From: Candidatus Parvarchaeota archaeon | Lineage (GTDB): Archaea > Nanobdellota > Nanobdellia > Parvarchaeales > Parvarchaeaceae | Direction: 5' to 3' | Length of the DNA: 64,000 nucleotides | Assembly: GCA_023380585.1 (NCBI GenBank) | Contig: JAMCRN010000009.1 | Location: 2,524-66,523, forward strand | In this document: positions 1 to 64,000 of the stretch, piece after piece | How the letters are laid out: each line of letters opens with the position of its first letter | Numbering within the stretch: the first letter of the stretch is position 1 | The notes under the pieces: model-generated | Seen by the model: the letters and a program-made list of their open reading frames with translations, nothing else | What the model was told of the DNA's origin: nothing | Database searches by the model: none | Made by a program: the position numbers and the translations under genes

Positions 1-652
1 ATTCCCATACTGTAGATGGGGCTTCTCCTATAGGATTCCTGCGTTTGTGTCCGGGGGGGTATATATAATTTTTAGGATAAGGCGTCCTAATTCCATCTAA
101 ATTCCATTTATATTTATTTGATTTTGAGAAGACTAGAAGATATTCAGATCTATTTTTTAATTTCCTTCCGAAATGGAATGGAACCCCAGTAAGTTTCTTG
201 TAGACATAAACATCTTTACACCCTATACCTATGCTTTCAAATTGATTCATTATATGAAAAGGTAGTGGGATTACGTTTCCTGTGGGAGTTTTAATTCTTA
301 TAATATCTACATTAACAAAAATTACACCATCGTCTTTTATAACTCTAGCGCATTCCTTCCAAACATTCATTAACTCATTTAAGTATTCATCATAACTTTT
401 TTTAGTTTGTTTTGGTGATGCAGGCAATTGACTAGATTGAGATTTAATAGGCGATGAATAATCTTTTAAATTAAAATAAGGTGGTGATGTTACTATAAGT
501 TGTACTGATTTATTTTTTATCTCATCCATGTTAGAACTATCTTTATAAAAAACGAAATAATCCATACGATTAAATGTAAATTTGCTTATCTCCGTACTAT
601 AATTTGGATTAGCAAGTATTTCTTTCTTTATGGCGTAAATGGATGTTTTCAT
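1..652 (-). CDS. DNA methyltransferase (N6-adenine/N4-cytosine type), partial at window edge
   Basis: Minus-strand ORF starts at the ATG complementary to 650-652 and reads MKTSIYAIKKEILANP...VTSPPYFNLKDY, i.e. the (S/D/N)PPY catalytic motif IV of amino-MTases. It continues to position 1. The region is low GC. It lies upstream of the six-frame track, so I translated it by eye. Confidence 0.5.
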   Translation of the reverse strand, partial: MKTSIYAIKKEILANPNYSTEISKFTFNRMDYFVFYKDSSNMDEIKNKSVQLIVTSPPYFNLKDYSSPIKSQSSQLPASPKQTKKSYDEYLNELMNVWKECARVIKDDGVIFVNVDIIRIKTPTGNVIPLPFHIMNQFESIGIGCKDVYVYKKLTGVPFHFGRKLKNRSEYLLVFSKSNKYKWNLDGIRTPYPKNYIYPPGHKRRNPIGEAPSTVWE

Positions 653-773
653 ATTTATTCTAGCATCATAATTAGATTTACACTTTTTATATTAAAACGA
701 TTTATTAAATATAAAAACGACTTCTTAATCTCCATACTGTACTATCGCCCTAAATTTAGCTTTTCCATTCCTA

Positions 774-1484
774 CTAAAAGGCTTTCCATAAAATTTTATT
801 CTTATCCTTGACCCTTTCCAATCTAGGCACATAATGCCTCAGTGCATTGAACAGGCTGCCGTCATTCCTCTTCGGCTCGTAGCAGCCTTTATTCAGTAAT
901 TCAACAACTGTGAGAAAATACCTCCCGCTGTACCTCTTCCTCCTGCTGACTATGCCCGCCGTCCACCTGCTTACAGTCCCTTCCGGCACGCCGAGCTGCC
1001 TCGCTATATCCACAACCATCATTCCCTGCCTTGCCATGATCACTGCCGCTCTCCTGACTTTCGGGGGATATTTCACGGGAGGGTTGGGGCTCGGTATGTT
1101 CCACTTGGACAGGGTGCCGATAGGCACGTTGAGCATCTTTGCGGCAGTGCTTTTTGACAGGCCGGACTTTATCATCCTCTCCGCTTCCTTCCTCACTTCA
1201 ACGGGATGGTACTGCCTGTTGCTGTTTATCCCGATAACCCACTTGGATACCGTCGTTATGGGAACGTTGAGCTGCCTGCTTATCTGCGATCTCGACAGTC
1301 CCTGCTCCGCCAGGCTTTTCGCCTTTTCCCTGACCTCTTTGGGATAGCCGGCTCTTTTGCAGTACCCTGTCACCCATGAAGCCGCAGTCCCTCTTTTAAC
1401 GCCGAGTTTTGCGGCTATCTGCATTATCGTCAGACCCTGCTTTGCCATCTCCCTTGCGGTTTCCTTCACGCTTTCCTGGTACAT
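774..1484 (-). CDS. DNA-binding protein with four tandem helix-turn-helix repeats
   Basis: Four ~46-aa repeats follow the pattern (E/K)VR..A......G(L/M)(S/T)..QI(A/S).(Q/K)L(G/N)VP.GT(V/L)S.W, resembling transposase/resolvase-type HTH modules. Confidence 0.6.
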   Translation of the reverse strand: MYQESVKETAREMAKQGLTIMQIAAKLGVKRGTAASWVTGYCKRAGYPKEVREKAKSLAEQGLSRSQISRQLNVPITTVSKWVIGINSNRQYHPVEVRKEAERMIKSGLSKSTAAKMLNVPIGTLSKWNIPSPNPPVKYPPKVRRAAVIMARQGMMVVDIARQLGVPEGTVSRWTAGIVSRRKRYSGRYFLTVVELLNKGCYEPKRNDGSLFNALRHYVPRLERVKDKNKILWKAF

Positions 1485-1597
1485 AACAGGTTATGAAAAC
1501 CGATATAAAAAAGACTGCCTGTCATTTGCCAAAACGGCAGTAAAGGAATGCCTGGTTTGAAAGGGAGGAATCTGCGTAAACCTTGACTGCTGTGCTC

Positions 1598-2515
1598 TCA
1601 GAAGGCATCTGTGAGGCAGATTTGCCAAAAATTACATTCGGAAGTACTGCTATGAAAAAGCACCTCGACTACGCCTCCGCCGCCTCCGCCAGTATTCCCA
1701 CTATAATAACTATTCAGACCACCGCCACCATTCCCTCCGTTATTGGCTATCACTCCATTATTCTTGAATGAAAAGGAGAGTATTACCAGAGGAAAAACAC
1801 CGAAACCGCCTGGCGCGTATCCGCAACAATTGGGCACGTTTTCCACAGCACCGCCACTTGCGCTGTCTAACAGGCTAAAATTAAAGGAATAGCTAGGTAG
1901 TTTCTCTAAAGGCGTCCCGCCATTATAACCTTTTGTGTCCACTCCCGCCGCTCCGCCAGTAGCTAAAGTGTAACCTCCTGGCTCCTCCGCATTAGAAATA
2001 AAACCAGCGGCTCCACCACCACTTCCTGCAAAGGACAATCGGAAATTTGTGGCATTTCTTATAAAGTTATTATGCGTGATTATTCCTTTATTGTATATAG
2101 ATGTAAAATTCAAAAAATTCTGACTCCCTAATGAGACTGTCCCATTATTTGTTAGATTCTCTCCAGACACCAATAGGCCGGTGGTCTCGTTTATTGTCCC
2201 ATAATTTAACAAAATATTTGTTTGTATGCGACTGTTGTTTGTCATTAAAAGATCCGCACCTTTCTCTATGTATACACCAGCTGCACAGAGTGAAAACCCA
2301 TTGGTATTTAATGTATCATTTGGTTCTAATACAACCCAACCATTTGTAGTGATATTCTCGAAAAGCAAAGAAAGGCCAGAATCTATAGTTATATTATTAC
2401 TTGTTAAGTTATGGCTGCTGCAGTATGTAATAGTTTCTGCGTGTACTGTAGGTAATACAAAAAATAATATCAGTACAGCTAAAAATAAGATATTAAGATT
2501 TTCCATAAAGTTCAT
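1598..2515 (-). CDS. secreted Asn/Gly-rich protein with N-terminal signal peptide (beta-helix-like repeats, many N-X-S/T sequons)
   Basis: The N-terminus MNFMENLNILFLAVLILFFVLPTVHA is a classic signal peptide. NxT/NxS sequons are periodic, and the C-terminus is Gly-rich (GGNGGGG, GGGGGG). Confidence 0.55.
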   Translation of the reverse strand: MNFMENLNILFLAVLILFFVLPTVHAETITYCSSHNLTSNNITIDSGLSLLFENITTNGWVVLEPNDTLNTNGFSLCAAGVYIEKGADLLMTNNSRIQTNILLNYGTINETTGLLVSGENLTNNGTVSLGSQNFLNFTSIYNKGIITHNNFIRNATNFRLSFAGSGGGAAGFISNAEEPGGYTLATGGAAGVDTKGYNGGTPLEKLPSYSFNFSLLDSASGGAVENVPNCCGYAPGGFGVFPLVILSFSFKNNGVIANNGGNGGGGLNSYYSGNTGGGGGGVVEVLFHSSTSECNFWQICLTDAF

Positions 2516-2611
2516 ATAATACTAACCTTAACGTAATTGACATAGTAAAATACCGAGGTATGTTTCTTGGGCTTCTGAAAAAAATAAATGTAGAGAGAAG
2601 GTGTGCTTTTA

Positions 2612-2644
2612 GGGGGAAAGAGACTCCTTTATTTCCACTGGAAT
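2612..2644 (-). promoter_or_regulatory. full-length ORB element (minus orientation)
   Basis: The reverse complement reads ATTCCAGTGGAAATAAAGGAGTCTCTTTCCCCC. This matches the TCCAGTGGAAA(T/C)GAAA ORB core, with a G/C-string element about 15 nt downstream. Confidence 0.6.
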
Positions 2645-2797
2645 ACATTTTGTTTTTATCCTGCTTCATGATTTTCATATTATTTTTTATCATACGTAAC
2701 ACCGTGTATTACTATTATTATAAATATTATTTTTATAGGAAGCTAATACTATTTAAATCTTTCGTTTGTGAGACGCTCAAAATCAACAACGATTATT

Positions 2798-2820
2798 TCT
2801 CCATTGGAAATTTTGATGGG
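2798..2820 (+). promoter_or_regulatory. mini-ORB element (plus orientation)
   Basis: TCTCCATTGGAAATTTTGATGGG; dyad core TCCAttGGAAAT followed by a GGG string. Confidence 0.5.
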
Positions 2821-2848
2821 TTGTTTTTAATTCTTTAAGAGAAAGCAT

Positions 2849-2884
2849 GTTTCCTATGGAATAGACCTATATTTCCACTGCAAG
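2849..2884 (-). promoter_or_regulatory. tandem pair of mini-ORB-like elements (minus orientation)
   Basis: The reverse complement reads CTTGCAGTGGAAATATAGGTCTATTCCATAGGAAAC, two adjacent half-ORB matches. Confidence 0.45.
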
Positions 2885-2967
2885 CTTATTTTATTATATT
2901 TATATTATTCTATATAGTATATATAATATAGGAGACTTTATTTTAAATTATTTAAACGACTTATTTT

Positions 2968-2990
2968 TTTCCATAGGAAATATAGGTGTG
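2968..2990 (+). promoter_or_regulatory. mini-ORB element (plus orientation)
   Basis: TTTCCATAGGAAATATAGGTGTG; the same dyad core as the other elements. Confidence 0.45.
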
Positions 2991-3013
2991 TCAGCATTCT
3001 TATATAAAAAAAG

Positions 3014-3046
3014 TTATATAACTAAAGTATATCAACTTTAGTTATA
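3014..3046. repeat. perfect 12-bp inverted repeat hairpin inside the AT-rich DUE
   Basis: tataactaaagt, then atatca, then actttagttata. Confidence 0.5.
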
Positions 3047-3106
3047 GTATCTATTTAAATAGAAATTGACTAAATAAAGTATAAAACTTAGTGAATTATT
3101 TTTGAT

Positions 3107-4366
3107 ATGGACATAAATATTTCAGATACACAAAAGTTAGAGAGACTGAAAACTGAAGGTAAAAATAAATCAAACCCAAAAGACATATTCAATGAATTTC
3201 TTTTAAAGAAAAAAATCTTTAAAGATAAGGAAGTGTTATCATCCTCATTCGTTCCTGACACTATACAGCATAGAGATGAAGAAATAGAATTTATTTCTAA
3301 TATATTCGCTCCGAGCCTTTTGTTAGAAAGAGTCTCGAATCTCCTGATATATGGTTTCTCTGGTACAGGAAAATCCTTAGTTACGCGTTACGTGGCAAAA
3401 CAACTTTCTTCTATATCTATGGAAAAGAATGTAAATGTACTCCCAATTTATGTTAATTGCCGCCTAGAAAACAACAACACAGAATACCGTCTAATATCGA
3501 ACTTATGTTCTATTTTTGGAGTAAAAGTACCGACAAGCGGCCTTTCTGTAAATGAATTGTATAAAAAAATGACAAAAGCGATAGATGTAGAAAATAAATC
3601 GATTATACTCATAATAGACGAAATAGAAAAGCTCATCCAAAGCGCAGGAGATAGCGTCCTGTATAGCTTATTAAGGCTAAACGAATCGATGGCGCATGCT
3701 AAAATATCGATAGTTGGAATATCAAATAACACAGATCTTAAATCATTGCTGGACCAGAGGGTGAGAAGCTCGTTGAGTCCGTTGGAATTGGTCTTTAGAC
3801 CTTATAACGCAGTTGAGATAGGGAATATCTTAAAAACAAGAGTACATGATTCCTTTTATGAAGGGACTGTGGATGAAAGTGTTATACAAAAATGCGCTGC
3901 CATGTCTGCGCAAGAGCACGGAGATATACGAAAGGCTTTGAACTTGTTATTAGTCGCAGGGGATATAGCACAAAAATCTAGAAAAAGCAGAATAGAGGAG
4001 GAAGATTTAGACAAAGCGGTTGACGTTCTGGAACAAAATATAACAGAAGCGGTCGTAAAATCAATGACAAAACAGAGCAAATTGGTGCTTTACTCTATAA
4101 TATCTATCTCTAAAGGAAAAAGGATGGGGAGGGTCTACAGCGGAGAAGTATACGATACATATGTTAAATTAGCAGACAGATACGGTATGAAAAGGCTTAC
4201 TTTCAGAAGAGTCTCGGATTTAATCGCTGACATGGACTACAATTCTATAATAATGTCAAAAATAAGAAGTCATGGGAGATACGGCAGAACAAGAGAGCTG
4301 AACCTTGCATTCGCGCCTACTTTGTCCGATAAGATAGAAAACATAATAAAAAATAATTTAGTATAG
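3107..4366 (+). CDS. orc1: Orc1/Cdc6 origin recognition / replication initiation protein
   Basis: AAA+ Walker A (LLIYGFSGTGKSL) and Walker B (IILIIDEIEKL), plus a winged-helix C-terminal region. It sits immediately downstream of the ORB cluster. An A/T box-like tatatata sits about 25-30 nt upstream of the ATG, consistent with a leaderless start. Confidence 0.9.
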   Translation: MDINISDTQKLERLKTEGKNKSNPKDIFNEFLLKKKIFKDKEVLSSSFVPDTIQHRDEEIEFISNIFAPSLLLERVSNLLIYGFSGTGKSLVTRYVAKQLSSISMEKNVNVLPIYVNCRLENNNTEYRLISNLCSIFGVKVPTSGLSVNELYKKMTKAIDVENKSIILIIDEIEKLIQSAGDSVLYSLLRLNESMAHAKISIVGISNNTDLKSLLDQRVRSSLSPLELVFRPYNAVEIGNILKTRVHDSFYEGTVDESVIQKCAAMSAQEHGDIRKALNLLLVAGDIAQKSRKSRIEEEDLDKAVDVLEQNITEAVVKSMTKQSKLVLYSIISISKGKRMGRVYSGEVYDTYVKLADRYGMKRLTFRRVSDLIADMDYNSIIMSKIRSHGRYGRTRELNLAFAPTLSDKIENIIKNNLV

Positions 4367-4414
4367 GTCCGTAGAACTAAATAAAGATAAATATCTACAA
4401 GTTTTACTTCTATA

Positions 4415-7400
4415 ATGAAGCGTTTTCTTTTGGGGAAGAGATCCCAATCAGCATTGGAGTATCTAACAACGTACGCCTGGGAGTTTGCTCTTATAATTTT
4501 AGTGGTTGTTGCGCTGTTTTATACAGGCGTGTTCAATACCTCCGGATTCTTCTCATCCGCACCCGTTTTTTCTGGATTCAGCGGTATTTCGATACAGAAT
4601 GTAGTAGCAAATTCCACTGTAGTTGAACTGTCAATGGTCAATGATGAGAACTTTGGAGTAAACATTACAAATATGGCGCTCGATTACAACGGTCAGAATT
4701 TCACTGTGTTCTCATGCACAGAGTATTCACTATATCCTGGTGAGAACACAATCTGCGCTTTTGTGGGATCTTTCCCCCAAAGACGTATATCTACACACTT
4801 GTACATAGACTACAGTACAAACTCAATAAACACTCTATCAGCAGGGAGTATACTATTCTCTCCATCTAACTCCGCTGTCAAGTTCCCATTCATAAAAACA
4901 GAATTAAACTTCACAATAACAAATCTACAGAGCACAGCGACGTCGGCGCCATTCCAGCAAGAGATAACTTTTGATCCGCAGTTCCTGCAGCAGTACGAAT
5001 CCAGCAACCTCGGCAATATACGATTCTATGAAGGAGCACAAGAGTTATACAGCTGGTGCCAAAGCGGATGCTCCTCCTCTTCAGATAATGTAACATTCTG
5101 GGTAAATTTACCGAACGGTGTAGGCGCAGATTCTTCCCTGAATTTAACAATAGTATTCTTACCTTTGGCAAATTACGATGGTGTCTACGCTGGAGAAGCG
5201 CCACAGCTCTCCCCGATATACGCCGAGTATGATAATGGGGCTGATGTGTTCCCGGAATTGTATAATAATTTCAAAGGGACTACATTGAATGGCTTTAGTG
5301 GCGGGACCTATAAAATCGATAATGGTCTTACTATATATGACAATGGCAATTTAGTTTCTACCTCAGCAATACCAGACGGAAACACTGCTGTAACCATTTT
5401 TGGTCTGTTTGACTCTGGCGGCGCAGTATACTCCGGCTCGGGTAGTACATATGCATTGGGTTATGATTTTTACGACGGCAGCGGAGGAACAGGGCTTAGT
5501 TATGCTTTGAACTCAAATTCCGGTGGCAATGTAAATTGCGAAAATTTCGACACAAATAAATCTTGGGGTGCGTCAGCCGTTCCTATAAATACAACAGGTT
5601 TTTATTCTCTTTATTCGATTTATAAATCAGGTAATTTAACGACAGAATTTTATTTCAACAATATTTTCGACTGCGCAGGGAGTTGGCTTTCTGGTAATCC
5701 TTTTTACAACTCATTCTCTTCAACGAGCGACTTTCAATTTTATACGCAGACAACCTCGAATGCCTATGAATATTGGCAGTATATATTTGCGAGAACATTG
5801 CCCCCCAACGGTGTTATGCCGACTGTCTCCGGGCCGCTAGTCACCAGAGTGCCTATAACTTTTACTAACTACCAAGGCACTTCTACGCCGTCTCCTTTCC
5901 AACAAATGGTAACCGTGAACTCCTCACATTTCTCTAAATATGAAGCTAATAATCTAGATAACGTTTTTTTCTTTTATTCTAATGGGACTATCGTGCCTTC
6001 ATGGCTTGAATCAGGCGATGTAGCTACGTTTAATGGCGAGACCACCTCTTATAATTTAGGCGGAACTTCGTCGTATATACAAGGGTCGTCCCCCTACGTT
6101 TTTCCTTTATCTGGCTTTGCTTGGGTCTATGATAAGAACTATGGTACTAGCAATTTTCAGGTAATATTTGAATTTGATGGTAACACTCAAGGGAGTAGTC
6201 AGTTCGAGCTAGCGCTCAGTACAAGCGGGCAATTGAGATTCTGGAACGGGTCAGAGAACTTTTTATCCTCCTTAACCGTACCATTGGATTCATGGAGCCT
6301 AGTTGGGTTTTCTGTGGATTCCAACAATATAAACCTATACGTAAACGGACAAATAGAGTCTTTCCCCACCTCTAACGCCCCTCAGGATCCAGGAGACGGA
6401 TATTGGATAATAGGATGGCAGAACTGCTGCGGTGATAGAGACTTTAACGGAAGCATATCAAACGTCCAGCTATACTCATCAGCACTGTCCAAAACCCAAG
6501 CTGATCAATTATATTTAAGCGGACCATCGGGGTCTCCTCTACAGAATGGAGAATTGGCGGGTTGGTGGCCTCTTCTTGGTAATGCGAATGACATGAGCGG
6601 GAACAACAATAATGGTGTAGTGAACAACGTTTCGTTTACTTTCACCAGTTCGGCAAGCACAAAAACCACATATTGGTTAAAGATAAGTTCTATTCCTGCA
6701 GACTCAACAAAAACAGTGTATATAGGATTCGCGCCTCCCTATATAAATTCCTTCAACAGACTTACTGGAGAAGCGCCACAGCTCTCCCCGATATACGCTG
6801 AATATGATAATGGAGCAAAACTGTTTAATGACTATTGGAATTTTAATGGAACGTCTATGCCCTCTGCTTTTAGCGTAGTGAACCCGAATAGCAAAAGTAC
6901 AATAAGTGTAGACAATGGATTATATATCGCACCATACCCCAATAATTACGCAGGGATAGAGTATAACAGTGTCTTTAACCCCGATTCTGTAGTAGAATAT
7001 TATGAGGTAAGCTCTTATTCAGTACCAAATTGCTGGGCCGTAGGAGAGGCAGTCGGCTCATTTAACAGCTCTGGCGGCTATCTTTATGTTTATGCGTATC
7101 CGCCTGGCAGCGTGTACGGCCAGCTCGGATGGAGTGCCGGTAATATCGTTTTAAGTGATGGGGTAATATATAACCAAATTTTTAGAAATATTACGCGCAG
7201 CAATGTCATAATAGGAGAGGCTTGGCCGTCGGAAAATTTACAGGTGTATTATGCGGATGGACAGGACAGACAGGTGTCGTCAACAAATGAGCTTCTAATA
7301 AAAAGTGGAATAAGCTTCAGCTTTGGGGGGTATTACTGTACAAACGGGTCCTCTATATATACACGTTGGATCAGGGTAAGAGCATATCCCCCAAACGGCA

Positions 7401-7435
7401 TTATGCCAGCCGCCAGCTTTGGAGGAGTGATATAA
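4415..7435 (+). CDS. large (1006 aa) class III signal peptide (type-IV-pilin-like) surface adhesin with internally duplicated ConA/LamG-like modules
   Basis: The N-terminus MKRFLLGKRSQSALEYLTTYAWEFALIILVVVALF is an archaeal prepilin-type signal. GEAPQLSPIYAEYDNGA occurs twice, about 525 aa apart. PPNG(V/I)MP motifs mark the module ends. GWWPLLGNANDMSGNNNNG is a LamG_3-type motif. The protein is rich in Asn/Ser/Thr sequons. Confidence 0.75.
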   Translation: MKRFLLGKRSQSALEYLTTYAWEFALIILVVVALFYTGVFNTSGFFSSAPVFSGFSGISIQNVVANSTVVELSMVNDENFGVNITNMALDYNGQNFTVFSCTEYSLYPGENTICAFVGSFPQRRISTHLYIDYSTNSINTLSAGSILFSPSNSAVKFPFIKTELNFTITNLQSTATSAPFQQEITFDPQFLQQYESSNLGNIRFYEGAQELYSWCQSGCSSSSDNVTFWVNLPNGVGADSSLNLTIVFLPLANYDGVYAGEAPQLSPIYAEYDNGADVFPELYNNFKGTTLNGFSGGTYKIDNGLTIYDNGNLVSTSAIPDGNTAVTIFGLFDSGGAVYSGSGSTYALGYDFYDGSGGTGLSYALNSNSGGNVNCENFDTNKSWGASAVPINTTGFYSLYSIYKSGNLTTEFYFNNIFDCAGSWLSGNPFYNSFSSTSDFQFYTQTTSNAYEYWQYIFARTLPPNGVMPTVSGPLVTRVPITFTNYQGTSTPSPFQQMVTVNSSHFSKYEANNLDNVFFFYSNGTIVPSWLESGDVATFNGETTSYNLGGTSSYIQGSSPYVFPLSGFAWVYDKNYGTSNFQVIFEFDGNTQGSSQFELALSTSGQLRFWNGSENFLSSLTVPLDSWSLVGFSVDSNNINLYVNGQIESFPTSNAPQDPGDGYWIIGWQNCCGDRDFNGSISNVQLYSSALSKTQADQLYLSGPSGSPLQNGELAGWWPLLGNANDMSGNNNNGVVNNVSFTFTSSASTKTTYWLKISSIPADSTKTVYIGFAPPYINSFNRLTGEAPQLSPIYAEYDNGAKLFNDYWNFNGTSMPSAFSVVNPNSKSTISVDNGLYIAPYPNNYAGIEYNSVFNPDSVVEYYEVSSYSVPNCWAVGEAVGSFNSSGGYLYVYAYPPGSVYGQLGWSAGNIVLSDGVIYNQIFRNITRSNVIIGEAWPSENLQVYYADGQDRQVSSTNELLIKSGISFSFGGYYCTNGSSIYTRWIRVRAYPPNGIMPAASFGGVI

Positions 7436-7536
7436 ACAATGAAGAGTACTGGCTTTTATACCCAGAAGGCAGTTATTTAGAATACCTATTTTGCCTGCTT
7501 AACATGCATTTATACTAATTTGACAATACTATTTTA

Positions 7537-7872
7537 ATGGAAAAAGAAAAGACCGAGATTTTACCATTTTATCATATAGGGAGAGTCATAAAGTGTTTGA
7601 CGAAGATAAATTCAGACAGCGCTGATAAAAAATACAAAGCTGTAGTGGAGATGTGGGACAACAATATAATAACGTGCGAAACCGGTGGATTAAAAGTAGA
7701 AGACGGCGATTTCGTCGTTGTATTATTCGATGGTGTGGTACAGGGCAACAATGTTATAATGCATCCCTCCAAGATAACAGATAAGATATCAAAGCAGACT
7801 GGAGAAGAGCTCTGGGAAAATTTCAAAAAGTTTTTCGACAAAGCAAAACCTCCGCACCCCATGACAGGGTAA
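7537..7872 (+). CDS. hypothetical small protein, cotranscribed with the downstream ferritin-like/VIT1 gene
   Basis: A 111-aa ORF whose stop lies 2 nt before the next start. I recognise no motif. Confidence 0.45.
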   Translation: MEKEKTEILPFYHIGRVIKCLTKINSDSADKKYKAVVEMWDNNIITCETGGLKVEDGDFVVVLFDGVVQGNNVIMHPSKITDKISKQTGEELWENFKKFFDKAKPPHPMTG

Positions 7873-7873
7873 T

Positions 7874-9010
7874 ATGAAGGAGTCCAAAGTAATCGAGGAC
7901 TTATTCAGACAGGAAAACAAACACCACCAAGTATACTCCACGCTACTGTTCACAGAGAATAACCGTGCGTTCAAGGCCAGGCTGTCAAAGATCGCAGACA
8001 TAGAGCGCAAGCATTGTGATATATGGGCAGAGATACTGAAAGAATATGGCAAAGAGGTTAAATACAAGAATTATTACCTTCTGCCCTACCTGTTCGTTTT
8101 AATCAGAAGGCTTTTTGGAAGGAGAATTCTGGCTGCCCTCCTTTCTGTATACGAGAAAAACTCCATAGACAAATTCCTTTCAGTGATAAGCTATATCCCC
8201 CGAAAAAGGTTGAAGAAAGTCGTGAACGTGATAAGCGATGAGCTATATAATGAAAGCATATATGGCCCAGAAGTAGACGGTGGCATCTTCTCTCATATCC
8301 GTGAAGTCGTATTCGGCATGAACGACGGCTTAGTGGAAGTATTAGCCGCAGTAGCCGGGATAGTCGGCATATATCATGATAATCTTATAACGGCTCTTGC
8401 AGGTCTGATAATAGGTATCTCAGGCACATTATCTATGGGGGTAGGGGCCTATCTCTCTTCTCGTTCAGCAAAAGACGTTTACACCGCAGAAAACAAGCGT
8501 ATATGGTTAGAATTAGAAGCTGCGAAGAGGCGCGTTCTAGAAAGGTCTAGCCTTTCGTTTGACCATTCAAAAAATATCTTGAGGGATCTCGACTTATTAA
8601 TAAAACGCTTAAGAGCTAAGAGAGACCCTTTCTATACTATCCTCGAAAAAGAGAAGACGAAATATCTCCTAAGAACTCTCGGAGAAAAGAACAGTCTAGA
8701 AGCGAATAAGGCGACAAATCCATTCAAGGACGGGTTATACGTCGGCGTGTTTTATTTGTTAGGGGCAGTAATTCCCCTGGTAAGTTTCTTTGCCGGTGTG
8801 ATACTTCATGATTCGGTCTTTCTGAACTTAATTATATCCGTCATAGCCACCTCACTAGCAATATCACTGGTCGCTACGATAATAGCAGTAGGCACAAGCG
8901 AAAACGTTTTAAAGAGGATATCACAGTCGCTTTTTCTTAGTCTCATGGCAGCCACTGCGACTTTTCTTATAGGCAGCATAGTATCGCATTATATCGGAGC
9001 GTTGTTTTAA
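7874..9010 (+). CDS. membrane-bound ferritin-like protein (N-terminal rubrerythrin/ferritin-like domain fused to VIT1/CCC1 iron transporter domain; MbfA-like)
   Basis: The N-terminal helices carry ExxH (IERKHCDIWAEIL). The C-terminal half (GMNDGLVEVLAAVAGIVG...) is a multi-TM VIT1-type domain. Confidence 0.7.
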   Translation: MKESKVIEDLFRQENKHHQVYSTLLFTENNRAFKARLSKIADIERKHCDIWAEILKEYGKEVKYKNYYLLPYLFVLIRRLFGRRILAALLSVYEKNSIDKFLSVISYIPRKRLKKVVNVISDELYNESIYGPEVDGGIFSHIREVVFGMNDGLVEVLAAVAGIVGIYHDNLITALAGLIIGISGTLSMGVGAYLSSRSAKDVYTAENKRIWLELEAAKRRVLERSSLSFDHSKNILRDLDLLIKRLRAKRDPFYTILEKEKTKYLLRTLGEKNSLEANKATNPFKDGLYVGVFYLLGAVIPLVSFFAGVILHDSVFLNLIISVIATSLAISLVATIIAVGTSENVLKRISQSLFLSLMAATATFLIGSIVSHYIGALF

Positions 9011-9089
9011 GGCCAGCGGTCTGCATATTCAAATTACTACTTTTAAGTAATAGAAAAGTATTAATACTAGTTATAATCATTGTACTTGC

Positions 9090-9425
9090 ATGGAAAACAA
9101 AAACGGAAAGAAAAGCAGACTTGAAGGCTTGCTAGGAGGCAAGAGGACTGCCGTGATCGCAGGTTCCTCAGCTGCAGCAGGTGCTGCCGTCGGCATATAC
9201 GCGACTCTCAAAGGAGCCACACAATATGCATATGGTGTACTAAAAGGCATCGGCTCATACCTTTCGACAGGGTACAAGGCTTTCATACACCAGCCACTGG
9301 TAGTAGCAGCCGGTGCGGTAATTGGCGGCTTTGCGACCTATGGTATAGCAGCACTTGTAGGTGGTCTTCTAGGCTACAAGGTAGCTAAGCGGCACAAGGC
9401 AAAAGCTAAGCCGGTAAGCGGGTAG
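9090..9425 (+). CDS. small Gly/Ala-rich membrane protein
   Basis: Glycine-zipper-like hydrophobic segments with a basic C-terminal tail. Confidence 0.4.
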   Translation: MENKNGKKSRLEGLLGGKRTAVIAGSSAAAGAAVGIYATLKGATQYAYGVLKGIGSYLSTGYKAFIHQPLVVAAGAVIGGFATYGIAALVGGLLGYKVAKRHKAKAKPVSG

Positions 9426-9595
9426 GCGTTCCGCAATTAAGCGGGCGTCCCCGCAGCTACGGCGAGCTAGACTGCCTTTTACTAGAACCTTTATTTTCTG
9501 TTTTGTGTTATTTTTGGTTCAACTATTTCTAAGAAGATGATATAAGAAGGTGCCCACCTAAGCGTATAAATACACTGGCATTTAACCATCAGTAA

Positions 9596-10216
9596 ATGGA
9601 ATTGCAGCCATATATAAAAGGCGAAGAAAAGTTTGGAGCAATAACTTCAAAATTATACTCAGCTTTTGCACATATCGCTCTAGACAGGATGTATAATCTT
9701 GTGGTAGACGATCTGGTAAAGTTACACCCAAAGAGCATACTTGAGGTTGGTTCCGGTCCGGGCGACCTTGCAATAAAGCTTTCAAAAAGAATGCCTTCGT
9801 CTATTATCTACTGTGTAGATCCCTCGGTTTACATGAGGAAGATAGCATTAAAAAAGATAGAAAAGCACACAGCTAAAAACATTATATATTTAACTGGCAG
9901 CAGTCGGCACGTCCCTCTAAAACGTAGATTCAATGTCATAATATCTACATTATCCTTCCATCACTGGATGAGAAAGAAGGAGAGCCTCCTATACCTTGCC
10001 AGTCTGCTGAATCAAAAAGGCAAGATACTAATATATGAATACGACCGGGAAAGATTACGATACCCCTTCAGGCTTTTTTTAGGGGGGCATTCACTCGACA
10101 TAGACGACATAAAAAACTTGAATATAAGCGGCTTAGCCTACAAAATAAACAAGCGGCCGCCTTTTTTGTCTGTTGAGTTCTACCAGAGAAACCAAGGTAA
10201 TCAACTAATGAAATGA
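9596..10216 (+). CDS. SAM-dependent methyltransferase (class I)
   Basis: Motif I ILEVGSGPGDLA. The stop lies 3 nt before the tRNA-Val 3' end. Confidence 0.7.
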   Translation: MELQPYIKGEEKFGAITSKLYSAFAHIALDRMYNLVVDDLVKLHPKSILEVGSGPGDLAIKLSKRMPSSIIYCVDPSVYMRKIALKKIEKHTAKNIIYLTGSSRHVPLKRRFNVIISTLSFHHWMRKKESLLYLASLLNQKGKILIYEYDRERLRYPFRLFLGGHSLDIDDIKNLNISGLAYKINKRPPFLSVEFYQRNQGNQLMK

Positions 10217-10219
10217 GTC

Positions 10220-10292
10220 TGGGCCCAGGGAGGTTCGAACTCCCGACCTTTTCCATGTGAAGGAAACGTCATAACCGCTAGACCATGGGCCC
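10220..10292 (-). tRNA. tRNA-Val (anticodon CAC)
   Basis: The reverse complement GGGCCCATGGTCTAGCGGTTATGACGTTTCCTTCACATGGAAAAGGTCGGGAGTTCGAACCTCCCTGGGCCCA folds as a cloverleaf with a 7-bp acceptor stem, a D-arm, an anticodon stem TTTCC/GGAAA with loop TTCACAT, and a T-arm GGGAG-TTCGAAC-CTCCC. Confidence 0.85.
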
Positions 10293-10303
10293 ATTTAGGT
10301 CTT

Positions 10304-11341
10304 TTAAAGGCCTCCGCCTCCACCCAGCTGAGAGCTAGCGAAGAAAGTGGAAACGCCGAACCTGACCACGAAAAATATCGCTATTCCTATCAAAGCGTAA
10401 ATAGGCGCTTTTTTCATTCCATCTTTTGCCTTTCCCGTGTTCAATATTCCCCCGAGTATGGCGCTCGAGCCAGTTGTTATTATGACATTTATAACCGAAA
10501 TGACCAGTATAAGAGTTACAGGCACGCTAGGAAGGCTAAATGATGAAAATATACCGACCCCAACAGAGGGAACGTTCGCCGTAGAGGCACCAGATACTTT
10601 GCTTATATTATCAAGTATACCTATAAGGAAGGATGCGACACCGTAGAGTAGTGGTGCAGCTATTGTAGAAGCCAAAAATATAAAAAGAGCATAACTCCTG
10701 ACCTGGGCTTTCATATCATTCCTTATTGACTCGTTTTGAAGCATGTTGTCGGCCAGGTTTTCCAGGATCAGATGTAATTCAGCCCCAGCACGTATTCCCT
10801 CAGATATTATCCGCATCGTATCCTTAAAGAACAGAGAACTCGTACGTCCTGACATATCCATTAAAGCCTCCGCGAAATTTCTACCACCTTGGACTTCAAT
10901 AGCGGCGCTGCTAAGCAGGTAGTTTAGTTTCCCGAATTCTGGCTTTATGGAAGCGAGAAAAGAATTCTCAGGTATCATCCCCGCGCGCAGGTTCGCCGCC
11001 ATCAACAGGAGCATATCTGGCAGGACCTTCTCTATGCTAGTCGCTACGGAGTCAGAGATGGCTGAGAACACAGAATCTATCAATACGCTCCCCCCGAAAT
11101 ACACAAGAGGCGCGCTCACAATAGAAAAGATTATACTTTTAGTGAATACAAAAAGGACTATCGGCACCAAAACCGTCATTATCAGAATAGCGAGCGTTAC
11201 AAGGCCTGTGAGTTCAGATATTCTATCAGTGTTTATCTGGGCCGTCATTATATTGTTTGCAATGGATTTCCTTACTTTACTAAAAAGAAGAAATTGTAAA
11301 TTGAACAGAAAGTTGTGCTTCTCGTCCATCTCACACACCAA
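10304..11341 (-). CDS. type II secretion system F-like (TadC/FlaJ-like) pilus assembly membrane platform protein
   Basis: A polytopic membrane protein with the T2SSF-type organisation. It overlaps the upstream T2SSF-like gene by 11 nt and lies downstream of the FlaI-like ATPase. Confidence 0.65.
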   Translation of the reverse strand: MVCEMDEKHNFLFNLQFLLFSKVRKSIANNIMTAQINTDRISELTGLVTLAILIMTVLVPIVLFVFTKSIIFSIVSAPLVYFGGSVLIDSVFSAISDSVATSIEKVLPDMLLLMAANLRAGMIPENSFLASIKPEFGKLNYLLSSAAIEVQGGRNFAEALMDMSGRTSSLFFKDTMRIISEGIRAGAELHLILENLADNMLQNESIRNDMKAQVRSYALFIFLASTIAAPLLYGVASFLIGILDNISKVSGASTANVPSVGVGIFSSFSLPSVPVTLILVISVINVIITTGSSAILGGILNTGKAKDGMKKAPIYALIGIAIFFVVRFGVSTFFASSQLGGGGGL

Positions 11342-12233
11342 CAGCAGGCCTTCTGCTCTTTACCATCCCCATAAAGAACACCTGGAAAAGAATTAAGAAT
11401 GCAGGCACCATATATATCAGTGCAACTATGTCAAAATGCGCAAGAGAACCGAGTATTATGAAAACAGACATGCCTAAGCTAGGCAATACCACCGAAACAA
11501 GCATATAACCCATTGACATAGGAGTAAGTTCTGCGGCATAAGAGCGCATATCAGACTGCTGTTTTTTCACAAGCATGTCGTTTATGAGGGTAAGCGTTCC
11601 GCGCATGTCGCTACCTGATTTCATCGAATTTACTATTATGTCTATCGCCCTCCTAAGCGATTGGGATGGCACGCGTTTTGAAAGATTAGTGAGAGCTGCA
11701 TCCTGTCTTTCCCCAGACTGGATCTCTTCGACGGTTTTTTTAAATTCTGTAGAAACAACACCATAATCCCCGTTTGAAACGTCCAACAGTGCGTTAAATA
11801 CAGGCACACCAGATCCGACCTTTATCATAAGCTCTCTGACAGCAAAGACAACTTTCTCGTCTATTTTTGCCCTTCTTTTTGATGCAGATAACTTAGGATA
11901 GTTTATAAAGTAGACGAAATATATCCCCGGTACAAGGAAGATCATAAGGACCAGTATGGCGGTAAGATTCATCGTAAGTATCCCTTTTTTAATCGCTATC
12001 AGCAGTAATGAGACAGCTATTACAAGAAGCAATGCCATCAATGCCAGCGCTACGAATATACCGGCCGATACGTAATCCAATGGGTCTATATCTATCCCGC
12101 CTTCTATTAGAGACATTTTCAGGCCCTTCGTCGAATTTATAATTACATAGGCCAGCCCTTTGAACTTTCTACCAAAATACAAAGCCTTGTCTTGGCTTAC
12201 TATTATACTCGGCATTACCCTCTCTTTCATCAT
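11331..12233 (-). CDS. type II secretion system F-like (TadB/FlaJ N-half-like) pilus assembly membrane platform protein
   Basis: A cytoplasmic helical domain followed by TM helices, sitting between the ATPase and the second platform gene. Confidence 0.65.
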   Translation of the reverse strand: MMKERVMPSIIVSQDKALYFGRKFKGLAYVIINSTKGLKMSLIEGGIDIDPLDYVSAGIFVALALMALLLVIAVSLLLIAIKKGILTMNLTAILVLMIFLVPGIYFVYFINYPKLSASKRRAKIDEKVVFAVRELMIKVGSGVPVFNALLDVSNGDYGVVSTEFKKTVEEIQSGERQDAALTNLSKRVPSQSLRRAIDIIVNSMKSGSDMRGTLTLINDMLVKKQQSDMRSYAAELTPMSMGYMLVSVVLPSLGMSVFIILGSLAHFDIVALIYMVPAFLILFQVFFMGMVKSRRPAVGV

Positions 12234-12237
12234 ATCG

Positions 12238-13755
12238 CTAAGTCTCCAAAACTTCAGGCTCTTCGTCGGCGGCTACCACTCCCATTAACTTTTCTTTATT
12301 GATGTAATAATTACTCGTTATAAGTCCTATTTTATTTACAGAAGCCACTTTTTTATGGGACATCCATTTGAGGATTGACACTTTCTCGCTTATATCTTTT
12401 TTCATCTCTTCCGCGGTCATACCGGAATAAAGCTCCAGCTTGTTAGCGATCTTCTGTGATATGTTTATAGTCCTCTCTATCGTGTCTGTCCTTGGCTTCC
12501 ACTCGAATAGATTATTTGTTTTTATCTCCGTCTTTCCAACTACAGAACGTTCGGCGACTTCAGCAAGTTCAAGTACACGACGCAGCCCACTTCTTCTCTG
12601 CCTGAACGCTGTTATTACCAAGTCTAGGGTGGACACTTCTATCTCAGGAAGATTTATAGGCTCAGAAAGAAGCCTTTTAATAACCTGTTGGGCTGTTTCA
12701 GCATGAAGAGTAGCATAAACAGAGTGTCCAGTCATAAGCGCTTCAAAAAGAGTTTCCGCGTCTTCTTTCCTTCTTATCTCACCGACGACTAGTCTGTCGG
12801 GCCTCATCCTAAGCGAATTCAGAAGAAGATCAAGCATGGTTATCTCTCCTTTGCCTTCGGAATTAGGCTGCCTTGTAACCATCGGCACCCAGTGCAGGAA
12901 TCTAGGCAGAACAAGCTCATTTGTATCCTCTATCGTTATTATTCTCTGGTTCGGAGGTATGAAAGGTAAGAACACGTTCAGAAGGCTAGTTTTACCAGAT
13001 GCTGTACCTCCTGTTACAATCATAGACAGCTCGTACTGCATCGCTTGCCATACAAACGCGGTCAATTCTGGGGTTATAGTGCCCTTAGTGATAAAATCGA
13101 CGATTGTCCATGGTTCTTCTCTAAATTTTCTTATGTCGAAAGTGTTGCCGTGTACAGATATAGGATATAAGGTCGCGTTTACACGGTCGCCGTTGGGTAG
13201 CCTTGCGTCAAGCAAAGGAGATAGAGTGGTTATCTGCCTACCCACCTTCCTTGCGACTTGCTGTGCGAAGTTTTCTATCATCTTCTCTGTTTCTATCCTT
13301 ATAGTGGTCTCAAGCCAGCCATATTTTATGTGGTATACCATAACGTTGGTTTTGGAGTCGTTTACTACTATCTCTTCCAGATTCTTGTCATTGTCCAATA
13401 TCTCTAAGACCCCAAGTCCGAACATCTCATGGAGAAGCGTGGCGGATAACTCTATGTAAACTCTCTCCTCCATACCCGGAAGTATCGTCTTCAGCTTATC
13501 AGACGTAAGATCCAGAAAATCCGTCCTCAAAGTAGGGGAGTAGCTCTCAGACAGGGTCTGTATTTTAAGAGGGTACTCCTTTATCAATTCTGTCCTTATC
13601 TCTGTCAGCACCGCTCTGATTCCAGGGTCTATAGCCGGCACTTTTATATTATACACAGATGTAAATTTACCAGGCACTCTCTCGATGCTTACCCTAGCTA
13701 ATACACCGTCAGAAATAACGTCATAGCTTTCAAGCACTTCGACGCGCTGCTCCAT
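12238..13755 (-). CDS. archaeal type IV pilus/archaellum assembly ATPase (FlaI/VirB11/GspE family)
   Basis: Walker A IVTGGTASGKTS, a Walker B/Asp box RIITIEDTNEL, a His box ATLHAE, and an N-terminal FlaI-like domain. Confidence 0.85.
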   Translation of the reverse strand: MEQRVEVLESYDVISDGVLARVSIERVPGKFTSVYNIKVPAIDPGIRAVLTEIRTELIKEYPLKIQTLSESYSPTLRTDFLDLTSDKLKTILPGMEERVYIELSATLLHEMFGLGVLEILDNDKNLEEIVVNDSKTNVMVYHIKYGWLETTIRIETEKMIENFAQQVARKVGRQITTLSPLLDARLPNGDRVNATLYPISVHGNTFDIRKFREEPWTIVDFITKGTITPELTAFVWQAMQYELSMIVTGGTASGKTSLLNVFLPFIPPNQRIITIEDTNELVLPRFLHWVPMVTRQPNSEGKGEITMLDLLLNSLRMRPDRLVVGEIRRKEDAETLFEALMTGHSVYATLHAETAQQVIKRLLSEPINLPEIEVSTLDLVITAFRQRRSGLRRVLELAEVAERSVVGKTEIKTNNLFEWKPRTDTIERTINISQKIANKLELYSGMTAEEMKKDISEKVSILKWMSHKKVASVNKIGLITSNYYINKEKLMGVVAADEEPEVLET

Positions 13756-13785
13756 TTCAATATTTAGAAATTTTACATTATATAC

Positions 13786-13893
13786 TTTAAAGGGGCAACG
13801 GATGCTCTACCTGGTTGAGCTACGAGCGCATGCGCTCGAGGGGATTTGAACCCCCAACCAACCGGTTAAAAGCTTCATCTGCCCCCTTTAAAG
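13786..13893 (-). ncRNA. tRNA-like element with permuted T-arm/acceptor and acceptor/D-arm halves inside a long hairpin (candidate circularly permuted tRNA or tRNA remnant)
   Basis: The minus strand reads ..GGGGGTTCAAATCCCCT-CGAGCGC-A-T-GCGCTCG-TA-GCTCAACCAGGTAGAGC.. The T-arm and 3' acceptor strand come immediately before the 5' acceptor strand and D-arm. The whole element is flanked by TTTAAAGGGGGC / GCCCCTTTAAA inverted repeats. Confidence 0.35.
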
Positions 13894-14045
13894 TAATATT
13901 AGTCAGATGCATTATAGTTATTTATGTATTTTAGTGCATGAAAACGATATCTGCGTTTAAAGTGATAATTATGTGTTTTTTGGTTTCTGAAGGTAAATCA
14001 TCCATCCTACATACTGTTTATAAGTTTTGAAAAACTCCTTATGAC

Positions 14046-15290
14046 ATGATAAATTCGCTGTCTGTGAGCTTTTTTCTCTTAGGAGCAGCTGCTGTCTTGT
14101 TTATAGGGTTCGTAGGAAGGGCCATGGCTAGGAAGACGTCCATCCCGCATATAGTATGGCTTATGCTCTTTGGGATAGCCATAGGCCCGGTATTCGGCCT
14201 CTTAAAAAGGCCAGTTTTGCTGGAATTTCTTCCTTTTGTTACCAGCATAGTCATAATAATAGTACTTTTCAACGCAGGACTCAGCATAAACATAAAAAAG
14301 ATAATAAAAGGCGTATCCAAAAGCGTAGTGCTGGCGATAACAAACCTAACGCTTGCTGCAGCGGCTACCGTAACCATATTATATTTTCTTGGGTACCCTC
14401 TTACCACGTCTGTGCTTATTGGATTGATAGTCGGAGGCCTTAGCGCTTCGATAATACCCGGATTTGGGAGTCTCTCTGCTTACAGCGACAAGATAAAGAC
14501 GATAATAAACCTAGAATCCATAATAGCAGAGCCATTGGCGATAATATTTGTCCTAGTTTTTGTAAGCGCGTTCTTGCTACATGATTATTCCCCAGGATTT
14601 ATAGCGAGTAAGCTGATATCAGAATTTTCTATAGGGATAGTCATAGGAGCGGTATTCGGGCTCGGGTGGGTACCAGTCATGAGCCATTTTCAAAGGTATA
14701 AATATGAGTATTCCTATGCCGGCTCTCTTGCGATAGTATTCTTTCTATACATAATAGTACAGGGTATGCAAGGAAGCGGCCCAATGTCAGCATTGGTATT
14801 CGGAATGTTCCTCGCAAATGGGGAAGACATATTCAAAGCGCTAAAATATAGGCACGGGGTGTCGTTTACATTAAGTAAGGAGTCTAGGTCGTTTAACGAC
14901 CTAGTGGCGTTCCTTACTGCTTCTTTCTTCTTTGTTTACTTCGGCGCTCTCATATTCCTGCAAGATTATTATGCATTTGCTATAGGCGTGGCTATAGCCG
15001 TGTCCCTGCTCATAGCCAGGCAGATAGGTACAAGACTTGCCCTTTTGAAGTCCCAATTCGTATCGAAAGATAAAGCCGTGATCTCATCCATGCTAACACG
15101 TGGGACAGGCGCAGCCGTCGCGGCAGCTATCCCTGTGGGTTTAGGAATAGCTGGAAGTGGAGACTTTATAGACATAGCAGCAAGCACGATAATAACGACT
15201 ATAATCCTAACAGTAATAATGGGCAAGGTCTTCAAACAGAATCAGCCCCAAAAAACAGTTAAACAAACTCTTAGAAAAAGTAGCGTATGA
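14046..15290 (+). CDS. cation/proton antiporter-like polytopic membrane transporter
   Basis: About 12-13 TM helices. Its topology resembles the CPA/NhaP families. It is paralogous to the next gene. Confidence 0.55.
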   Translation: MINSLSVSFFLLGAAAVLFIGFVGRAMARKTSIPHIVWLMLFGIAIGPVFGLLKRPVLLEFLPFVTSIVIIIVLFNAGLSINIKKIIKGVSKSVVLAITNLTLAAAATVTILYFLGYPLTTSVLIGLIVGGLSASIIPGFGSLSAYSDKIKTIINLESIIAEPLAIIFVLVFVSAFLLHDYSPGFIASKLISEFSIGIVIGAVFGLGWVPVMSHFQRYKYEYSYAGSLAIVFFLYIIVQGMQGSGPMSALVFGMFLANGEDIFKALKYRHGVSFTLSKESRSFNDLVAFLTASFFFVYFGALIFLQDYYAFAIGVAIAVSLLIARQIGTRLALLKSQFVSKDKAVISSMLTRGTGAAVAAAIPVGLGIAGSGDFIDIAASTIITTIILTVIMGKVFKQNQPQKTVKQTLRKSSV

Positions 15291-16486
15291 CAATAGGTGC
15301 TGAATCGATATTTGTTTTTGCAGGGTTCATAATACTGGTCGGGTTTATAGGCGAGCAAATATTCAGAAAAACCAATGTGCCTTCTTTCCTTTTTCTAATA
15401 TTGATAGGGGTCGTAATAGGACCTGTTCTAAGACTTATAACAAGGAATGTTCTAACGCCGATATTGGGTACCGTGGCAGAGTTTACGCTTATAATGGTCC
15501 TTTTTTACGGCGGTATGGAGATAAATTTCAAAGCTCTTTTGGACAGCAGCGGACGCGCAATAGCCCAAGTGTTCTTTTATGTTTCCATAGCGATATCGCT
15601 AATAACTATCTTTGTAAATGTATTTCTTGGGTGGTCGCTGATACAGTCGCTAATATTCGGGGCGATTGTGGGCGGAGAAACTACCACTATAGTGGTCTTT
15701 AAATTAGCGGACTACATAGGTATAAAGGAAAAGACCGCAGTTTTTCTCAAACTTGAGGCTGCCCTCAACTCTATAGTGCTTGTTGTCCTTTTCGTTACTT
15801 TTGTAGGGCTTTATCAGACCGGCAGCGCGAATATCTACAGCGCAATGTTAGGGCTATCTTCGAATTTTTCTATAGGAGTCGTTGTAGGACTGATACTATC
15901 TATAATCTGGCTTTCGATATTAAACAAGGTAAAAAAGTACAAATATACATATGTCCTTACTCTCGGCTTCCTTCTTCTGACATACTCCTTTACTCAAATC
16001 GTTAACGGAAGCGGCATACTAGCTGCATTGATATTCGGGGTAGTCGTGGGTAACAATAAATTCATAGCTTCTCTGTTAAAGAGGAGGACGAATCTTAAAA
16101 ATCTGGAAAAGCAACTGCATACACTCCAAGGAGAGATAACTTTCTTATTGAGCACTTTTTTCTTTGTGTTCTTAGGCATAGTATTCAGCATCTCGTTGTC
16201 TAGTCTGGAATTCGGAGCGATTGTAGGGGCGATAATATTGCTGATACTGCTCTTCTCAAGGTACCTCGCAACTTCTATATCAACAATAAGATCAGAAATT
16301 TCTGCAGATAAAAAGTATATAATAATGTTATTGCCGCAGGGTCTTACTCCGGCAACTCTAGCCATCCTGGCCCTGAGTTACGGCATACCCCTCGCCAGCA
16401 CCTTTTTAGTCCTTGTGACATATGTTATAATATTCACAAATGTAGTAGCTACAGTCGGCGTGTTCGCAGCTAGAAGAGGAGCATAA
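15287..16486 (+). CDS. cation/proton antiporter-like membrane transporter (tandem paralog)
   Basis: Same architecture as 14046..15290, with a 4-nt overlap. Confidence 0.55.
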   Translation: MTIGAESIFVFAGFIILVGFIGEQIFRKTNVPSFLFLILIGVVIGPVLRLITRNVLTPILGTVAEFTLIMVLFYGGMEINFKALLDSSGRAIAQVFFYVSIAISLITIFVNVFLGWSLIQSLIFGAIVGGETTTIVVFKLADYIGIKEKTAVFLKLEAALNSIVLVVLFVTFVGLYQTGSANIYSAMLGLSSNFSIGVVVGLILSIIWLSILNKVKKYKYTYVLTLGFLLLTYSFTQIVNGSGILAALIFGVVVGNNKFIASLLKRRTNLKNLEKQLHTLQGEITFLLSTFFFVFLGIVFSISLSSLEFGAIVGAIILLILLFSRYLATSISTIRSEISADKKYIIMLLPQGLTPATLAILALSYGIPLASTFLVLVTYVIIFTNVVATVGVFAARRGA

Positions 16487-16531
16487 ACTGCCGGTTCGCT
16501 GACAAAGTATATTAATCAAGAACTGCGTAGA

Positions 16532-17935
16532 TTGTTTATAGGGAAAAATCTTCAGAATATGGGCTTTAGAAAAGAACATGACTACTTAGGCGATGTCAGA
16601 GTGCCAGACGATGCTTACTGGGGGGCGCAGACACAGAGGGCAGTAGATAACTTCCCGATATCCGGTTTGAAGCTCGATAAAGATTATATAAAGTCGATAG
16701 TCTTGATAAAAAAGGCGGCCGTTATATCCAACATGAAAATAGGTCTTATCGAGAAAAATAAAGCCAATGCCATAAAAAAGGCCGCTGATGAGATACTATC
16801 CGGCAGATTAGCCGATCAATTCGTTGTGGACGTGTTCCAAGCAGGCGCCGGCACGTCTACGAATATGAATGTTAACGAAGTAATAACGAACAGGGCGATT
16901 GAGATTCTAAAAGGCAAGAAGGGAGATTACTCCATAATACACCCGAATGACGATGTTAACATGGGCCAGTCTACAAACGACGTAATACCGACTGCGATAA
17001 AATTAACATCGATGACTCTGTCCAAGAAGCTCATAGAGAGCTTAGACACTTTAATAAAAATTCTTCGGATAAAGGCCAAAGAATTCAACCCCGTAATAAA
17101 AAGCGGAAGGACGCATCTGATGGATGCAGCACCTATACGGTTAGGGGCAGAATTCAAAGCATGGGCGGACATGATAGAATTAGACGTAAGAAGAATAAAA
17201 GAAGCGGCAGAAAAACTAAGATATATAAATATAGGAGCTACGGCTGTCGGGACAGGTGTAAACGCAAACCCTAAGTATGTAAAGTTCACTATCGAGACGC
17301 TTAGTTTATATTCTAACATAAAGCTTAAACAAGCTCATGACCTTCCAGAGGCTACAGAGTCGATGACAGATATAGTGGAGTTGTCATCTTCTTTGAAGAG
17401 TTTATCAGTCGACCTTATAAAAATATCAAACGATATACGTTTAATGAACTCAGGACCAGTCACCGGGCTGGAAGAAATAATACTGCCGGCAGTCCAACCC
17501 GGCTCGTCGATAATGCCTGGTAAAGTAAATCCAAGCGTACCTGAGATGGTGGATATGGTCTGCTTCCAAGTAATAGGCAACGACGAAGCCATAACTATGG
17601 CGGCACAGGCCGGCCAGTTTGAGTTAAACGTCATGATGCCGTTGATTGCTTATGATATCATCTACAGTCTAAGGATCCTCACAAATGCAGTCACCGTCTT
17701 CGCAGAGAAGGCTATAATGAAGATAAAAGCCAACTCTGTCAGGATACATGAGTTGGTCCTAAAAACGCCGGGGGTCGCTCTGGCCCTAAACCCATATATA
17801 GGCTATGAAAAGACGGCAGAGGTCGTGAAGAAAGCGATAAACGAGGGAAAGAGCATCGCCCAAGCAGCCAAGGATATGAAGGTATTACCACCAAAGAAAA
17901 TAGACGAGATACTTGACCTGTATAAATTAGCATGA
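16532..17935 (+). CDS. fumC: class II fumarate hydratase / aspartate ammonia-lyase family enzyme
   Basis: Carries the signature GSSIMPGKVNPS (GSxxMPxKxN) of the fumarase/aspartase superfamily, at ~467 aa. Confidence 0.85.
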   Translation: MFIGKNLQNMGFRKEHDYLGDVRVPDDAYWGAQTQRAVDNFPISGLKLDKDYIKSIVLIKKAAVISNMKIGLIEKNKANAIKKAADEILSGRLADQFVVDVFQAGAGTSTNMNVNEVITNRAIEILKGKKGDYSIIHPNDDVNMGQSTNDVIPTAIKLTSMTLSKKLIESLDTLIKILRIKAKEFNPVIKSGRTHLMDAAPIRLGAEFKAWADMIELDVRRIKEAAEKLRYINIGATAVGTGVNANPKYVKFTIETLSLYSNIKLKQAHDLPEATESMTDIVELSSSLKSLSVDLIKISNDIRLMNSGPVTGLEEIILPAVQPGSSIMPGKVNPSVPEMVDMVCFQVIGNDEAITMAAQAGQFELNVMMPLIAYDIIYSLRILTNAVTVFAEKAIMKIKANSVRIHELVLKTPGVALALNPYIGYEKTAEVVKKAINEGKSIAQAAKDMKVLPPKKIDEILDLYKLA

Positions 17936-17987
17936 ATGGCTTTTAGTCGACAGACAAGTATATATTAAAGTAATTTTTAGTTTATAT

Positions 17988-18830
17988 ATGAGAGATAAGA
18001 TGTTCGATTTTGTAAGCACGTACAGACCGGCGCCGAAACCGCATAAGACTGGAGTTATAGAAATAAGAGGCCCATATTATTCTACAGTCACTTCGGCTTA
18101 TCTGAAAGCAGTCCTTGATGACTGGGGAGAATACGTCGATGGTGTAAAATTCGCGGGAGGTTCGTTCAGCCTTCTCAAAGCAGACAAGATAAAAGAATTC
18201 ATAAAGATATGTCACTCGCATGACGTTTTCGTGGACACTGGTGGATGGATAGAGAGGGTACTTGTAGATGGAAAGACGGCCGTTGACAAGTATATAGACA
18301 CGTGCAAAAAGCTTGGTTTTGACATAATAGAAGTATCCAGCGGCATGGCCCCAGAGATAATAAGCATGCCACTCGAGGATAAACTGGCAATAGTAAAGAA
18401 GATAAAGAAAGCCGGCCTAAAACCAAAACCAGAAGTCTCTTTAATGATAGGCGCAGGCGCCGGAACCCATATAACAGAATACGAAGAGGAGATGAGATAC
18501 AGAGACATGGAAGACTTCATAAAAGAGACTAGAGCTTATCTTGATATCGGGGCGCATATGATAATGGTCGAATCAGAAGGGATAACAGAAGACCTGCCGC
18601 CAGAAAAATGGAGAGTCGACGTTATAAAGAGGCTTCTGTCCGAGTTCGGATACGAAAAACTGATGTTCGAATCCTCCGACCCGCCTGTTTTCAAATGGTA
18701 TCTGAAAAACGTAAGTAGGGACGTAAATCTATTCATTGATCATTCTCAAGTTGTAGAATTCACAGCATGGAAACTCGGCCTTTGGGGAGACAAAGACATC
18801 TGGAAAGGCAAGAAAATAAGATATAGCTAA
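17988..18830 (+). CDS. phosphosulfolactate synthase (ComA) family protein
   Basis: Resembles ComA in three blocks: GVKFAGGSFSL, FVDTGGW and FDIIEVSSGM (compare FVKFGWGTS, YPGGTLFE, FEAVEISDGS). Confidence 0.6.
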   Translation: MRDKMFDFVSTYRPAPKPHKTGVIEIRGPYYSTVTSAYLKAVLDDWGEYVDGVKFAGGSFSLLKADKIKEFIKICHSHDVFVDTGGWIERVLVDGKTAVDKYIDTCKKLGFDIIEVSSGMAPEIISMPLEDKLAIVKKIKKAGLKPKPEVSLMIGAGAGTHITEYEEEMRYRDMEDFIKETRAYLDIGAHMIMVESEGITEDLPPEKWRVDVIKRLLSEFGYEKLMFESSDPPVFKWYLKNVSRDVNLFIDHSQVVEFTAWKLGLWGDKDIWKGKKIRYS

Positions 18831-18890
18831 GCCGCTCCAACAAAGAACTACAGCCATTGCAGATAAATATTCTTTCTGCCGTTTGCGGTT

Positions 18891-20264
18891 CTATAGTATT
18901 TTTACGATATCGAATAGCTGGGAGATGTCGCTCTCTTTGTCTATACCCCATAAGAACTTAAGCACAGTCTCAGTCTTCTCTGCTCCGAGATTTTTACCGG
19001 CCAGATGCCTGAATTTTTCCTCGACTTCCCTGTCGCTCATAGGGTTATTGGGATGGCCCCTCTGGAAATATTCCTCTTCTGATAGGGTCCTGCCGTCCTT
19101 GAGCTTTAAAATAACCTTATTTGGTATGCCTTTGTATGGGTAGGCCATAGTAAACTCTTTATTCTCCTTCACCTTTACTTTTTTAAGGAATCTCAGAGTT
19201 TTATTATCTCTAAACCGTTTCCTAACAAACTGGTCTTCTGTTACGTCCCCGTCCATCAATGCAACTGTCGTTATGTAAGCTATGCTGTGATCTGCTGTCT
19301 CTTTGGTCTGCGGGTCCCATTTTTCAGGCTCCCTCTTTCTGTCCCCTATTATGGAAAAGCCTGCCTCTTGCGTTTCTATCGTCATAGAGTCAATGTCATC
19401 TATACTATCTATTTTACCCCTCAGTTTAAGGGCGGCGTCTATTGCAGTTTGAGAATGTATCTCTCCATCATGCTTCTTTATGTATGTCTTTTCTATCATA
19501 AACGGTGTTCTTTTCCCTCCAAAATCGCCAGTGTTTATAGAAAACTTTCCTGAAACTTCTTTCTGGAATCCATATTTGCCCTCAAATGTCTCTGATGGGC
19601 CTGTGAACCCCTTTTTTGCGATTATAGCGGAAAATACCGAATTTCTTACTGCATTAGACGCGGCTGCAGCTTTCCAGTTAGAAAGTTCCCCGACTCTGTT
19701 TTGTCTTGTGGAGAGGTTGTTAAGAGCGATGTTCACAGCTTGCGCAGACTGTTCAACGGAAGACTCCAACAATTTCGAAGCCGCAAGTGCATTGCCGGCC
19801 AATAAATAATTCACATGGTCCCACCCTCTTGCTCTAAGACTGGAAGCATCGCACAATCTGCATTGTATCTCATATCCTATAACGATCGACAATATCAAGT
19901 CCTTTCCGCTTTTATGCAGCATATCCGCAACTGCTAAAGCGCCAGCTATATTATCGCTTGGGTGTGCCGGCTCTTTAGATAGATAAGTGTCATTCCAATC
20001 CAGATATCTTATCGCGTATCCATTGCTGAAAGCCGCATGGTCAGGAGGAGCCTTGTACGCTGACCCTAGCAGAGTAGACGACCCTGGCCCATCGGTGTGG
20101 TAAACTGTATCTCTTATTGTCTTCACAGAATCATTATAGAAAGTATTTAGCCCGCAGCCCAAAGAGTCTATCAATCTCCTCTTGGTTTCTCTTATAGCGT
20201 TGGGAGAAAGGTCTTCGTATCTTAACTTGTAAGCATATTCTGCTAACGAATGTGATATGTCCAT
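18891..20264 (-). CDS. MmgE/PrpD family protein (2-methylcitrate dehydratase-like)
   Basis: The N-terminus MDISHSLAEYAYKLRYEDLSPNAIRETKRRLIDSLGCGL is typical of PrpD, at ~457 aa. Confidence 0.8.
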   Translation of the reverse strand: MDISHSLAEYAYKLRYEDLSPNAIRETKRRLIDSLGCGLNTFYNDSVKTIRDTVYHTDGPGSSTLLGSAYKAPPDHAAFSNGYAIRYLDWNDTYLSKEPAHPSDNIAGALAVADMLHKSGKDLILSIVIGYEIQCRLCDASSLRARGWDHVNYLLAGNALAASKLLESSVEQSAQAVNIALNNLSTRQNRVGELSNWKAAAASNAVRNSVFSAIIAKKGFTGPSETFEGKYGFQKEVSGKFSINTGDFGGKRTPFMIEKTYIKKHDGEIHSQTAIDAALKLRGKIDSIDDIDSMTIETQEAGFSIIGDRKREPEKWDPQTKETADHSIAYITTVALMDGDVTEDQFVRKRFRDNKTLRFLKKVKVKENKEFTMAYPYKGIPNKVILKLKDGRTLSEEEYFQRGHPNNPMSDREVEEKFRHLAGKNLGAEKTETVLKFLWGIDKESDISQLFDIVKIL

Positions 20265-20386
20265 CCTGACAATATAATAATCTCTTAAAATATAAAACCA
20301 TGCGGAGACGGGTATTTTTATAGTTTTACAGACACCTCAGTTAAAATCCCGGCAGACCAGCATAAGAAAAGTTTTATATTTTGTAG

Positions 20387-21040
20387 ATGTATGTCATATT
20401 GCATATGGAAAATGCTTCAAGACCAAAATACTCCGCCGTGCCTTTAAAATACAAAGAAGTCCAGGGCATATCTGCAAAAACTTTTTCAGAGCATTTCAAG
20501 CTTTATGAGGGTTACGTAAACAAGACAAATGAAATATACGAAAAGATAGCAAGCGGGTTCGCAGACCCCTCGAAATCAGCAGGTACGTACAGCGAATATG
20601 GAGAAGCCAAAAGGCAGCTGTCATTCAATCTTGGAGGAATGTGGAATCACAAACTGTATTTCCATGATTTCGAGAACGGGGCGGGTACCAAACCTTCAGA
20701 ATCTCTAAGCAGAGCCATAACAAATGATTTTGGCTCATATGAAAAATGGAAAGAAGATTTTGTAGCCACAGGTATGGCTGCCCGTGGCTGGGCTATGCTG
20801 TGCTTTGGACTGGACGACGGACGGCTCCACAATATAGTCCTTGACGCACAAAATGCCGGGTTTCCGGCCACAGTCGTGCCTCTGATATTAATGGACGTTT
20901 ATGAACATGCGTATGTTATGGATTACGGCGTAGCGAGGAAACCGTACATAGATTCATTCTTCAACGCTATAAACTGGACTTACATATCAAAGCGATATGA
21001 CATCTCTGTAGAGATGCACAAACTTTGGTCAGCTCAATGA
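20387..21040 (+). CDS. sod: Fe/Mn superoxide dismutase
   Basis: C-terminal signature DVYEHAYVMDYG (DxWEHAYY). The true start may be an internal Met. Confidence 0.85.
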   Translation: MYVILHMENASRPKYSAVPLKYKEVQGISAKTFSEHFKLYEGYVNKTNEIYEKIASGFADPSKSAGTYSEYGEAKRQLSFNLGGMWNHKLYFHDFENGAGTKPSESLSRAITNDFGSYEKWKEDFVATGMAARGWAMLCFGLDDGRLHNIVLDAQNAGFPATVVPLILMDVYEHAYVMDYGVARKPYIDSFFNAINWTYISKRYDISVEMHKLWSAQ

Positions 21041-21703
21041 ATGGTCATAAAAGCAGTCATATTCGACCTCAACGGGACTTTGATAGACGATTCAGAAATA
21101 ATCAATGAAGCATGGAGATCAGCTGCCGGTTCTATCGGTATAAGACTACCGGTAGATTTCGATTTTATCCGACGCGGATTGACATCCAGCGACATAATAA
21201 CAAAGATTCTAAAAGTCACTAATGCAGAGGAGATGTATGCGCTGCTAAAAAGGCGGAGCTATGAGATAAACAAGAATATAGACAGGTCCTTGCTTTTCCC
21301 GGACGTAATACCTGCTCTGGATAAATTAAAACAAAAACATAAGAATATTGCGATTGCAAGCAGCATGGAGCCGAATCTGATAGAGAGATTATTGGAGCTA
21401 ACAGGACTCAAGTCTTATGTAGATGGAGTAGCCTCATCCAAAGAGGTAAAAAATGGCAAGCCGGCACCAGATGTTTTCCTGCTAGCCGCAGATAGGCTTG
21501 GTCTGGGGCCGGGAGAGTGCATGGCCGTAGGAGACAGTCCAAACGATATCTTAGCCGGAAAAGCAGCTGGGATGATTAGCATATTCCTCAGCAGGAAAAA
21601 TGAAAAGTTCGAGGGAGCCTATACCAACATAAAAAGCATGGAAGAACTTGTGGAGAACGGGATAGGCGATCTTTTATTCCGCCAAGCGCCCGATAGTGAT
21701 TAA
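21041..21703 (+). CDS. HAD-superfamily hydrolase (beta-phosphoglucomutase-like phosphatase)
   Basis: Motif I VIFDLNGTLID and motif IV GDSPNDILAG. Confidence 0.8.
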   Translation: MVIKAVIFDLNGTLIDDSEIINEAWRSAAGSIGIRLPVDFDFIRRGLTSSDIITKILKVTNAEEMYALLKRRSYEINKNIDRSLLFPDVIPALDKLKQKHKNIAIASSMEPNLIERLLELTGLKSYVDGVASSKEVKNGKPAPDVFLLAADRLGLGPGECMAVGDSPNDILAGKAAGMISIFLSRKNEKFEGAYTNIKSMEELVENGIGDLLFRQAPDSD

Positions 21704-21726
21704 TAATAACAATTATTACTAATATA

Positions 21727-22263
21727 ATGGCCGAGGAATCCGATTTTCAAATAGGCAGCTTTTCTTACCCAGGATTAGCAGATGTTTTTTTGACAAGAGC
21801 GCAGAAATTTATAGATTACGTACTGGACTGGGGCCGTAAGAATTCATTATGGCCATTGACTTTTGGCACATCATGCTGTGCCATTGAGATGATGACGTTC
21901 GGGGCTACCAAGGTGGACGCTGACCGAATGGGTACGCTGTTTATGGCTGACAGTCCTAGGTTATCTGATCTGATACTAGTCAGCGGTACTATAACGAAAA
22001 AGATGGCTAGGAGGCTCCTGAACATGTACGAGCAGATGCTCTACCCAAAATATGTGATCGCTGTCGGAGCATGCAACGTCAGCGGAGGCCTGTATCACGA
22101 CAGCTACAACACTATAGAGGGAGTCGATAGGATAATACCTGTCGATGTTTATATCCCTGGATGCCCTCCGAGACCAGAGCAGTTCATGGACGCCGTTCGT
22201 GTGCTTCAGAGACTTATAAAAGAGAATGAGACGAAGGTCCAGAAATATGGCAGATATTATTGA
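21727..22263 (+). CDS. nuoB: NADH-quinone oxidoreductase subunit B
   Basis: GTSCCAIEMM, GACNVSGG and PGCPPRPE, the Cys ligands of cluster N2. Confidence 0.9.
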   Translation: MAEESDFQIGSFSYPGLADVFLTRAQKFIDYVLDWGRKNSLWPLTFGTSCCAIEMMTFGATKVDADRMGTLFMADSPRLSDLILVSGTITKKMARRLLNMYEQMLYPKYVIAVGACNVSGGLYHDSYNTIEGVDRIIPVDVYIPGCPPRPEQFMDAVRVLQRLIKENETKVQKYGRYY

Positions 22264-22714
22264 CGATTTAAAGCTTAAACTAAAGGATAAAATCTCCGTC
22301 TTATATAGTGACCCTAAGGAACCAGTGGTGGCATTAGCTGACAAGACTGCAATAAAGCCGGTCGCTTCTATAATAAGCAAAAGCTTTGATATACTCTTCA
22401 TGCTGGTCGTGGTAGACAGAGCACCAAAATTTGAGCTAAATTACCTCTTTTCAAGGTACTCTGATGACAAGACCATAACGCTTAGGGTCGTAGTAGACGA
22501 AAAAGACTATGCGATAGATTCTATCTGCAGTGTCTTCGACTCTGCTAATTGGGAGGAGAGGGAAGCTTATGACCTTTTCGGTATAAAATTTACAGGCCAT
22601 CCTGACATGAGAAGAATACTGCTGCCAGAGGACTGGCCTGGATTCCCTCTGCGTAAGGACTTCAAAGTCACCGATGAGATAAGAAATTGGACCGGTTTGG
22701 ACCTTAAATTCTGA
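22226..22714 (+). CDS. nuoC: NADH-quinone oxidoreductase subunit C
   Basis: ANWEEREAYDLFGIKFTGHPDMRRILLPEDW, the 30-kDa subunit signature. Confidence 0.85.
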   Translation: MRRRSRNMADIIDDLKLKLKDKISVLYSDPKEPVVALADKTAIKPVASIISKSFDILFMLVVVDRAPKFELNYLFSRYSDDKTITLRVVVDEKDYAIDSICSVFDSANWEEREAYDLFGIKFTGHPDMRRILLPEDWPGFPLRKDFKVTDEIRNWTGLDLKF

Positions 22715-22717
22715 ATT

Positions 22718-23818
22718 ATGGAAAAACGTCACGGAATAGTATTGAATATGGGGCCAGTCCATCCTTCCACACATGGCGTCTTGAAAGTCGTAGTAGATAT
22801 AGAGGGGGACACTATAAAAAAGGCCGTAACTGAGATAGGTTTCCTGCACAGAGGAAAAGAAAAATTAGCAGAGATAAGGTACTTCTCAAATTATTACCCG
22901 ATAGTCGATAAACTAGATTACCTATCCGCGTTAAGCATGGAGACTCTTTATGCAAGTCTTATAGAAAAAGCCGCAGATATAAAGATACCAGAGAGAGCGG
23001 TTTATCTTAGGACTATTTTTGTGGAGATACAGAGAATAATGAGCCATCTTCTCTTTATAGGCGCCTTCGGACAGGATGTAGGCAATATCACAGGCCTTAT
23101 ATGGGGGCTTAGGGAGAGAGAATTGCTTATGACGCTTGTAGAAGAGGTCAGCGGCGGCCGTCTGGCCCCGATGTATATGACCAATGGAGGAATGTTCTAT
23201 GACGTGCCTAAAGACTTCGGCGACAAATTAGTCGATATACTCGACAAGATAGAGAAGAAACTGGAAAAAGACTATGTCGCAATGTTCCAAAACAACGAGC
23301 TTTTCAAGATAAGGACCAAAGGCGTCGGTGTAATAGACTCTCAAACGGTAAAGAGACTTGGTATAACCGGCCCAAACATGCGCGCAAGCGGAATAACACG
23401 TGACCTTAGGAAAGATCAGCCCTATCTTGCTTACGACAAACTTGAATTTGATATAGCCAGCGAGAAAGAAGGAGACTCATATGCCAGATTCATGGTAAGG
23501 GTAGAGGAGGTATTTCAGTCAATAAAGATAATAAAACAGGCGCTAAGGCTCCTTCCAGACGGCCCGGTAGTGACAAAGACTCCATGGCTACTTAAGATAC
23601 CTCCAAAGTACACTTTTGTAAGGCATGAAACGCCTCGTGGAGAGATGTCCTTCTATCTGGTGACAGACGGCAGCGAAAAAGCTTACAGACTTAAGATAAG
23701 AAGCCCGACATTCTTCTCAATAAGAGCCCTTGAAGAAGTTCTTGTGGGTTCCAAAGTTGCCGATGCGGTGGTAATCATAGCAAGCATAGACCCAGTTATG
23801 GGGGAAGTGGACAGATGA
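22718..23818 (+). CDS. nuoD: NADH-quinone oxidoreductase subunit D
   Basis: GPVHPSTHGVLKVVVDIEGDTI and the remaining 49-kDa subunit features. Confidence 0.9.
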   Translation: MEKRHGIVLNMGPVHPSTHGVLKVVVDIEGDTIKKAVTEIGFLHRGKEKLAEIRYFSNYYPIVDKLDYLSALSMETLYASLIEKAADIKIPERAVYLRTIFVEIQRIMSHLLFIGAFGQDVGNITGLIWGLRERELLMTLVEEVSGGRLAPMYMTNGGMFYDVPKDFGDKLVDILDKIEKKLEKDYVAMFQNNELFKIRTKGVGVIDSQTVKRLGITGPNMRASGITRDLRKDQPYLAYDKLEFDIASEKEGDSYARFMVRVEEVFQSIKIIKQALRLLPDGPVVTKTPWLLKIPPKYTFVRHETPRGEMSFYLVTDGSEKAYRLKIRSPTFFSIRALEEVLVGSKVADAVVIIASIDPVMGEVDR

Positions 23819-24816
23819 TAGTCGACATATTTCTAGGTTACGTGTCAATGTTCGTCGGCGAGCCGATAGCTTACATAATATCGCTTCTGCTCGCTTTTAT
23901 CGCTGCTCTCATACTTACCGGATTTATACCGATATTCGTAGGATGGGTGGACAGGAAGCTTTCAGCCAGGATACAGTCCAGGTACGGACCTGTCTATGTA
24001 GGTCCATTCGGGCTTTTACAAAACGTGGCAGACGCGATAAAGCTGCTGGGAAAAAGCTTTCTGACAACGGACGTCGACTGGCTCGTATTCAATTTCGTCC
24101 CGATAGCGATGACGACGGCATCTTTTTTGATGATTAGTATAATACCTCTTGGCCTTCCAGGGTTCTCTTTCATTTCTGTACCTTTCGACGCTATATTCAT
24201 ATATGTGCTGGTAGCAGTCACACCACTTTTTGTGCTTTTGGCCGGATGGGGGTCAAATAACAAGTATTCAATGATAGGTGGGTTTCGAGGAGCTGCACAG
24301 ATAGCGACATACGAGCTTACTTTTCTTCTCTCCATAATAAGCATATCAATGCTTGCAGGAGGCTATAATTTCAGCACGATCGTAACAGGCCAGAGCAAAT
24401 TATGGTATATAGCGTACTTCCCTCTAACGTTTTTAGCGTTTGTGGTAGCCAGTCAAGCCACTATAGAAAGAGAGCCTTTTGACCTCCCGGAAGCGTCTCA
24501 GGAGTTACAGGCTGGGTGGGAGATAGAATATGGCGGGATTAAATACGGGCTTTTCTTCGTTTCGGACTATGTAAGGCTAACAGTGATCTCCATGCTTATA
24601 GTGTATTTTTTCTTAGGAGGATGGCTTGGTCCTTCTATCTTACCTGCGATAGTTTGGTTCTGGCTAAAGACCGCAGTTGTACTTTTCCTTTTGATGGTGC
24701 CTAGATGGGTGCTAGGCCGCCCCCGCATAGACCAGCTGCTGAGATTTGGGTGGAATTGGCTCCTGCCATTAGCAGTATTTAATTTATTAATCGTAGGGGC
24801 GCTTATATTTGTATGA
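23815..24816 (+). CDS. nuoH: NADH-quinone oxidoreductase subunit H
   Basis: A polytopic ND1-like protein with DRKLSARIQSRYGP and EYGG motifs. Confidence 0.9.
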   Translation: MIVDIFLGYVSMFVGEPIAYIISLLLAFIAALILTGFIPIFVGWVDRKLSARIQSRYGPVYVGPFGLLQNVADAIKLLGKSFLTTDVDWLVFNFVPIAMTTASFLMISIIPLGLPGFSFISVPFDAIFIYVLVAVTPLFVLLAGWGSNNKYSMIGGFRGAAQIATYELTFLLSIISISMLAGGYNFSTIVTGQSKLWYIAYFPLTFLAFVVASQATIEREPFDLPEASQELQAGWEIEYGGIKYGLFFVSDYVRLTVISMLIVYFFLGGWLGPSILPAIVWFWLKTAVVLFLLMVPRWVLGRPRIDQLLRFGWNWLLPLAVFNLLIVGALIFV

Positions 24817-25313
24817 GCCTGAAAGACACGGTCAAAGTGATAGGTTATGGGCTAAAGAACGTATCTGAGAAGCCAGTAACAGTGATGTATCCCGACGTTC
24901 CGCTGCCGATACAGACCAGAAGCCGGGGCATGCTGAGTCTGGATCTGGACAATTGTATAGGCTGCGAGCTATGTTTTCGCATATGCCCTGCGGATGCGAT
25001 AAGGATGGAAAAAATAAACCTGCATATGCCCAGGAACCCAAGAGACGAAGCACCAGCAATAGATTTTAATAAATGCATATTCTGCGGCCTATGCAGCGAG
25101 ATTTGTCCGCCGAACGTTCTGCACCATACGCATAAGTATGATATATCGACAGAGAATAGGGAAGACCTTGTTTATTCTCCATTTAAACTCAAGAAGGTAT
25201 ATCTTGATCTTGTAGCGCCACATAAAGATGAATATGAATTTAGGATAAAGAAAGAAGAACCGAAACAGCAGGATAAGACTGAGAAAGTTCCCGGGGCGGA
25301 CAACTCTAAGTAA
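24813..25313 (+). CDS. nuoI: NADH-quinone oxidoreductase subunit I (2x[4Fe-4S] ferredoxin)
   Basis: Two CxxCxxCxxxCP motifs (CIGCELCFRICP, CIFCGLCSEICP). Confidence 0.9.
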   Translation: MSLKDTVKVIGYGLKNVSEKPVTVMYPDVPLPIQTRSRGMLSLDLDNCIGCELCFRICPADAIRMEKINLHMPRNPRDEAPAIDFNKCIFCGLCSEICPPNVLHHTHKYDISTENREDLVYSPFKLKKVYLDLVAPHKDEYEFRIKKEEPKQQDKTEKVPGADNSK

Positions 25314-26097
25314 CTCTTTGGAACTTAGATATAACTCTAGAATATATACCGTATATCAGAGAATACAGCTTTAGGAAGTATCTGGACGAAAATACGAAAT
25401 ATACGAATAAAAACGCTATGCTAACTCCAAGAGCGGCTCCGGCCAATACATCAGTGGGGTAATGCACTCCTACATAGACCCTAGAGAAAGAGACCAAAAG
25501 TGCTTCGAATAAGAGCGGAATAGAATAACGCTTTTTAAGAAAGAGCAATGCTACCGCGGCCCCTCCGAATACAATCAGTGCATGACCAGATGGAAAAGAG
25601 GAATCGCTATCCCTTGGTACGAGAACATGAGCCACCTGCATAACATCGAAAGGCCTCGGCCTATAGTATACGGTCTTCAATAACAAACCGACTACGATTA
25701 TAATTACAAACACTAATGCCATAGCCAAAGCTGCCTTTTTTTCGTTTTCTTTCCCGAGTATCCATACAAGGGCGACTACCGGCACCCAAAAATAGGACCT
25801 TCCATACAAAGAGACCAAAGAGAAGAAACCATCAAGCGCCGGAACATTCAGACCGGAATTTATAAAGTTAAACGCAGAGACATCAAAGCTGTAGATTACT
25901 TTGTAGTTGACGAGAATGAATATCAATATAAATGCAGCTAGAGATATGATTCCAGATATAAAAAGCCGGTTTTTATCCATCTTAAACATTATAAAGAATA
26001 AGTTTAAATCCTTTTGTTTCGCTTGATAAGCTATGGAGGAAAAGAAGCTCGATATCGCCGCGTTCCAGCTCCAAGATTCCGACGCAGAGATAAACAT
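25306..26097 (-). CDS. PAP2-family membrane phosphatase
   Basis: KxxxxxxRP (YYRPRPF), PSGH (SFPSGHA) and SRxxxxxHxxxD (SRVYVGVHYPTD). Confidence 0.8.
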   Translation of the reverse strand: MFISASESWSWNAAISSFFSSIAYQAKQKDLNLFFIMFKMDKNRLFISGIISLAAFILIFILVNYKVIYSFDVSAFNFINSGLNVPALDGFFSLVSLYGRSYFWVPVVALVWILGKENEKKAALAMALVFVIIIVVGLLLKTVYYRPRPFDVMQVAHVLVPRDSDSSFPSGHALIVFGGAAVALLFLKKRYSIPLLFEALLVSFSRVYVGVHYPTDVLAGAALGVSIAFLFVYFVFSSRYFLKLYSLIYGIYSRVISKFQRVT

Positions 26098-26761
26098 AGG
26101 CGATATAATAGACGAGTATCTGAATGAGGAGACGCGTCCAAAAAGGATAGGCTCATACTACCCGAGTGAAATAGGGATGTGTATCAGGCGGAGCTACTAC
26201 TCCTATTTCATATCAAAACCTACTGAACCGAAAGCGCTTAGGATATTTGCACTCGGCAATAACGTGCATGAGTTTATAGCCAGAGCTTTAAAAGACTCGG
26301 ACAGGTTCGAGGTAGTGGAGGAAGAAAAGCCGATAAAGATAAACTATGTCGATGGCGAGACAAGTTTCTCTATCTATGGCAGGATAGACGACTATGTGGT
26401 CTCTAAAGGAAACACAAAGAAGGTCATAATAGAGGCAAAATCTACTAGCGACGTAGACAAGATAACCGTGCCCGAGGATAAGCATGTCATGCAGATAATG
26501 CTGTATCTAGCCGCTGAGAAGACGGATTACGGGATAATAGTGTATGCTGACAAGAAGAATTTGCAGATAAAGCAGTTCAAGGTAGAGTACAACGAAAGCG
26601 TATACAACAAAGTGATCCAAAGGTTCAAAGATCTGGACTATCATCTAAAGAAGAAGAAGTTGCCTCCAGCAGAGTACTATTTTGACAATAAAAAAGTGTG
26701 GGAATGCAAATACTGCCCTTACTACAATGAGTGCATGCAGGCCATAGCCAACGGAGATTGA
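26033..26761 (+). CDS. Cas4/RecB-like PD-(D/E)xK nuclease with 4-Cys cluster (stand-alone)
   Basis: An N-terminal Cys (EIGMCIRRSYY), an IEAKST (E-x-K) motif, and a C-terminal CxxCx5C (CKYCPYYNEC). Confidence 0.55.
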   Translation: MEEKKLDIAAFQLQDSDAEINIGDIIDEYLNEETRPKRIGSYYPSEIGMCIRRSYYSYFISKPTEPKALRIFALGNNVHEFIARALKDSDRFEVVEEEKPIKINYVDGETSFSIYGRIDDYVVSKGNTKKVIIEAKSTSDVDKITVPEDKHVMQIMLYLAAEKTDYGIIVYADKKNLQIKQFKVEYNESVYNKVIQRFKDLDYHLKKKKLPPAEYYFDNKKVWECKYCPYYNECMQAIANGD

Positions 26762-26766
26762 GCTGA

Positions 26767-28143
26767 TCAGGGAGTTATTTCTATATCGTCGTACGGCCCG
26801 ATATCGTCCGTTATATTATTTATCATTTGATACAAAGGAGGGGATAAAACTGCTATATGGCCTGGGTTAGACCTGTATGAAACGTATACATACCCATTCG
26901 GAGTAACTGCGACGCCAGGTACCTGGTCGCCAAAAAAATTAGGCAATGTTATATTATCTTCTATGGCATACGTTTTCGGATTTATGATTAAAAGCGAAGA
27001 ATTTGGCGATTTAACCTCTGTTAAATAGACATTTCCATTGGAATAAGTGATTGCTTGCGGATTAGGCCCGGTGGATATGTTTATTATATACGAATTTGTT
27101 GTGGAATTAAAAACAGAAACTGTATCCCCTTCCCAATTCCCTACCCAGACGGTGCCATTAACAGCCTGTACAAAAACAGGATAACTTAAACCAGTTATAT
27201 TCTTGATTATCTTGCCTGCTGATGGGGAAACAACGAACACGTAATTTTGTCCCGACAGCCCGCAAGTCGGCCATCCATTCTCATTAGTTATATAAACATC
27301 TCCAGTATCGCTTACGCCTAAAGTAGAGATACAATTTGTAGGGATAGGGATAATTTGGGTTACACTATTTTTATCTAAACTGTAAGCCACCAAATCTCCA
27401 GCCTTTCCAGTCCCATTGAACAGGTATAAGAAACTCCCATTTAAACTGTAAACGCCCTGTCCAGCGTTTGGTATGTTTACAATTTTTGCAGGAGCCAGGG
27501 TATTTATGTTAACAATAGAGAATGAATCGGTAGAGTTTCTGAACAAGATGTAACTAGAATTAGGGGATTTCATAACAAAATAAGGTTCGAAAGCACCGAA
27601 GCGTTTTATTACTGTATCCGTGAACGTTGATGCTATATCAGTATAATTTGAATCCGCCATAGCTATTATTATGTAAGAATTCTTACTGCTGGTTTTGCCG
27701 AAGACTGAACCTGTTGAGATGTAAGGCCCAGAGAAAACCTGGCCCGGCTCTGTATAATTTATGTATACAGAATATGAATATACAGAGCCAATAACGGAAG
27801 GACAAACTCCGGGGACTAGAAAAGTGCTCATGGTATTTGGTGGTACCAAGGTATTAACGTCTGGGTAGTCCAAGTATTTTTTAGATCCGGATATTAACTC
27901 TATTTGTGAGATGTTTATAAGATTTCCAGTAGAGTCCCCAAGTGTCAAATAAAGGCCTTGATTCTGCACACAGGAAGCAGAAACGGTTCCTAAACCGGCG
28001 AAGCCTGTGACTGTGGCTGATATACTTGAGGATGGGGAGAAGATACCTAGGGAGTATAGGACTGCGGCTACGATGACTATTATGAGAATGGCCCAGCCAT
28101 AGGTCATCATGTACTCTAGGGCTGACTGGGATTTGGTTCTCAT
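26767..28143 (-). CDS. class III signal peptide (pilin-like) surface protein with beta-propeller/YVTN-like repeats
   Basis: The N-terminus MRTKSQSALEYMMTYGWAILIIVIVAAVLYSLGIF is shared with the 49461 and 60250 genes. The rest is divergent. Confidence 0.7.
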   Translation of the reverse strand: MRTKSQSALEYMMTYGWAILIIVIVAAVLYSLGIFSPSSSISATVTGFAGLGTVSASCVQNQGLYLTLGDSTGNLINISQIELISGSKKYLDYPDVNTLVPPNTMSTFLVPGVCPSVIGSVYSYSVYINYTEPGQVFSGPYISTGSVFGKTSSKNSYIIIAMADSNYTDIASTFTDTVIKRFGAFEPYFVMKSPNSSYILFRNSTDSFSIVNINTLAPAKIVNIPNAGQGVYSLNGSFLYLFNGTGKAGDLVAYSLDKNSVTQIIPIPTNCISTLGVSDTGDVYITNENGWPTCGLSGQNYVFVVSPSAGKIIKNITGLSYPVFVQAVNGTVWVGNWEGDTVSVFNSTTNSYIINISTGPNPQAITYSNGNVYLTEVKSPNSSLLIINPKTYAIEDNITLPNFFGDQVPGVAVTPNGYVYVSYRSNPGHIAVLSPPLYQMINNITDDIGPYDDIEITP

Positions 28144-28283
28144 ACATTGATAGGTAGTATTGTCTTCTTCAAAGAAGAGTTTTACACACCGCCTTACAAG
28201 TTTTATAGACTAGAAGTATTTAAGTATTTAAAATAAAAGTACTGTATATCTTCACACCGTAATTAAATATCCGGCAAATATAA

Positions 28284-28742
28284 TTATTTTCGCAATATCT
28301 TGCAAGTCCAAGACTCCGGGACAGATACCTTATCAAGTTCTGATAATATAAGCTGTCTCTTCTTTTTGTCAGGTAGGCTTTCGAAAGTCAGATAAATAGT
28401 CTCTTCTTCTGTTTTATCATGTAGTAAAAGAACGTTTATGAGCGCAGTCGTCCTCTTGTAGCATTCCTCAAGTCGGTTATCTTTAATAAGAGAGCTTATA
28501 GCCGTAAGTAGGTTCCAGATCCCTCCATGGTCTCCTTCCAGTCTTTTTATTAATCCTTCCGTTTCTCCGTTTCTTACTGCTGGGAAAAGGACTTCCTCCT
28601 CCCAAAATATGTGGTTTTTTAGTTCTTTTTCTGCCGTCAAAAAACCTGCTGTGTCTACTCTCCCTGTCTTAAGGCCGTCCCAAAAATTATTCAGACTAAT
28701 CGCAATCCTTGCGTGGTCATCCTGCAAAATATCATTGAGCAT
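28284..28742 (-). CDS. hemerythrin-like (HHE cation-binding) domain protein
   Basis: Spaced His/Glu residues typical of hemerythrin four-helix bundles. Confidence 0.5.
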   Translation of the reverse strand: MLNDILQDDHARIAISLNNFWDGLKTGRVDTAGFLTAEKELKNHIFWEEEVLFPAVRNGETEGLIKRLEGDHGGIWNLLTAISSLIKDNRLEECYKRTTALINVLLLHDKTEEETIYLTFESLPDKKKRQLILSELDKVSVPESWTCKILRK

Positions 28743-29640
28743 TTTTAGCCTCGCGTCTGATATACAGTCTTAAGAGCTTTAAAGCCTTTTCCTTATCATT
28801 TATTTTGCCGTTTATAGTGCGCTGCCTAGCCTCTCCTACAAAACCTATTCTTTTCATCTCTTCTGATAATCTTTTTATGTCAAGTCCGCTTTTTTCCCCT
28901 GCAAGGACGAATATCTGGGAGCTAGAAACGACAGCTATGTCTTTTCCAGGGCTTTCTTTTATGAATTTATTAAATACACGATAAAAATCTGAGATTCGCA
29001 TATTCCCCATGTCCAATGGCATATTAGAAGCGTTAAGTAGTGACTCTAGCAGGAATATATCATTATCCTTCTCTTCCTTGAGGGCGCCTTTAAGTCGTGA
29101 ATACTCATCGGATAATCTTTCAGGGTCGAACCCATTTTGCAGAGACAAGCGTAGGATGTCGTTTTTTTTATCTATAGCGAAAAGAATCGCGTCCAACCCA
29201 GATAAAAAACGTATCTCCGTCTCGCCACGTAAGTGGGATATATTGCAAATAGAGAACGCTAATATCTCTTTGGTAGTTTTTACATGTTTGTGTATGCAAG
29301 CAGAGAAATCAAAATCGCCTATAGAGATTACTCGTACCGTTTTTTCTTTTTCAAGCCGCTCTTCGTTGAATCTCAGTTTAGGGAAGCGCTTTATAGCCTT
29401 GTTTAAATCATCGAACATCGTTTCATTTACCTTCAGATTAGAATTTATTACTTTATTTGTATCTGCCTCTGCCACGAATACCTTTTCTGCGTCTAAGTTC
29501 TCCTTTATGAAAATCTTGCCCAGCTTTTCTTCAGAGAAAGTGTCAGCTTTCCTGACGTGTATTTCTTCCCCAAGGTTTTGCAATGACCTGGCGAATATGT
29601 GTTCTGCGGAGTGTAATCCCTCGTTCTCTGATACCGACAT
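28732..29640 (-). CDS. AlaX-like tRNA editing domain protein (alanyl/threonyl-tRNA synthetase second additional domain)
   Basis: An HxxxH motif (HSAEH) near the N-terminus and a CxxxH motif (CIHKH) about 100 aa downstream, matching the zinc-binding motifs of the AlaRS/ThrRS editing domain. Confidence 0.5.
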   Translation of the reverse strand: MSVSENEGLHSAEHIFARSLQNLGEEIHVRKADTFSEEKLGKIFIKENLDAEKVFVAEADTNKVINSNLKVNETMFDDLNKAIKRFPKLRFNEERLEKEKTVRVISIGDFDFSACIHKHVKTTKEILAFSICNISHLRGETEIRFLSGLDAILFAIDKKNDILRLSLQNGFDPERLSDEYSRLKGALKEEKDNDIFLLESLLNASNMPLDMGNMRISDFYRVFNKFIKESPGKDIAVVSSSQIFVLAGEKSGLDIKRLSEEMKRIGFVGEARQRTINGKINDKEKALKLLRLYIRREAKNAQ

Positions 29641-29702
29641 TAGATAAAAAAGATTGCATAATATATAAATCTCAAACAGCTCAGATTCTATATGTCTAAT
29701 CT

Positions 29703-30596
29703 ATGGCAGGTATAGATTTACTTGGAGTTCCTTCATGTCTAGGCGCTAATCGAGAAGGGTGTGAGAAAGGTCCAAAAGCGGTAAGAGAGGCAGGGTTGTT
29801 GGATAAGAACAATGTACCATACATCGATATCCGAGACCTAGGAGACATAGAGGTGCCGCAGGAATCAAGCAAAGACAAAAATCCTAAAAATATAGATGCT
29901 ATAAAAGCGCTTTGCCTGAGAATAAGAAAATCTGTAAAAGACAGCCTCTCCAGCAATAGATTGCCACTAGTTATAGGAGGGGATCATTCCCTGTCAATAG
30001 GTACCCTGGCCGGGGTCAGCGATTATCTTTCGGAGCAGGTAGGTCTTATCTGGTTTGATGCGCACCCCGACTTTAATACACCAGAAACGTCGATCACAGG
30101 GAACATGCATGGGATGTCTTTGGCTGTTGCCTGCGGCCTAGCCAAAAAGTGGTTCGCTCCTCCGGAATGGCCAAGCGAGGCAGTGGATCTTTCGAGAGTC
30201 GTTATAATAGGAGCAAGGAGTTTTGATGAGGAGGAAGCCAAAATACTGCATGATTTGGATATCAGAGTATTTACGATTCAAGATATAGACTTGGTCGGGA
30301 TAAAAGATATCATAAAAAACGCTATAGATATCGCATCAGGTCCGCTTGGGAAGCCTATCCACGTAAGTTTCGATATGGATGTGATCGACCCATTAATATC
30401 TCCTGGCGTTTCTACACCAGTTGATGGAGGAATCACTTTCAGAGAAGCAAGGCTAGCCATGGAGCTGCTTCATGATTCTACCACTCTTACATCGGCAGAG
30501 TTCGTGGAAACGAACCCATTATTTGATTATAAAGGTTCTACCATCAACACGGAGCGCAGCCTTATAACTTCACTTTTTGGAAAGAGGGCATACTGA
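29703..30596 (+). CDS. arginase/agmatinase family ureohydrolase
   Basis: GGDHSLSIG, DAHPD and SFDMDVIDP, the Mn-binding motifs. Confidence 0.85.
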   Translation: MAGIDLLGVPSCLGANREGCEKGPKAVREAGLLDKNNVPYIDIRDLGDIEVPQESSKDKNPKNIDAIKALCLRIRKSVKDSLSSNRLPLVIGGDHSLSIGTLAGVSDYLSEQVGLIWFDAHPDFNTPETSITGNMHGMSLAVACGLAKKWFAPPEWPSEAVDLSRVVIIGARSFDEEEAKILHDLDIRVFTIQDIDLVGIKDIIKNAIDIASGPLGKPIHVSFDMDVIDPLISPGVSTPVDGGITFREARLAMELLHDSTTLTSAEFVETNPLFDYKGSTINTERSLITSLFGKRAY

Positions 30597-30646
30597 CGTA
30601 CGATGGTAGAAATAAGTAATATAAAACACAAATGATGGGCATATAG

Positions 30647-31930
30647 ATGAAAGAAGAAAACAGGGATACTATAAAATTATGCGGGTGGGTCGAAAATCTC
30701 CGTGATTTGGGCAAGATACTTTTCATAAAGGTCAGAGACGACAGCGGATATTACCAGGTAACAATAATAAGAGAAGAAAGCAGCAAGATATTCGAGGAAG
30801 CCAAAAAAATAAAACCGGAATCGGTTATATCATTAAACGGCATAAAAAGGGCGAATAAGAAGGTAATAAATGGCTATGAGATAATCCCTCAGCAGATAGA
30901 GCTGATGTCAGAAGCAGAGCAGCCCGTGCCTCTTAATCTGAATGAGAACGTTAAATCCTCCCTCGACAAGGAGATAGATTATAGATTTCTCAGCCTTAGA
31001 AAGCCAAGTGTAGCATCAATATTCAAGATACAAAGCACAGTAAGTAACGCTATAGTAGAGTTTTTTCAAAAGAATGGCTTCTACCAGATACACTCTTCCA
31101 AAATAGTTTCACAGGCGACGGAAGGAGGGGCAAACGTTTTTCCAGTCATATACTTCGATAGGACCGCTTATTTAGCGCAGTCACCACAATTTTACAAACA
31201 AATGATGATGTCCGCAGGGCTAGAGAAGGTTTTCGAGATAGGGCCCGTGTTCAGGGCAGAACCGCACCATACCTCCAGGCACCTCACAGAATATACAAGT
31301 GTCGATATTGAGATGAGTTTTATCAAGTCATATGAAGACGTAATGGACATAATGGAGGATATGATGATATACCTATTCAAGAAGGTAAGAAAGACAAACG
31401 TTCGAGAGCTTAAATCAACTGGCGCTAGTCTCAAGGTTCCGCGGAAGCCATTTCCAAGGATAAATATGGCAGATGCCGCAAAAATATTGGAAAAATACGG
31501 GAATAGACCAAAAGATGACGGAGACATAGATCCAGAAGGAGAGCGCATCCTCGGAGAGTATGTTAAGGAGCGGTATGGAGCCGAAATTTTCTTCCTTACA
31601 GAATTCCCATGGACTATCGCCCAGTTTTACCACATGAGGAGCAAGGAAAATCCAAACATAACGTATCGCGCTGATATGATATACAAAGGGCTTGAGATAA
31701 CAACACTTGCACAAAGGGAGCACAGGTATGATGTGCTTGTAAAGCAGTTAAAGGAAAAAGGACTTGACCAAGAAAAATTCCAGTTCTACTTGGATTTCTT
31801 CAGATACGGTGTCCCTCCCCATGGAGGGTCCGGCACTGGTTTAGAAAGAATAGTAAAGCAGATGTTGAACCTGGAAAATGTGGCGGAGGCGACACTATTA
31901 CCAAGAACACCGGACAGACTGACTCCTTAA
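30647..31930 (+). CDS. aspS: aspartate--tRNA ligase (archaeal type, class IIb)
   Basis: An N-terminal OB fold, motif 2 GPVFRAE, QSPQFYKQ, and motif 3 GGSGTGLERI. Confidence 0.85.
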   Translation: MKEENRDTIKLCGWVENLRDLGKILFIKVRDDSGYYQVTIIREESSKIFEEAKKIKPESVISLNGIKRANKKVINGYEIIPQQIELMSEAEQPVPLNLNENVKSSLDKEIDYRFLSLRKPSVASIFKIQSTVSNAIVEFFQKNGFYQIHSSKIVSQATEGGANVFPVIYFDRTAYLAQSPQFYKQMMMSAGLEKVFEIGPVFRAEPHHTSRHLTEYTSVDIEMSFIKSYEDVMDIMEDMMIYLFKKVRKTNVRELKSTGASLKVPRKPFPRINMADAAKILEKYGNRPKDDGDIDPEGERILGEYVKERYGAEIFFLTEFPWTIAQFYHMRSKENPNITYRADMIYKGLEITTLAQREHRYDVLVKQLKEKGLDQEKFQFYLDFFRYGVPPHGGSGTGLERIVKQMLNLENVAEATLLPRTPDRLTP

Positions 31931-32640
31931 GCGTACATGGTGTCGGTTTCTTTATCGTAATTAAGGTTTTCGCCTAACTGCATACGTATCATGGAAACAA
32001 CTAACGATGTTTTCGAAGCCATATCCTTTTTGGTCATCTCGGCTTTCAATGTATCCGGATTGAGTCTAAACGAGTACAGTTCATCTTTATCTTTGTCCCA
32101 TATATATAAGTCGTACCCTAAACGGTGCAGCGTATACTCAAGTATAAGTTTGTGGGAATCAGGTGTAGGTTCTTGTGCGCTTGTAATATAAGGAAATAGA
32201 CCTGGGTTTACTTTGTACAGCTCTTCCTTCGTCGTCATATAAGCGAATGAGTTTATTTCTTGGGGATCATCTTCGTTTTCTTCATCATATGAGTAGTTAA
32301 TAAAAAAAGAATTGTTTTTTATATCAGCAGATATTTTAGCACCTATCGAGTCATACCTTAAATCCGATACATCGAGTTTTCTTCTTTTGATGGAGAGTTC
32401 TTTTTTTAGCTTCCTTTTTACTCCAGGGTATTTTTTGCCAAATTTATTTATGGTATCTATTTTTGGTCCCGTATGATCGGTGGCTATGTCATAACCTACA
32501 GTCGTAAGTCTGTCTTCTTCATTATTGTATATCCAGGTAGGTGCTCCCATTGTATTGTATAAAAGAAAAAGCGAGTAAGAATCGAGAGATTTTAAGGTTT
32601 TTATAGTTTCTAACCCGTTCTTCATGGCTTTTTTTTTCAT
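31927..32640 (-). CDS. hypothetical protein, paralog of 32826..33704 (C-terminal MYA tail)
   Basis: Shares blocks with its neighbour (YIWDKDKDELYSFRLNP vs YVLDKKNDSMFIIDIKP). Both end in MYA. Confidence 0.5.
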   Translation of the reverse strand: MKKKAMKNGLETIKTLKSLDSYSLFLLYNTMGAPTWIYNNEEDRLTTVGYDIATDHTGPKIDTINKFGKKYPGVKRKLKKELSIKRRKLDVSDLRYDSIGAKISADIKNNSFFINYSYDEENEDDPQEINSFAYMTTKEELYKVNPGLFPYITSAQEPTPDSHKLILEYTLHRLGYDLYIWDKDKDELYSFRLNPDTLKAEMTKKDMASKTSLVVSMIRMQLGENLNYDKETDTMYA

Positions 32641-32825
32641 CTATAAGGTATACGCCGCCAGCGTGCATGTCTTTCAAAGGGTGAAATACCACTGCAGTTC
32701 CTATCATGTCTGCCGCCAGTCCGAGTATCCCGCTGTCCAGCTCATCTTCGTCTCCTGGTTTTTGTGTATCTGATATTATCTGCTCTAAGCCGGGCTTACG
32801 ATAAGAAAGACCAGTAACGTTGTCT

Positions 32826-33704
32826 TCAGGCATACATCTCACCGGAATTCGAATTGTCTTTAGCTTTAGGTTTTATCCTGCTGTCAAAAGAAAGGTCTTT
32901 TTCTAATCTGCAAAGTTCAGGAAAGTTTTCAGATGCCTTGACCGGGGGAAGAAAATTCGTGACAGGAGAGCCGTTTGGTTTTATATCGATAATGAACATA
33001 GAATCATTTTTTTTGTCTAAAACATACATCGACGCTCCCAAAGATAGGCCAAAAAAATCCAGTGATTCCTTGTCCAATACCAGTATCTTGTCTAACAGGT
33101 TATCTTCTTTCTTTTCCACCCTATCATACGTTGTGAACAGTATCTGCTTGATATCAATAGGGGATGCTCCATACAAGACAAATTCTGACACGTCTTTTAG
33201 GTCTGCTACCAAATATGATATGTATTCACGTTTTTTGTCTATCTTTATAGAATCTTCATCCTTTACTTTGTCATGATCCGGAATATCCAGAATATAAAGA
33301 CATTTTTTAAACTCGGGCCTCTCTTTGCTGAGTCCAGATGTCCTATACTCTATAGAATCTATAAGTCCCTGGTGTCCTTCTGCTATATAAGCCACAGTGT
33401 CTTTTTTCCTGTCTATGATGTAAACGTCGAAGCGCAGAATATTCTTGAGAAAGCGCAGAGCCCTCTCATTCATGGATGACAGTATCTCGTCTACTTCAGG
33501 GATGCTTTTTGATAGCACATCATAATCTACGATATAAAACGGGTTAAAAAGCCCGTTTTCGTCTCTGACGATAGAAGACGCGGATTTTATCTTTGCGGCT
33601 AAACCGTGGATACGCGAAAATATCCTACTCGCGTCCCCTTTTTTTGCTTCTTCACTCGCCAGGCAGTCTTCTAAATTATAAAGTGTTTTTATTTTGCTTT
33701 TCAT
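32826..33704 (-). CDS. hypothetical protein, paralog of 31927..32640 (C-terminal MYA tail)
   Basis: See the paralog at 31927..32640. Confidence 0.5.
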   Translation of the reverse strand: MKSKIKTLYNLEDCLASEEAKKGDASRIFSRIHGLAAKIKSASSIVRDENGLFNPFYIVDYDVLSKSIPEVDEILSSMNERALRFLKNILRFDVYIIDRKKDTVAYIAEGHQGLIDSIEYRTSGLSKERPEFKKCLYILDIPDHDKVKDEDSIKIDKKREYISYLVADLKDVSEFVLYGASPIDIKQILFTTYDRVEKKEDNLLDKILVLDKESLDFFGLSLGASMYVLDKKNDSMFIIDIKPNGSPVTNFLPPVKASENFPELCRLEKDLSFDSRIKPKAKDNSNSGEMYA

Positions 33705-33761
33705 ATCCTATCTTAGATGGGGTAGGATATTTATAGATTGAGAACGTCCAGCAAGTACTTT

Positions 33762-34436
33762 CTAAGGCTGTTTGTTTTGGGAGGAGGATTTAAGACCTTC
33801 TATAAGGTCCCTGAGCTCTTTTATGCTGTCGCTTATAGTCGGTACCAATCTATCTATAACTTTTTCAAACGCTTGCAGCTCTATGTTTACGTCTGATAAG
33901 GTCTTGTTATACTCTTCGGTTTTACCTACCATAGTATTCTGGATGCGGTCTATACGTTCGTTAAGACTGTTTACTTTTTCCTCGAGACTCTGAGTTGAAA
34001 GCGCATTCGCCTTTACCTCATTTTTTATAGCGGACATGTCGGCTGCAGCGGACTCCCATTTCTCTTGTATTATCTGTTCCAATACCTGCTGCATGGCATC
34101 AAGGGTTTTATCGCTTATATTCGTCTGCGCAGTCTGAGACTGTTGCGGTCTTTTCGGCGCCGGTGGCTCATCTTGTACGTCCTCAGTCATCTGCATAGTG
34201 TCATAAGACGGCATTTTGAACCCGGAAGGCGGTTCTGTGTCCTGGTCTTTGTTTATTGACGCTTTTATAAGCGCGTTTTTTATCGCTGTGCTGTCATACC
34301 CCTGTTGTCTTAGGCTTTCTATTATATCCTGGTCACTCATGCCGTTTTTAACCATATCTGACACGTCCGGTACGTCTGCCGGTTCCTTTTTCCTGAAAGC
34401 GTCTATCAAACTCATATCAGCTCCATTTTTTGCCAC
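33762..34436 (-). CDS. coiled-coil protein with acidic Q-rich linker
   Basis: A small N-terminal helical domain, a PAPKRPQQSQ linker, and a long C-terminal coiled coil. Confidence 0.45.
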   Translation of the reverse strand: MAKNGADMSLIDAFRKKEPADVPDVSDMVKNGMSDQDIIESLRQQGYDSTAIKNALIKASINKDQDTEPPSGFKMPSYDTMQMTEDVQDEPPAPKRPQQSQTAQTNISDKTLDAMQQVLEQIIQEKWESAAADMSAIKNEVKANALSTQSLEEKVNSLNERIDRIQNTMVGKTEEYNKTLSDVNIELQAFEKVIDRLVPTISDSIKELRDLIEGLKSSSQNKQP

Positions 34437-34785
34437 TCATATAGTTGTCTACAATTTTTATAACGTCTTCCTTACTTAAAAACCTTGATGGGTCTATGAA
34501 ATTGAGGTACTTTTCTATTACTTTTATGTCCTGGAGCCTGGCAGCTTTTTGCACCTCTCTCTCCAATCTGCTTACGCTATCCTTCACTTCCAGAAGCTCT
34601 GTCTTGTAAGTGGACAAAGAAAGAGAGACAGCCCTTATCTGGTCGCTTATTTCTTTGTATTTGTCATTCTGATTCTGGTCAAGCATCTTTATTGTATCTC
34701 TGAGCTGCGACAGCCTTTGATCAAAGATCTTTATAGACTCTCTTAGCTCTACGATGTTCTTTGCAGTATCACCAACCGGCTCCAT
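34417..34785 (-). CDS. coiled-coil protein
   Basis: Heptad-rich 122-aa ORF overlapping the upstream coiled-coil gene by 20 nt. Confidence 0.45.
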   Translation of the reverse strand: MEPVGDTAKNIVELRESIKIFDQRLSQLRDTIKMLDQNQNDKYKEISDQIRAVSLSLSTYKTELLEVKDSVSRLEREVQKAARLQDIKVIEKYLNFIDPSRFLSKEDVIKIVDNYMSGKKWS

Positions 34786-34961
34786 TCTAATCTATAAAAG
34801 CCTATGTTTTTATGTCTTTCCAAAATCTAGGAGCTAATGAATCGATAAGCAGGTAGAAAATGTCTTAACAAGTCTACGAGAATACAAATTTCTTAAGACT
34901 TAGTATGAAAGTCGATAAAATATAGATACGGAACAATAAAATATTACACGTAAAAGGCGGA

Positions 34962-35083
34962 TCCCGACGGAAGCCGAAAGTGCTACACCTAGTGTGGTCC
35001 AGTAAAGCCTCTTTCGCACAGAACGATCCTATGTGATGTAAAACCGGAGGAGAAGTTAGTATGCCGCCTTTTTCAAAGAAGTG
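34962..35083 (+). ncRNA. candidate structured small RNA (closing helix GGCGG...CCGCC followed by a T-run)
   Basis: A 113-nt segment closed by AAAAGGCGG...CCGCCTTTTT, with internal helices GUGC/GCAC and ACAC/GUGU. An A/T box lies about 25 nt upstream, and a T5 run follows the 3' stem. Confidence 0.3.
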
Positions 35084-35150
35084 TGATCTATATGCGTAAT
35101 CTTAGTGTACTTCGCACGTATATATATTAGTTTATAATAAGATACAGATA

Positions 35151-35465
35151 ATGGGAAAAAATATCAGAAGAGGAAGAACATCAAGTGTGCATTGTGCTTC
35201 ATGTGGCCAAACAACAAGAAGAGACAGGGCTGTATATCTCTTCAGAGATGGTATAAAAGCGTATTACTGCCCAGACTGCGCCAAGAAGATACACGGTTCT
35301 AGATTGTACAAGGGGATGCCGAAGTTCATAAAGAAGAGACAAGAGGCCAAGACGAAGAGAAAATTTGTGATGTACACAAAGGACTACAGTACGGAGGAGC
35401 CTGCCCAGCTCGATTCAAAAATCGATGAAACAGATTCAACAAAAGACGAGATACAATCGCCTTAA
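35151..35465 (+). CDS. zinc-ribbon protein (CxxC...CxxC), basic; possibly ribosomal or nucleic-acid-binding
   Basis: CASCGQ...CPDC plus a Lys/Arg-rich tail. Confidence 0.45.
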   Translation: MGKNIRRGRTSSVHCASCGQTTRRDRAVYLFRDGIKAYYCPDCAKKIHGSRLYKGMPKFIKKRQEAKTKRKFVMYTKDYSTEEPAQLDSKIDETDSTKDEIQSP

Positions 35466-35470
35466 GGGAT

Positions 35471-36247
35471 ATGATAATCAGGTTTAGTGTTAGACGTATA
35501 CTATTAGTAGTAGTCGTTATAGTTTTAGCTGCATTTGCGTATTATTTTTTCTTATCTGGGCATATATCTGCGGCCCCGCAAACACCAGCAGATGTAAGGT
35601 ACGCCTTGGAATATTTCAATGCGGTGGAGTCAAATAAAACAATAATCGTGCCGCCGTCATATTATAAAATTGCGTCTGAACTTGCTATAAATGGCAATAA
35701 AGTGGTAAGCGATGCAGCAGAGTATGCAGGTATCCTATTTGGGAACAAGTCTCTCCCTAAAGGAGATTTCATCCTTGTAGACATGGCGCAATTGGATCAA
35801 TTAGGAAGCCTGTCGAAGGCATCAGGACTGAATCTGTCCTATGATATAGTCTCTTTCCCGCCGTCTTACTACCAGGCTAATCTAAGCAATTCAGAGAGAA
35901 ACTGTCTCGTTTATAAGAACGTTTCATCTTACTTCGCTTTTTGTGGCGTATATCTAGACAACGTTAAAATAGCCTATATAGGGATGATTAAATTTCCGGG
36001 GAGCAGCACTGAATACGAGATAAATTCGACAGTCTTCTACAATGGCATCCATAGATATTTGTTCAAGTCAATAGCGACTAATAATTCGAATGAAAAGCAC
36101 GGGATCGCATTAGTTTATCAGAATATCACGACGCTTTATTTCCCTCAAAACATTACCAAGACATTCTTTGGCAAAGAGATGCTTCTCCCCTCGTCAGAAT
36201 TAAACAACGTTTTTGACAACTATGGGGAAGCGAGGATAATATCTTAA
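35471..36247 (+). CDS. membrane-anchored extracytoplasmic protein
   Basis: An N-terminal TM/signal anchor and several N-glycosylation sequons. Confidence 0.45.
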   Translation: MIIRFSVRRILLVVVVIVLAAFAYYFFLSGHISAAPQTPADVRYALEYFNAVESNKTIIVPPSYYKIASELAINGNKVVSDAAEYAGILFGNKSLPKGDFILVDMAQLDQLGSLSKASGLNLSYDIVSFPPSYYQANLSNSERNCLVYKNVSSYFAFCGVYLDNVKIAYIGMIKFPGSSTEYEINSTVFYNGIHRYLFKSIATNNSNEKHGIALVYQNITTLYFPQNITKTFFGKEMLLPSSELNNVFDNYGEARIIS

Positions 36248-36585
36248 AGTCTATACCGGAATAAAAACATACTTTTTTGCCTTCAAAAAGAGAAGGCACG
36301 CTATAAATATCGATATTACCAACAAAATAGAGAACAAGGAGGCAAAAACATCACATTTGAGCATAAACGGGCCGCTCCCTCCGGCTGAGCCAATGCTTAA
36401 AAAGTATGCAGACGTCGTGCAAGAGTTATAATTGTCAAAGATCTCCAAAGCCCCCGGGATACCCATAATAATGGCTATCAAAAGGAATATCTCTCGCGTC
36501 TTTCTCTTAGGCGCCGATGCCTTTTGGGGTTTAAAATCAGTATTCTCTCTACCTATCTGCTCTATATATCTTTTAGCCAGGCTCA

Positions 36586-37017
36586 TTATAACTCTAAGTG
36601 CTCCACAATAAATAAAGAATGTGTCCTGTTTATGTTCTTGTTCGTGTTGAGTTCTTTCATCAACATTCCTGCTACGTCTTCCTTGGTGCCGTTGACGACT
36701 AGCACCAGGTCCCAGTCGCCGGTGACGCTATATATATCAGATATCAGCTTGTTCTGTTTTATGCTATCCAAAAAGGATGCAGTGCTTTTAGTGTTTGTTT
36801 TAGTCAGGGAGACTAGTATAAGCGCAGACTTGTAGTTTTTCGTATCCGCATAATTAAGCGATACTTTGAAGCCCGTTATCACACCATTCTTCTTCAGCTT
36901 CTCCACGTGATAGTAAACAGTCGATTTCGGTATCTTCAGTTTCTCAGCTATGGAATTGATGTCCTTTCCTTCTCTTAGAAGATTGAGTATCTCGATGTCC
37001 TTCTGTTTTATTCCCAT
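36586..37017 (-). CDS. Lrp/AsnC family transcriptional regulator
   Basis: An N-terminal HTH (ILNLLREGKDINSIAEKLKIPKSTVYYHVEKL) and a C-terminal RAM domain. Confidence 0.85.
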   Translation of the reverse strand: MGIKQKDIEILNLLREGKDINSIAEKLKIPKSTVYYHVEKLKKNGVITGFKVSLNYADTKNYKSALILVSLTKTNTKSTASFLDSIKQNKLISDIYSVTGDWDLVLVVNGTKEDVAGMLMKELNTNKNINRTHSLFIVEHLEL

Positions 37018-37151
37018 AATTATGATAAAAATATAGATAATGTTGTAATTTTTACAATAGTATAATCTAATCCTCTGCCTTTAAAAGCTTTTACAAGAGC
37101 ATATCGCCTCTTTGGTAACGCTCTTTTATATTATTATGATATTAAATTGAA

Positions 37152-37766
37152 ATGGCGAGGATAGCGTTATTCTCGGATTTGGAAGGGGTTTTTGTACCTG
37201 AGATATGGCCAGCGATAGGAAACCGGCTTTCAATACCTGAATTGTCATTGACTACTCGCGACACACCAGATTTCAAGAGACTCATGAAAATGAGGCTAGA
37301 TGCTTTAAATAAACACCATATAAGCTTTAGCATGGTCATGTCCGCTTTGGACGGGGTAAGGCCGTTTAATAATGCGGTGGATACGATGCGGGAGATAAGC
37401 GAAATAGACGGGATAGATCCGATAATCATCTCCGACTCATTCAAGGAATTTATCGACAAGATATTGGGCAAGCTGCATGGCTGGACCGTCTTCGCGAATA
37501 AGTTTCATGTAGAAGATGACATAATAAGAGATTGCGTATTCACAGTGGGAGGTGACAAGGCAAGAATTTTTGAAGATAACATGCACAGGGGAGACAAAAC
37601 TATAGCCATAGGCGATTCTTTCAATGATGTAGGCATGCTGAAAAAAGCTAATTCCAAAATACTCTTCAACCCAATATGGGAGCTCAGGACAGTACTTACA
37701 GATGCAGTGGTATGCGACAGTATGGATTCTCTGCTGTCTGTCATAAAGCGGCTGGCCAATACATAA
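37152..37766 (+). CDS. HAD-like hydrolase (subfamily IB, SerB/MtnX-like)
   Basis: GDSFNDVGML is motif IV. Motif I is atypical (FSDLEG). Confidence 0.5.
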   Translation: MARIALFSDLEGVFVPEIWPAIGNRLSIPELSLTTRDTPDFKRLMKMRLDALNKHHISFSMVMSALDGVRPFNNAVDTMREISEIDGIDPIIISDSFKEFIDKILGKLHGWTVFANKFHVEDDIIRDCVFTVGGDKARIFEDNMHRGDKTIAIGDSFNDVGMLKKANSKILFNPIWELRTVLTDAVVCDSMDSLLSVIKRLANT

Positions 37767-37779
37767 ACCGGGCTATACT

Positions 37780-38154
37780 TCAGTCTATCAGGTTAGGCTG
37801 GTTCTTCATCAGATAACGGATAAGCAGGACCATGTAAACGAAGGCAATGCCGACCCCCAGAAATACAATTACTCCGAGAGACTTTGAGTACTCTGCCCAC
37901 AAGAATAGCAGTACGAAAAGGGCTTCGAATACTACGAACATTATTGCGTAGAAAAAATACTGGAAACCGACTGTCCTCGCCTTAAACAACGGCCTTTCTG
38001 CGCTTTCGACCGCAACGTGCGCCATGCCACCATATTTTATTCTGGGGCTTACCGCCTTCGCTATGACCATAGTGAAGACCCAGACGAGGGAGCTGGCTAC
38101 CAAAAATATGCCTAAAAGCACGAAACCGTTTTGGATCATATTATTACTATACAT
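37780..38154 (-). CDS. small integral membrane protein
   Basis: Three or four hydrophobic helices. Confidence 0.4.
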   Translation of the reverse strand: MYSNNMIQNGFVLLGIFLVASSLVWVFTMVIAKAVSPRIKYGGMAHVAVESAERPLFKARTVGFQYFFYAIMFVVFEALFVLLFLWAEYSKSLGVIVFLGVGIAFVYMVLLIRYLMKNQPNLID

Positions 38155-38198
38155 TAAACGGATTAAAAGTTAATATTATTGAAACAAGCATTAATTTT

Positions 38199-39293
38199 AT
38201 GGAAAGGACTGGTCCGCTTATCCTTGTTTTGGCCATGATAGTCCTATTTTTTACTTTCAGTGCTTCCAATGCGACTTCTCTACAGTTCTCCTTCTCTGTC
38301 ATGAACAGGACAGTACAGATGAATCAAAATCTGTTTTTCAACGTATCTGTATCGTCTCCGGCAAGCGTAAACTATACTATATACCTCAATTCCACGCCTG
38401 TGCACAGCGGCACAATACCTGCTAACAGCACAGGGTACGCGATAATAAAATACAACGTATCAAATAGGCTTTATGGAGAGTATTCTTCGTCCGCCGTCTT
38501 CTCCGGCGTCTCCTATCCGATAAAAAGTGATTTTGATACATACATAGCGCCCCATCCATCATTTTCATTTTTTAACCCTTCCAATATAACGCCTTTCTTC
38601 AATGGTTCAGCCAAGCTAAACATAACTCTTTTAGACACAGGGAATACGCCCCTGGAGATGACATGGTCGATACCTTCCATCTCCGGCATCGACTTCAGTC
38701 TGGATTACCATCAGTCTTTCTCTATATCCCCTTCGGAGATTTACAGCATCCCTATAAATCTTTCCCTATCCCAAAATTTCCAAAAGAGCCTAAACTTCTC
38801 TTTCTATGGGAGATTCAAAAACAGCACTATAGAGGGAACATATTCGACGGAATTGTTTGTTCCGGCGGTTAATCTGACTTTTCTCAACAGCACAATAAGA
38901 AGACTAAGCGATACGACTTTATTGTACGCGATTTCCTTGGATAATAGAGACAATTCTCCCCTGCCGATAACGATTAACTTCCTGCTGTCTATAAACGGAA
39001 GCTCTTTCTACTATAATAGGTCTTACACTCTTTACCCTGAGAATAAGACGATAGCGGTAGAAGTCCCTTACAGTAAAATAGTTTCCGTTTCAGTCTCTTT
39101 CCTTAACCAATACGGCAAACCGGTAAACGAGGTTGTTTACTCTTATAAACCAGCATATAGCAGTGTTTCGGGCTTTTTTGCGGTTTTTGGGTATCTTATA
39201 TTGACAGGTGCCGTCATAGGGATAATCGTGTTCATGCACTACAATTTCAATAAAAAAGGGGGGAGAAAACGAAGGATATGGAAAAGGCTCTAA
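38199..39293 (+). CDS. cell-surface glycoprotein with signal peptide and C-terminal TM anchor
   Basis: Signal peptide, more than 20 NxS/T sequons, and a C-terminal TM helix followed by KKGGRKRRIWKRL. Confidence 0.55.
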   Translation: MERTGPLILVLAMIVLFFTFSASNATSLQFSFSVMNRTVQMNQNLFFNVSVSSPASVNYTIYLNSTPVHSGTIPANSTGYAIIKYNVSNRLYGEYSSSAVFSGVSYPIKSDFDTYIAPHPSFSFFNPSNITPFFNGSAKLNITLLDTGNTPLEMTWSIPSISGIDFSLDYHQSFSISPSEIYSIPINLSLSQNFQKSLNFSFYGRFKNSTIEGTYSTELFVPAVNLTFLNSTIRRLSDTTLLYAISLDNRDNSPLPITINFLLSINGSSFYYNRSYTLYPENKTIAVEVPYSKIVSVSVSFLNQYGKPVNEVVYSYKPAYSSVSGFFAVFGYLILTGAVIGIIVFMHYNFNKKGGRKRRIWKRL

Positions 39294-40000
39294 AGACTTA
39301 CAAGCTTAAGGCATACTTGGTAAAGGCCTTCGGTTTTGATAAAGAGGATATCCGCACCTTCCTGTATATACTGCTACTGATGAGCATCCTTTTCGCAGTG
39401 GACTTTTATTACTTTGCTTTAACCAGCATACTTACGTATGCTATAATAATAGTGTTATCTGCGGGAGCGATAACATGGGCAAGGTCATTCCTTGGTAAGA
39501 TGATGGATATAAAGGCCACAGTGTCTCCCTGGATAAGCGGTTTTGTGATCTCCGCAGTTGTCACCGTCTTATTCTCAATCGCAGGGATGCCTATACTGGT
39601 GCCTGTCATAAGCTCTAGTGAGCATAGAAGGGCTCTTACACTAAAAGGCATGAAAAAAGGAGAAGTCAATATACACGAAAGCTGGTCGTTTTCCATGTTT
39701 TCTTCGATGGTCATAGTGCTTTTCGGGCTTCTTTTCGTCTCATTATGGGTAAAATTTCACAATCCTGGCTTTATGGCAGCGGGGTCGTTTTTATTGTTCT
39801 ATGTCCTCATTAGCTTTCTGCCACAGAACCGCTTTGACGGGGCCTTTCTGGCGTACCATAACCTGCCAATGTATATTATAATCTTTGTGTTTCTGCTCAT
39901 CATAACGTTTACTGCCATATTTTATTTCCTTGCGGCGTTTATAGCCTTCCTTGTCTTCGCATCCTTCTCCTTTATTTCCCTTAAAATGAAACTTTGGTAA
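39278..40000 (+). CDS. polytopic membrane protein
   Basis: Six or seven TM helices. Confidence 0.45.
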   Translation: MEKALKTYKLKAYLVKAFGFDKEDIRTFLYILLLMSILFAVDFYYFALTSILTYAIIIVLSAGAITWARSFLGKMMDIKATVSPWISGFVISAVVTVLFSIAGMPILVPVISSSEHRRALTLKGMKKGEVNIHESWSFSMFSSMVIVLFGLLFVSLWVKFHNPGFMAAGSFLLFYVLISFLPQNRFDGAFLAYHNLPMYIIIFVFLLIITFTAIFYFLAAFIAFLVFASFSFISLKMKLW

Positions 40001-40129
40001 AGCTGAAAGACTGCTGGTTTTTGCCGGAAAAATGGTGTTATAACGCTGATAACACGTTTTCAGTAAGTTTTTCGAGAACCGATAACCATTTATATAACGA
40101 CGTTATATTTATATCTGAAGTCAAATACT

Positions 40130-40504
40130 TTGATTTGTATGGCAGATTTGTTTTGCAGCAAGACCATCGGTGAGATACTACCGTCTGTGAGGTCACTTGT
40201 CGCTAACAGGCTTCTCGAGGCAGGGTTGACGCAGAAGGAAGTATCATCCAAATTGGGTATAACCCAGCCTGCTATTTCCCAGTACAAGAAAGGGTTGCGC
40301 GGGAGCATGGTAAGGGACATGGCAGGAAGCGAGACCATGTTAAAGTACATAGATACTTTAGTAAAGCAGACAATCGAAGGCAAAATCGATCTTAATACAA
40401 AGATATGCGAAATGTGCAAAGTGACCAGGGAAAGCGGCATAATAAAGCTTGAAGAAATGGACCCATTCCTGTGCATACTCGAGATAGCAAAAAAGGCGAT
40501 ATGA
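40130..40504 (+). CDS. HTH transcriptional regulator upstream of sufCBD
   Basis: HTH VSSKLGITQPAISQYKKG and a C-terminal CEMC...C. Confidence 0.5.
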   Translation: MICMADLFCSKTIGEILPSVRSLVANRLLEAGLTQKEVSSKLGITQPAISQYKKGLRGSMVRDMAGSETMLKYIDTLVKQTIEGKIDLNTKICEMCKVTRESGIIKLEEMDPFLCILEIAKKAI

Positions 40505-41244
40505 CGTCGGAATTGGGCATAAACGGATTGAATGTCAGTGTAAACGGGAACCTTATACTCAAAGGCATAAATCTAGCTGTAAAAACAGGAGAACTGCACA
40601 TAGTGATGGGACCGAATGGCAGTGGCAAGAGTACGCTATCAAACACTATACTCGGCAGTCCTAAATTCAAGGTCGAATCCGGCAGCATCAAGCTGGACGG
40701 CGGAGAGATAAGCGGGTTAAAACCAGACGAGAGGGCCAGATTAGGGCTTTTCCTGGCGTTTCAGGAACCAGTCAGCATCTCAGGTGTCAACGTGCTAAGC
40801 TTTCTTAGGACCGCATATACTAAACTCAATCCGTCTGATAAGAATATTGATGATTTAAAGGTAAAAGTATCAAAGGTAATAAGTAAACTCGGACTTTCCG
40901 AAGAATTCCTTAAGAGGAGCCTGAATGAAGGGTTCTCAGGCGGAGAGAAGAAACGCCTTGAGATAGCGCAGCTGATTTTATTTAGGCCCAAAATAGCTAT
41001 ACTGGATGAAGTCGACTCCGGCCTCGACATGGACAGCCTGAGGATCCTCGGCGATGCAATAAACTCTCTTAAAAAAGAGAGCGGCGTGCTTCTCGTCACA
41101 CACTACGAGCGGATATTCGATTACATAAAACCAGATTTCATACACGTTTTGATGGATGGGAAAATAGTAGGGTCAGGAGGTATGGAGGTTCTACAAAACA
41201 TAAAAGAAAAAACTTATTCCTTCTACAAAAACGAGGCCGCATGA
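40471..41244 (+). CDS. sufC: Fe-S cluster assembly ATPase SufC
   Basis: Walker A GPNGSGKST and the ABC signature LSGGEKKRLEIAQL. Confidence 0.9.
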   Translation: MHTRDSKKGDMTSELGINGLNVSVNGNLILKGINLAVKTGELHIVMGPNGSGKSTLSNTILGSPKFKVESGSIKLDGGEISGLKPDERARLGLFLAFQEPVSISGVNVLSFLRTAYTKLNPSDKNIDDLKVKVSKVISKLGLSEEFLKRSLNEGFSGGEKKRLEIAQLILFRPKIAILDEVDSGLDMDSLRILGDAINSLKKESGVLLVTHYERIFDYIKPDFIHVLMDGKIVGSGGMEVLQNIKEKTYSFYKNEAA

Positions 41245-42632
41245 AAGAGAAATTTGAAGTCGATTACACAAAATACGAGTTCAAGAACCCCGTTAACTAC
41301 GAGGTGGTCTTCGAGAAAGGTTTGTCCGAGTCGACAGTAACGGCGATATCAGAGCTTAAAAAAGAGCCGGATTGGATGAGAGAGTTCAGATTAAACGCAT
41401 ACAAGTTCTTTATAAGAAGACCAATGCCGAAATGGGGGGCCGATCTATCAAGTATAGACTTCAATGAGATACGCTATTATATGAAACCGACAGAAAAGGC
41501 CACAAACTGGGAGGATCTGCCAAGTGACATAAGGATGACATATGAAAGGCTGGGAATACCTGAGGCCGAAAAGAAGGTCTTGTCTGGGGTGGAGGTAATG
41601 TACGAGAGCGAAGTAGTCTATAATCGTGTCAGGAAGGACTTGGAGGAGCTCGGAGTCATCTTCTGCGACACGGACACCGCCCTCAGAGAGCATCCCGATC
41701 TGGTTAAAAAATATATAGGACATGTGATATCTCCCAATGACAACAAATTCGCCGCCTTGAATTCTGCGGTCTGGTCCGGCGGTTCTTTCATATACGTGCC
41801 AAAGGGGGTAAAAGTCCCTATGCCACTGCAGGCGTACTTCCGGATAAACGCAGCCAACGTCGGGCAGTTCGAAAGGACATTGATAATCGCAGACGAGGGA
41901 GCGGATGTAGTTTATATAGAGGGATGCTCTGCGCCGATATATTCCAAAGAGTCTCTGCATGCTGCGGTAGTAGAGATAGTCGCGCATAAGAATTCCCACG
42001 TCAAGTACATAACAATACAAAACTGGTCAAGCGACGTATACAATCTAGTCACAAAAAGGGCATTCGCATACGAGAACGCTTTTGTCGAATGGATAGACGC
42101 GAATATAGGCTCTAGGATAACGGAAAAGTATCCGTCCGTTTATATGTTGGAGCCAGGCGCAAAAGCGAATGTGCTGTCAATCGCATTCGCTAATAAAGGC
42201 CAGCACCAAGACACAGGGTCAAAAGCTGTCCATCTGTCAAGGGACACAAGCTCGACTATAACGTCCAAATCAATATGCGTGAACGGTGGAAGGACCACGT
42301 ACAGGGGGCTGGTGAAAGTCATAAAGGGAGCCAAGGATGTGAAATCTGCAGTCCGCTGCGACGCACTCATCTTAGATGATAAGTCGAGGACTGACACTTA
42401 TCCGTATATGGAGGTTGACGAGGAAGAGTCGACTATAACGCACGAAGCTTCGGTGGGGAAGATAGGCGAGGAGCAATTGTTCTACTTGACTTCTAGGGGC
42501 ATACCAGAACAGGAAGCGATAAACATGATAGTCCTCGGTTTTCTGGGAGAATTTATAAAAGAGCTGCCGCTAGAATTCGCTTTAGAGTTCAATAGGCTCG
42601 TCAAATTAAACATGGAGGGCTCCGTAGGATGA
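41241..42632 (+). CDS. sufB: Fe-S cluster assembly protein SufB
   Basis: SufB/SufD beta-helix family; about 463 aa, with conserved C-terminal blocks. Confidence 0.9.
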   Translation: MKEKFEVDYTKYEFKNPVNYEVVFEKGLSESTVTAISELKKEPDWMREFRLNAYKFFIRRPMPKWGADLSSIDFNEIRYYMKPTEKATNWEDLPSDIRMTYERLGIPEAEKKVLSGVEVMYESEVVYNRVRKDLEELGVIFCDTDTALREHPDLVKKYIGHVISPNDNKFAALNSAVWSGGSFIYVPKGVKVPMPLQAYFRINAANVGQFERTLIIADEGADVVYIEGCSAPIYSKESLHAAVVEIVAHKNSHVKYITIQNWSSDVYNLVTKRAFAYENAFVEWIDANIGSRITEKYPSVYMLEPGAKANVLSIAFANKGQHQDTGSKAVHLSRDTSSTITSKSICVNGGRTTYRGLVKVIKGAKDVKSAVRCDALILDDKSRTDTYPYMEVDEEESTITHEASVGKIGEEQLFYLTSRGIPEQEAINMIVLGFLGEFIKELPLEFALEFNRLVKLNMEGSVG

Positions 42633-43942
42633 CTGTAGACGATTTTACGGAAGACAGATTAGTAAGACTTTCTCAAGAGAGATCGGAAGAGGCTTGGCTT
42701 AAAAATTTCCGTGTTAATGCTCTGAGAAGTTACAAGGCCACTCCCGAAGAAAAAAACGAGATGCTAAAGAAGTACTCTGATGGAATAGATTATAGCGGTA
42801 TAGTAGAGGGTGCTTCCCAGATGCAGCGTTCCGATAAAATCATAGCACCAGAGATTAAAAATTGTGTGTTCATAGATGGGCACTCTTATTACAAGAATAT
42901 AGATTCTGTCGGCATAGACATAGACGATGACTTCGACTTTTCTTCCTATGAGAAAATGGATTACAATAACCAAGACCGCTCTTCTTATCTTATAGACGCG
43001 TTCTTCAACAGTCTAACGATAATCCGCGTAAAAAAAGAGTATAACGGTGGGCCAGTAAGACAGATATTCAGCCTAGACGGCAAAAACACAGTCTTGAACA
43101 AGACTGTGATAATCACAGATGAGGATAGCAGCATAGACCTGATACAAGAGATATACTCAAAAGGAGAAACCAGAAACCATTTCGGCAATAACATCTCCAT
43201 ATATTCAGAGAAGGGTTCAAAAGTTAGGTTTACATCCATACAAAACCTGAAGGGATCAGAACATATAATACTGAACAAGAAAATATACACGCATGGTTCC
43301 GCAGAACTTACGGCATTGAACCTAGGAGGGGAGAGGATACGAAGCAGAGCGAGCATAAATCTTCTGTCAGAGGGCTCGTCCTTCGCAGCTGGCGACGGAT
43401 TTTTCGGGTCTGGTTCGCAGTATATGGATTCTTTTATACTACTAAGGCATATGGCCAAGTCAACGAACAGCACTTTCCATTCAAGATCCGTACTGGACGG
43501 CCGCTCGAAAGCGGTCTCCAAAGGGATAATAAAATTGGAAAAGCCGGCAGCGAAGTCGAACGCTTTTTTGGTTGAGCATTCGCTACTGCTGAACAAGGAG
43601 GCCAGGACTAATGCAGTGCCAAGCCTCGAAATAGAGACGGACGATGTAAAGGCCACCCATTCTGCATCTTCTCATCCTCTTGACAAGGACCAGGTCTTCT
43701 ACCTGATGTCTAGGGGATTGGATAGAGAGGAGGCAGAAAACGAGATAGCGATGGGTTTTATCTGGCCGGTCATCAGTCATATAAAGAGTAAAAACTTGAT
43801 AACTCACATATACAATCTGTTGAGGGATAAAAGAAAAGGCACTGGCACTGCAGAAGGGTTCGCTGACATTACAGATTATCTTGGAAACCAGGGCGATTCA
43901 CTGGAAAGCGGGATATTCGTCGGGCATTATAAATACCGCTGA
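42629..43942 (+). CDS. sufD: Fe-S cluster assembly protein SufD
   Basis: A SufB paralog immediately downstream. Confidence 0.85.
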   Translation: MTVDDFTEDRLVRLSQERSEEAWLKNFRVNALRSYKATPEEKNEMLKKYSDGIDYSGIVEGASQMQRSDKIIAPEIKNCVFIDGHSYYKNIDSVGIDIDDDFDFSSYEKMDYNNQDRSSYLIDAFFNSLTIIRVKKEYNGGPVRQIFSLDGKNTVLNKTVIITDEDSSIDLIQEIYSKGETRNHFGNNISIYSEKGSKVRFTSIQNLKGSEHIILNKKIYTHGSAELTALNLGGERIRSRASINLLSEGSSFAAGDGFFGSGSQYMDSFILLRHMAKSTNSTFHSRSVLDGRSKAVSKGIIKLEKPAAKSNAFLVEHSLLLNKEARTNAVPSLEIETDDVKATHSASSHPLDKDQVFYLMSRGLDREEAENEIAMGFIWPVISHIKSKNLITHIYNLLRDKRKGTGTAEGFADITDYLGNQGDSLESGIFVGHYKYR

Positions 43943-43977
43943 TATTAAGTAAACAGGAGGAAGTCAGAGTCCGCATC

Positions 43978-44634
43978 ATGGGAGTGATATTCGATTTAGA
44001 CGGTACATTGATAGACAGTCTAAGCTTGCACGCAAGGCTTCTGAAGAAAGGGCTTGATTCAGTCTTGGGTCAGGATATAGTGGAGTACAACACAGTCGAA
44101 AAGTTCATATGTTACCCGACTTCCTTCTTTTTCAGAATACTCCGTACGAAGTACGGCATAGACATATCCAGTAAAAAAACGGCAGAGATAATGCAGATAA
44201 AAGACGACGCGTTTAGAAGAAGAGACATAGAAAAAGTAAAGGTGTTCCCATACGTAAGGGATACTTTTAAGTTCCTCAAATCAAAAAATGTTAAGTTATG
44301 CATAGCCACTTCCATGAACACTAGAGCCTTGAAAAAATTCTCCCCAATACTGAAGCTCAGGTCGCTGTCGAAAGTAATAATAAACTCCCCTTCCTTCTTC
44401 TACGAGAAACCCAACCCATACATATTAAACAAGGCTATAAGGGAATTAAAGATGGATAGAGCGAAGACGGCATACGTAGGCGACAGCCCTGCAGACAGAG
44501 AGGCTGCGTCCAATGCAGGGATAAGTTTCATAGGAGTATTCAATAGTGCACTCGCCGGGCATGGACGTTTTTTCGAGGATTTCAATGGATTGCTTTCTTA
44601 TTTAAGAGAAACATATAAGGATTTTTTGGATTAG
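43978..44634 (+). CDS. HAD-superfamily hydrolase
   Basis: GVIFDLDGTLID and GDSPADREAA. Confidence 0.75.
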   Translation: MGVIFDLDGTLIDSLSLHARLLKKGLDSVLGQDIVEYNTVEKFICYPTSFFFRILRTKYGIDISSKKTAEIMQIKDDAFRRRDIEKVKVFPYVRDTFKFLKSKNVKLCIATSMNTRALKKFSPILKLRSLSKVIINSPSFFYEKPNPYILNKAIRELKMDRAKTAYVGDSPADREAASNAGISFIGVFNSALAGHGRFFEDFNGLLSYLRETYKDFLD

Positions 44635-44683
44635 CGACCGGCTCCAAAGAAGATATTTAAACTACAAGAAATTATCGATATGG

Positions 44684-45619
44684 ATGTTAGGCGAGAAAGT
44701 ACAAAATATAAACATAGAAGGCGGCGAAACAGTAAAATCTCTTTTCAAAAAATTTTCTGTATCTGGCGGATTTTCGTCTAAAAAGCTTGCCCAGGCTTCT
44801 GAGATACTCATGGATATGGGCAAAGACAAAGAATGTGTTAAGTTCCTGTCTTTCCCAGCGGACATAGTGTCTACTGGCACACGTGGCGTCATAAAGGATA
44901 TGGTAAAGAACAGGATGGTAGACATCATAATAACTACATGCGGAACGCTCGACCACGACCTCGCTAGGATCTGGAAGGACTACTACAGCGGCAACGAATA
45001 TGCAGATGATGTGCATCTGCACAATGCCGGCATAAACCGTCTTTACAATATTTTCATACCGAATGAAAGTTATGGCCTCATCCTGGAGGAGAAATTGCTG
45101 CCGATATTAAAGGCGGCGTCAGAAAATAAGAAGGAATATTCTACGCACGAACTTATAAGTTTCGTCGGGGAGAGTATAAGCAGAGAAGAGCACGCGGAGG
45201 ATTCAATAATCTATTGGGCCTGGAAAAATAAGGTGCCAGTTATAGTACCTGGGATAATGGATGGCAGTTTCGGATCACAATTGTGGTTCTTTGCCCAGAG
45301 AGAAAAAGAATTTAGAGTGGACCTGATCGCCGATGAAAACATGCTGTCAGACACAGTTTTCAAGGCAAAGAAGAGCGGGGCGCTGATGATTGGCGGAGGG
45401 ATATCAAAACACCACACTATATGGTGGAACCAGTTTAAGAACGGGCTCGATTACGCCGTCTACATAACCACAGCGGTAGACTGGGATGGTAGCCTGTCAG
45501 GTGCTAAATTGAACGAGGCCGTCTCTTGGGGCAAAGTAAAACCAAAGGCAAAACAAGTGACTGTGGAAGGCGACGCAACGGTTCTTCTGCCGCTACTGTA
45601 TGCGTCTGTAATAAATTGA
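44684..45619 (+). CDS. dys: deoxyhypusine synthase
   Basis: FLSFPADIVSTGTRGVIKDMVKNRMVDIIITTCGTLDHDL and the GGGISKHH active-site Lys region. Confidence 0.7.
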   Translation: MLGEKVQNINIEGGETVKSLFKKFSVSGGFSSKKLAQASEILMDMGKDKECVKFLSFPADIVSTGTRGVIKDMVKNRMVDIIITTCGTLDHDLARIWKDYYSGNEYADDVHLHNAGINRLYNIFIPNESYGLILEEKLLPILKAASENKKEYSTHELISFVGESISREEHAEDSIIYWAWKNKVPVIVPGIMDGSFGSQLWFFAQREKEFRVDLIADENMLSDTVFKAKKSGALMIGGGISKHHTIWWNQFKNGLDYAVYITTAVDWDGSLSGAKLNEAVSWGKVKPKAKQVTVEGDATVLLPLLYASVIN

Positions 45620-45629
45620 GGAGGAGAAT

Positions 45630-45920
45630 ATGAAAATAAGTGAAGTAAAGGAAGGAATGAATGACGTAAGCATTTCTGGAGAAATAACAGAGATTTCAGA
45701 GCCCAGGGAGGTGCTAACCAGGTTCGGTAACAGCTCCGTCGCTACTGCAAAAGTAAAAGACGAGGATGGTGTTATATCATTGTCCTTGTGGGGCAAGCAG
45801 ATATCCATGTTCAAGGTAGGGGACCGTATAGAAATAACGGGCGGGTACACCAAATCGTTCAGAGGAGAAGTACAGATAAATGTAGGAAAATCAGGCTCGA
45901 TAAAGAAAATAGAAAACTGA
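45630..45920 (+). CDS. single OB-fold ssDNA-binding protein (RPA/SSB-like)
   Basis: A 96-aa protein with an OB-fold pattern. Confidence 0.55.
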   Translation: MKISEVKEGMNDVSISGEITEISEPREVLTRFGNSSVATAKVKDEDGVISLSLWGKQISMFKVGDRIEITGGYTKSFRGEVQINVGKSGSIKKIEN

Positions 45921-46820
45921 TCAAAGAGCGTATACAAACGGCTTTATATCCTTTGCGTTTATAGATAGATTGTCATTAAATTTGTTAGCCGAACCTGTAA
46001 TCTCAACATGGATGAGGCCATAGCTTATATCATTTATTTTTCTGATCGTGTCTTCTTCTCCTGACATGTCAAGAAGTTTCCTAGCCGATCTATCAAAAAA
46101 AGAAACCCTTATGCTAGACAGCCCATCATCCAATATCCCGCTTATCATCAATATTTTTGATATCGCCTTATCCCCATGTAAATCGCACACTCTGTCGACT
46201 TTCTTTTTACATATATCACATCGCACAAGGTATACGTTATTGGAGAAAAGTCTCGTTATAAACCCCCTCAAGCGATAAAGTTTTTCACTATCCTTTACAT
46301 CTTTTATAGCGACGAAAGAATCTACCGGCTTGTTATCAACCTTCTTTTTTATCGCAATGGCGCTTCCGTTCCCTAGGTTTAGCTCTATTTCATTGTTGAA
46401 TTTATTAACCCTTGAATAAGCATTTGCTATTGAAATCTCGTCTCCTTCCGCAGATTCGTTTATAATCTTGTTTATTATGTTTTCGTCCCAGATTGTAATT
46501 CCGATAGAGCCAGTATCATCCTCTATGTTTATCCTCAAGACCTTTGCATTTCTACCGTGAACAATAACTGTTCTAGGCTCGAACTTTCTCTTCATTATAG
46601 CAGTCAGGTTTATGTGTTTTATCTCTTCGGCTATATCCTTTATCTTGTATTCTCTTCTGATCGGCAGGACACCCATTTCAGTTGCGATCATCCTCTCAGC
46701 TGCATTCTTTGTCAATGAAGGGAATTCGTTCATCTTCTTCTCTACCAAAAAAAGCACCTTTTCTCTATCCATCCCGGTTTTCTTCTCTATGCTTTCAAGC
46801 AGCCAGCCATCATCTTCCAT
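45921..46820 (-). CDS. replication protein A-like ssDNA-binding protein with OB folds and C4 zinc ribbon
   Basis: The CDICKKKVDRVCDLHGDK zinc ribbon embedded between OB folds. Confidence 0.6.
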   Translation of the reverse strand: MEDDGWLLESIEKKTGMDREKVLFLVEKKMNEFPSLTKNAAERMIATEMGVLPIRREYKIKDIAEEIKHINLTAIMKRKFEPRTVIVHGRNAKVLRINIEDDTGSIGITIWDENIINKIINESAEGDEISIANAYSRVNKFNNEIELNLGNGSAIAIKKKVDNKPVDSFVAIKDVKDSEKLYRLRGFITRLFSNNVYLVRCDICKKKVDRVCDLHGDKAISKILMISGILDDGLSSIRVSFFDRSARKLLDMSGEEDTIRKINDISYGLIHVEITGSANKFNDNLSINAKDIKPFVYAL

Positions 46821-48090
46821 ACTTTAGGACCTTATTCATCAATTTCTTGAGTCTTGCCATAGACTTATAATTATTGCCTTCGTAGTACGCACGTATAATC
46901 GGCTCCGTGTTGGACTTTCTGAAGAGCATAAAGCCGTCTTCTGTATCTATTCTTATGCCATCTAATTTGTTGACTTTGCCAAGCTTGGAAGAGGATTTTA
47001 TTATCCGTTTCATGCTTGCTTCCCTGATTTTTTCTGAACCGTATTTTAAATTATAATTCCCATAATATATTTTTGGTATCTCTTCTGCCAGTTCGCTTAA
47101 TTTCACGCCACTATCTCTTACTATTTTTAGCATCAGTAGCGATGCTAGAAGTCCGTCAGAAAATGGGTAATAAGATCCAAAATAGAAATGCGATGAGGTT
47201 TCTACGCCAAAATCATGGCCCTTTCTGCCCAACGGTACCTCTATGAAAGGCCTGCCGACTTTCGTATATGTGACCTTAGCATACTTTTCAAGCATAGGCG
47301 AGCAGGAAACCGTCGCGAGTATCTTTTTGAATTTAAGATTCTTTACAAAAATCGCAGCTGTGGTCATTGGGTCTATAAACCTGCCGCGTTCATCTCTGAC
47401 TATCATCCTATCACCATCTCCATCTAGTTGGAACCCCAAGTCTAATTTTTCTTTTCTTATCAATCTGCCAAGGCTATCAGAATTTGTTTTTGTTGGTTCA
47501 GGTGTCTTCCCGAAGAAATTCTGACTGACTTTATCATGCACGGAAAATACCTTTGAGTGTAAGTCTGTCAGCATTCTCGGGAAAATGAACGTGGTTGCGC
47601 CGCCCATCCCATCAAATCCCACTTTTAAATCAAGTTTCCCTACATCTTTTGTTATATAATCTATATATTCTTGCTGGTAATTTGAAGGTATCAGCCTGCC
47701 CAATTTTTCTTTAAAACCGCCACTGAGAAATGCCTTCTTCGTCTGCGTCGGGGAAACTCCAATGCCTTTGTGATATACGAGTATCCCTGTATATTCCGGC
47801 GGATTATGAGACGCTGTTATAGAAACACCATAACATTTTTCCGAAAAGGAAGCAAATGCAGCTACAGTTATCGGATTCATACCAAGCTCAAAGACCGCAG
47901 CACCAGAAAGCATTAATCCACTGACAAATTCATTTCTGATTCTAATGCTTCCAAGTCGGGTGTCGTGATTTACGAATATTTTCTCTCCATGAAGATACGA
48001 GCCTATCGCCCGCCCTATTTTAAATGCTTTGTCCTCATCTATCTCCTCTGGATAGACACCACGTATGTCGTACTCTTTGAATATGTCCAT
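46810..48090 (-). CDS. phosphoglucomutase/phosphomannomutase family (or phosphoglucosamine mutase)
   Basis: GVSITASHNPPEYTG is the phosphoserine loop. DGDGDR is the Mg site. Confidence 0.85.
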   Translation of the reverse strand: MDIFKEYDIRGVYPEEIDEDKAFKIGRAIGSYLHGEKIFVNHDTRLGSIRIRNEFVSGLMLSGAAVFELGMNPITVAAFASFSEKCYGVSITASHNPPEYTGILVYHKGIGVSPTQTKKAFLSGGFKEKLGRLIPSNYQQEYIDYITKDVGKLDLKVGFDGMGGATTFIFPRMLTDLHSKVFSVHDKVSQNFFGKTPEPTKTNSDSLGRLIRKEKLDLGFQLDGDGDRMIVRDERGRFIDPMTTAAIFVKNLKFKKILATVSCSPMLEKYAKVTYTKVGRPFIEVPLGRKGHDFGVETSSHFYFGSYYPFSDGLLASLLMLKIVRDSGVKLSELAEEIPKIYYGNYNLKYGSEKIREASMKRIIKSSSKLGKVNKLDGIRIDTEDGFMLFRKSNTEPIIRAYYEGNNYKSMARLKKLMNKVLKYGR

Positions 48091-48126
48091 ATAGATTAAC
48101 AGAATACATATTTATTTAAATTACGG

Positions 48127-48498
48127 TTGATTTATAGATTTAAAGATATGGAGCAAAAAGGGGTTTTTCCTTTCCCTTTCACAAGAGAAAGTATAACTAA
48201 AAAAGAAGAACCGAAAAAAGTGACGGACCTTTCGAGTATATCAGCATCGAAGGGAAAAGAATTTATATTTAGGCTCAGAAACGGAAAAGAGGTCGGTAGA
48301 GCCGGCAACCTAGCAGAGTTCGCTTCTAAGATTAGGACAGTTCCTTTGGAATCAATAGAATACCACTTCTCAGGGCGCCATTTCACGCCGTGGTTAAACG
48401 ACCTAAAACAAATAAAAGTAGCGCACGAGATAGAACAAATCAAACTCAGCGGCGAAAAATTGAGACAGAGTATACTTGACATACTTAGCAGAATATAA
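48127..48498 (+). CDS. hypothetical protein
   Basis: A 123-aa ORF in a codirectional gene run. Confidence 0.4.
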   Translation: MIYRFKDMEQKGVFPFPFTRESITKKEEPKKVTDLSSISASKGKEFIFRLRNGKEVGRAGNLAEFASKIRTVPLESIEYHFSGRHFTPWLNDLKQIKVAHEIEQIKLSGEKLRQSILDILSRI

Positions 48499-48501
48499 AA
48501 G

Positions 48502-49380
48502 ATGATATACAAAGAACTAGGAAAAACCAAGGAGAAAGTATCTGCTATAGGTCTTGGCACATGGCAACTTGGCGAGATTACTGAAAGCAAGGTAGACGCC
48601 ATAAGGGCGGGACTTGACAACGGGATAGACTTCATAGACACCGCTGAAATCTACGGTACGGAGGACCTTGTCGGCGAGGCAATAAAAAACAGGAAAAAGC
48701 CTTTTATCGCTACTAAGGTCTGGCCATCTAATTTCAAGTATGATTCTGTTATAAAAGCGTGCGAATCCAGCCTTAAGAGGCTTGGTGTACCTCAAATAGA
48801 CCTTTACCAGCTGCACTGGCCGAATAAATCCATCCCTATAAAAGAAACCATGTCCGCCATGGAGAGATTAGTGGAGGAGGGGAAGATAAGGTACATCGGC
48901 GTAAGCAATTTTAGACCAGAAGAGGTGGATGAGGCCAATAAAGCGCTGAAAAAAAGCGAAATAGTTTCGGACCAAGTAGAATACAGTCTGATAGTAAGAG
49001 GCGCGGAAAAGAAGATTCTCCCATACTGCAAGAAAAAAGGTTTAAGCCTCATAGCATACAGTCCTTTAGGTCATAAGAAGTTAGTATCGAATAAGCATCC
49101 GGAACTTACGGAGACTCTCAAAGAGATAGGAGAAAAATACGGAAGAAGTCCGGTGCAGGTAGCTTTAAATTGGCTCATATCAATGGACAATGTAATAGCT
49201 ATACCAAAGGCTAGCAGCAAAGAACACGTTTTGGAAGATGCGGGAGCAGCAGATTTTGTGATGACAAAGGGAGACATCGCAAAATTAAATGAAGTGTCAG
49301 CAAAGTTCCAGTCAAAATCGCTTTACCAGATGGTCGGTCCTTTAGTTTCTGTCTATTTAAAGTTTAAAAGAATATTTTGA
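48502..49380 (+). CDS. aldo/keto reductase
   Basis: IDTAEIYG and LYQLHWP, the AKR motifs. Confidence 0.85.
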   Translation: MIYKELGKTKEKVSAIGLGTWQLGEITESKVDAIRAGLDNGIDFIDTAEIYGTEDLVGEAIKNRKKPFIATKVWPSNFKYDSVIKACESSLKRLGVPQIDLYQLHWPNKSIPIKETMSAMERLVEEGKIRYIGVSNFRPEEVDEANKALKKSEIVSDQVEYSLIVRGAEKKILPYCKKKGLSLIAYSPLGHKKLVSNKHPELTETLKEIGEKYGRSPVQVALNWLISMDNVIAIPKASSKEHVLEDAGAADFVMTKGDIAKLNEVSAKFQSKSLYQMVGPLVSVYLKFKRIF

Positions 49381-49460
49381 AATTCTGTCATCTTTTTAAT
49401 CAGCTAAAATTTACTTTTATTTTTTATAATTTTATATATCTAACAATAAATCATAAAATC

Positions 49461-50588
49461 ATGAGTAGGTCACAGTCAGCCCTGGAGTACATGATGACCT
49501 ATGGCTGGGCTATCCTGATCATTGTCATCGTAGCCGCAGTCTTATACTCCTTAGGTATCTTCTCCCCATCCTCAAGCATATCAGCAACAGTAACGGGCTT
49601 CTCCAATCTAGGCTCAGTAGCAGCACAATGCACATCCAACGGAGTATTAAGATTAAGTCTTGGAGACTCGACAGGTTACCCTATAAACGTCACCAGTATA
49701 ACAGCAAAAGACTCCTCTACAAGCCAGACATCCACCTTCAAACCAAACTCCACAGTAGATCCTAATCCTATAATAGATGTGGGAGGCAGTTACATCTTCT
49801 CGGTTCCAAATGTATGTCCTCCGGCTGGCTCACATTACTCGATATCGACGACAGTGAACTACACCGAACCCGGACAGCCACTTCCAGGTCCGTATTTTTC
49901 TGTAGGGACTATAACAGGGATTACAATTCCTATAGATTTGCCTGAATATGTAGCTACTTTTAGCAGCAGCTCATCTAGAATTAATACCTCGGCAATTCCG
50001 TTTAGAAACCAGTCTTTTTCGATAACATTTTGGGTTTATCTAAAAACATACAATTCATCATGCCCATACGGTTGTGAATCAAAAGCTTTTACTCTTTCGT
50101 CCTTTCAAGGATGCACTGGTTCTTCTTGTCAGATTTTGGGCTTTGATACAAGAGGTAATAACTTCCATTATTTTGTATGGGACGCAGATCTTTATGAGCC
50201 GTCTACTGCCGGTAAATGGTATTTTATAAGCTGGACATTTAGTAACCCATCTAAGACACAAACAGGTTATATAGACGGAGCTTCGCCGGTTGGAAACGGT
50301 GTATATATAAGTAACCCCACCTACTTGTTCATAGGAGACGGGCCAGTTTTAGGAGGAGGATCTTTAGACGGGTTCATAACAAATTTTCAGATATACAATT
50401 CAACTTTAACACAGTCACAGATAGCTTCCTTGTACCAAGAAGGGCTGGATTATACACCAGTACCTAGCACAGGTTTGGCTCAGTGGTGGCCTCTTAATGG
50501 GACCATAAAGAACTATGCGCAAAATATAATCCCAGCAAACAATGGTGTAGTTTTCACAAGTAATTATCCTTCGACAGGTCTGCCTTAA
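49461..50588 (+). CDS. class III signal peptide (pilin-like) protein with LamG/ConA-like C-terminal module
   Basis: MSRSQSALEYMMTYGWAILIIVIVAAVLY, then a ~150-aa module about 93% nt-identical to the 60250 gene, then a divergent C-terminus ending LAQWWPLNG...NNGVVFTSNYP. The ORF track begins at 49377, but the prepilin-type start is the internal Met at 49461. Confidence 0.7.
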   Translation: MSRSQSALEYMMTYGWAILIIVIVAAVLYSLGIFSPSSSISATVTGFSNLGSVAAQCTSNGVLRLSLGDSTGYPINVTSITAKDSSTSQTSTFKPNSTVDPNPIIDVGGSYIFSVPNVCPPAGSHYSISTTVNYTEPGQPLPGPYFSVGTITGITIPIDLPEYVATFSSSSSRINTSAIPFRNQSFSITFWVYLKTYNSSCPYGCESKAFTLSSFQGCTGSSCQILGFDTRGNNFHYFVWDADLYEPSTAGKWYFISWTFSNPSKTQTGYIDGASPVGNGVYISNPTYLFIGDGPVLGGGSLDGFITNFQIYNSTLTQSQIASLYQEGLDYTPVPSTGLAQWWPLNGTIKNYAQNIIPANNGVVFTSNYPSTGLP

Positions 50589-50665
50589 TCGCGTCATTTT
50601 AGGAATGCAAGAAAAATGGCCAGCCAGGATTTTAATGATTTAAACCCGGAACTCTTTAAGCAAAA

Positions 50666-51229
50666 ATGGCTGAGACACTAGAAGCAATATCAGAAAGAGT
50701 GGTAAAGTGCACTTTATGTGACCTTTCCAACGGCAGAAAAAACGCCGTGCCTGGCGAGGGAATGGCAAATGCAAAACTCATGATAATAGGAGAAGCCCCC
50801 GGAAAGTATGAAGACATACTTGGAAAACCTTTCGTCGGGATGTCTGGAAAGTTTTTAAATAAATATTTAGAATTAGCTGGCATAGACAGATCGAGTACTT
50901 TTATAACAAATTCTGTCAAGTGCAGGCCCCCGAACAATAGGAAGCCCGTTATCGAGGAGATAAGCGCATGCAGGTCATATCTGATATCACAGATATCCCT
51001 GATAAAACCCAAACTCTTGCTGTGTTTAGGCACTTCCGCGTGCAATTCCATGGAAATAAGATACCAGCACCTTTCTGAAGTCAGAGGAAGACCGATGCAT
51101 CTAAAGTTTTATGGATTAGAAATAGAATGTTTTGTTACCTTTCATCCCTCCTTCCCGATGCGCTTTCCAAAAGCCAGGGAAACTTTCCTTGCGGACCTGA
51201 AAGAAGCTAAAAAAATAGTAGGGATGTAA
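50666..51229 (+). CDS. uracil-DNA glycosylase, family 4 (Fe-S, thermostable type)
   Basis: CTLCDL, GEGMANAKLMIIGEAPG and FVGMSGKFL. Confidence 0.85.
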   Translation: MAETLEAISERVVKCTLCDLSNGRKNAVPGEGMANAKLMIIGEAPGKYEDILGKPFVGMSGKFLNKYLELAGIDRSSTFITNSVKCRPPNNRKPVIEEISACRSYLISQISLIKPKLLLCLGTSACNSMEIRYQHLSEVRGRPMHLKFYGLEIECFVTFHPSFPMRFPKARETFLADLKEAKKIVGM

Positions 51230-51358
51230 CTGTGTTGTTGTGCATGCGCCAATCGAATATTTTATTAAAAATTACTATTCACTTTATAATAGTAAAGTAT
51301 TTATAGTAGTTAATCTCTTAAAACTTTAGATGCATCGGTCTTCCGGAGGAAAACAGTT

Positions 51359-52255
51359 ATGCAAAACGCAGGAAACACAAGCAAGACGAAACAATCACCG
51401 AAAGCCGGGAATGCGCCGGCGAAACCAGTGGTACAGACAACTGCTCCGGTAGTAAAACAGTCGTTAGACGATTTATTGTCTCATACAAATTCTCAGCCTT
51501 ATATGCAGCTCGCCACGGCGATGCAGATATATGACAGGCATAAAGATAAACCGAAGTTCAATGTAAACCAGGTCGGCACGGCCCTTTACAACTCTTTAGG
51601 CTCTATAATACAGCAGCATCCTGGCATGGACAGGCAGCCAGAAAACGCACTTCTTTTGAGCAGCATAAAGAACAACATCGATTACGGCACTTTTGACAAC
51701 GCCAAATTCGAAGCAGTAAGGTCGCATGCAATGAAGTTCATAGCGCCTTACTGGGAGGACGTAAAGAACGCCCTTTCAGACGGTGAATATAAGAGGATGG
51801 CGGAAATAGCTTTCGTAAGGAAGAAAGATTTCCCGAATCTGCACAATGAATTGGCTTCGCATGATACAGCAAAGAATGCCGCGTTCTTCGGCGTGATGCT
51901 TAACCAAATGTCGGAAGACGCGAGCGCAAGGAACACTTCCAACATGCTGCAATACTACAATAGTATGGTGGATAACATAGATCTCTCCGTATACAAGAAA
52001 GCGGGATTCACAGATGCACAGGCATCGGACCTGGCTAAATCTGCAAAAGACACTTACACGAAGTTAGTGAACGGCATGACCGAACAGGCGAGAGAAGCCC
52101 ATATGAAAGACATGATGGGTATAGCCTCGTACAAGTTCTCACAGCATGTGAAGAACGTGGACGTAGGCCACATAAAGAGCAAGATAGGCGCAGCGGCTCC
52201 TTACGAGGGACTGCTGCTAGCTCTTCAGTCAAAGAGCCAGCCGAACGAGGCATAA
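51359..52255 (+). CDS. hypothetical protein (disordered Q/S/T/P-rich N-terminus), first of a three-gene operon
   Basis: No recognisable motif. Higher GC than the surrounding DNA. Confidence 0.45.
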   Translation: MQNAGNTSKTKQSPKAGNAPAKPVVQTTAPVVKQSLDDLLSHTNSQPYMQLATAMQIYDRHKDKPKFNVNQVGTALYNSLGSIIQQHPGMDRQPENALLLSSIKNNIDYGTFDNAKFEAVRSHAMKFIAPYWEDVKNALSDGEYKRMAEIAFVRKKDFPNLHNELASHDTAKNAAFFGVMLNQMSEDASARNTSNMLQYYNSMVDNIDLSVYKKAGFTDAQASDLAKSAKDTYTKLVNGMTEQAREAHMKDMMGIASYKFSQHVKNVDVGHIKSKIGAAAPYEGLLLALQSKSQPNEA

Positions 52256-52340
52256 GGCCTCGACGGCTGGATATCTTGTTTTTAGGCCTTGAGACCTCCC
52301 TCTCATGAGGCCTTTCAATATTTAAATCGCAACAGTATCT

Positions 52341-53264
52341 TTGATAAAGATGGAAATCGCAGGGATGTATCCTGAAACGGCAGAAACGGCACCGAGTAGT
52401 GCCTCTAAAGAGACAGGAGAACCGCCGGTCAAGGAGCAGAGTCCTACAGAACAGCAATCCCAACCATCTCAGGCAGCCAATGACACTTCCGTCCAATCTG
52501 CGCCTTCCACTAAGGTAGGCAGGAGCGGTACAGCAAGACGGCTCTCCTCTTTCGCTTCTCAGTTGGAAACAGAGCTTGACAAAGGAGGAATAGGCTCTAT
52601 ATATTCCAATCAGGCCGTAGGCAACGTTTTCGAGGCGGCAGAGATGCCGAAAGCAGAGGTAGTCGGCACAGAAGAGAAACTTAGAGAGATAAAAGAGCTT
52701 AACATACTCGAGCAGGGCGCAATAGAAGCCCCGCCTGAACTTTTTAATCTAGGCCTTCTCGATTTCCAGTTGACCCCATACAAAGACAATAAGGGAAAAC
52801 AGCTAACGAACAAGAACGGGGAAAAGATCTATATAATGAGGGCCAAATGGGGGTACAGGTTTTACAATAACAAACCGAACTACCGCATGAACATATATTC
52901 AGCAGCCAAGAACCTATGGCAGCATTCAGTCAATCTTCGAATGCATTTAGGAAACTTTAAGAGGAACCTGATAAACCCAGAGATATCCGGTGCTGATGTA
53001 TCTGTACGTTTCCTTTCCCCTTACAGGATAGACGGAGGATATAGATATCATTATCCAGGCAGCCCATACGCTGATGACACCCGCTCACGCAGTCTAATTT
53101 CGAGAGTTTTTTCCGCCCCATATGAGCTGCTGAAAGGCGTGATTGTAGGACCTAGAGTAGCAGTTTCTACAGGTCCTATAACAGAGCCTAAGGCCAAGTC
53201 ATTGATAGCGATACTTTCCCAGACAGATGCGAAAGCAAGACTGGAAGCGGAGGAAAACGCATGA
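52341..53264 (+). CDS. hypothetical protein (disordered acidic S/T/Q/P-rich N-terminus)
   Basis: No recognisable motif. Its stop overlaps the next gene's start. Confidence 0.45.
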   Translation: MIKMEIAGMYPETAETAPSSASKETGEPPVKEQSPTEQQSQPSQAANDTSVQSAPSTKVGRSGTARRLSSFASQLETELDKGGIGSIYSNQAVGNVFEAAEMPKAEVVGTEEKLREIKELNILEQGAIEAPPELFNLGLLDFQLTPYKDNKGKQLTNKNGEKIYIMRAKWGYRFYNNKPNYRMNIYSAAKNLWQHSVNLRMHLGNFKRNLINPEISGADVSVRFLSPYRIDGGYRYHYPGSPYADDTRSRSLISRVFSAPYELLKGVIVGPRVAVSTGPITEPKAKSLIAILSQTDAKARLEAEENA

Positions 53265-54007
53265 GTCTTAATAAGTATTTCAGCGATGACAAGGGCGTAC
53301 AGAACCTCGTCAGGCATGGATTCTCACAGATGCCGTTTCATATAGAAAGTGAAGATACGGAAGAAGCTATAGCCGACGGAGTTTGCTGGGCGAGGAAAGG
53401 ACTGGAAAAAATATTAGGAGATACGATAGTAGTCGTAGAAAAATTGGGCAGAGGCAGGAAGACGCATTACAATCTTGTAGGGCCTCTTTCTTTAGAAACA
53501 TATTCCAAAGAAGAGATAAGCGACGATGAAAGGATACAAGATAAATTCAAACCAGGAGTATTATATATAAGCAAATACAATGCTCCGAGAGAAGGAGGTT
53601 CATTTGTAGGGGCTATGAACCCCGAGCATATAATAGGCGCCTACGGGATAGTAAGAGGATACTTAATGAAGAAAGAGGACCATGGGCAGACAACCCGTCC
53701 GATACCTGAGATAGACAGGATATCAACAGGGCCGTATGGGATGGTGCCGAAGAAGGTAACAGACATAATAGCGGACAGTTACGGTTTTCCTAGGCCTAAA
53801 GAGGGAGACATAGTCCCGGTCATATCACATTACGATTTCAACCTAACTTCTTTCAATGAGGAAAACCCCCAGAAGATATTCAGCGCAGTGGTCTACGATG
53901 GTCCGGTATTCCAGGTAACTCCACAGGCAGACGCGGACCGTGTAAAAGTACTGGAAGTCGTCCTGGGTATAGACAAACATCTTTCCTCGTTTCTATTCAA
54001 GAATTAG
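53261..54007 (+). CDS. hypothetical protein
   Basis: No recognisable motif. It is translationally coupled to the previous gene by a 4-nt overlap. Confidence 0.45.
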   Translation: MSLNKYFSDDKGVQNLVRHGFSQMPFHIESEDTEEAIADGVCWARKGLEKILGDTIVVVEKLGRGRKTHYNLVGPLSLETYSKEEISDDERIQDKFKPGVLYISKYNAPREGGSFVGAMNPEHIIGAYGIVRGYLMKKEDHGQTTRPIPEIDRISTGPYGMVPKKVTDIIADSYGFPRPKEGDIVPVISHYDFNLTSFNEENPQKIFSAVVYDGPVFQVTPQADADRVKVLEVVLGIDKHLSSFLFKN

Positions 54008-54033
54008 ATGTTATCTCTGCAAAGTTTAAATAA

Positions 54034-55014
54034 TTGCGGTTACAATCCATAAAAATGAAGGTTTTATCTTTTGATACAGTAATATTCTTAGTGATAGGTA
54101 TAGTCGTAATCCTGCTGGCAAGCACTTACAACATATCACAGGCACTGGCGGCTTTTTCTAACATAAATCTTTTTTACATATTCCTGGCCGCAGTGGCTTG
54201 GGTCCTATTCATATTTTCAAGGTTCATGCCATGGTCGTTTGTACTACGGAGACTGAAGATGAAGGTGCCGTTCATAAAGAGCATGTCCATGATGATACCC
54301 TTCTTTGGGCTCGCTTTCATACCTTCCAGCGTCGGACAGCTCCTACCTCTGCAACATTTAGAAGAGTTCAAGAAGGAATCCCGTTTTTTGTCTCTTGGGA
54401 TACTGCTGTCTCTTAACTCAACATACCTACTTAGCATCATAGCCATGGCCATGATAACCGCTATCTTCGTATCGAATCTTGTTCTGTATATCGTGGCGAT
54501 ATTTGCTATATTATATTTCTTTGTCTCGATGCTAAAGCTAAGCCTGTTCTATAAAGCAATAGACAGATATGTAGTCAAGCCGTTTAAGCTGAAGAAAAGA
54601 AGGTTTATAAAGAACGTCACAAAATACCTTAAACAGCTGGAAAAGAATAAGAGCATATTCTCTCAAAAGGACATAATAACACAGATTCTGCTCTTTCTTC
54701 CGCCCCTGCTCTTGGAAGCGAGCATCCTTTACTTCGCGTTGGTAGCGCTGAACCAGAGCATATCCTTCTTGTCTGCAGTTTTCATCTTCTCCTTCTCTTT
54801 CTCAATCGGAGTATTGCTCTTTTTCTTCCCAGGGGCGATAGGACCGGCCGACGCTTCTATAATAACCCTGCTTATCATTTCCGGAGTGCCAGGGGCAATA
54901 GCCGTCTCAGCAGACATAATACTGCGTTTTTTCAATACTTTTCTGACAATACTGGCCTCATACGGAGTATTCTTGTTTTCAAGGCGTTACATGTGGTCAA
55001 AGAAGACGGTTTGA
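54034..55014 (+). CDS. flippase-like / lysylphosphatidylglycerol-synthase-like (UPF0104) polytopic membrane protein
   Basis: Eight TM helices. It sits at the head of the glycosyltransferase cluster. Confidence 0.45.
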   Translation: MRLQSIKMKVLSFDTVIFLVIGIVVILLASTYNISQALAAFSNINLFYIFLAAVAWVLFIFSRFMPWSFVLRRLKMKVPFIKSMSMMIPFFGLAFIPSSVGQLLPLQHLEEFKKESRFLSLGILLSLNSTYLLSIIAMAMITAIFVSNLVLYIVAIFAILYFFVSMLKLSLFYKAIDRYVVKPFKLKKRRFIKNVTKYLKQLEKNKSIFSQKDIITQILLFLPPLLLEASILYFALVALNQSISFLSAVFIFSFSFSIGVLLFFFPGAIGPADASIITLLIISGVPGAIAVSADIILRFFNTFLTILASYGVFLFSRRYMWSKKTV

Positions 55015-55087
55015 CGGATTTATTGACCAGTTTTCAGTCGCCAAGCCAGAAGGAGATTTATTTATTCAAAAATCTGTTTTTATAGAC

Positions 55088-56251
55088 ATGGATAACGATA
55101 GAAGCCTGAAAATCGCTATTTTTACGGATACTTATCATCCTGCAGTGGATGGCGTCGTCAAGTATATAGACAACATCAGGAACGAACTTGAAAGCCGCGG
55201 TCATGAAGTTTACGTGTTCGCGGCAGGCAATAGAGCAACCAGGGAGTTATCGAATGCAGACAAAAAGCTATTTGTCTTTTATGGGATAAATTTCCGCAAG
55301 TACAAACAATATACCTTAGCGGCTAATCCGATCTTGACAAGGATAGTAGGCAAGATAAAACCGGACCTGATACATTCACAGACACCGTTTTCTATGGGGT
55401 TACTCGGCCTTATCGCAAGCAGAAGATACAAGATAAAGATGCTAAGCACATTCCATACCTTCATAAACTCCGATGAACTTATCGAGAAATATCTGAATAA
55501 AAACAAAGCACTTCTTAGGATATCTAAAAGGCTGCTGGTACAGTACATGCGATATTTTTACTCCAGGAATAGTATTGTGATAGCGCCAAGCGAATACTCA
55601 AAAAGAATCCTCTCCAGAATCGGCGTAAAAAATGTCGTAGTAGTACCTAATGGAGTAAATCCCCCTTCCGAAATAAGCAAGTCATATGCAAGGAGGAAGC
55701 TCGGGATAAGACCGAAGGAAAGGATAATATTGTACATGGGAAGGATAGGGCATGAAAAGAACCTAAACTTTCTGGTCTCTGTATCCGACAAGATTGCGGA
55801 ATTAGGCGCGACATTGGTGATCGGAGGATCCGGACCGGCTTTATCCGGACTCGAAGACTATGTTTCAAAGAACAGGCTGCCGAATATAAAATTCCTTGGA
55901 TTCGTCAGCGAGTCAGAGAAAAATGCCTACTACAAAGCTGCCGATGTTTTCGTAAACCCCTCGAATATAGAAATCTTAAGCACGGTGGACATAGAAGCCA
56001 TGGTAAACGGGACGCCTATACTAGTGCCGGCTATGACTTCTCAGGAAGAGTTCCTGAGAAAAGGAAAATGCGGCGAAAAGTTCAATCAAAACGACCCGGA
56101 TGATTTCATAAGAAAGCTTAAAATAATGTTTAGAAATCTGGATAAATACAATCCTCAGCGGTGTGCGAAAGAGTACTCTATAAAAAATTCCGTGGACAGG
56201 CTCTTAGAGGTCTATTATTCGCTTTTAAAGGAAGATGTACGAACCTCCTAG
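55088..56251 (+). CDS. GT4-family glycosyltransferase
   Basis: An N-terminal Glyco_trans_4-like region (IAIFTDTYHPAVDGV) and the C-terminal GT1/GT4 EX7E region. Confidence 0.85.
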   Translation: MDNDRSLKIAIFTDTYHPAVDGVVKYIDNIRNELESRGHEVYVFAAGNRATRELSNADKKLFVFYGINFRKYKQYTLAANPILTRIVGKIKPDLIHSQTPFSMGLLGLIASRRYKIKMLSTFHTFINSDELIEKYLNKNKALLRISKRLLVQYMRYFYSRNSIVIAPSEYSKRILSRIGVKNVVVVPNGVNPPSEISKSYARRKLGIRPKERIILYMGRIGHEKNLNFLVSVSDKIAELGATLVIGGSGPALSGLEDYVSKNRLPNIKFLGFVSESEKNAYYKAADVFVNPSNIEILSTVDIEAMVNGTPILVPAMTSQEEFLRKGKCGEKFNQNDPDDFIRKLKIMFRNLDKYNPQRCAKEYSIKNSVDRLLEVYYSLLKEDVRTS

Positions 56252-56343
56252 GAGGCCGTTGCCGGCGTCCCTTTTTCAAGGCTTACGTATAGCTAAAGCC
56301 GACGGCTGGATAGTTTTATTAATAAGCTTCGTTCGGTATTAGA

Positions 56344-57069
56344 ATGGACGAGTATCCATTGATATCAGTATTGATACCGACTAGAAACGAAGAAAAATAC
56401 CTGCCTTTTTTGCTTAAGTCGATAAAAGCCCAGACCTACAAGAATTACGAAATAATCATTGGAGATTATATGTCCGTTGACAACACGATACCCATAGCCC
56501 GTAAATACGGCGCAAAAGTCATAAAATGCCATAAAAAAGGAATGGCAGCCGGAAAAAACGCAGCGCTAAATATCGCTAAAGGAGAAATAATATTATTCGT
56601 AGACGCAGATTTCATCTTGTCCAAACGCTTGTTTGAATCTGTCGTAAAGATGTTCAGAAAAGAAAAGGACGTTGTTGGAATAGAGCCAAGGTCGGCACTC
56701 AACCCACGAAGCATCAGAAAGGACAGGCTCCCCTACTTTAGGATGGCTGTAAGGATAATCAACATATTAAAACGATTTTCTTACCATACCAAGGCGCCAT
56801 TCGCTTTTGGTTGTGTTTTTTGCAGGGCGTCGGCCATGAAACGTGCAGGCAGATTCAAAGAACATCTTTTGATCATTGAAGATAAGGACTTCTATTCGAG
56901 ACTCAGGAAATATGGACGTTTCAAAATGGTAAATGCGACCGCGATGATCTCCTTCAGGCGACAGGTCGGTAAAGGTTTTCTGCGTTCGACAATTACTTAC
57001 ATAAAGGCCGAGATAGGGTGGGCCACGACCGGGAAAGTAAAGGGAGAACTGGAGCCCGTCCGTTTGTAG
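56344..57069 (+). CDS. GT2-family glycosyltransferase (dolichyl-phosphate sugar transferase-like)
   Basis: ISVLIPTRNEEKYL and the DAD motif (FVDADFIL). It is paralogous to 58309..59040. Confidence 0.8.
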   Translation: MDEYPLISVLIPTRNEEKYLPFLLKSIKAQTYKNYEIIIGDYMSVDNTIPIARKYGAKVIKCHKKGMAAGKNAALNIAKGEIILFVDADFILSKRLFESVVKMFRKEKDVVGIEPRSALNPRSIRKDRLPYFRMAVRIINILKRFSYHTKAPFAFGCVFCRASAMKRAGRFKEHLLIIEDKDFYSRLRKYGRFKMVNATAMISFRRQVGKGFLRSTITYIKAEIGWATTGKVKGELEPVRL

Positions 57070-57196
57070 TCAAAATGTCCCGATCGTTGGCTGGATGGCA
57101 AACGCTACATGGTCCATGGAATATATATGGTATTATTATAAGAGTTTCTAAGAATCATATGGATATTATCTCATCGGACGTCTACGGGAGCAAAAC

Positions 57197-58312
57197 ATGC
57201 TAGTAGGGACATCTACTTCTGCGCACCAGGTGGAGGGCAACAATAAGAGCAGCGACTGGTGGCATTTCGAGCAGACAAACAGGCTGAAGCATAAATCCGG
57301 CTCCGGATGCGACCAGTACAGGCTTTACAAGAAAGACATAGACCTAATGAAATCTCTAGGATACAATGCCTATAGATTCTCTATAGAATTCGCCAGAGTC
57401 ATGCCCCACGAGAGGAGTATAGACCAGGGGGCCGTAAAACATTACAAAGACATGATAGAATACATGAAGCAGAAGGATATAGAGCCTATCCCGACGCTGT
57501 GGCATTATACACTGCCGCTCTGGTTCTCCAGGAAGGGCGGGTTCGAAAAGAGGAAAAATTTCAAATACTTTTTTGACTACGTAAACGCGCTCCTAGAGGC
57601 AGGGTTGGACGTAAGGTACATACTTACCATAAACGAACCGGTAATATTCTCCACAGCCGCATACTTGTCGGGCCTGTATCCTCCGTTCGTTAGATCATTC
57701 ATCAAGTGGAACAGGGTAATGCTGAACCTTTTTGCCCTGCACAATGAAGTTTATGATATACTGAAATCTTACGGTTACAGGGTCTCTTTTGCGAATAACT
57801 TCGTAGACATGAAGAGCGACTTGATATTCTCTCCAGTGACAAAGCTCATAGACTACCTTATGAATCAGAGGCCGCTTCTATTCACAAGGTTCGATTTCAT
57901 TGCGATAAACTACTATCATAGCATAGACGCAATAAGGTACCTTGTATACAAGATATACAAGGGCAGGAAAAGGGTAGAATTCCTTGATGCTAAAGGCTTA
58001 TACAACATAATACGCAGGGAGTATTCCCTGTTCAAAAAGCCGATAATGATAACCGAAAACGGCCTGGACACTTTGGACGACGATTTCAGGTGCAGATTCA
58101 TAAAGGACCATTTTGAGTCCGTGTTGTCTGCCAGGCGATCCGGCGTGCCAGTACTAGGATACCTGCACTGGTCTTTCATAGACAATTTTGAGTGGACCTA
58201 TGGTTATAATAAAAACTTCGGAGTCGTTGGTTTCGACATGAAGACAAAGAGAAGGATACCAAAAAAGAGCGCCTACGTCCTAGGTGAATTAGCAAGGGAG
58301 AACAGGGGCTAA
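57197..58312 (+). CDS. GH1-family beta-glycosidase-like protein (short, 371 aa)
   Basis: TSAHQVEG, TINEP (the acid/base Glu) and ITENG (the nucleophile Glu). Confidence 0.75.
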   Translation: MLVGTSTSAHQVEGNNKSSDWWHFEQTNRLKHKSGSGCDQYRLYKKDIDLMKSLGYNAYRFSIEFARVMPHERSIDQGAVKHYKDMIEYMKQKDIEPIPTLWHYTLPLWFSRKGGFEKRKNFKYFFDYVNALLEAGLDVRYILTINEPVIFSTAAYLSGLYPPFVRSFIKWNRVMLNLFALHNEVYDILKSYGYRVSFANNFVDMKSDLIFSPVTKLIDYLMNQRPLLFTRFDFIAINYYHSIDAIRYLVYKIYKGRKRVEFLDAKGLYNIIRREYSLFKKPIMITENGLDTLDDDFRCRFIKDHFESVLSARRSGVPVLGYLHWSFIDNFEWTYGYNKNFGVVGFDMKTKRRIPKKSAYVLGELARENRG

Positions 58313-59040
58313 CCCTTCTTTTTTCTTCTTATCGCCTTGAACCTGAATTTAAATCGTCGCGCAAGCAATGCGGACAAAGCCGCCATAAAATAGATAAGCC
58401 CGGTCTTTATGACCCCTTCTTTTGCATGCCTGCGGTAGGAGACTCTTACCGTCTTCCTTATCAGCTTGAACCTTCCGTACAGCCTTAATCTGGAAAAGAA
58501 CTCCTTGTCCTCGCACACGTCTATGTTCTCGTTGAACAGGCCTGCTTTCTTTATGGCGCTACTAAGGCAGAAATCGCACCCGTATGCTGCAGGCAGAGGC
58601 CCGAAGAAACTTATCGTCTTGTTGAGGGTGACGAAAGCATTCACTACCCTGAATTTAAGCCTGTCCTTGAACCGCAGGTCTTTCAGGCCTATCCTCGGCG
58701 AGGGCTCCACGCACACCAGCTTTTTATTCTTGTCGAAAGCCGCTACTACTCTCCTGAATACGTCCTTTGAGAGGATGTAATCTGCGTCTATAAGGGCGAT
58801 TATATCACCGTCCGCTTTCTTTATACCGGCATTTCGTGCAGTCGCTATGTTAGTCTTAGGTACCTTGATTACCCTGGCACCATATTTTTTGGCTATGCTT
58901 GGCGTAGAATCATTGGAAGAATCAGCCACTATTATGTCGTATTTATTGTAAGTCTGTGCTTTTATCGACTTTAGAAGGTCCTCTATATAGTTTTCTTCAT
59001 TGTAAGTCGGTATGACAACCGAGATAAGCCGATCACCCAT
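58309..59040 (-). CDS. GT2-family glycosyltransferase (inverted paralog of 56344..57069)
   Basis: ISVVIPTYNEENYI and IDADYIL, about 45% identical to its paralog. Confidence 0.8.
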   Translation of the reverse strand: MGDRLISVVIPTYNEENYIEDLLKSIKAQTYNKYDIIVADSSNDSTPSIAKKYGARVIKVPKTNIATARNAGIKKADGDIIALIDADYILSKDVFRRVVAAFDKNKKLVCVEPSPRIGLKDLRFKDRLKFRVVNAFVTLNKTISFFGPLPAAYGCDFCLSSAIKKAGLFNENIDVCEDKEFFSRLRLYGRFKLIRKTVRVSYRRHAKEGVIKTGLIYFMAALSALLARRFKFRFKAIRRKKKG

Positions 59041-59122
59041 ATTTTTATCCTTAGAATAGTATAGGATCGCTTAATAACTTTTCCATTCAAAATATTTAAA
59101 CCCCGTCTTTTCTTATAATATC

Positions 59123-60121
59123 ATGGACAAAAATAACATCGTTATAACTAGGACCCCTCTGAGGATAACTTTCTGCGGAGGCGGCACGGACATACCTGAA
59201 TACTATAAAAACAACTCTTACGGCTGTGCCGTCAACTCAGCCATAAACAAATACATTTACGTTACGGTAAACAAAAGGTTCGAGAACAATTTAAGGATAA
59301 AATACTCTTTGACGGAAAACGTTGACAGTGTAGAGGACATAAAGCACCCTTCTATAAGAGAATCCCTTAAATTCCTAGGGATAAAGAATTCAATTGAGAT
59401 AGACAGCATATCCGATATCCCTTCCAAGGGCACTGGCCTCGGCTCAAGCAGCACTTTTCTGGTAGGGTTATTGAACGGCCTGCATAATTGGCTCGGGGAA
59501 GAGCCGGGACCGAGACAGCTGGCAGAGGAAGCCGTAAAGATAGAGCGCGAAATACTTAAGGAAGCGGGCGGAAAACAAGACCAATATGTTGCGGCATACG
59601 GCGGCCTTAACTATATGAGGTTCAAAAGCGACGAGAGCGTGGAAGTCCGTCCTATACGCATGAACAAGAGGGACTTGAAGTCCTTAGAAGCAAGCCTTCT
59701 TTTGCTGTATACTGGCGGGGACAGGAGCTCCTCGGCCATCTTGGAAAAACAGAAGAAGGCCATATCTGATAAGACGGAACAGTACACAAAGATGAGGACT
59801 TTGACCGACAGCCTTTATGTTGATTTAGAAATGGGCAACTGGAAATCCACTGGTAAATACCTGGATGAGAACTGGAAGATAAAAAGGAGTTTTGAGGACA
59901 GCATCTCCAACGGTTTTATCGACAATGCTTACAATACTGCTATTTCAAAGGGAGCGGAAGGCGGTAAATTGGTCGGTGCGGGCGGCAGCGGCTTTCTTCT
60001 GTTGTTCGCCGATAAAAGCAGGCACGATGCAATAATGTCCGCTTTGCCATCTCTCAGGCAGGAGGACTTCCGCTTTGAAGACTCCGGCAGCAGCGTCTTA
60101 TACAAGTCTGCTACGACATAG
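59123..60121 (+). CDS. GHMP-family sugar kinase
   Basis: PSKGTGLGSSS is the GHMP ATP-binding motif. Confidence 0.75.
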   Translation: MDKNNIVITRTPLRITFCGGGTDIPEYYKNNSYGCAVNSAINKYIYVTVNKRFENNLRIKYSLTENVDSVEDIKHPSIRESLKFLGIKNSIEIDSISDIPSKGTGLGSSSTFLVGLLNGLHNWLGEEPGPRQLAEEAVKIEREILKEAGGKQDQYVAAYGGLNYMRFKSDESVEVRPIRMNKRDLKSLEASLLLLYTGGDRSSSAILEKQKKAISDKTEQYTKMRTLTDSLYVDLEMGNWKSTGKYLDENWKIKRSFEDSISNGFIDNAYNTAISKGAEGGKLVGAGGSGFLLLFADKSRHDAIMSALPSLRQEDFRFEDSGSSVLYKSATT

Positions 60122-60249
60122 GATCAACGAATTGGCTTCCATCGATGACTGCAAGTTTTAAGTAAGTATCATAGCAGATTATAAATTTTCCTCTTTTTCG
60201 TAGTACGTTTCCCATAAAACTATTTATTCACTATATATCTATCTCTTAT

Positions 60250-61422
60250 ATGAGCCTGACGCATAGATCTCAGTCAGCATTGGAGTACATGATGACCTAT
60301 GGCTGGGCCATCCTGATCATAGTCATCGTAGCCGCAGTCTTATACTCCTTAGGTATCTTCTCCCCATCCTCAAGCATATCAGCAACAGTAACGGGATTCT
60401 CCAATCTAGGTTCAGTAGCAGCACAATGCACAGCCAACGGAGTCTTAAGGATAAACCTAGGAGACTCGACAGGTTACCCTATAAACGTCACCGGTATAAC
60501 AGCAAAAGACTCCTCCACAGGACAGATATCAACATTCAAATCAAATTCCACGGTAGATCCTAATCCTATAATAGATGTGGGAGGCAGTTACATCTTCTCA
60601 GTTCCAAATGTATGTCCCCCTGCCGGCACTCATTACTCCATATCGACGACAGTAAACTACACCGAACCCGGACAGCCACTCCCAGGTCCATACACATCCA
60701 GTGGAACTATCTCTGGAACGGTATCGGCTACAAATCTGCCACCAAGTGTCCCCTACTTTAATGGCGTTAACGCCTATCTTTACTCATCAGGAACGCTTAA
60801 CGGTTTGCCGGTCGGCCGTAGTGCAAGAACGGTTACCGCGTGGTTTTACGCCACTAACCTAACTTCAAGCGGTGGCGGCCGTTCAAATGTTTTTGTGTAT
60901 GGCACAACTAACTGTAATCCAGATAGTATGTTTCATGTGTATATCAATTACGGCAGCGCGCCAAATATAGTTATGAATGCTTGGTGCACTGATACTTCGA
61001 TTAGTGGTGTTGTAGCCGGAAAGTGGTATTTTGTTTCATATGCAATTAATGGTTCCAGCACTCCAAATGGAGATACTTTCCAAACCGGTTATACAGCTTC
61101 GTATGGTGGTAATCTAGTGTTAGCAAAGGACGGTCCATACAATATAAGTACTAGTTCTGTTTCTGGAATAGACATAGCGAATCCTTACGGATCAAACTAT
61201 TATTTTCAAGGTTATATAACAAACATTCAAATATACAACTTTGAACTTTCTCAGGCTCAAATACAAACATTAGTAAATGAGGGTATTTACGGTGCGCCAG
61301 TAACAACTAGCGGTTTAGTTGCGTGGTATCCTCTAAACGGTAGCCTTTCATCGTATCTGGTAAGCAACACAGCATTCTCAAGTGCAAATGCAGTATTCAC
61401 TAGCGATTATCCCACGCCATAG
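60250..61422 (+). CDS. class III signal peptide (pilin-like) protein with LamG/ConA-like C-terminal module
   Basis: MSLTHRSQSALEYMMTYGWAILIIV, the conserved 5' module shared with 49461, and a divergent C-terminus ending GLVAWYPLNG. Confidence 0.7.
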   Translation: MSLTHRSQSALEYMMTYGWAILIIVIVAAVLYSLGIFSPSSSISATVTGFSNLGSVAAQCTANGVLRINLGDSTGYPINVTGITAKDSSTGQISTFKSNSTVDPNPIIDVGGSYIFSVPNVCPPAGTHYSISTTVNYTEPGQPLPGPYTSSGTISGTVSATNLPPSVPYFNGVNAYLYSSGTLNGLPVGRSARTVTAWFYATNLTSSGGGRSNVFVYGTTNCNPDSMFHVYINYGSAPNIVMNAWCTDTSISGVVAGKWYFVSYAINGSSTPNGDTFQTGYTASYGGNLVLAKDGPYNISTSSVSGIDIANPYGSNYYFQGYITNIQIYNFELSQAQIQTLVNEGIYGAPVTTSGLVAWYPLNGSLSSYLVSNTAFSSANAVFTSDYPTP

Positions 61423-61556
61423 TCTTAAATATTATCCTGCTCAGAATATTCTCAAGGAAGGCAAAATAGGCTAACATTTTTCTACGTTTTTGTGCTATTT
61501 TAAGTATTGAATCGATGCGCATCTAATTTAAAAGTATTAACATCTACTTTTATGTA

Positions 61557-62297
61557 ATGGACGTAGAAACGGCGAGGGCTAGATTTGTCCGCGGAGTAAA
61601 ACGCTGGCCATGGCTGCGTTATAGACTTGTCGCTCTCAGGCGCATTTTATACCGAATCATTTTCCACTTTCATTGGAAGAAATTGGAAAGAGATTATCTT
61701 TTGTCTCCCGGTTTGAAGAAGCTACAGGTCGGCAGCTGGACTAATCTACTTGATGGGTGGCTAAACACAGACTACTACCCACGAAAAAATGTTCCTTTTC
61801 TAGATGTTTTGAAACCTCTTCCGTTTCCTGATAATTCGTTCGACTATGTATTTTCAGAACATATGGTTGAGCATCTCCCTTTTGATGGCACATTTGGTTT
61901 TTTTGTCGAGTGTAATAGACTATTGAAAAAAAACGGAAAAATAAGGATAGCGACTCCTGGTCTGGAACTGCTTTTCAAGGTTTTCACGGAGAAGAACGAT
62001 GCTACAGTCAAAAGTTTTATATCCGCCAATGGAAGGCCACCTTCCCCAAAACTGAAAAAGCCGCTTGCTGCGTATGCGATAAATAGAACTTTCTATGGGC
62101 ATGGTCACAAGTTCATATACGATTTTAAGTCTTTGAAAGCATCTCTCGAGGCTGCAGGCTTCAGGAATGTTGTCAGATGCGTGCCTGGCAAGAGCAAAGA
62201 CAAAAATCTAAACAATATAGATAGACGTGAAATCGAGCCTCGTAATAGGAAAGGTTTCAATAGATTAGAAACCATAGTCGTGGAAGCAATCAAATAA
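61557..62297 (+). CDS. class I SAM-dependent methyltransferase (type 11-like)
   Basis: DYVFSEHMVEHLP and the surrounding fold pattern. Confidence 0.55.
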   Translation: MDVETARARFVRGVKRWPWLRYRLVALRRILYRIIFHFHWKKLERDYLLSPGLKKLQVGSWTNLLDGWLNTDYYPRKNVPFLDVLKPLPFPDNSFDYVFSEHMVEHLPFDGTFGFFVECNRLLKKNGKIRIATPGLELLFKVFTEKNDATVKSFISANGRPPSPKLKKPLAAYAINRTFYGHGHKFIYDFKSLKASLEAAGFRNVVRCVPGKSKDKNLNNIDRREIEPRNRKGFNRLETIVVEAIK

Positions 62298-62308
62298 CGA
62301 GTATGATT

Positions 62309-62383
62309 TGGGGCAGCCGGGATTTGAACCCGGAACAACCTGAGCCCAAGTCAGGTATCATAGCCAAGTTAGATCACCACCCC
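62309..62383 (-). tRNA. tRNA-Pro (anticodon TGG)
   Basis: The reverse complement is GGGGTGGTGATCTAACTTGGCTATGATACCTGACTTGGGCTCAGGTTGTTCCGGGTTCAAATCCCGGCTGCCCCA. It has a perfect anticodon arm CCTGA-CTTGGGC-TCAGG and T-arm CCGGG-TTCAAAT-CCCGG. The acceptor stem has two G-U pairs and the D-arm is slightly atypical. Confidence 0.75.
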
Positions 62384-62436
62384 ACATCGATAGATATAAT
62401 TATCAAGTATAAAAAGTAATAGTTGTTAATCTTAAA

Positions 62437-63420
62437 ATGAAAGGAAAGCAACCGTTAGTGAGCATATATTCTACGGTTTTTAATAATTCAAAAATAATCA
62501 GGAAATCGATCGATTCTATAATCAGGCAGTTGCCGGACTTCTCCAGAAATTTTGAGTTGGTGATTGTCGACAATTTTTCAACGGACGGAACGTGGGATAT
62601 AATTAAAGAATATATGCTAAAACACGATAATATAGTAGCATTACAACTTCACTGTAATAGGGGAGAAGGCAGAGCCGTCGCTTATAATAATAGCACTGGC
62701 AAATTCATATTAAGCATCGATTTGGACCAGGTCTACGAGCCGATTTTTTCTAAATTTATTTATGGTTGCATTAAGTTTTACAAAACAGACACCATAATAA
62801 ATAATTTTATGGATAGGAAAACCATGGACAAAATTGGCAACTGGGGGCCGTTCTCAGGAGCAGAAGACTGGGAACTTTATGGCAGGGCTTTGTCAAAACA
62901 TGTTAAATTACGCTTTCTTCCGATTAATCTGTTTAAGAACGTCGTCGTTAAAGGCAGTAGAGAAAGGCGTTACTACACGAATCAGCTCAATGGAATAAAA
63001 AGGCGGTATTCTATTGTTAAGGACAGAATAATGGCTTTGGGCTTCCATCGACTTAAAGACGTGTTTGGTGTAAGAACGAGCGGCACCGTTGCCGCCAAGC
63101 TGGCATACATTCAATTGAAAATTCTTAATAAAAGAACTTATTCCTACTCCGATTACCGCTCAAATGAGGAATATTTTCACGCAAATATGGATTTTTTAGA
63201 CCCAGAGAAATTCGGAATACCTAAAGAGTATTGGGTTTGGAATGTGGCGTTAAGGCCAATTAGTTTAGATATTATAAACAAACTTCTCGACGCCCTTTTT
63301 AGATTAGGATTTAATAGAGTTAAGCTTGGAAGTAACCGCCATCTTATAGTTTTTACCGACAGAACAAAGCAAGACATACTGAAATTTTATTATAGTTTCT
63401 GGGAAAATTTCATCTTATGA
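62437..63420 (+). CDS. GT2-like glycosyltransferase
   Basis: VSIYSTVFNNSKII and ELVIVDNFSTDGT. Low GC. Confidence 0.6.
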   Translation: MKGKQPLVSIYSTVFNNSKIIRKSIDSIIRQLPDFSRNFELVIVDNFSTDGTWDIIKEYMLKHDNIVALQLHCNRGEGRAVAYNNSTGKFILSIDLDQVYEPIFSKFIYGCIKFYKTDTIINNFMDRKTMDKIGNWGPFSGAEDWELYGRALSKHVKLRFLPINLFKNVVVKGSRERRYYTNQLNGIKRRYSIVKDRIMALGFHRLKDVFGVRTSGTVAAKLAYIQLKILNKRTYSYSDYRSNEEYFHANMDFLDPEKFGIPKEYWVWNVALRPISLDIINKLLDALFRLGFNRVKLGSNRHLIVFTDRTKQDILKFYYSFWENFIL

Positions 63421-63457
63421 AAGCTAAAATAGCAAAGAGCATATAAAAAGCATAAAA

Positions 63458-63895
63458 ATGTCGATAGCTAAACTAAATATTCTAAGGAAAAATGGACCCG
63501 TCACTAAAGTGACGATATATAGCAATTCAAACCAAAAACCCTGCGTAAGCTGTATAATTCTGTGTTACAACTCAGAACGCTTTCTTGGAGACGCTATTCG
63601 CTCTCTTTTCCTGCAGGACTTTAAAGAACCCTTTGAAATAGTTGTTGCATACGGCAGAGGCACGACCGACGGAACATTATCCAAGCTGATATCTGTGCTT
63701 AAGGAGAATCTAGGGGCATCAAAGAAAATAGCACTGTCCATCCTATTCCACAATAACACCACTGAATTCAGGGCCAGAGCCTTGGCTTTAAAATACGCAC
63801 GCGGAGAGTATATGTGCTTTTTAGACTACTATTCCGTTGCACAACTGTTTAATAGAATCGGCGCTTCTACCATTACATGGCTTCTAATAGGCTAA
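63458..63895 (+). pseudogene. GT2 glycosyltransferase N-terminal fragment (145 aa), probably truncated
   Basis: CIILCYNSERFLGDAIRSL and EIVVAYGRGTTDGT are present, but the ORF stops after ~145 aa, before the DxD/acceptor domains. Confidence 0.4.
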
Positions 63896-64000
63896 AAGAA
63901 GGACGAATTGTGTGGGGGCGTCCTTTAACAAAGGTGAGACCAATGGAAAAAGACGCCCTCCAACGAAAATCAGAGGCAGTGATAACTAAAATAGATGATG

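Follow-up and report, generated by a model that had tools for sequence, protein, structure and literature searches.

How genes of one small genome could come to encode proteins that begin almost identically and end in very different domains is the question raised by this locus. The window, that is, the whole stretch of 64,000 nucleotides analysed, belongs to a tiny acid-mine archaeon represented by an ARMAN-4/5-like DPANN MAG, with a genome of roughly 1 Mb. An earlier note on this DNA had taken the organism for a "Thermoplasmatales-like" one, which is wrong: the product of gene A (see below) is 100% identical to MCL4399099.1, a "LamG domain-containing protein [Ca. Parvarchaeota archaeon]", and close genomic relatives are without exception Parvarchaeota/ARMAN-4/5-type DPANN. 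We consider it probable, though well short of certain, that genes A, B and C, together with gene D in a second class, are members of a large Parvarchaeota family of modular archaeal type IV pilins, with the function and evolution proposed here. The features concerned are:

4415..7435, + strand: gene D, 1006 aa, second pilin class (QSALEYLTTYAWEF...), with a Laminin_G_3 domain and two DUF2341-like modules
26767..28143, - strand: gene C, 458 aa, with an A/B-type class III signal, a diverged pilin module and a C-terminal beta-propeller (DUF5074/NHL/YVTN-like)
27989..28132, - strand: cassette copy 3, the alpha-helix-coding part (in C), 143-144 nt, 87.5-88% identical to A and B (blastn)
49461..50588, + strand: gene A, predicted modular prepilin, 375 aa (ORF/translation, Pfam, AlphaFold2, Foldseek)
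49461-49472, + strand: leader of gene A, MSRS, after which the mature N-terminus starts QSALEY...
49461-49928, + strand: predicted pilin module of gene A, up to about residue 156
49466..49894, + strand: shared 5′ cassette copy 1 (in A), beginning at the cleavage site, covering all of the pilin module and ending with the motif NYTEPGQPLPGPY (blastn against 60264-60692)
60216..60228, + strand: AAAACTATTTATT, a BRE/TATA-like candidate promoter box located 22-34 nt before the start codon (ATG) of B
60250..61422, + strand: gene B, predicted modular prepilin, 390 aa, with leader MSLTHRS, an A-type pilin module and a different, anciently diverged LamG
60264..60692, + strand: shared 5′ cassette copy 2 (in B) (blastn)

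A predicted pilin module with variable heads

The signal motif [KR]S↓Q (the arrow marks the predicted cleavage) is present in 4/4 genes (A-D), with a hydrophobic segment of about 24 residues behind it. Archaeal prepilins carry G/A/S at -1, a charged residue at -2 and, in EppA substrates, Q at +1 (PMC4371748), and the EppA-processed pilins of Methanococcus maripaludis (PMC4371748) show the same class III signal, Gln at +1 and QxSxEY-like start. Unlike in that system, no prepilin peptidase gene was found, and no EppA or PibD homologue identified, among the window ORFs scanned, and the N-module does not match the Pfam class III signal model. Across the family, the leader is short and basic, with [KR]-S at its end, and is followed by a mature N-terminus, QSALEYMMTYGWAILIIVIVA..., which forms a hydrophobic helix of the pilus-core packing type. 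Behind this helix come a beta-sandwich pilin domain (about 110 residues, with a pair of conserved Cys), the motif NYTEPGQxxPGPY, a Ser/Thr-rich linker and a variable head. LamG jelly rolls form the head of A, B, D and the paralogue P0128, C has a beta-propeller, and DUF2341 is found in other members.

For the N-terminal 155 residues, AlphaFold2 predicts a helix (7-30) and a beta-sandwich (43-154), which in gene A are followed by a jelly roll (164-366; pLDDT of the model 85.8). A Foldseek search of the PDB with the N-module gave a sole match below E 1e-3, the subunit 8fk7_A of the archaeal type IV pilus of Pyrobaculum calidifontis (E 6e-5), whose N-terminal helix and beta-sandwich correspond to those of the N-module along an alignment of 154 columns, although sequence identity is just 18%, the TM-score is 0.45-0.51 and the Pyrobaculum subunit lacks a C-terminal head. 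Stand-alone homologues of 155-166 aa terminate exactly at the start of the linker. Because the N-module is recognised neither by Pfam and NCBIfam (no match at E <= 1) nor by a PDB sequence search (no match), the pilin assignment relies on motif, predicted fold and context. As modelled, the first 155 residues make up a whole pilin module of the archaeal type IV kind.

The C-terminal domains of A and B, previously described as unrelated, are both LamG. Pfam Laminin_G_3 matches A with E 4e-11, exceeding the curated cut-off, and B with E 2.5e-5, its 24.9 bits falling narrowly under the cut-off of 27.6. The two heads align end to end with 75/223 identical positions (34%, MAFFT), and BLASTP gives 29.5% over 254 residues (E about 2e-18 to 2e-20); they are homologous LamG jelly rolls, anciently diverged. 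The module of A spans about residues 160-375, and its model matches LamG/pentraxin/lectin domains in Foldseek. The reported C-terminal W(W/Y)PLNG motif is indeed there, as QWWPLNG in A and AWYPLNG in B, and gene D has both the signal type of A, B and C and the motif GWWPLLGNANDMSGNNNNG, as had been noticed. Among 70 family members, 41 heads are Laminin_G_3, 13 are DUF2341 and about 5 are beta-propellers, so the idea of a conserved secretion/assembly handle with variable lectin-like heads stands, the handle being the 155-residue pilin module. JGI names one cluster member "UPF0333 family".

Genomic context

Pilus assembly genes occur in the same window:

10304..13755, - strand: type IV pilus assembly genes (Pfam, NCBIfam)
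12238-13755, - strand: FlaI/TadA-type ATPase (Pfam T2SSE, E 1.8e-39)
10304-11341 and 11331-12233, - strand: two TadC/FlaJ-type platform proteins (Pfam T2SSF, E 1.6e-11 and 1.6e-13)

Their NCBIfam matches (FlaI, TadA, FlaJ-like) lie under the equivalog cut-offs. Gene D is 3 kb from these genes, which probably work with A-D; A, B and C are dispersed amid housekeeping and glycosylation genes, outside any pilus operon, with B inside a glycan-synthesis cluster. The box AAAACTATTTATT upstream of B recurs, with its offset unchanged, in 14 family genes from four related MAGs and may serve as a promoter.

The dispersed position of A-C and the glycan-synthesis surroundings of B would also suit surface-anchored binding proteins with a class III signal that neither form nor decorate pili, comparable to the sugar-binding proteins of the Sulfolobus bindosome/pseudopilus, where the N-module would be an export and anchoring device only, while substrate capture or the building of a surface layer would fall to the LamG or propeller modules. 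Class III signals are established on non-pilus proteins of archaea, and the ATPase of the window scores on the BasE (bindosome ATPase) model too, far under its cut-off. Nevertheless, the N-module is predicted to have the full helix plus beta-sandwich fold and matches a solved archaeal pilus subunit, and the module also exists by itself, as a 155-aa protein sharing the helix, as expected of co-assembling major and minor pilins. We therefore judge this alternative unlikely, although it is the one that deserves most attention, and favour surface-exposed proteins that would be incorporated in pili and act in adhesion.

Recombination on the N-terminal handle

The near-identical block of A and B, estimated beforehand as ~93% over ~430 bp, amounts by blastn to 429 nt at 91.84% identity (E about 1e-178). 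Its 5′ edge is the codon of the -1 Ser in [KR]S↓QSALEY, where prepilin cleavage is predicted; the leaders differ (MSRS in A, MSLTHRS in B), and the upstream DNA is likewise without similarity. The 3′ edge is as abrupt as had been claimed: directly after NYTEPGQPLPGPY, identity per 25 codons falls from 79-97% to 35-55%. Gene C, whose pilin module is about 58-60% identical to A and B in amino acids, was said to share the first ~50 aa, and its mature N-terminus is in fact identical over 47 residues. The N-module of B is 99.3% identical in amino acids to that of a third paralogue in the same MAG, P0128 (MCL4399420.1), the head of which is another LamG module distinct from that of B.

The mosaic was found again in at least eight other Parvarchaeota MAGs that originate from different sites; one of them is the 2010 ARMAN-4 assembly of the Sanger era. 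Identity of the first 105 nt is 0.74-0.96 within genomes and 0.71-0.77 between them; 12/13 genomes with at least three copies show 0.81-0.96, the exception being JAKAPM (0.737). In 32/53 genes the N-module has its nearest neighbour within its own genome, as has the C-module in 13/53 (random 0.07), and the two neighbours are discordant in 35/53. In cross-genome orthologue pairs, head identity runs about 10 points above N-module identity. Particular pairs illustrate this discordance:

A and B: N 94%, C 30%
A and P0122: N 77%, C 49%
B and P0128: N 99%, C alignable over 45 aa at most
P0122 and P0124: N 72%, C 94%
P0124 and P0144: N 98%, C 35%

P0122 and P0124 come from differing genomic contexts and samples, and their nucleotides are 53-82% identical in the N-module and 97-100% in the head and at least about 200 nt downstream. 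The shared tract may extend over all 140 codons of the pilin module, and in some pairs of paralogues it reaches about 260 codons.

Such long 5′ homology, highly variable 3′ parts and clear evidence of recombination recall the programmed variation of Neisseria pilE/pilS, where pilins also have constant N-terminal and variable C-terminal parts and paralogous copies recombine homologously. In Neisseria, however, a single expressed gene receives short variable segments at high frequency, by non-reciprocal transfer from silent 5′-truncated cassettes (PMC4877100), whereas blastn and tblastn revealed no partial or promoterless copies in the window, and each of the 87 family copies found across 80 related loci has a signal peptide of its own at the start. 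Here the copies are complete, what differs is a whole domain of ancient lineage instead of a mini-cassette, and the region that appears homogenised is the constant one; since this conserved part is 5′, a pilE/pilS-like donor would need a complete head and 3′ flank. The A/B block differs at 8% of its positions, which argues that conversion is neither very frequent nor recent. We thus hold a switch of this kind to be improbable, and of the variable surface-antigen system proposed earlier, recombination on the handle is retained and programmed switching is not.

Still less credit is due to ordinary duplication and divergence without recombination, where strong purifying selection would preserve the N-terminus and diversifying selection would drive fast evolution of the heads. 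The protein sequence of the mature N-terminal helix is certainly almost invariant throughout Parvarchaeota genomes, but synonymous divergence contradicts this account: the A/B block has a dS of 0.295 (0.28-0.30) and a dN of 0.027, whereas dS is saturated in the remainder of the gene and reaches at least 1.2 between this block and same-type N-modules of other genomes. Peptide and window codon usage predict 74.2 +/- 3.6% identity for the first 105 nt (maximum 87.6% in 5000 simulations), against the 91-96% observed among A, B and C (C versus A and B 91.4%). Moreover, the head of A is nearer to heads of other species (48-49% aa) than to that of B (30%), while its N-module is nearest to B. Least probable of all is an assembly artefact, with false mosaics made from near-identical repeats. 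The window and every genome compared with it are indeed MAGs, chimerism of some mosaic contigs is conceivable in principle, and many contigs of related MAGs end within the first 70-125 codons of family genes, as expected from a near-identical repeat. However, A, B and C share a single contig, where their flanks are unique, and differ mutually by 8-12% in the block, so they are not collapsed copies; the mosaic recurs across MAGs, and P0122-type and P0124-type genes were each assembled several times from independent samples.

Recombination acting on the N-terminal handle is thus strongly supported at the sequence level by the dS contrast, the codon-usage control, the within-genome clustering of N-modules, the discordance of N and C neighbours, and a head whose two copies, with a nucleotide identity of about 100%, sit on divergent handles. 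The same data support gene conversion of the pilin cassette and head reassortment as the likely mechanism.

Known systems and proposed mechanism

The arrangement was thought to be undescribed, which is only partly right. Bacterial pilin-LamG "modular pilins" are well known, LamG/ConA-like (PF13385) being one of the commonest modules grafted on pilins, and Streptococcus sanguinis has PilC (ConA-like lectin module) and PilB (vWA module), with tip adhesion to host glycans or proteins as the proposed role (PMC8179133, PMC9934059). The Parvarchaeota proteins likewise join a pilin to a LamG/ConA-like module, but their signal is archaeal class III with Q at +1 and without the IPR012902 N-methylation motif, their predicted fold is the archaeal beta-sandwich, and instead of one or two there are many paralogues per roughly 1-Mb genome, with the pilin module apparently homogenised in nucleotides and the heads reassorted; neither of the two papers reports any of these points for the bacterial cases. 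Closer to home, the expansion of LamG-like jelly rolls in the acidophilic "ARMAN" Mia14 and other DPANN, some close to type IV pilus loci and proposed for host-cell interaction, is also known (Golyshina et al. 2017, PMC5498576); that report deals with Micrarchaeota, does not present the proteins as pilin fusions and describes no shared 5′ cassette, gene conversion or head swapping. The adhesion pilins PilA1-PilA6 of Haloferax volcanii are likewise dispersed paralogues away from the assembly genes, with an almost identical H-domain for assembly and a divergent rest that leads to differing adhesive behaviour (Esquivel et al. 2013, reviewed in PMC4371748). Haloferax pilins, however, are small and single-module and share only the ~30-residue H-domain, whereas the Parvarchaeota tract may span the whole pilin module with large heads attached; nucleotide-level concerted evolution is not treated in that review.

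We propose that a prepilin peptidase would cleave the leader, and that the FlaI/TadA-type ATPase and the TadC-like platform would insert the modular subunits in filaments, or at their tips, built from stand-alone pilins of about 155-166 aa with the same helix (e.g., P0091 in the same MAG). The heads would be adhesins or lectins for the surface of a host, presumably Thermoplasmatales-type cells, and sticking to host cells is their most likely role. Gene conversion, in tracts from the cleavage-site codon to the domain linker, would repeatedly homogenise the cassette among paralogues of one genome and so keep every subunit fit for one assembly machine, and the same homology may allow heads to be reassorted, even between Parvarchaeota lineages. 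The outcome would be a standing repertoire of complete genes, each with its own promoter, rather than a silent-cassette switch: pilus-subunit genes of Parvarchaeota in which one nearly identical front half, probably maintained by recombination, is joined to very different heads.

Four genes with a predicted pilin module

The window encodes four predicted modular prepilins, here A to D, in which a shared N-terminal module (the pilin cassette or handle, comprising a class III signal cleavage site, a helix and a beta-sandwich) precedes a variable C-terminal module or head:

49461-50588 (+): gene A, intact ORF of 375 aa
60250-61422 (+): gene B, intact ORF of 390 aa
26767-28143 (-): gene C, 458 aa
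4415-7435 (+): gene D, 1006 aa

The near-identical 5′ block and the abrupt breakpoint that an earlier note had described for A and B were both recovered by nucleotide alignment (blastn), which delimits 429 nt common to the two genes (49466-49894 in A, 60264-60692 in B) at 91.8% identity (E ~1e-178). The block starts at the codon of the Ser before QSALEY, the leaders (MSRS vs MSLTHRS) and the DNA upstream being unrelated, and ends directly after the NYTEPGQPLPGPY codons, past which the nucleotide identity per 25 codons drops from 79-97% to 35-55%. The kinship proposed for the other two genes also held. Gene C has 143-144 nt in common with A and B at 87.5-88%, with an identical mature N-terminus of 47 residues followed by a diverged form of the A/B pilin domain (~58-60% amino acid identity), and gene D combines a signal of the A-C kind and a different helix sequence with the WWPLLG...SGNNNNG motif. 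A regex scan of the window found class III-type signals in these four genes only. Inside D, a 52-nt direct repeat (5190-5241 and 6765-6816, 94% identity), which encodes GEAPQLSPIYAEYDNGA, marks two DUF2341-like modules of one protein.

The ‘Thermoplasmatales-like’ affiliation first given to this archaeon has to be replaced, as protein A is 100% identical to MCL4399099.1, a ‘LamG domain-containing protein [Candidatus Parvarchaeota archaeon]’ encoded on a 67.6-kb contig. Scanning genomes with the family gave 227 confirmed stretches. The best 80 of these loci lie in species-representative genomes, Parvarchaeum ARMAN-4 and ARMAN-5 among them; by title, almost all other records are MAGs of Candidatus Parvarchaeota or Nanoarchaeota, with site names that in many cases suggest a mine. 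Several MAGs in this set hold 6-10 copies each. The MAG of the window has at least four further members on other contigs (P0128, P0222, P0223 and P0091), which belong to the submission of A and have accessions near its own. When searched against 1.84 billion proteins (50%-clustered), the N-module profile retrieved 2217 clusters at E <= 1e-10, of which 148 reached E <= 1e-30, with the module always N-terminal; full-length matches are mostly of 330-560 aa, with a maximum of 1109 aa. The same profile found no relative in the viral contigs scanned, and thus nothing points to a virus as carrier of the heads.

The pilin module

Archaeal prepilins carry G/A/S at position -1 and K/R at -2, and are cleaved ahead of a hydrophobic domain (PMC4371748), a rule that the leaders of A (MSRS|Q), B (MSLTHRS|Q), C (MRTKS|Q) and D (...GKRS|Q) all follow. 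All four also share with EppA substrates a Gln at +1. An AlphaFold2 model of A, built on a 95-sequence alignment (pLDDT 85.8, pTM 0.82), places a helix at residues 7-30, a beta-sandwich at 43-154 and a jelly roll at 164-366, with most of the beta-sandwich domain at pLDDT above 90 in the full-length model; the N-terminal 156 residues modelled alone reached a pLDDT of 79.9. The sole PDB match of this N-module below E 1e-3 in Foldseek was 8fk7_A (E 6e-5, 154 columns), the subunit of an archaeal type IV pilus from Pyrobaculum calidifontis, so that helix and beta-rich domain together correspond to the predicted fold of an archaeal type IV pilin.

The module escapes the curated models for pilins and class III signals: no Pfam family matched its 154 aa at E <= 1, NCBIfam returned only noise (e.g., TafC at 14-19 bits vs a cut-off of 410 bits), and a PDB sequence profile search gave no match. 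The archaeal signal is unlike IPR012902, the bacterial prepilin N-methylation motif. The only database label that points to a pilin or class III signal is ‘UPF0333 family’, given by JGI to a cluster member. Because the curated models miss it, the pilin assignment rests on the motif, the predicted fold, the family architecture and the context.

Homologues of 155-166 aa, among them P0091 (locus tag M1293_00615) from the same MAG, have the helix and beta-sandwich of A and stop precisely at the point where its linker starts. They are probably plain pilins, and major ones, and by sequence and model A to D are this plain module extended by a head, which makes them predicted modular pilins. In JGI metagenomes, exact-pattern scans gave no family member in a first round and two distant ones in a second. 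One such metagenome encodes a 200-aa pilin (locus L084, 2273-2875, minus strand) whose mature N-terminus, GQGAMEYMMTYGWAILVVLIIG..., is related but distinct, and which indicates that the EYMMTYGWAIL helix motif reaches beyond the Parvarchaeota family studied here. Family proteins contain 1.8-3.1 N-glycosylation sequons per 100 aa, compared with 0.94 in the other ORFs of the window, an enrichment of two to three times that fits secreted archaeal proteins.

The heads

The heads of A and B had been taken as unrelated, a view that does not stand, since both match Laminin_G_3 (PF13385) and align over their full length at ~30-34% amino acid identity, with frequent indels and saturated dS. Against a gathering cut-off of 27.6 bits, A scores 43.7 bits (E 4e-11), D 62.8 bits and B slightly under the threshold, with 24.9 bits (E 2.5e-5). 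On sequence grounds, the two heads are homologous but old. The A model resembles pentraxin, LamG and lectin structures in the PDB (E 1e-10 to 1e-6); score and jelly-roll fold place this head type in the Laminin_G_3/ConA-like lectin superfamily, carbohydrate binding being a prediction. Laminin_G_3 occurs in A, B, D and P0128 (MCL4399420.1), a beta-propeller in C, and DUF2341 in D and P0223. Among 70 complete members, 41 have Laminin_G_3, 13 have DUF2341 and about five have beta-propellers. An N-terminal pilin module joined to a domain that is not specific to pili is what Raynaud et al. 2021 call a modular pilin, and the predicted architecture is of this type.

Concerted evolution of the handle and probable exchange of heads

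Within the block, dS between A and B is 0.28-0.30, whereas A and the same-type N-modules of other genomes differ by a dS of 1.2 to saturation. For the invariant 35-residue helix peptide, 5000 simulations with the codon usage of this genome predict a nucleotide identity of 74.2 +/- 3.6% (maximum 87.6%) against the 91.4-96.2% observed among A, B and C, which rules out codon bias as the source of within-genome similarity. Between genomes, the same segment shows the neutral expectation (0.71-0.77), and within genomes 0.81-0.96 in 12 of the 13 with at least three copies, the exception being JAKAPM (0.737). Synonymous divergence and codon-usage control together contradict purifying selection alone.

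Mosaics like that of A and B occur in paralogue pairs of eight other MAGs, ARMAN-4 among them, with 85-100% identity for ~140 (sometimes ~260) codons and then ~40%. In a few pairs the identity returns at the extreme 3′ end, up to 88-100% after a divergent middle (L074 3001-4107 vs L075 3001-4092; L040 2139-4628 vs L041 2998-4632), so that the variable region is flanked on both sides by conserved sequence and a cassette-like replacement would be feasible. The nearest nucleotide neighbour lies in the same genome for the N-module of 32 of 53 genes and for the head of 13 (7% by chance), and the two neighbours differ in 35 of the 53. In cross-genome orthologues, paired by their heads, the heads are often ~10 points above the N-modules (e.g., 93% vs 83%, 88% vs 78%), as expected if resident paralogues overwrite the latter. 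The relationships within the family are reticulate:

Identity of N-modules and heads in pairs of family proteins
A and B: N-module 94%, head 30%
A and P0122: N-module 77%, head 49%
B and P0128: N-module 99%, head alignable only over 45 residues
P0122 and P0124: N-module 72%, head 94%
P0124 and P0144: N-module 98%, head 35%

P0122 and P0124 come from different genomic neighbourhoods and different samples. At the nucleotide level their N-modules are 53-82% identical, and their heads, together with the available ~200 nt or more downstream, 97-100%. In related MAGs, many contigs break off within the first 70-125 codons of one of the family's genes, which is the signature of an unresolved repeat. 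Mosaics might in principle be artefacts of assembly, which is unlikely given their recurrence in the eight other MAGs and the fact that the P0122-type and P0124-type architectures were each assembled independently several times.

A switch of the pilE/pilS type, with silent promoterless 5′-truncated donors and one expression locus, can be set aside: the silent cassettes suggested for search in the earlier note are absent from the 64-kb window, where blastn and tblastn found no further partial copy either and every copy is a complete gene, and all copies in 80 related loci have their own signal peptide. The family displays the marks of concerted evolution, namely within-genome synonymous similarity above that between genomes, sharp bounds and discordant phylogenies, and the shared block is very probably maintained by recombination, not by selection alone. 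The domain architecture, the expansion of the family, its sharp mosaic and its discordant histories are established by these data.

Genomic context

Genes for an ATPase and platform of type IV pilus or archaellum type, assigned by domain matches, occur in the window 3 kb from gene D (a 1006-aa pilin-LamG-DUF2341 protein), together spanning 10304-13755 on the minus strand:

12238-13755 (-): FlaI/TadA-type (T2SSE) ATPase
10304-12233 (-): two half-size TadC/FlaJ-type (T2SSF) membrane proteins

No prepilin peptidase gene was found among the window ORFs scanned. A BRE/TATA-like box, AAAACTATTTAT (60216-60228), stands at a fixed offset upstream of the ATG of B and also before 14 family genes in four related MAGs (loci L003, L004, L009, L012, L014, L020-L022, L024, L037, L039, L047 and L053, at about -49 from the match start). 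A and C are without it. The pattern suggests a common promoter cassette for a subset of the family, whose members may thus be under joint regulation.

Gene B is located inside a glycan-synthesis cluster (54034-63420) that also encodes an LPG_synthase_TM-like membrane protein, glycosyltransferases of families GT4 (one) and GT2 (three), a GH1 glycosidase, a GHMP sugar kinase and a methyltransferase. This cluster may serve to glycosylate the cell surface or the pilins, which are rich in sequons. A PD-(D/E)XK (Cas4-like) nuclease gene abuts gene C (26033-26761, plus strand) and another abuts P0122 in locus L081 (4149-4862, minus strand); this could be a coincidence or a link to recombination, for which two cases are no evidence. 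Other features of the window are three consecutive ORFs (298, 307 and 248 aa) without Pfam matches at 51359-54007 (+), its highest-GC stretch (0.467 vs ~0.42 elsewhere), the first two with N-terminal regions rich in low-complexity Q/P/S/A; a protein of about four helix-turn-helix (HTH_23-type) repeats at 774-1484 (-); and an Orc1/Cdc6 gene immediately upstream of D (3107-4366, plus strand), in an AT-rich stretch at 2-4 kb (GC 0.32) that may be a replication-origin region.

A possible path to host attachment

Pilin-LamG fusions are among the commonest bacterial ‘modular pilins’, for which a location at the tip of the filament has been argued when they are bulky, and the lectin module of S. sanguinis PilC binds host glycans (PMC8179133, PMC9934059). 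Most likely, the leaders of A to D would be removed, and the helix and beta-sandwich would dock each protein into filaments of small pilins built by the ATPase and platform of the window, leaving the heads to stick out, probably at the tip, and to bind ligands on the host surface. A bindosome-like use of the class III signal, where no filament is formed, is a less likely alternative.

For the filament model, gene conversion among paralogues would keep all subunits fit for one assembly machine, and the homology for reassorting heads would come from the shared cassette, which would also let heads gained from other Parvarchaeota be fitted with the resident handle. The recombination tracts end at the cleavage site and at the inter-domain linker, probably because only such recombinants stay functional. 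Tentatively, the pilin cassette could be a portable homology handle by which adhesin heads are captured, reassorted and exchanged among paralogues and species in Parvarchaeota populations, with the repertoire of LamG and propeller heads on the pili setting, and rapidly retuning, the range of Thermoplasmatales hosts open to a given ARMAN lineage. If so, this would be a recombination-driven host-range system in DPANN archaea.

The kinds of phenomena involved are known: modular pilins on the one hand, and the concerted evolution of a constant region on the other. In the archaeon Haloferax volcanii, pilin paralogues are dispersed and their H-domains almost identical (PMC4371748), and the Mia14 study reported LamG-like proteins expanded in ARMAN/DPANN, some of them adjoining type IV pilus loci (PMC5498576). 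Papers on Parvarchaeota mention only the presence of pilin or pilus genes or pili-like connections (PMC10134863, PMC5864196, PMC4110969), and a survey of archaeal type IV pili (PMC4858521) leaves LamG, DPANN and gene conversion unmentioned. Full-text literature searches on LamG-bearing pilins of DPANN and on gene conversion in archaeal pilins brought up no account of the family or of how its mosaic evolved. Its members are now annotated only as ‘LamG domain-containing protein’ or ‘hypothetical’, with a pilin module that has no curated model, and recognizing them carries the concept of the ‘modular pilin’ from bacteria into archaea.

Physical contact with the host is essential to DPANN archaea such as ARMAN. 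With a pilus or adhesion function, as we infer, the lectin-like and propeller heads predicted on the pili, dozens in each lineage and all on one standard pilin module, would be concrete candidates for the molecules of host recognition. Gene conversion in the handle, combined with an exchange of heads that extends across species, would provide a population-genetic mechanism for the upkeep and reshuffling of the repertoire, and in this way the finding bears on host recognition in a DPANN lineage.

Follow-up and report, generated by a model that had tools for sequence, protein, structure and literature searches.

It is common knowledge that DPANN archaea have tiny genomes in which a large share of the genes is unannotated, and lineage-restricted orphan clusters are common among them. 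The three consecutive genes described here (ORF1, ORF2, and ORF3; the trio) are closest in kind to such lineage-specific “conserved hypothetical” DPANN operons, being restricted in distribution, unannotated, and set among housekeeping genes of a compact genome; they differ from generic DPANN hypotheticals in that their families are delimited, their synteny is deep, they are under purifying selection, and two of their products have confident models. We found no mention of them in the Parvarchaeota genomics papers that we searched. At the level of single proteins, ORF1 recalls the components of tripartite alpha-pore-forming toxins (PaxB/XaxB, AhlB, and SmhB), which share its elongated all-alpha bundle of about 250–330 residues, as well as long helical bundles of other kinds, among them syntaxin and the ligand-binding domain of McpS; the alpha/beta domain of ORF2 recalls the class II aminoacyl-tRNA-synthetase core (PylRS, PheRS-beta), with its antiparallel sheets flanked by helices; and ORF3 may be comparable to the cradle-loop “GD-box” barrels (Cdc48/VAT N-domain, AbrB-like, and molybdopterin-dinucleotide-binding domains).

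The trio lies in the window, by which we mean the whole 64,000-nt stretch that was analysed. A preliminary description had placed there three ORFs of 298, 307, and 248 aa, and all three exist, at exactly the positions it gave; these and the other features discussed below are listed in Table 1.

Table 1. The trio and the elements around it; positions are those of the window.
Feature	Position	Strand	Remarks
Family-4-type uracil-DNA glycosylase (UDG)	50666..51229	+	Pfam UDG, E = 5.7e-31
26-nt inverted repeat, partner arm	51086..51111		Within the UDG gene
Gap upstream of ORF1	51230..51358		30% GC
BRE/TATA-like box aaagTATTTATAgtag	51295..51310	+	Putative archaeal ORF1 promoter; read from sequence
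Perfect 26-nt inverted repeat, 3′ arm	51319..51344	+	Repeat search of the window
GGAGG ribosome-binding site	51346..51350		
ORF1	51359..52255	+	298 aa; ATG start; pI 8.9
ORF on the minus strand	52035..52496	−	153 aa; judged spurious
ORF1-ORF2 spacer elements	52279..52327	+	T5 run, 52279–52283 (terminator-like); ATATTTAAAT, 52318–52327 (TATA-like); sequence read
ORF2	TTG 52341, ATG 52350, or ATG 52365 to 53264	+	299–307 aa, depending on the start
ATGA overlap	53261..53264		4 nt shared by ORF2 and ORF3
ORF3	53261..54007	+	248 aa; pI 5.7

The three ORFs can be taken as real genes and not as chance ORFs, since ORF3 and its homologue in locus L002 (79% identity) differ with a dN of 0.12 for a dS of 1.62 (dN/dS about 0.075) and since each of the three proteins has distant homologues; close strains, too, show strong purifying selection (omega about 0.08–0.26). 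The minus-strand ORF was judged spurious because it overlaps conserved plus-strand genes. Defining the transcription units is a less straightforward matter. A three-gene operon with short or overlapping junctions had been proposed, which holds for ORF2 and ORF3, predicted to be translationally coupled through their ATGA overlap, but not for ORF1 and ORF2, which are 85–109 nt apart depending on the ORF2 start chosen (gene callers place it at ATG 52365, for 299 aa, in near-identical contigs), against 3–11 bp in relatives. As a TATA-like box follows a T5 run in this spacer, the trio may consist, in the source genome, of ORF1 plus a separate ORF2-ORF3 unit, that is, of two transcription units rather than one operon; the ATATTTAAAT box, located ~27 nt 5′ of ATG 52350, together with the T5 run suggests a separate leaderless ORF2-ORF3 transcript. 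We found no structured element in the spacer, where the hairpin is not significant (z = −1.15). That ORF1 and ORF2-ORF3 each seem to have their own promoter in the window counts against the complex that we propose below.

The gap upstream of ORF1, previously described as an AT-rich promoter gap, does contain a TATA-like box, but its GC content is ordinary for local intergenic DNA (36.5 ± 7.8% in the window). The aaagTATTTATAgtag box, a promoter only by presumption, is unchanged in L001 and L003, two contigs of other strains. Next to it, the 3′ arm of the inverted repeat fills the 5′ leader of ORF1 and stops 1 nt short of the ribosome-binding site; the repeat occurs once in the window, for a chance expectation of 0 matches, a read-through RNA across it gives a fold z of −6.55, and it is missing from L001 and L003, which are 97–98% identical.

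We compared the trio to 1.84 billion (1.84e9) representative proteins in an exhaustive phmmer (HMMER) search, which returned 26 matches. Those that can be attributed come from Parvarchaeota/Parvarchaeales (DPANN) MAGs, under the names “Ca. Parvarchaeota archaeon”, “Nanoarchaeota archaeon”, and “Ca. Acidifodinimicrobium” (P0008 being named as a Parvarchaeota); scanning metagenomes for the ORF3 motif brought one extra locus only. Near-identical contigs are present in the samples SRR33270693 and ERZ27237490. Judging from these matches, the trio is restricted to Parvarchaeota/Parvarchaeales, which are ultra-small acid-mine archaea. The order UDG-ORF1-ORF2-ORF3 is kept in L005/L008, L007, and L010, with gaps of 40–43 bp between UDG and ORF1, 3–11 bp between ORF1 and ORF2, and −4 to +2 bp between ORF2 and ORF3, even though the trio proteins there are only 22–36% identical to ours; LPG_synthase_TM, GT2, and GH1 genes are close by in these relatives too. 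UDG is thus a conserved upstream neighbour, directly 5′ of the ORF1 homologue in L005, L007, and L010, and in the relatives it is likely co-operonic with ORF1.

Outside this slot, the arrangement is looser. In L014, the ORF1 and ORF2 homologues are 7 kb apart on opposite strands, and in L021 and L025, the ORF1 homologue stands alone, which shows that the three genes need not occur together; in L009 (Acidifodinimicrobium-type), only the ORF2-ORF3 pair is present, between SOD and eIF1A. Nine loci show both positions, and in each of them ORF3 is directly 3′ of the ORF2 homologue (the ORF3 copy of L002 has no upstream sequence and is outside this count). ORF2-ORF3 is, hence, the constant core, and ORF1 is sometimes unlinked. 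In L002, the next gene downstream of the ORF3 homologue is an IS605 OrfB/TnpB gene. We also considered neighbours of the distant loci (177 aa in L018, 306 aa in L017, 448 aa in L014, and 242 aa in L024) as cryptic ORF1 or ORF3 homologues; none of them is one.

Divergence of the trio is about double that of the enzymes on either side: identity to the relatives is 22–23% for ORF1, 29–36% for ORF2, and 25–27% for ORF3, compared to 57–61% for UDG, 61–65% for GH1, and 60% for GT2 in the same genome pairs. Such fast divergence also fits surface or conflict proteins. The trio could then serve an episymbiotic DPANN cell in host interaction or conflict and be subject to diversifying pressure, all the more as it adjoins a glycosylation cluster and a strain-variable region with pilin-like LamG proteins; however, none of the three proteins has an obvious signal peptide or a predicted transmembrane segment (maximum of the 19-residue Kyte-Doolittle window, KD19, at most 1.16), and single-copy, syntenic genes under the strong purifying selection reported above make this explanation highly unlikely.

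Where the trio comes from was the other point raised at the outset: its GC content, higher than that of its neighbours, and its orphan proteins had been read as signs of a horizontally acquired system, for example of viral, plasmid, or defence proteins. The 2649-bp block is indeed, at 46.4% GC, the richest among windows of its size (mean 41.9%, sd 2.0; runner-up 45.8%), but the excess is modest, 2.2 sd for the block and z values of 1.66, 1.63, and 0.55 for ORF1 (47.4%), ORF2 (47.3%), and ORF3 (44.2%), genes averaging 42.6% (sd 2.9). The tetranucleotide distance of the block is only at the 90th percentile. Among relatives, the GC of the cluster follows each host genome (background about 37 to 47%) and is usually 1–4 points higher; this small excess recurs in seven of the eight relatives, which makes it a property of the genes and not a foreign signature.

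An acquired island, or a module of viral, plasmid, or defence origin with a structural, scaffolding, or anti-phage function, would fit the GC maximum, the orphan proteins, their fast divergence, and the IS605 OrfB/TnpB gene of L002. It is at odds with the synteny kept at 22–36% identity: the UDG-ORF1-ORF2-ORF3 slot is filled, not empty, in L005/L008, L007, and L010. Nor are there mobility hallmarks: the neighbours (UDG, pilin-like LamG protein, aldo-keto reductase, PGM, LPG_synthase_TM, GT4, GT2, and GH1) include no integrase from 45.9 to 63.4 kb, no tRNA adjoins the trio (the closest map to 10.2 and 62.3 kb), and no direct repeats flanking it were found in the window. Viral, plasmid, and defence resources were equally silent, with no PHROGs match, no trio protein matching a PADLOC-DB defence model at E ≤ 1, no relative on IMG/VR viral contigs, nothing in phage genomes (tblastn) or in a plasmid collection, and no significant Foldseek match of the ORF1 and ORF2 models in BFVD (best E = 0.024, probability at most 0.30). 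Syntenic homologues thus exist in distant Parvarchaeota MAGs, and the GC excess is small, but no housekeeping function is known for these homologues. The island reading is already largely refuted, and we consider it extremely improbable.

The absence of recognisable domains, on the other hand, was well seen, since it holds across four profile libraries: Pfam, NCBIfam, PHROGs, and PADLOC gave no match for ORF1, ORF2, or ORF3, no weak Pfam match is consistent across the family members, profile searches of PDB sequences gave no match, and the three families are not related to one another (hhalign). By these searches, the proteins are novel at the family level and form three orphan families without resemblance to any known protein family. 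The JGI label “YeeX (DUF496)” carried by one ORF1-family member was discarded, as Pfam scans do not support it. One has to keep in mind that novelty refers here to the lack of a match among known families and folds, and is not a demonstration of a new kind of system.

The disordered N-terminal tails announced for the first two proteins are borne out by both composition and AlphaFold2 (pLDDT < 50), the two proteins having been modelled from a concatenated ORF2+ORF1 alignment. The ORF1 tail (~34 aa) is basic and of low complexity, with 79% Q/S/T/P/K/A/N in residues 1–34, a net charge of +5, and pLDDT below 50 for residues ~5–30; it precedes an all-alpha domain of ~13 helices (residues ~31–290, pLDDT > 90) in which few residues are invariant (Y48, Y233, and D268) across the 11 representative clusters of the family. 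In ORF2, the S/T/P/Q/E-rich tail (69% Q/S/T/P/K/A/N in residues 1–59, residues 1–63 disordered) is followed by a helix (residues 83–120) and an alpha/beta domain (residues 130–300, pLDDT about 75–84), ahead of which lies a conserved motif region, F..L..Q.G.GGIGD..SN ... VGEE..L.E..RLN.LEE; the C-terminus is acidic and conserved (..EENx). ORF3 carries the motif ADSYGFPRPKxGDxVP, with 13 of its residues invariant in all, and its single-sequence AlphaFold2 run gave no usable model (pLDDT 33).

Foldseek found no significant PDB match for the confident models of ORF1 and ORF2, and the likenesses mentioned above for these two proteins do not amount to identities. PaxB is the best match of ORF1 (E = 0.099, probability 0.13, rmsd 29 Å); however, ORF1 is archaeal, cytoplasmic, and basic and lacks the hydrophobic head or transmembrane-like segment of a toxin B component (KD19 maximum 0.65), and we rejected this identity as a generic helical resemblance. 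The ORF2 model aligns over about 140–155 columns with many PylRS catalytic domains, with E of at least 0.3, probability of at most 0.44, and rmsd of 6–8 Å; we treated this as a non-match, and neither an aminoacyl-tRNA-synthetase Pfam in the members of the ORF2 family nor similarity to the sequences of the solved structures was found. In ORF3, two GD segments (GLEKIL..GDTIVVVE and YGFPRPKEGDIVPVIS) have the form “...L/G..x..GD-x-V-x-V...”; hhalign of the two halves of the protein pairs them over 8 columns with a probability of 0.5%, not significant as a repeat, and one family member has a weak Molydop_binding match (E = 0.16), but neither Pfam nor the PDB supports a cradle-loop barrel.

What might these proteins do? 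Our best explanation, to which we give as a whole a probability of about 0.5, is that the trio is a Parvarchaeota cluster, vertically inherited and not an acquired island, that encodes a soluble hetero-complex with a tentative role in genome maintenance. Three soluble proteins from unrelated orphan families would form a cytoplasmic hetero-complex or scaffold, with ORF2-ORF3 as its constant coupled pair and ORF1 as a helical-bundle partner, adjacent or unlinked depending on the genome. The folded domains (alpha-bundle in ORF1, alpha/beta in ORF2, and putatively beta-rich in ORF3) would be linked by the GGIGD..SN segment of ORF2, which is conserved yet unstructured, and by its acidic EEN C-terminus, roles that we infer from the motifs; the low-complexity tails, basic in ORF1, would touch a partner that is polyanionic or variable. 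As a best guess, we favour a lineage-specific complex of soluble proteins; a DNA-maintenance role is possible, if weakly supported.

The genome-maintenance idea, whose link to DNA is conjectural, stems from the position of the trio behind UDG in several relatives and from the ORF1 and ORF2 homologues found elsewhere near UvrD-PD-(D/E)XK, SprT-like, and PD-(D/E)XK genes. Pushed further, it would make the trio an accessory BER/DNA-damage-repair module or a nucleoid-associated complex working with UDG, in which ORF1 would bind DNA through its basic tail and its bundle, and ORF2-ORF3 would recruit or regulate repair enzymes. Four genomes have a tightly packed UDG-ORF1-ORF2-ORF3 block; the ORF1 homologue of L014 comes next after a UvrD-PDDEXK gene and a weak SprT-like gene (E = 0.006), with HhH-GPD, ExoIII-type nuclease, and dCTP deaminase genes within 5 kb; a PDDEXK_1 nuclease gene is one to two genes 5′ of the ORF2 homologues of L017 and L024; and ORF1 and ORF2 have a pI of about 8.9, ORF1 having in addition its positively charged tail. 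Set against this, no nucleic-acid-binding domain was detected in the trio, and the ORF2 tail is slightly acidic in the source genome. Repair genes are neighbours in about three of six independent contexts, the others having NAD salvage or NAD kinase (L018, L021, and L025) or SOD/eIF1A (L009). The synteny itself may reflect slow rearrangement, GH1, GT2, and LPG-synthase being also conserved nearby, and operons of compact genomes mix unrelated genes (in L005, for example, UDG overlaps a gene that matches tRNA_SAD weakly). The association with DNA repair is post hoc, and we regard a dedicated repair module as unlikely.

Alternatively, the trio could provide abundant structural or cytoskeletal parts (an internal scaffold or a filament) specific to these ultra-small cells, its fast divergence then being due to packing interfaces alone being under constraint. 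ARMAN cells contain unexplained internal tubular structures. ORF1 would suit such a part by its confidently modelled all-alpha bundle, in which hardly any residue is invariant, by its good TATA box and GGAGG ribosome-binding site, and by a raised GC3 (0.57, z = 1.7), and its L021 and L025 homologues sit amid housekeeping genes (S6e, eIF2-gamma, Alba, FtsZ, and SecE); however, this neighbourhood argument is weak, and Foldseek shows no similarity to known cytoskeletal folds, which leaves the structural explanation quite improbable.

Taken as a whole, the interpretation of the preliminary description is partly supported, and the trio is a well-characterised unknown, not the discovery of a mechanism: real genes with a restricted distribution, conserved synteny, ORF2-ORF3 coupling, fast divergence, and no family or fold match. 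That it is an unrecognised protein machine specific to Parvarchaeota, with ORF2-ORF3 as its core and with folds that have no known relatives, seems doubtful to us, whether the machine is taken as a genome-maintenance or nucleoid complex coupled to UDG or as what a lineage-specific intracellular structure is built from. If a complex tied to uracil/DNA repair, or a structural scaffold, were confirmed, the trio would be a lineage-specific invention, and a UDG-coupled complex would replace factors of repair or chromatin that these reduced genomes have lost. In any case, sorting out hypotheticals that are conserved, constrained, and co-inherited is a first step towards how such reduced cells work.

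Three co-directional ORFs lie between the uracil-DNA glycosylase (UDG) gene and the glycosylation cluster, with exactly the coordinates that a preliminary description had assigned to them. The end of ORF2 and the start of ORF3 overlap in a shared ATGA, and an alternative ORF2 start at ATG 52365 (299 aa) is given by gene callers on near-identical public contigs. ORF1, ORF2 and ORF3 are real genes: against a 79%-identical ORF3 homologue on the JGI contig L002, dN is 0.12 and dS 1.62 (omega, that is dN/dS, ~0.075), and the few differences from the strain-level contigs L001 and L003 give an omega of 0.09-0.26. An antisense ORF of 153 aa, rich in Arg, Cys and Leu (52035-52496, − strand), runs from the 3' end of ORF1 into the 5' end of ORF2; most probably it merely shadows the GC-richer coding strand.

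Table. Features of the three-gene locus and its borders (window coordinates).
Feature	Position	Strand	Remarks
Perfect 26-nt inverted repeat	51086-51111 and 51319-51344		Arms inside UDG coding region and in ORF1 leader; spacer 207 nt
Putative promoter box aaagTATTTATAg	51295-51307		ORF1; sequence reading
ORF1	51359-52255	+	298 aa
T5 run	52279		After ORF1; sequence reading
TATA-like box ATATTTAAAT	52318		~27 nt ahead of ORF2 ATG 52350; sequence reading
ORF2	52341-53264	+	307 aa from TTG start
ORF3	53261-54007	+	248 aa
TATA-like box TTTAAATA	54025-54055 region		~27 nt ahead of ATG 54055, LPG-synthase-TM gene; sequence reading

Assigning the three proteins to a family was not possible with any of the resources used. 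No hit came within the thresholds of Pfam, NCBIfam, PHROGs or PADLOC, phmmer and profile searches of all PDB sequences gave no match, and a word-indexed search of 5.8 billion proteins returned near-identical sequences only. With a concatenation of the three proteins as the query, an exhaustive HMMER scan covering 1.84 billion representatives at 50% identity retrieved 26 proteins (11 for ORF1, 11 for ORF2 and 4 for ORF3); leaving near-identical copies aside, they share 22-39% identity. Every family member was scanned in turn, with no recurring weak Pfam match, and hhalign found no relatedness among the three families. Neither a known family nor a known fold was matched, so the three are formally new families.

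The same preliminary description had proposed, from a raised GC content and the lack of recognisable domains, a candidate horizontally acquired or novel system. Of all windows of this size in the 64 kb (mean 41.9%, sd 2.0), the 2649-bp block does have the highest GC (46.4%), but only narrowly: the unrelated windows ranked next stand at 45.1-45.3%, z is 1.66 for ORF1, 1.63 for ORF2 and 0.55 for ORF3, and the tetranucleotide distance is at the 90th percentile only. The gap upstream of ORF1 is indeed AT-rich (30% GC), but normally so for intergenic DNA in the window. In seven of eight loci, the GC of the trio tracks the host genome (background ~37-47%), usually 1-4 points above it, so the excess is a property of the genes themselves. 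Synteny holds across relatives at 22-36% identity, and neither an integrase, an adjacent tRNA nor a flanking direct repeat was found at the trio, all of which argues against an island. As for viral, plasmid-derived or defence proteins, besides the blank PHROGs and PADLOC searches, three scans of IMG/VR and a Foldseek search of BFVD were empty, and tblastn matched the trio to none of 50,697 phage records or 72,556 plasmids. The preliminary description had itself named syntenic homologues of known housekeeping function in every relative, and a GC shift within normal variance, as evidence against its proposal; the findings largely agree with this, except that the homologues have no known function. 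We consider the trio to be vertical, lineage-specific, non-mobile genes, with a probability of roughly 0.8.

In composition, the gene that truly stands out in the window (GC profile 1001-2000) is the one at 774-1484 (− strand), with 52% GC, z = +3.4 and GC3 0.66; next to it, at 2-4 kb, GC drops to 31-34%. Its 236-aa product consists of helix-turn-helix repeats (HTH_23, HTH_Tnp_1, E as low as 7e-22), and the gene may be foreign or belong to a mobile element.

Six loci were obtained when GTDB species representatives were scanned with a motif, in records titled Candidatus Parvarchaeota archaeon, Nanoarchaeota archaeon or Candidatus Acidifodinimicrobium; one ORF1-family protein is assigned to Parvarchaeota in NCBI. 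A deoxyhypusine synthase encoded within the window marks it as archaeal, and the ~60% identity of its flanking enzymes to those of these MAGs makes it a probable member of Parvarchaeales. The homologous loci L005/L008, L007 and L010 keep the order UDG-ORF1-ORF2-ORF3, the successive gaps being 40-43, 3-11 and −4 to +2 bp; as in the window, LPG_synthase_TM, GT2 and GH1 genes are found some kb further downstream. The ORF2-ORF3 pair occurs without an ORF1 homologue in L011, L012 and L013, and on its own in L009 (Acidifodinimicrobium-type), between superoxide dismutase and eIF1A as read from translations. The genes are dispersed in more distant lineages: in L014, the ORF1 homologue is preceded by a UvrD-PD-(D/E)XK helicase-nuclease and a protein with weak SprT similarity, the ORF2 homologue lies on the opposite strand at a distance of 7 kb, and HhH-GPD, ExoIII-type and dCTP deaminase genes are in the neighbourhood; in L021 and L025, the ORF1 homologues come after NAD kinase and sit amid S6e, eIF2-gamma, Alba and FtsZ genes; the gene before the ORF2 homologues is a PD-(D/E)XK nuclease in L017 and L024, whereas in L018 a NAD-salvage cluster precedes it. 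Wherever upstream sequence is visible, ORF3 homologues lie directly 3' of an ORF2 homologue. The trio is a conserved, lineage-restricted set of soluble proteins (no hydrophobic segment was found in any of the three) with a constant, translationally coupled ORF2-ORF3 pair.

Some of these loci call for separate remarks. The genes after ORF2 in L018 and L024 were tested as ORF3 relatives and ruled out. In the L014 region 4458-8918, the UvrD-PD-(D/E)XK protein is a fusion, and the weak SprT-like match (E = 0.006) is a 243-aa protein with HEEAH and Cys-rich motifs. One NAD-salvage/NAD-kinase gene set adjoins both ORF1 and ORF2 homologues (L025, L021, L018), which hints at an older shared neighbourhood. 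Downstream of the 79% ORF3 homologue, the only moderately diverged one, L002 (843-2090) carries an IS605 OrfB/TnpB gene with a Cas12f-like TNB domain in the place that LPG-synthase-TM takes in the window; in the L002 strain, the 3' boundary of the trio has thus undergone an IS insertion or a rearrangement.

Upstream, the arm of the 26-nt repeat in the ORF1 leader stops 1 nt before the GGAGG ribosome-binding site, itself 8 nt ahead of the ATG; ORF1 has a leader. This repeat occurs nowhere else in the window (chance expectation, 0 matches) and is missing from L001 and L003 (97-98% identical), where the leader has ATAAAGTAAAGATAAAAAACAA in place of the arm and 5 positions of the UDG arm are different. 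It looks like a templated (quasi-palindrome-type) mutation; it is possibly a strain-specific regulatory hairpin, the read-through RNA having a predicted fold z of −6.55, and it could be an assembly artefact. The spacing of the TATA-like boxes suggests leaderless transcripts for ORF2-ORF3 and for the LPG-synthase-TM gene. A spacer of just 3-11 bp separates ORF1 from ORF2 in relatives, so the trio is likely co-transcribed there, probably with UDG too.

Against L001 and L003, dS is ~0.34 for UDG (within 50544-51229) and 0.01-0.06 for ORF1-3 and GT4; L001 loses colinear alignment upstream of 50544, and in its first 130 nt it matches, at 77-84%, two of the window's pilin-like LamG genes. These comparisons point to a putative recombination boundary or strain-variable region just upstream of the trio. 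The window has three Laminin_G_3 (concanavalin-like) proteins (4415-7435, 49377-50588 and 60250-61422), probably surface or adhesion proteins; the one at 49377 has an archaeal pilin-like N-terminus, MSRSQSALEYMMTYGWAILIIVIVAAVLYS, by sequence reading, and their genes flank the glycosylation cluster (GT4, three GT2, GH1, LPG_synthase_TM).

Between the window and L005, L007 and L010, identity is 57-61% for UDG, 61-65% for GH1, 60% for one GT2 and 38-42% for the LPG-synthase-TM protein, and falls to 22-23% for ORF1, 29-36% for ORF2 and 25-27% for ORF3, so the trio diverges at roughly double the rate of the enzymes beside it. Despite this, it is under purifying selection at short range, a combination typical of non-enzymatic structural or adaptor proteins.

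The disordered N-terminal tails first noted in ORF1 and ORF2 were borne out, being of low complexity (Q/S/T/P/K/A/N 79% and 69%, respectively) and unstructured in AlphaFold2. Single-sequence prediction of ORF3 gave a pLDDT of 33; its distant homologues were misplaced by MAFFT in the concatenated alignment, and ORF2+ORF1 were modelled without it, as one chain with 20 homologue rows (mean pLDDT 72). In this model, ORF1 residues ~31-290 form an all-alpha domain of ~13 helices (pLDDT >90), while ORF2 has a disordered tail (1-63), a conserved, low-confidence segment bearing a GGIGD..SN motif (70-98), a long helix (83-120) and an alpha/beta domain (130-300, pLDDT ~75-84). Foldseek against PDB gave nothing with E below 0.099, the nearest themes being long helical bundles (PaxB, AhlB, McpS) and class II aaRS cores (PylRS), at a probability of at most 0.44 and an rmsd of at least 6 Å. 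ORF3 has two "...GD-x-V-x-V..." segments, which we take to recall GD-box cradle-loop barrels; hhalign of the ORF3 halves paired them, without significance. A cytoplasmic hetero-complex physically uniting ORF1 to ORF3 is a tentative proposal, to which we give somewhat less than even odds: the docking elements would be ORF2's motif, conserved but unstructured, and the acidic end of the same protein (C-terminal ..EENx in almost all homologues), and ORF1 would be the helical partner with a basic tail.

The neighbourhood is the sole functional lead and is suggestive of genome maintenance, with repair genes in about three of six independent contexts (UDG in the window group, the L014 set, and the PDDEXK nuclease of L017 and L024). 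This lead is weakened because operons of these compact genomes are mixed, and a DNA-maintenance role, read post hoc from these neighbours, is a possibility to which we give low odds. Although the three families are formally new, orphan clusters confined to one lineage are frequent in DPANN genomes.
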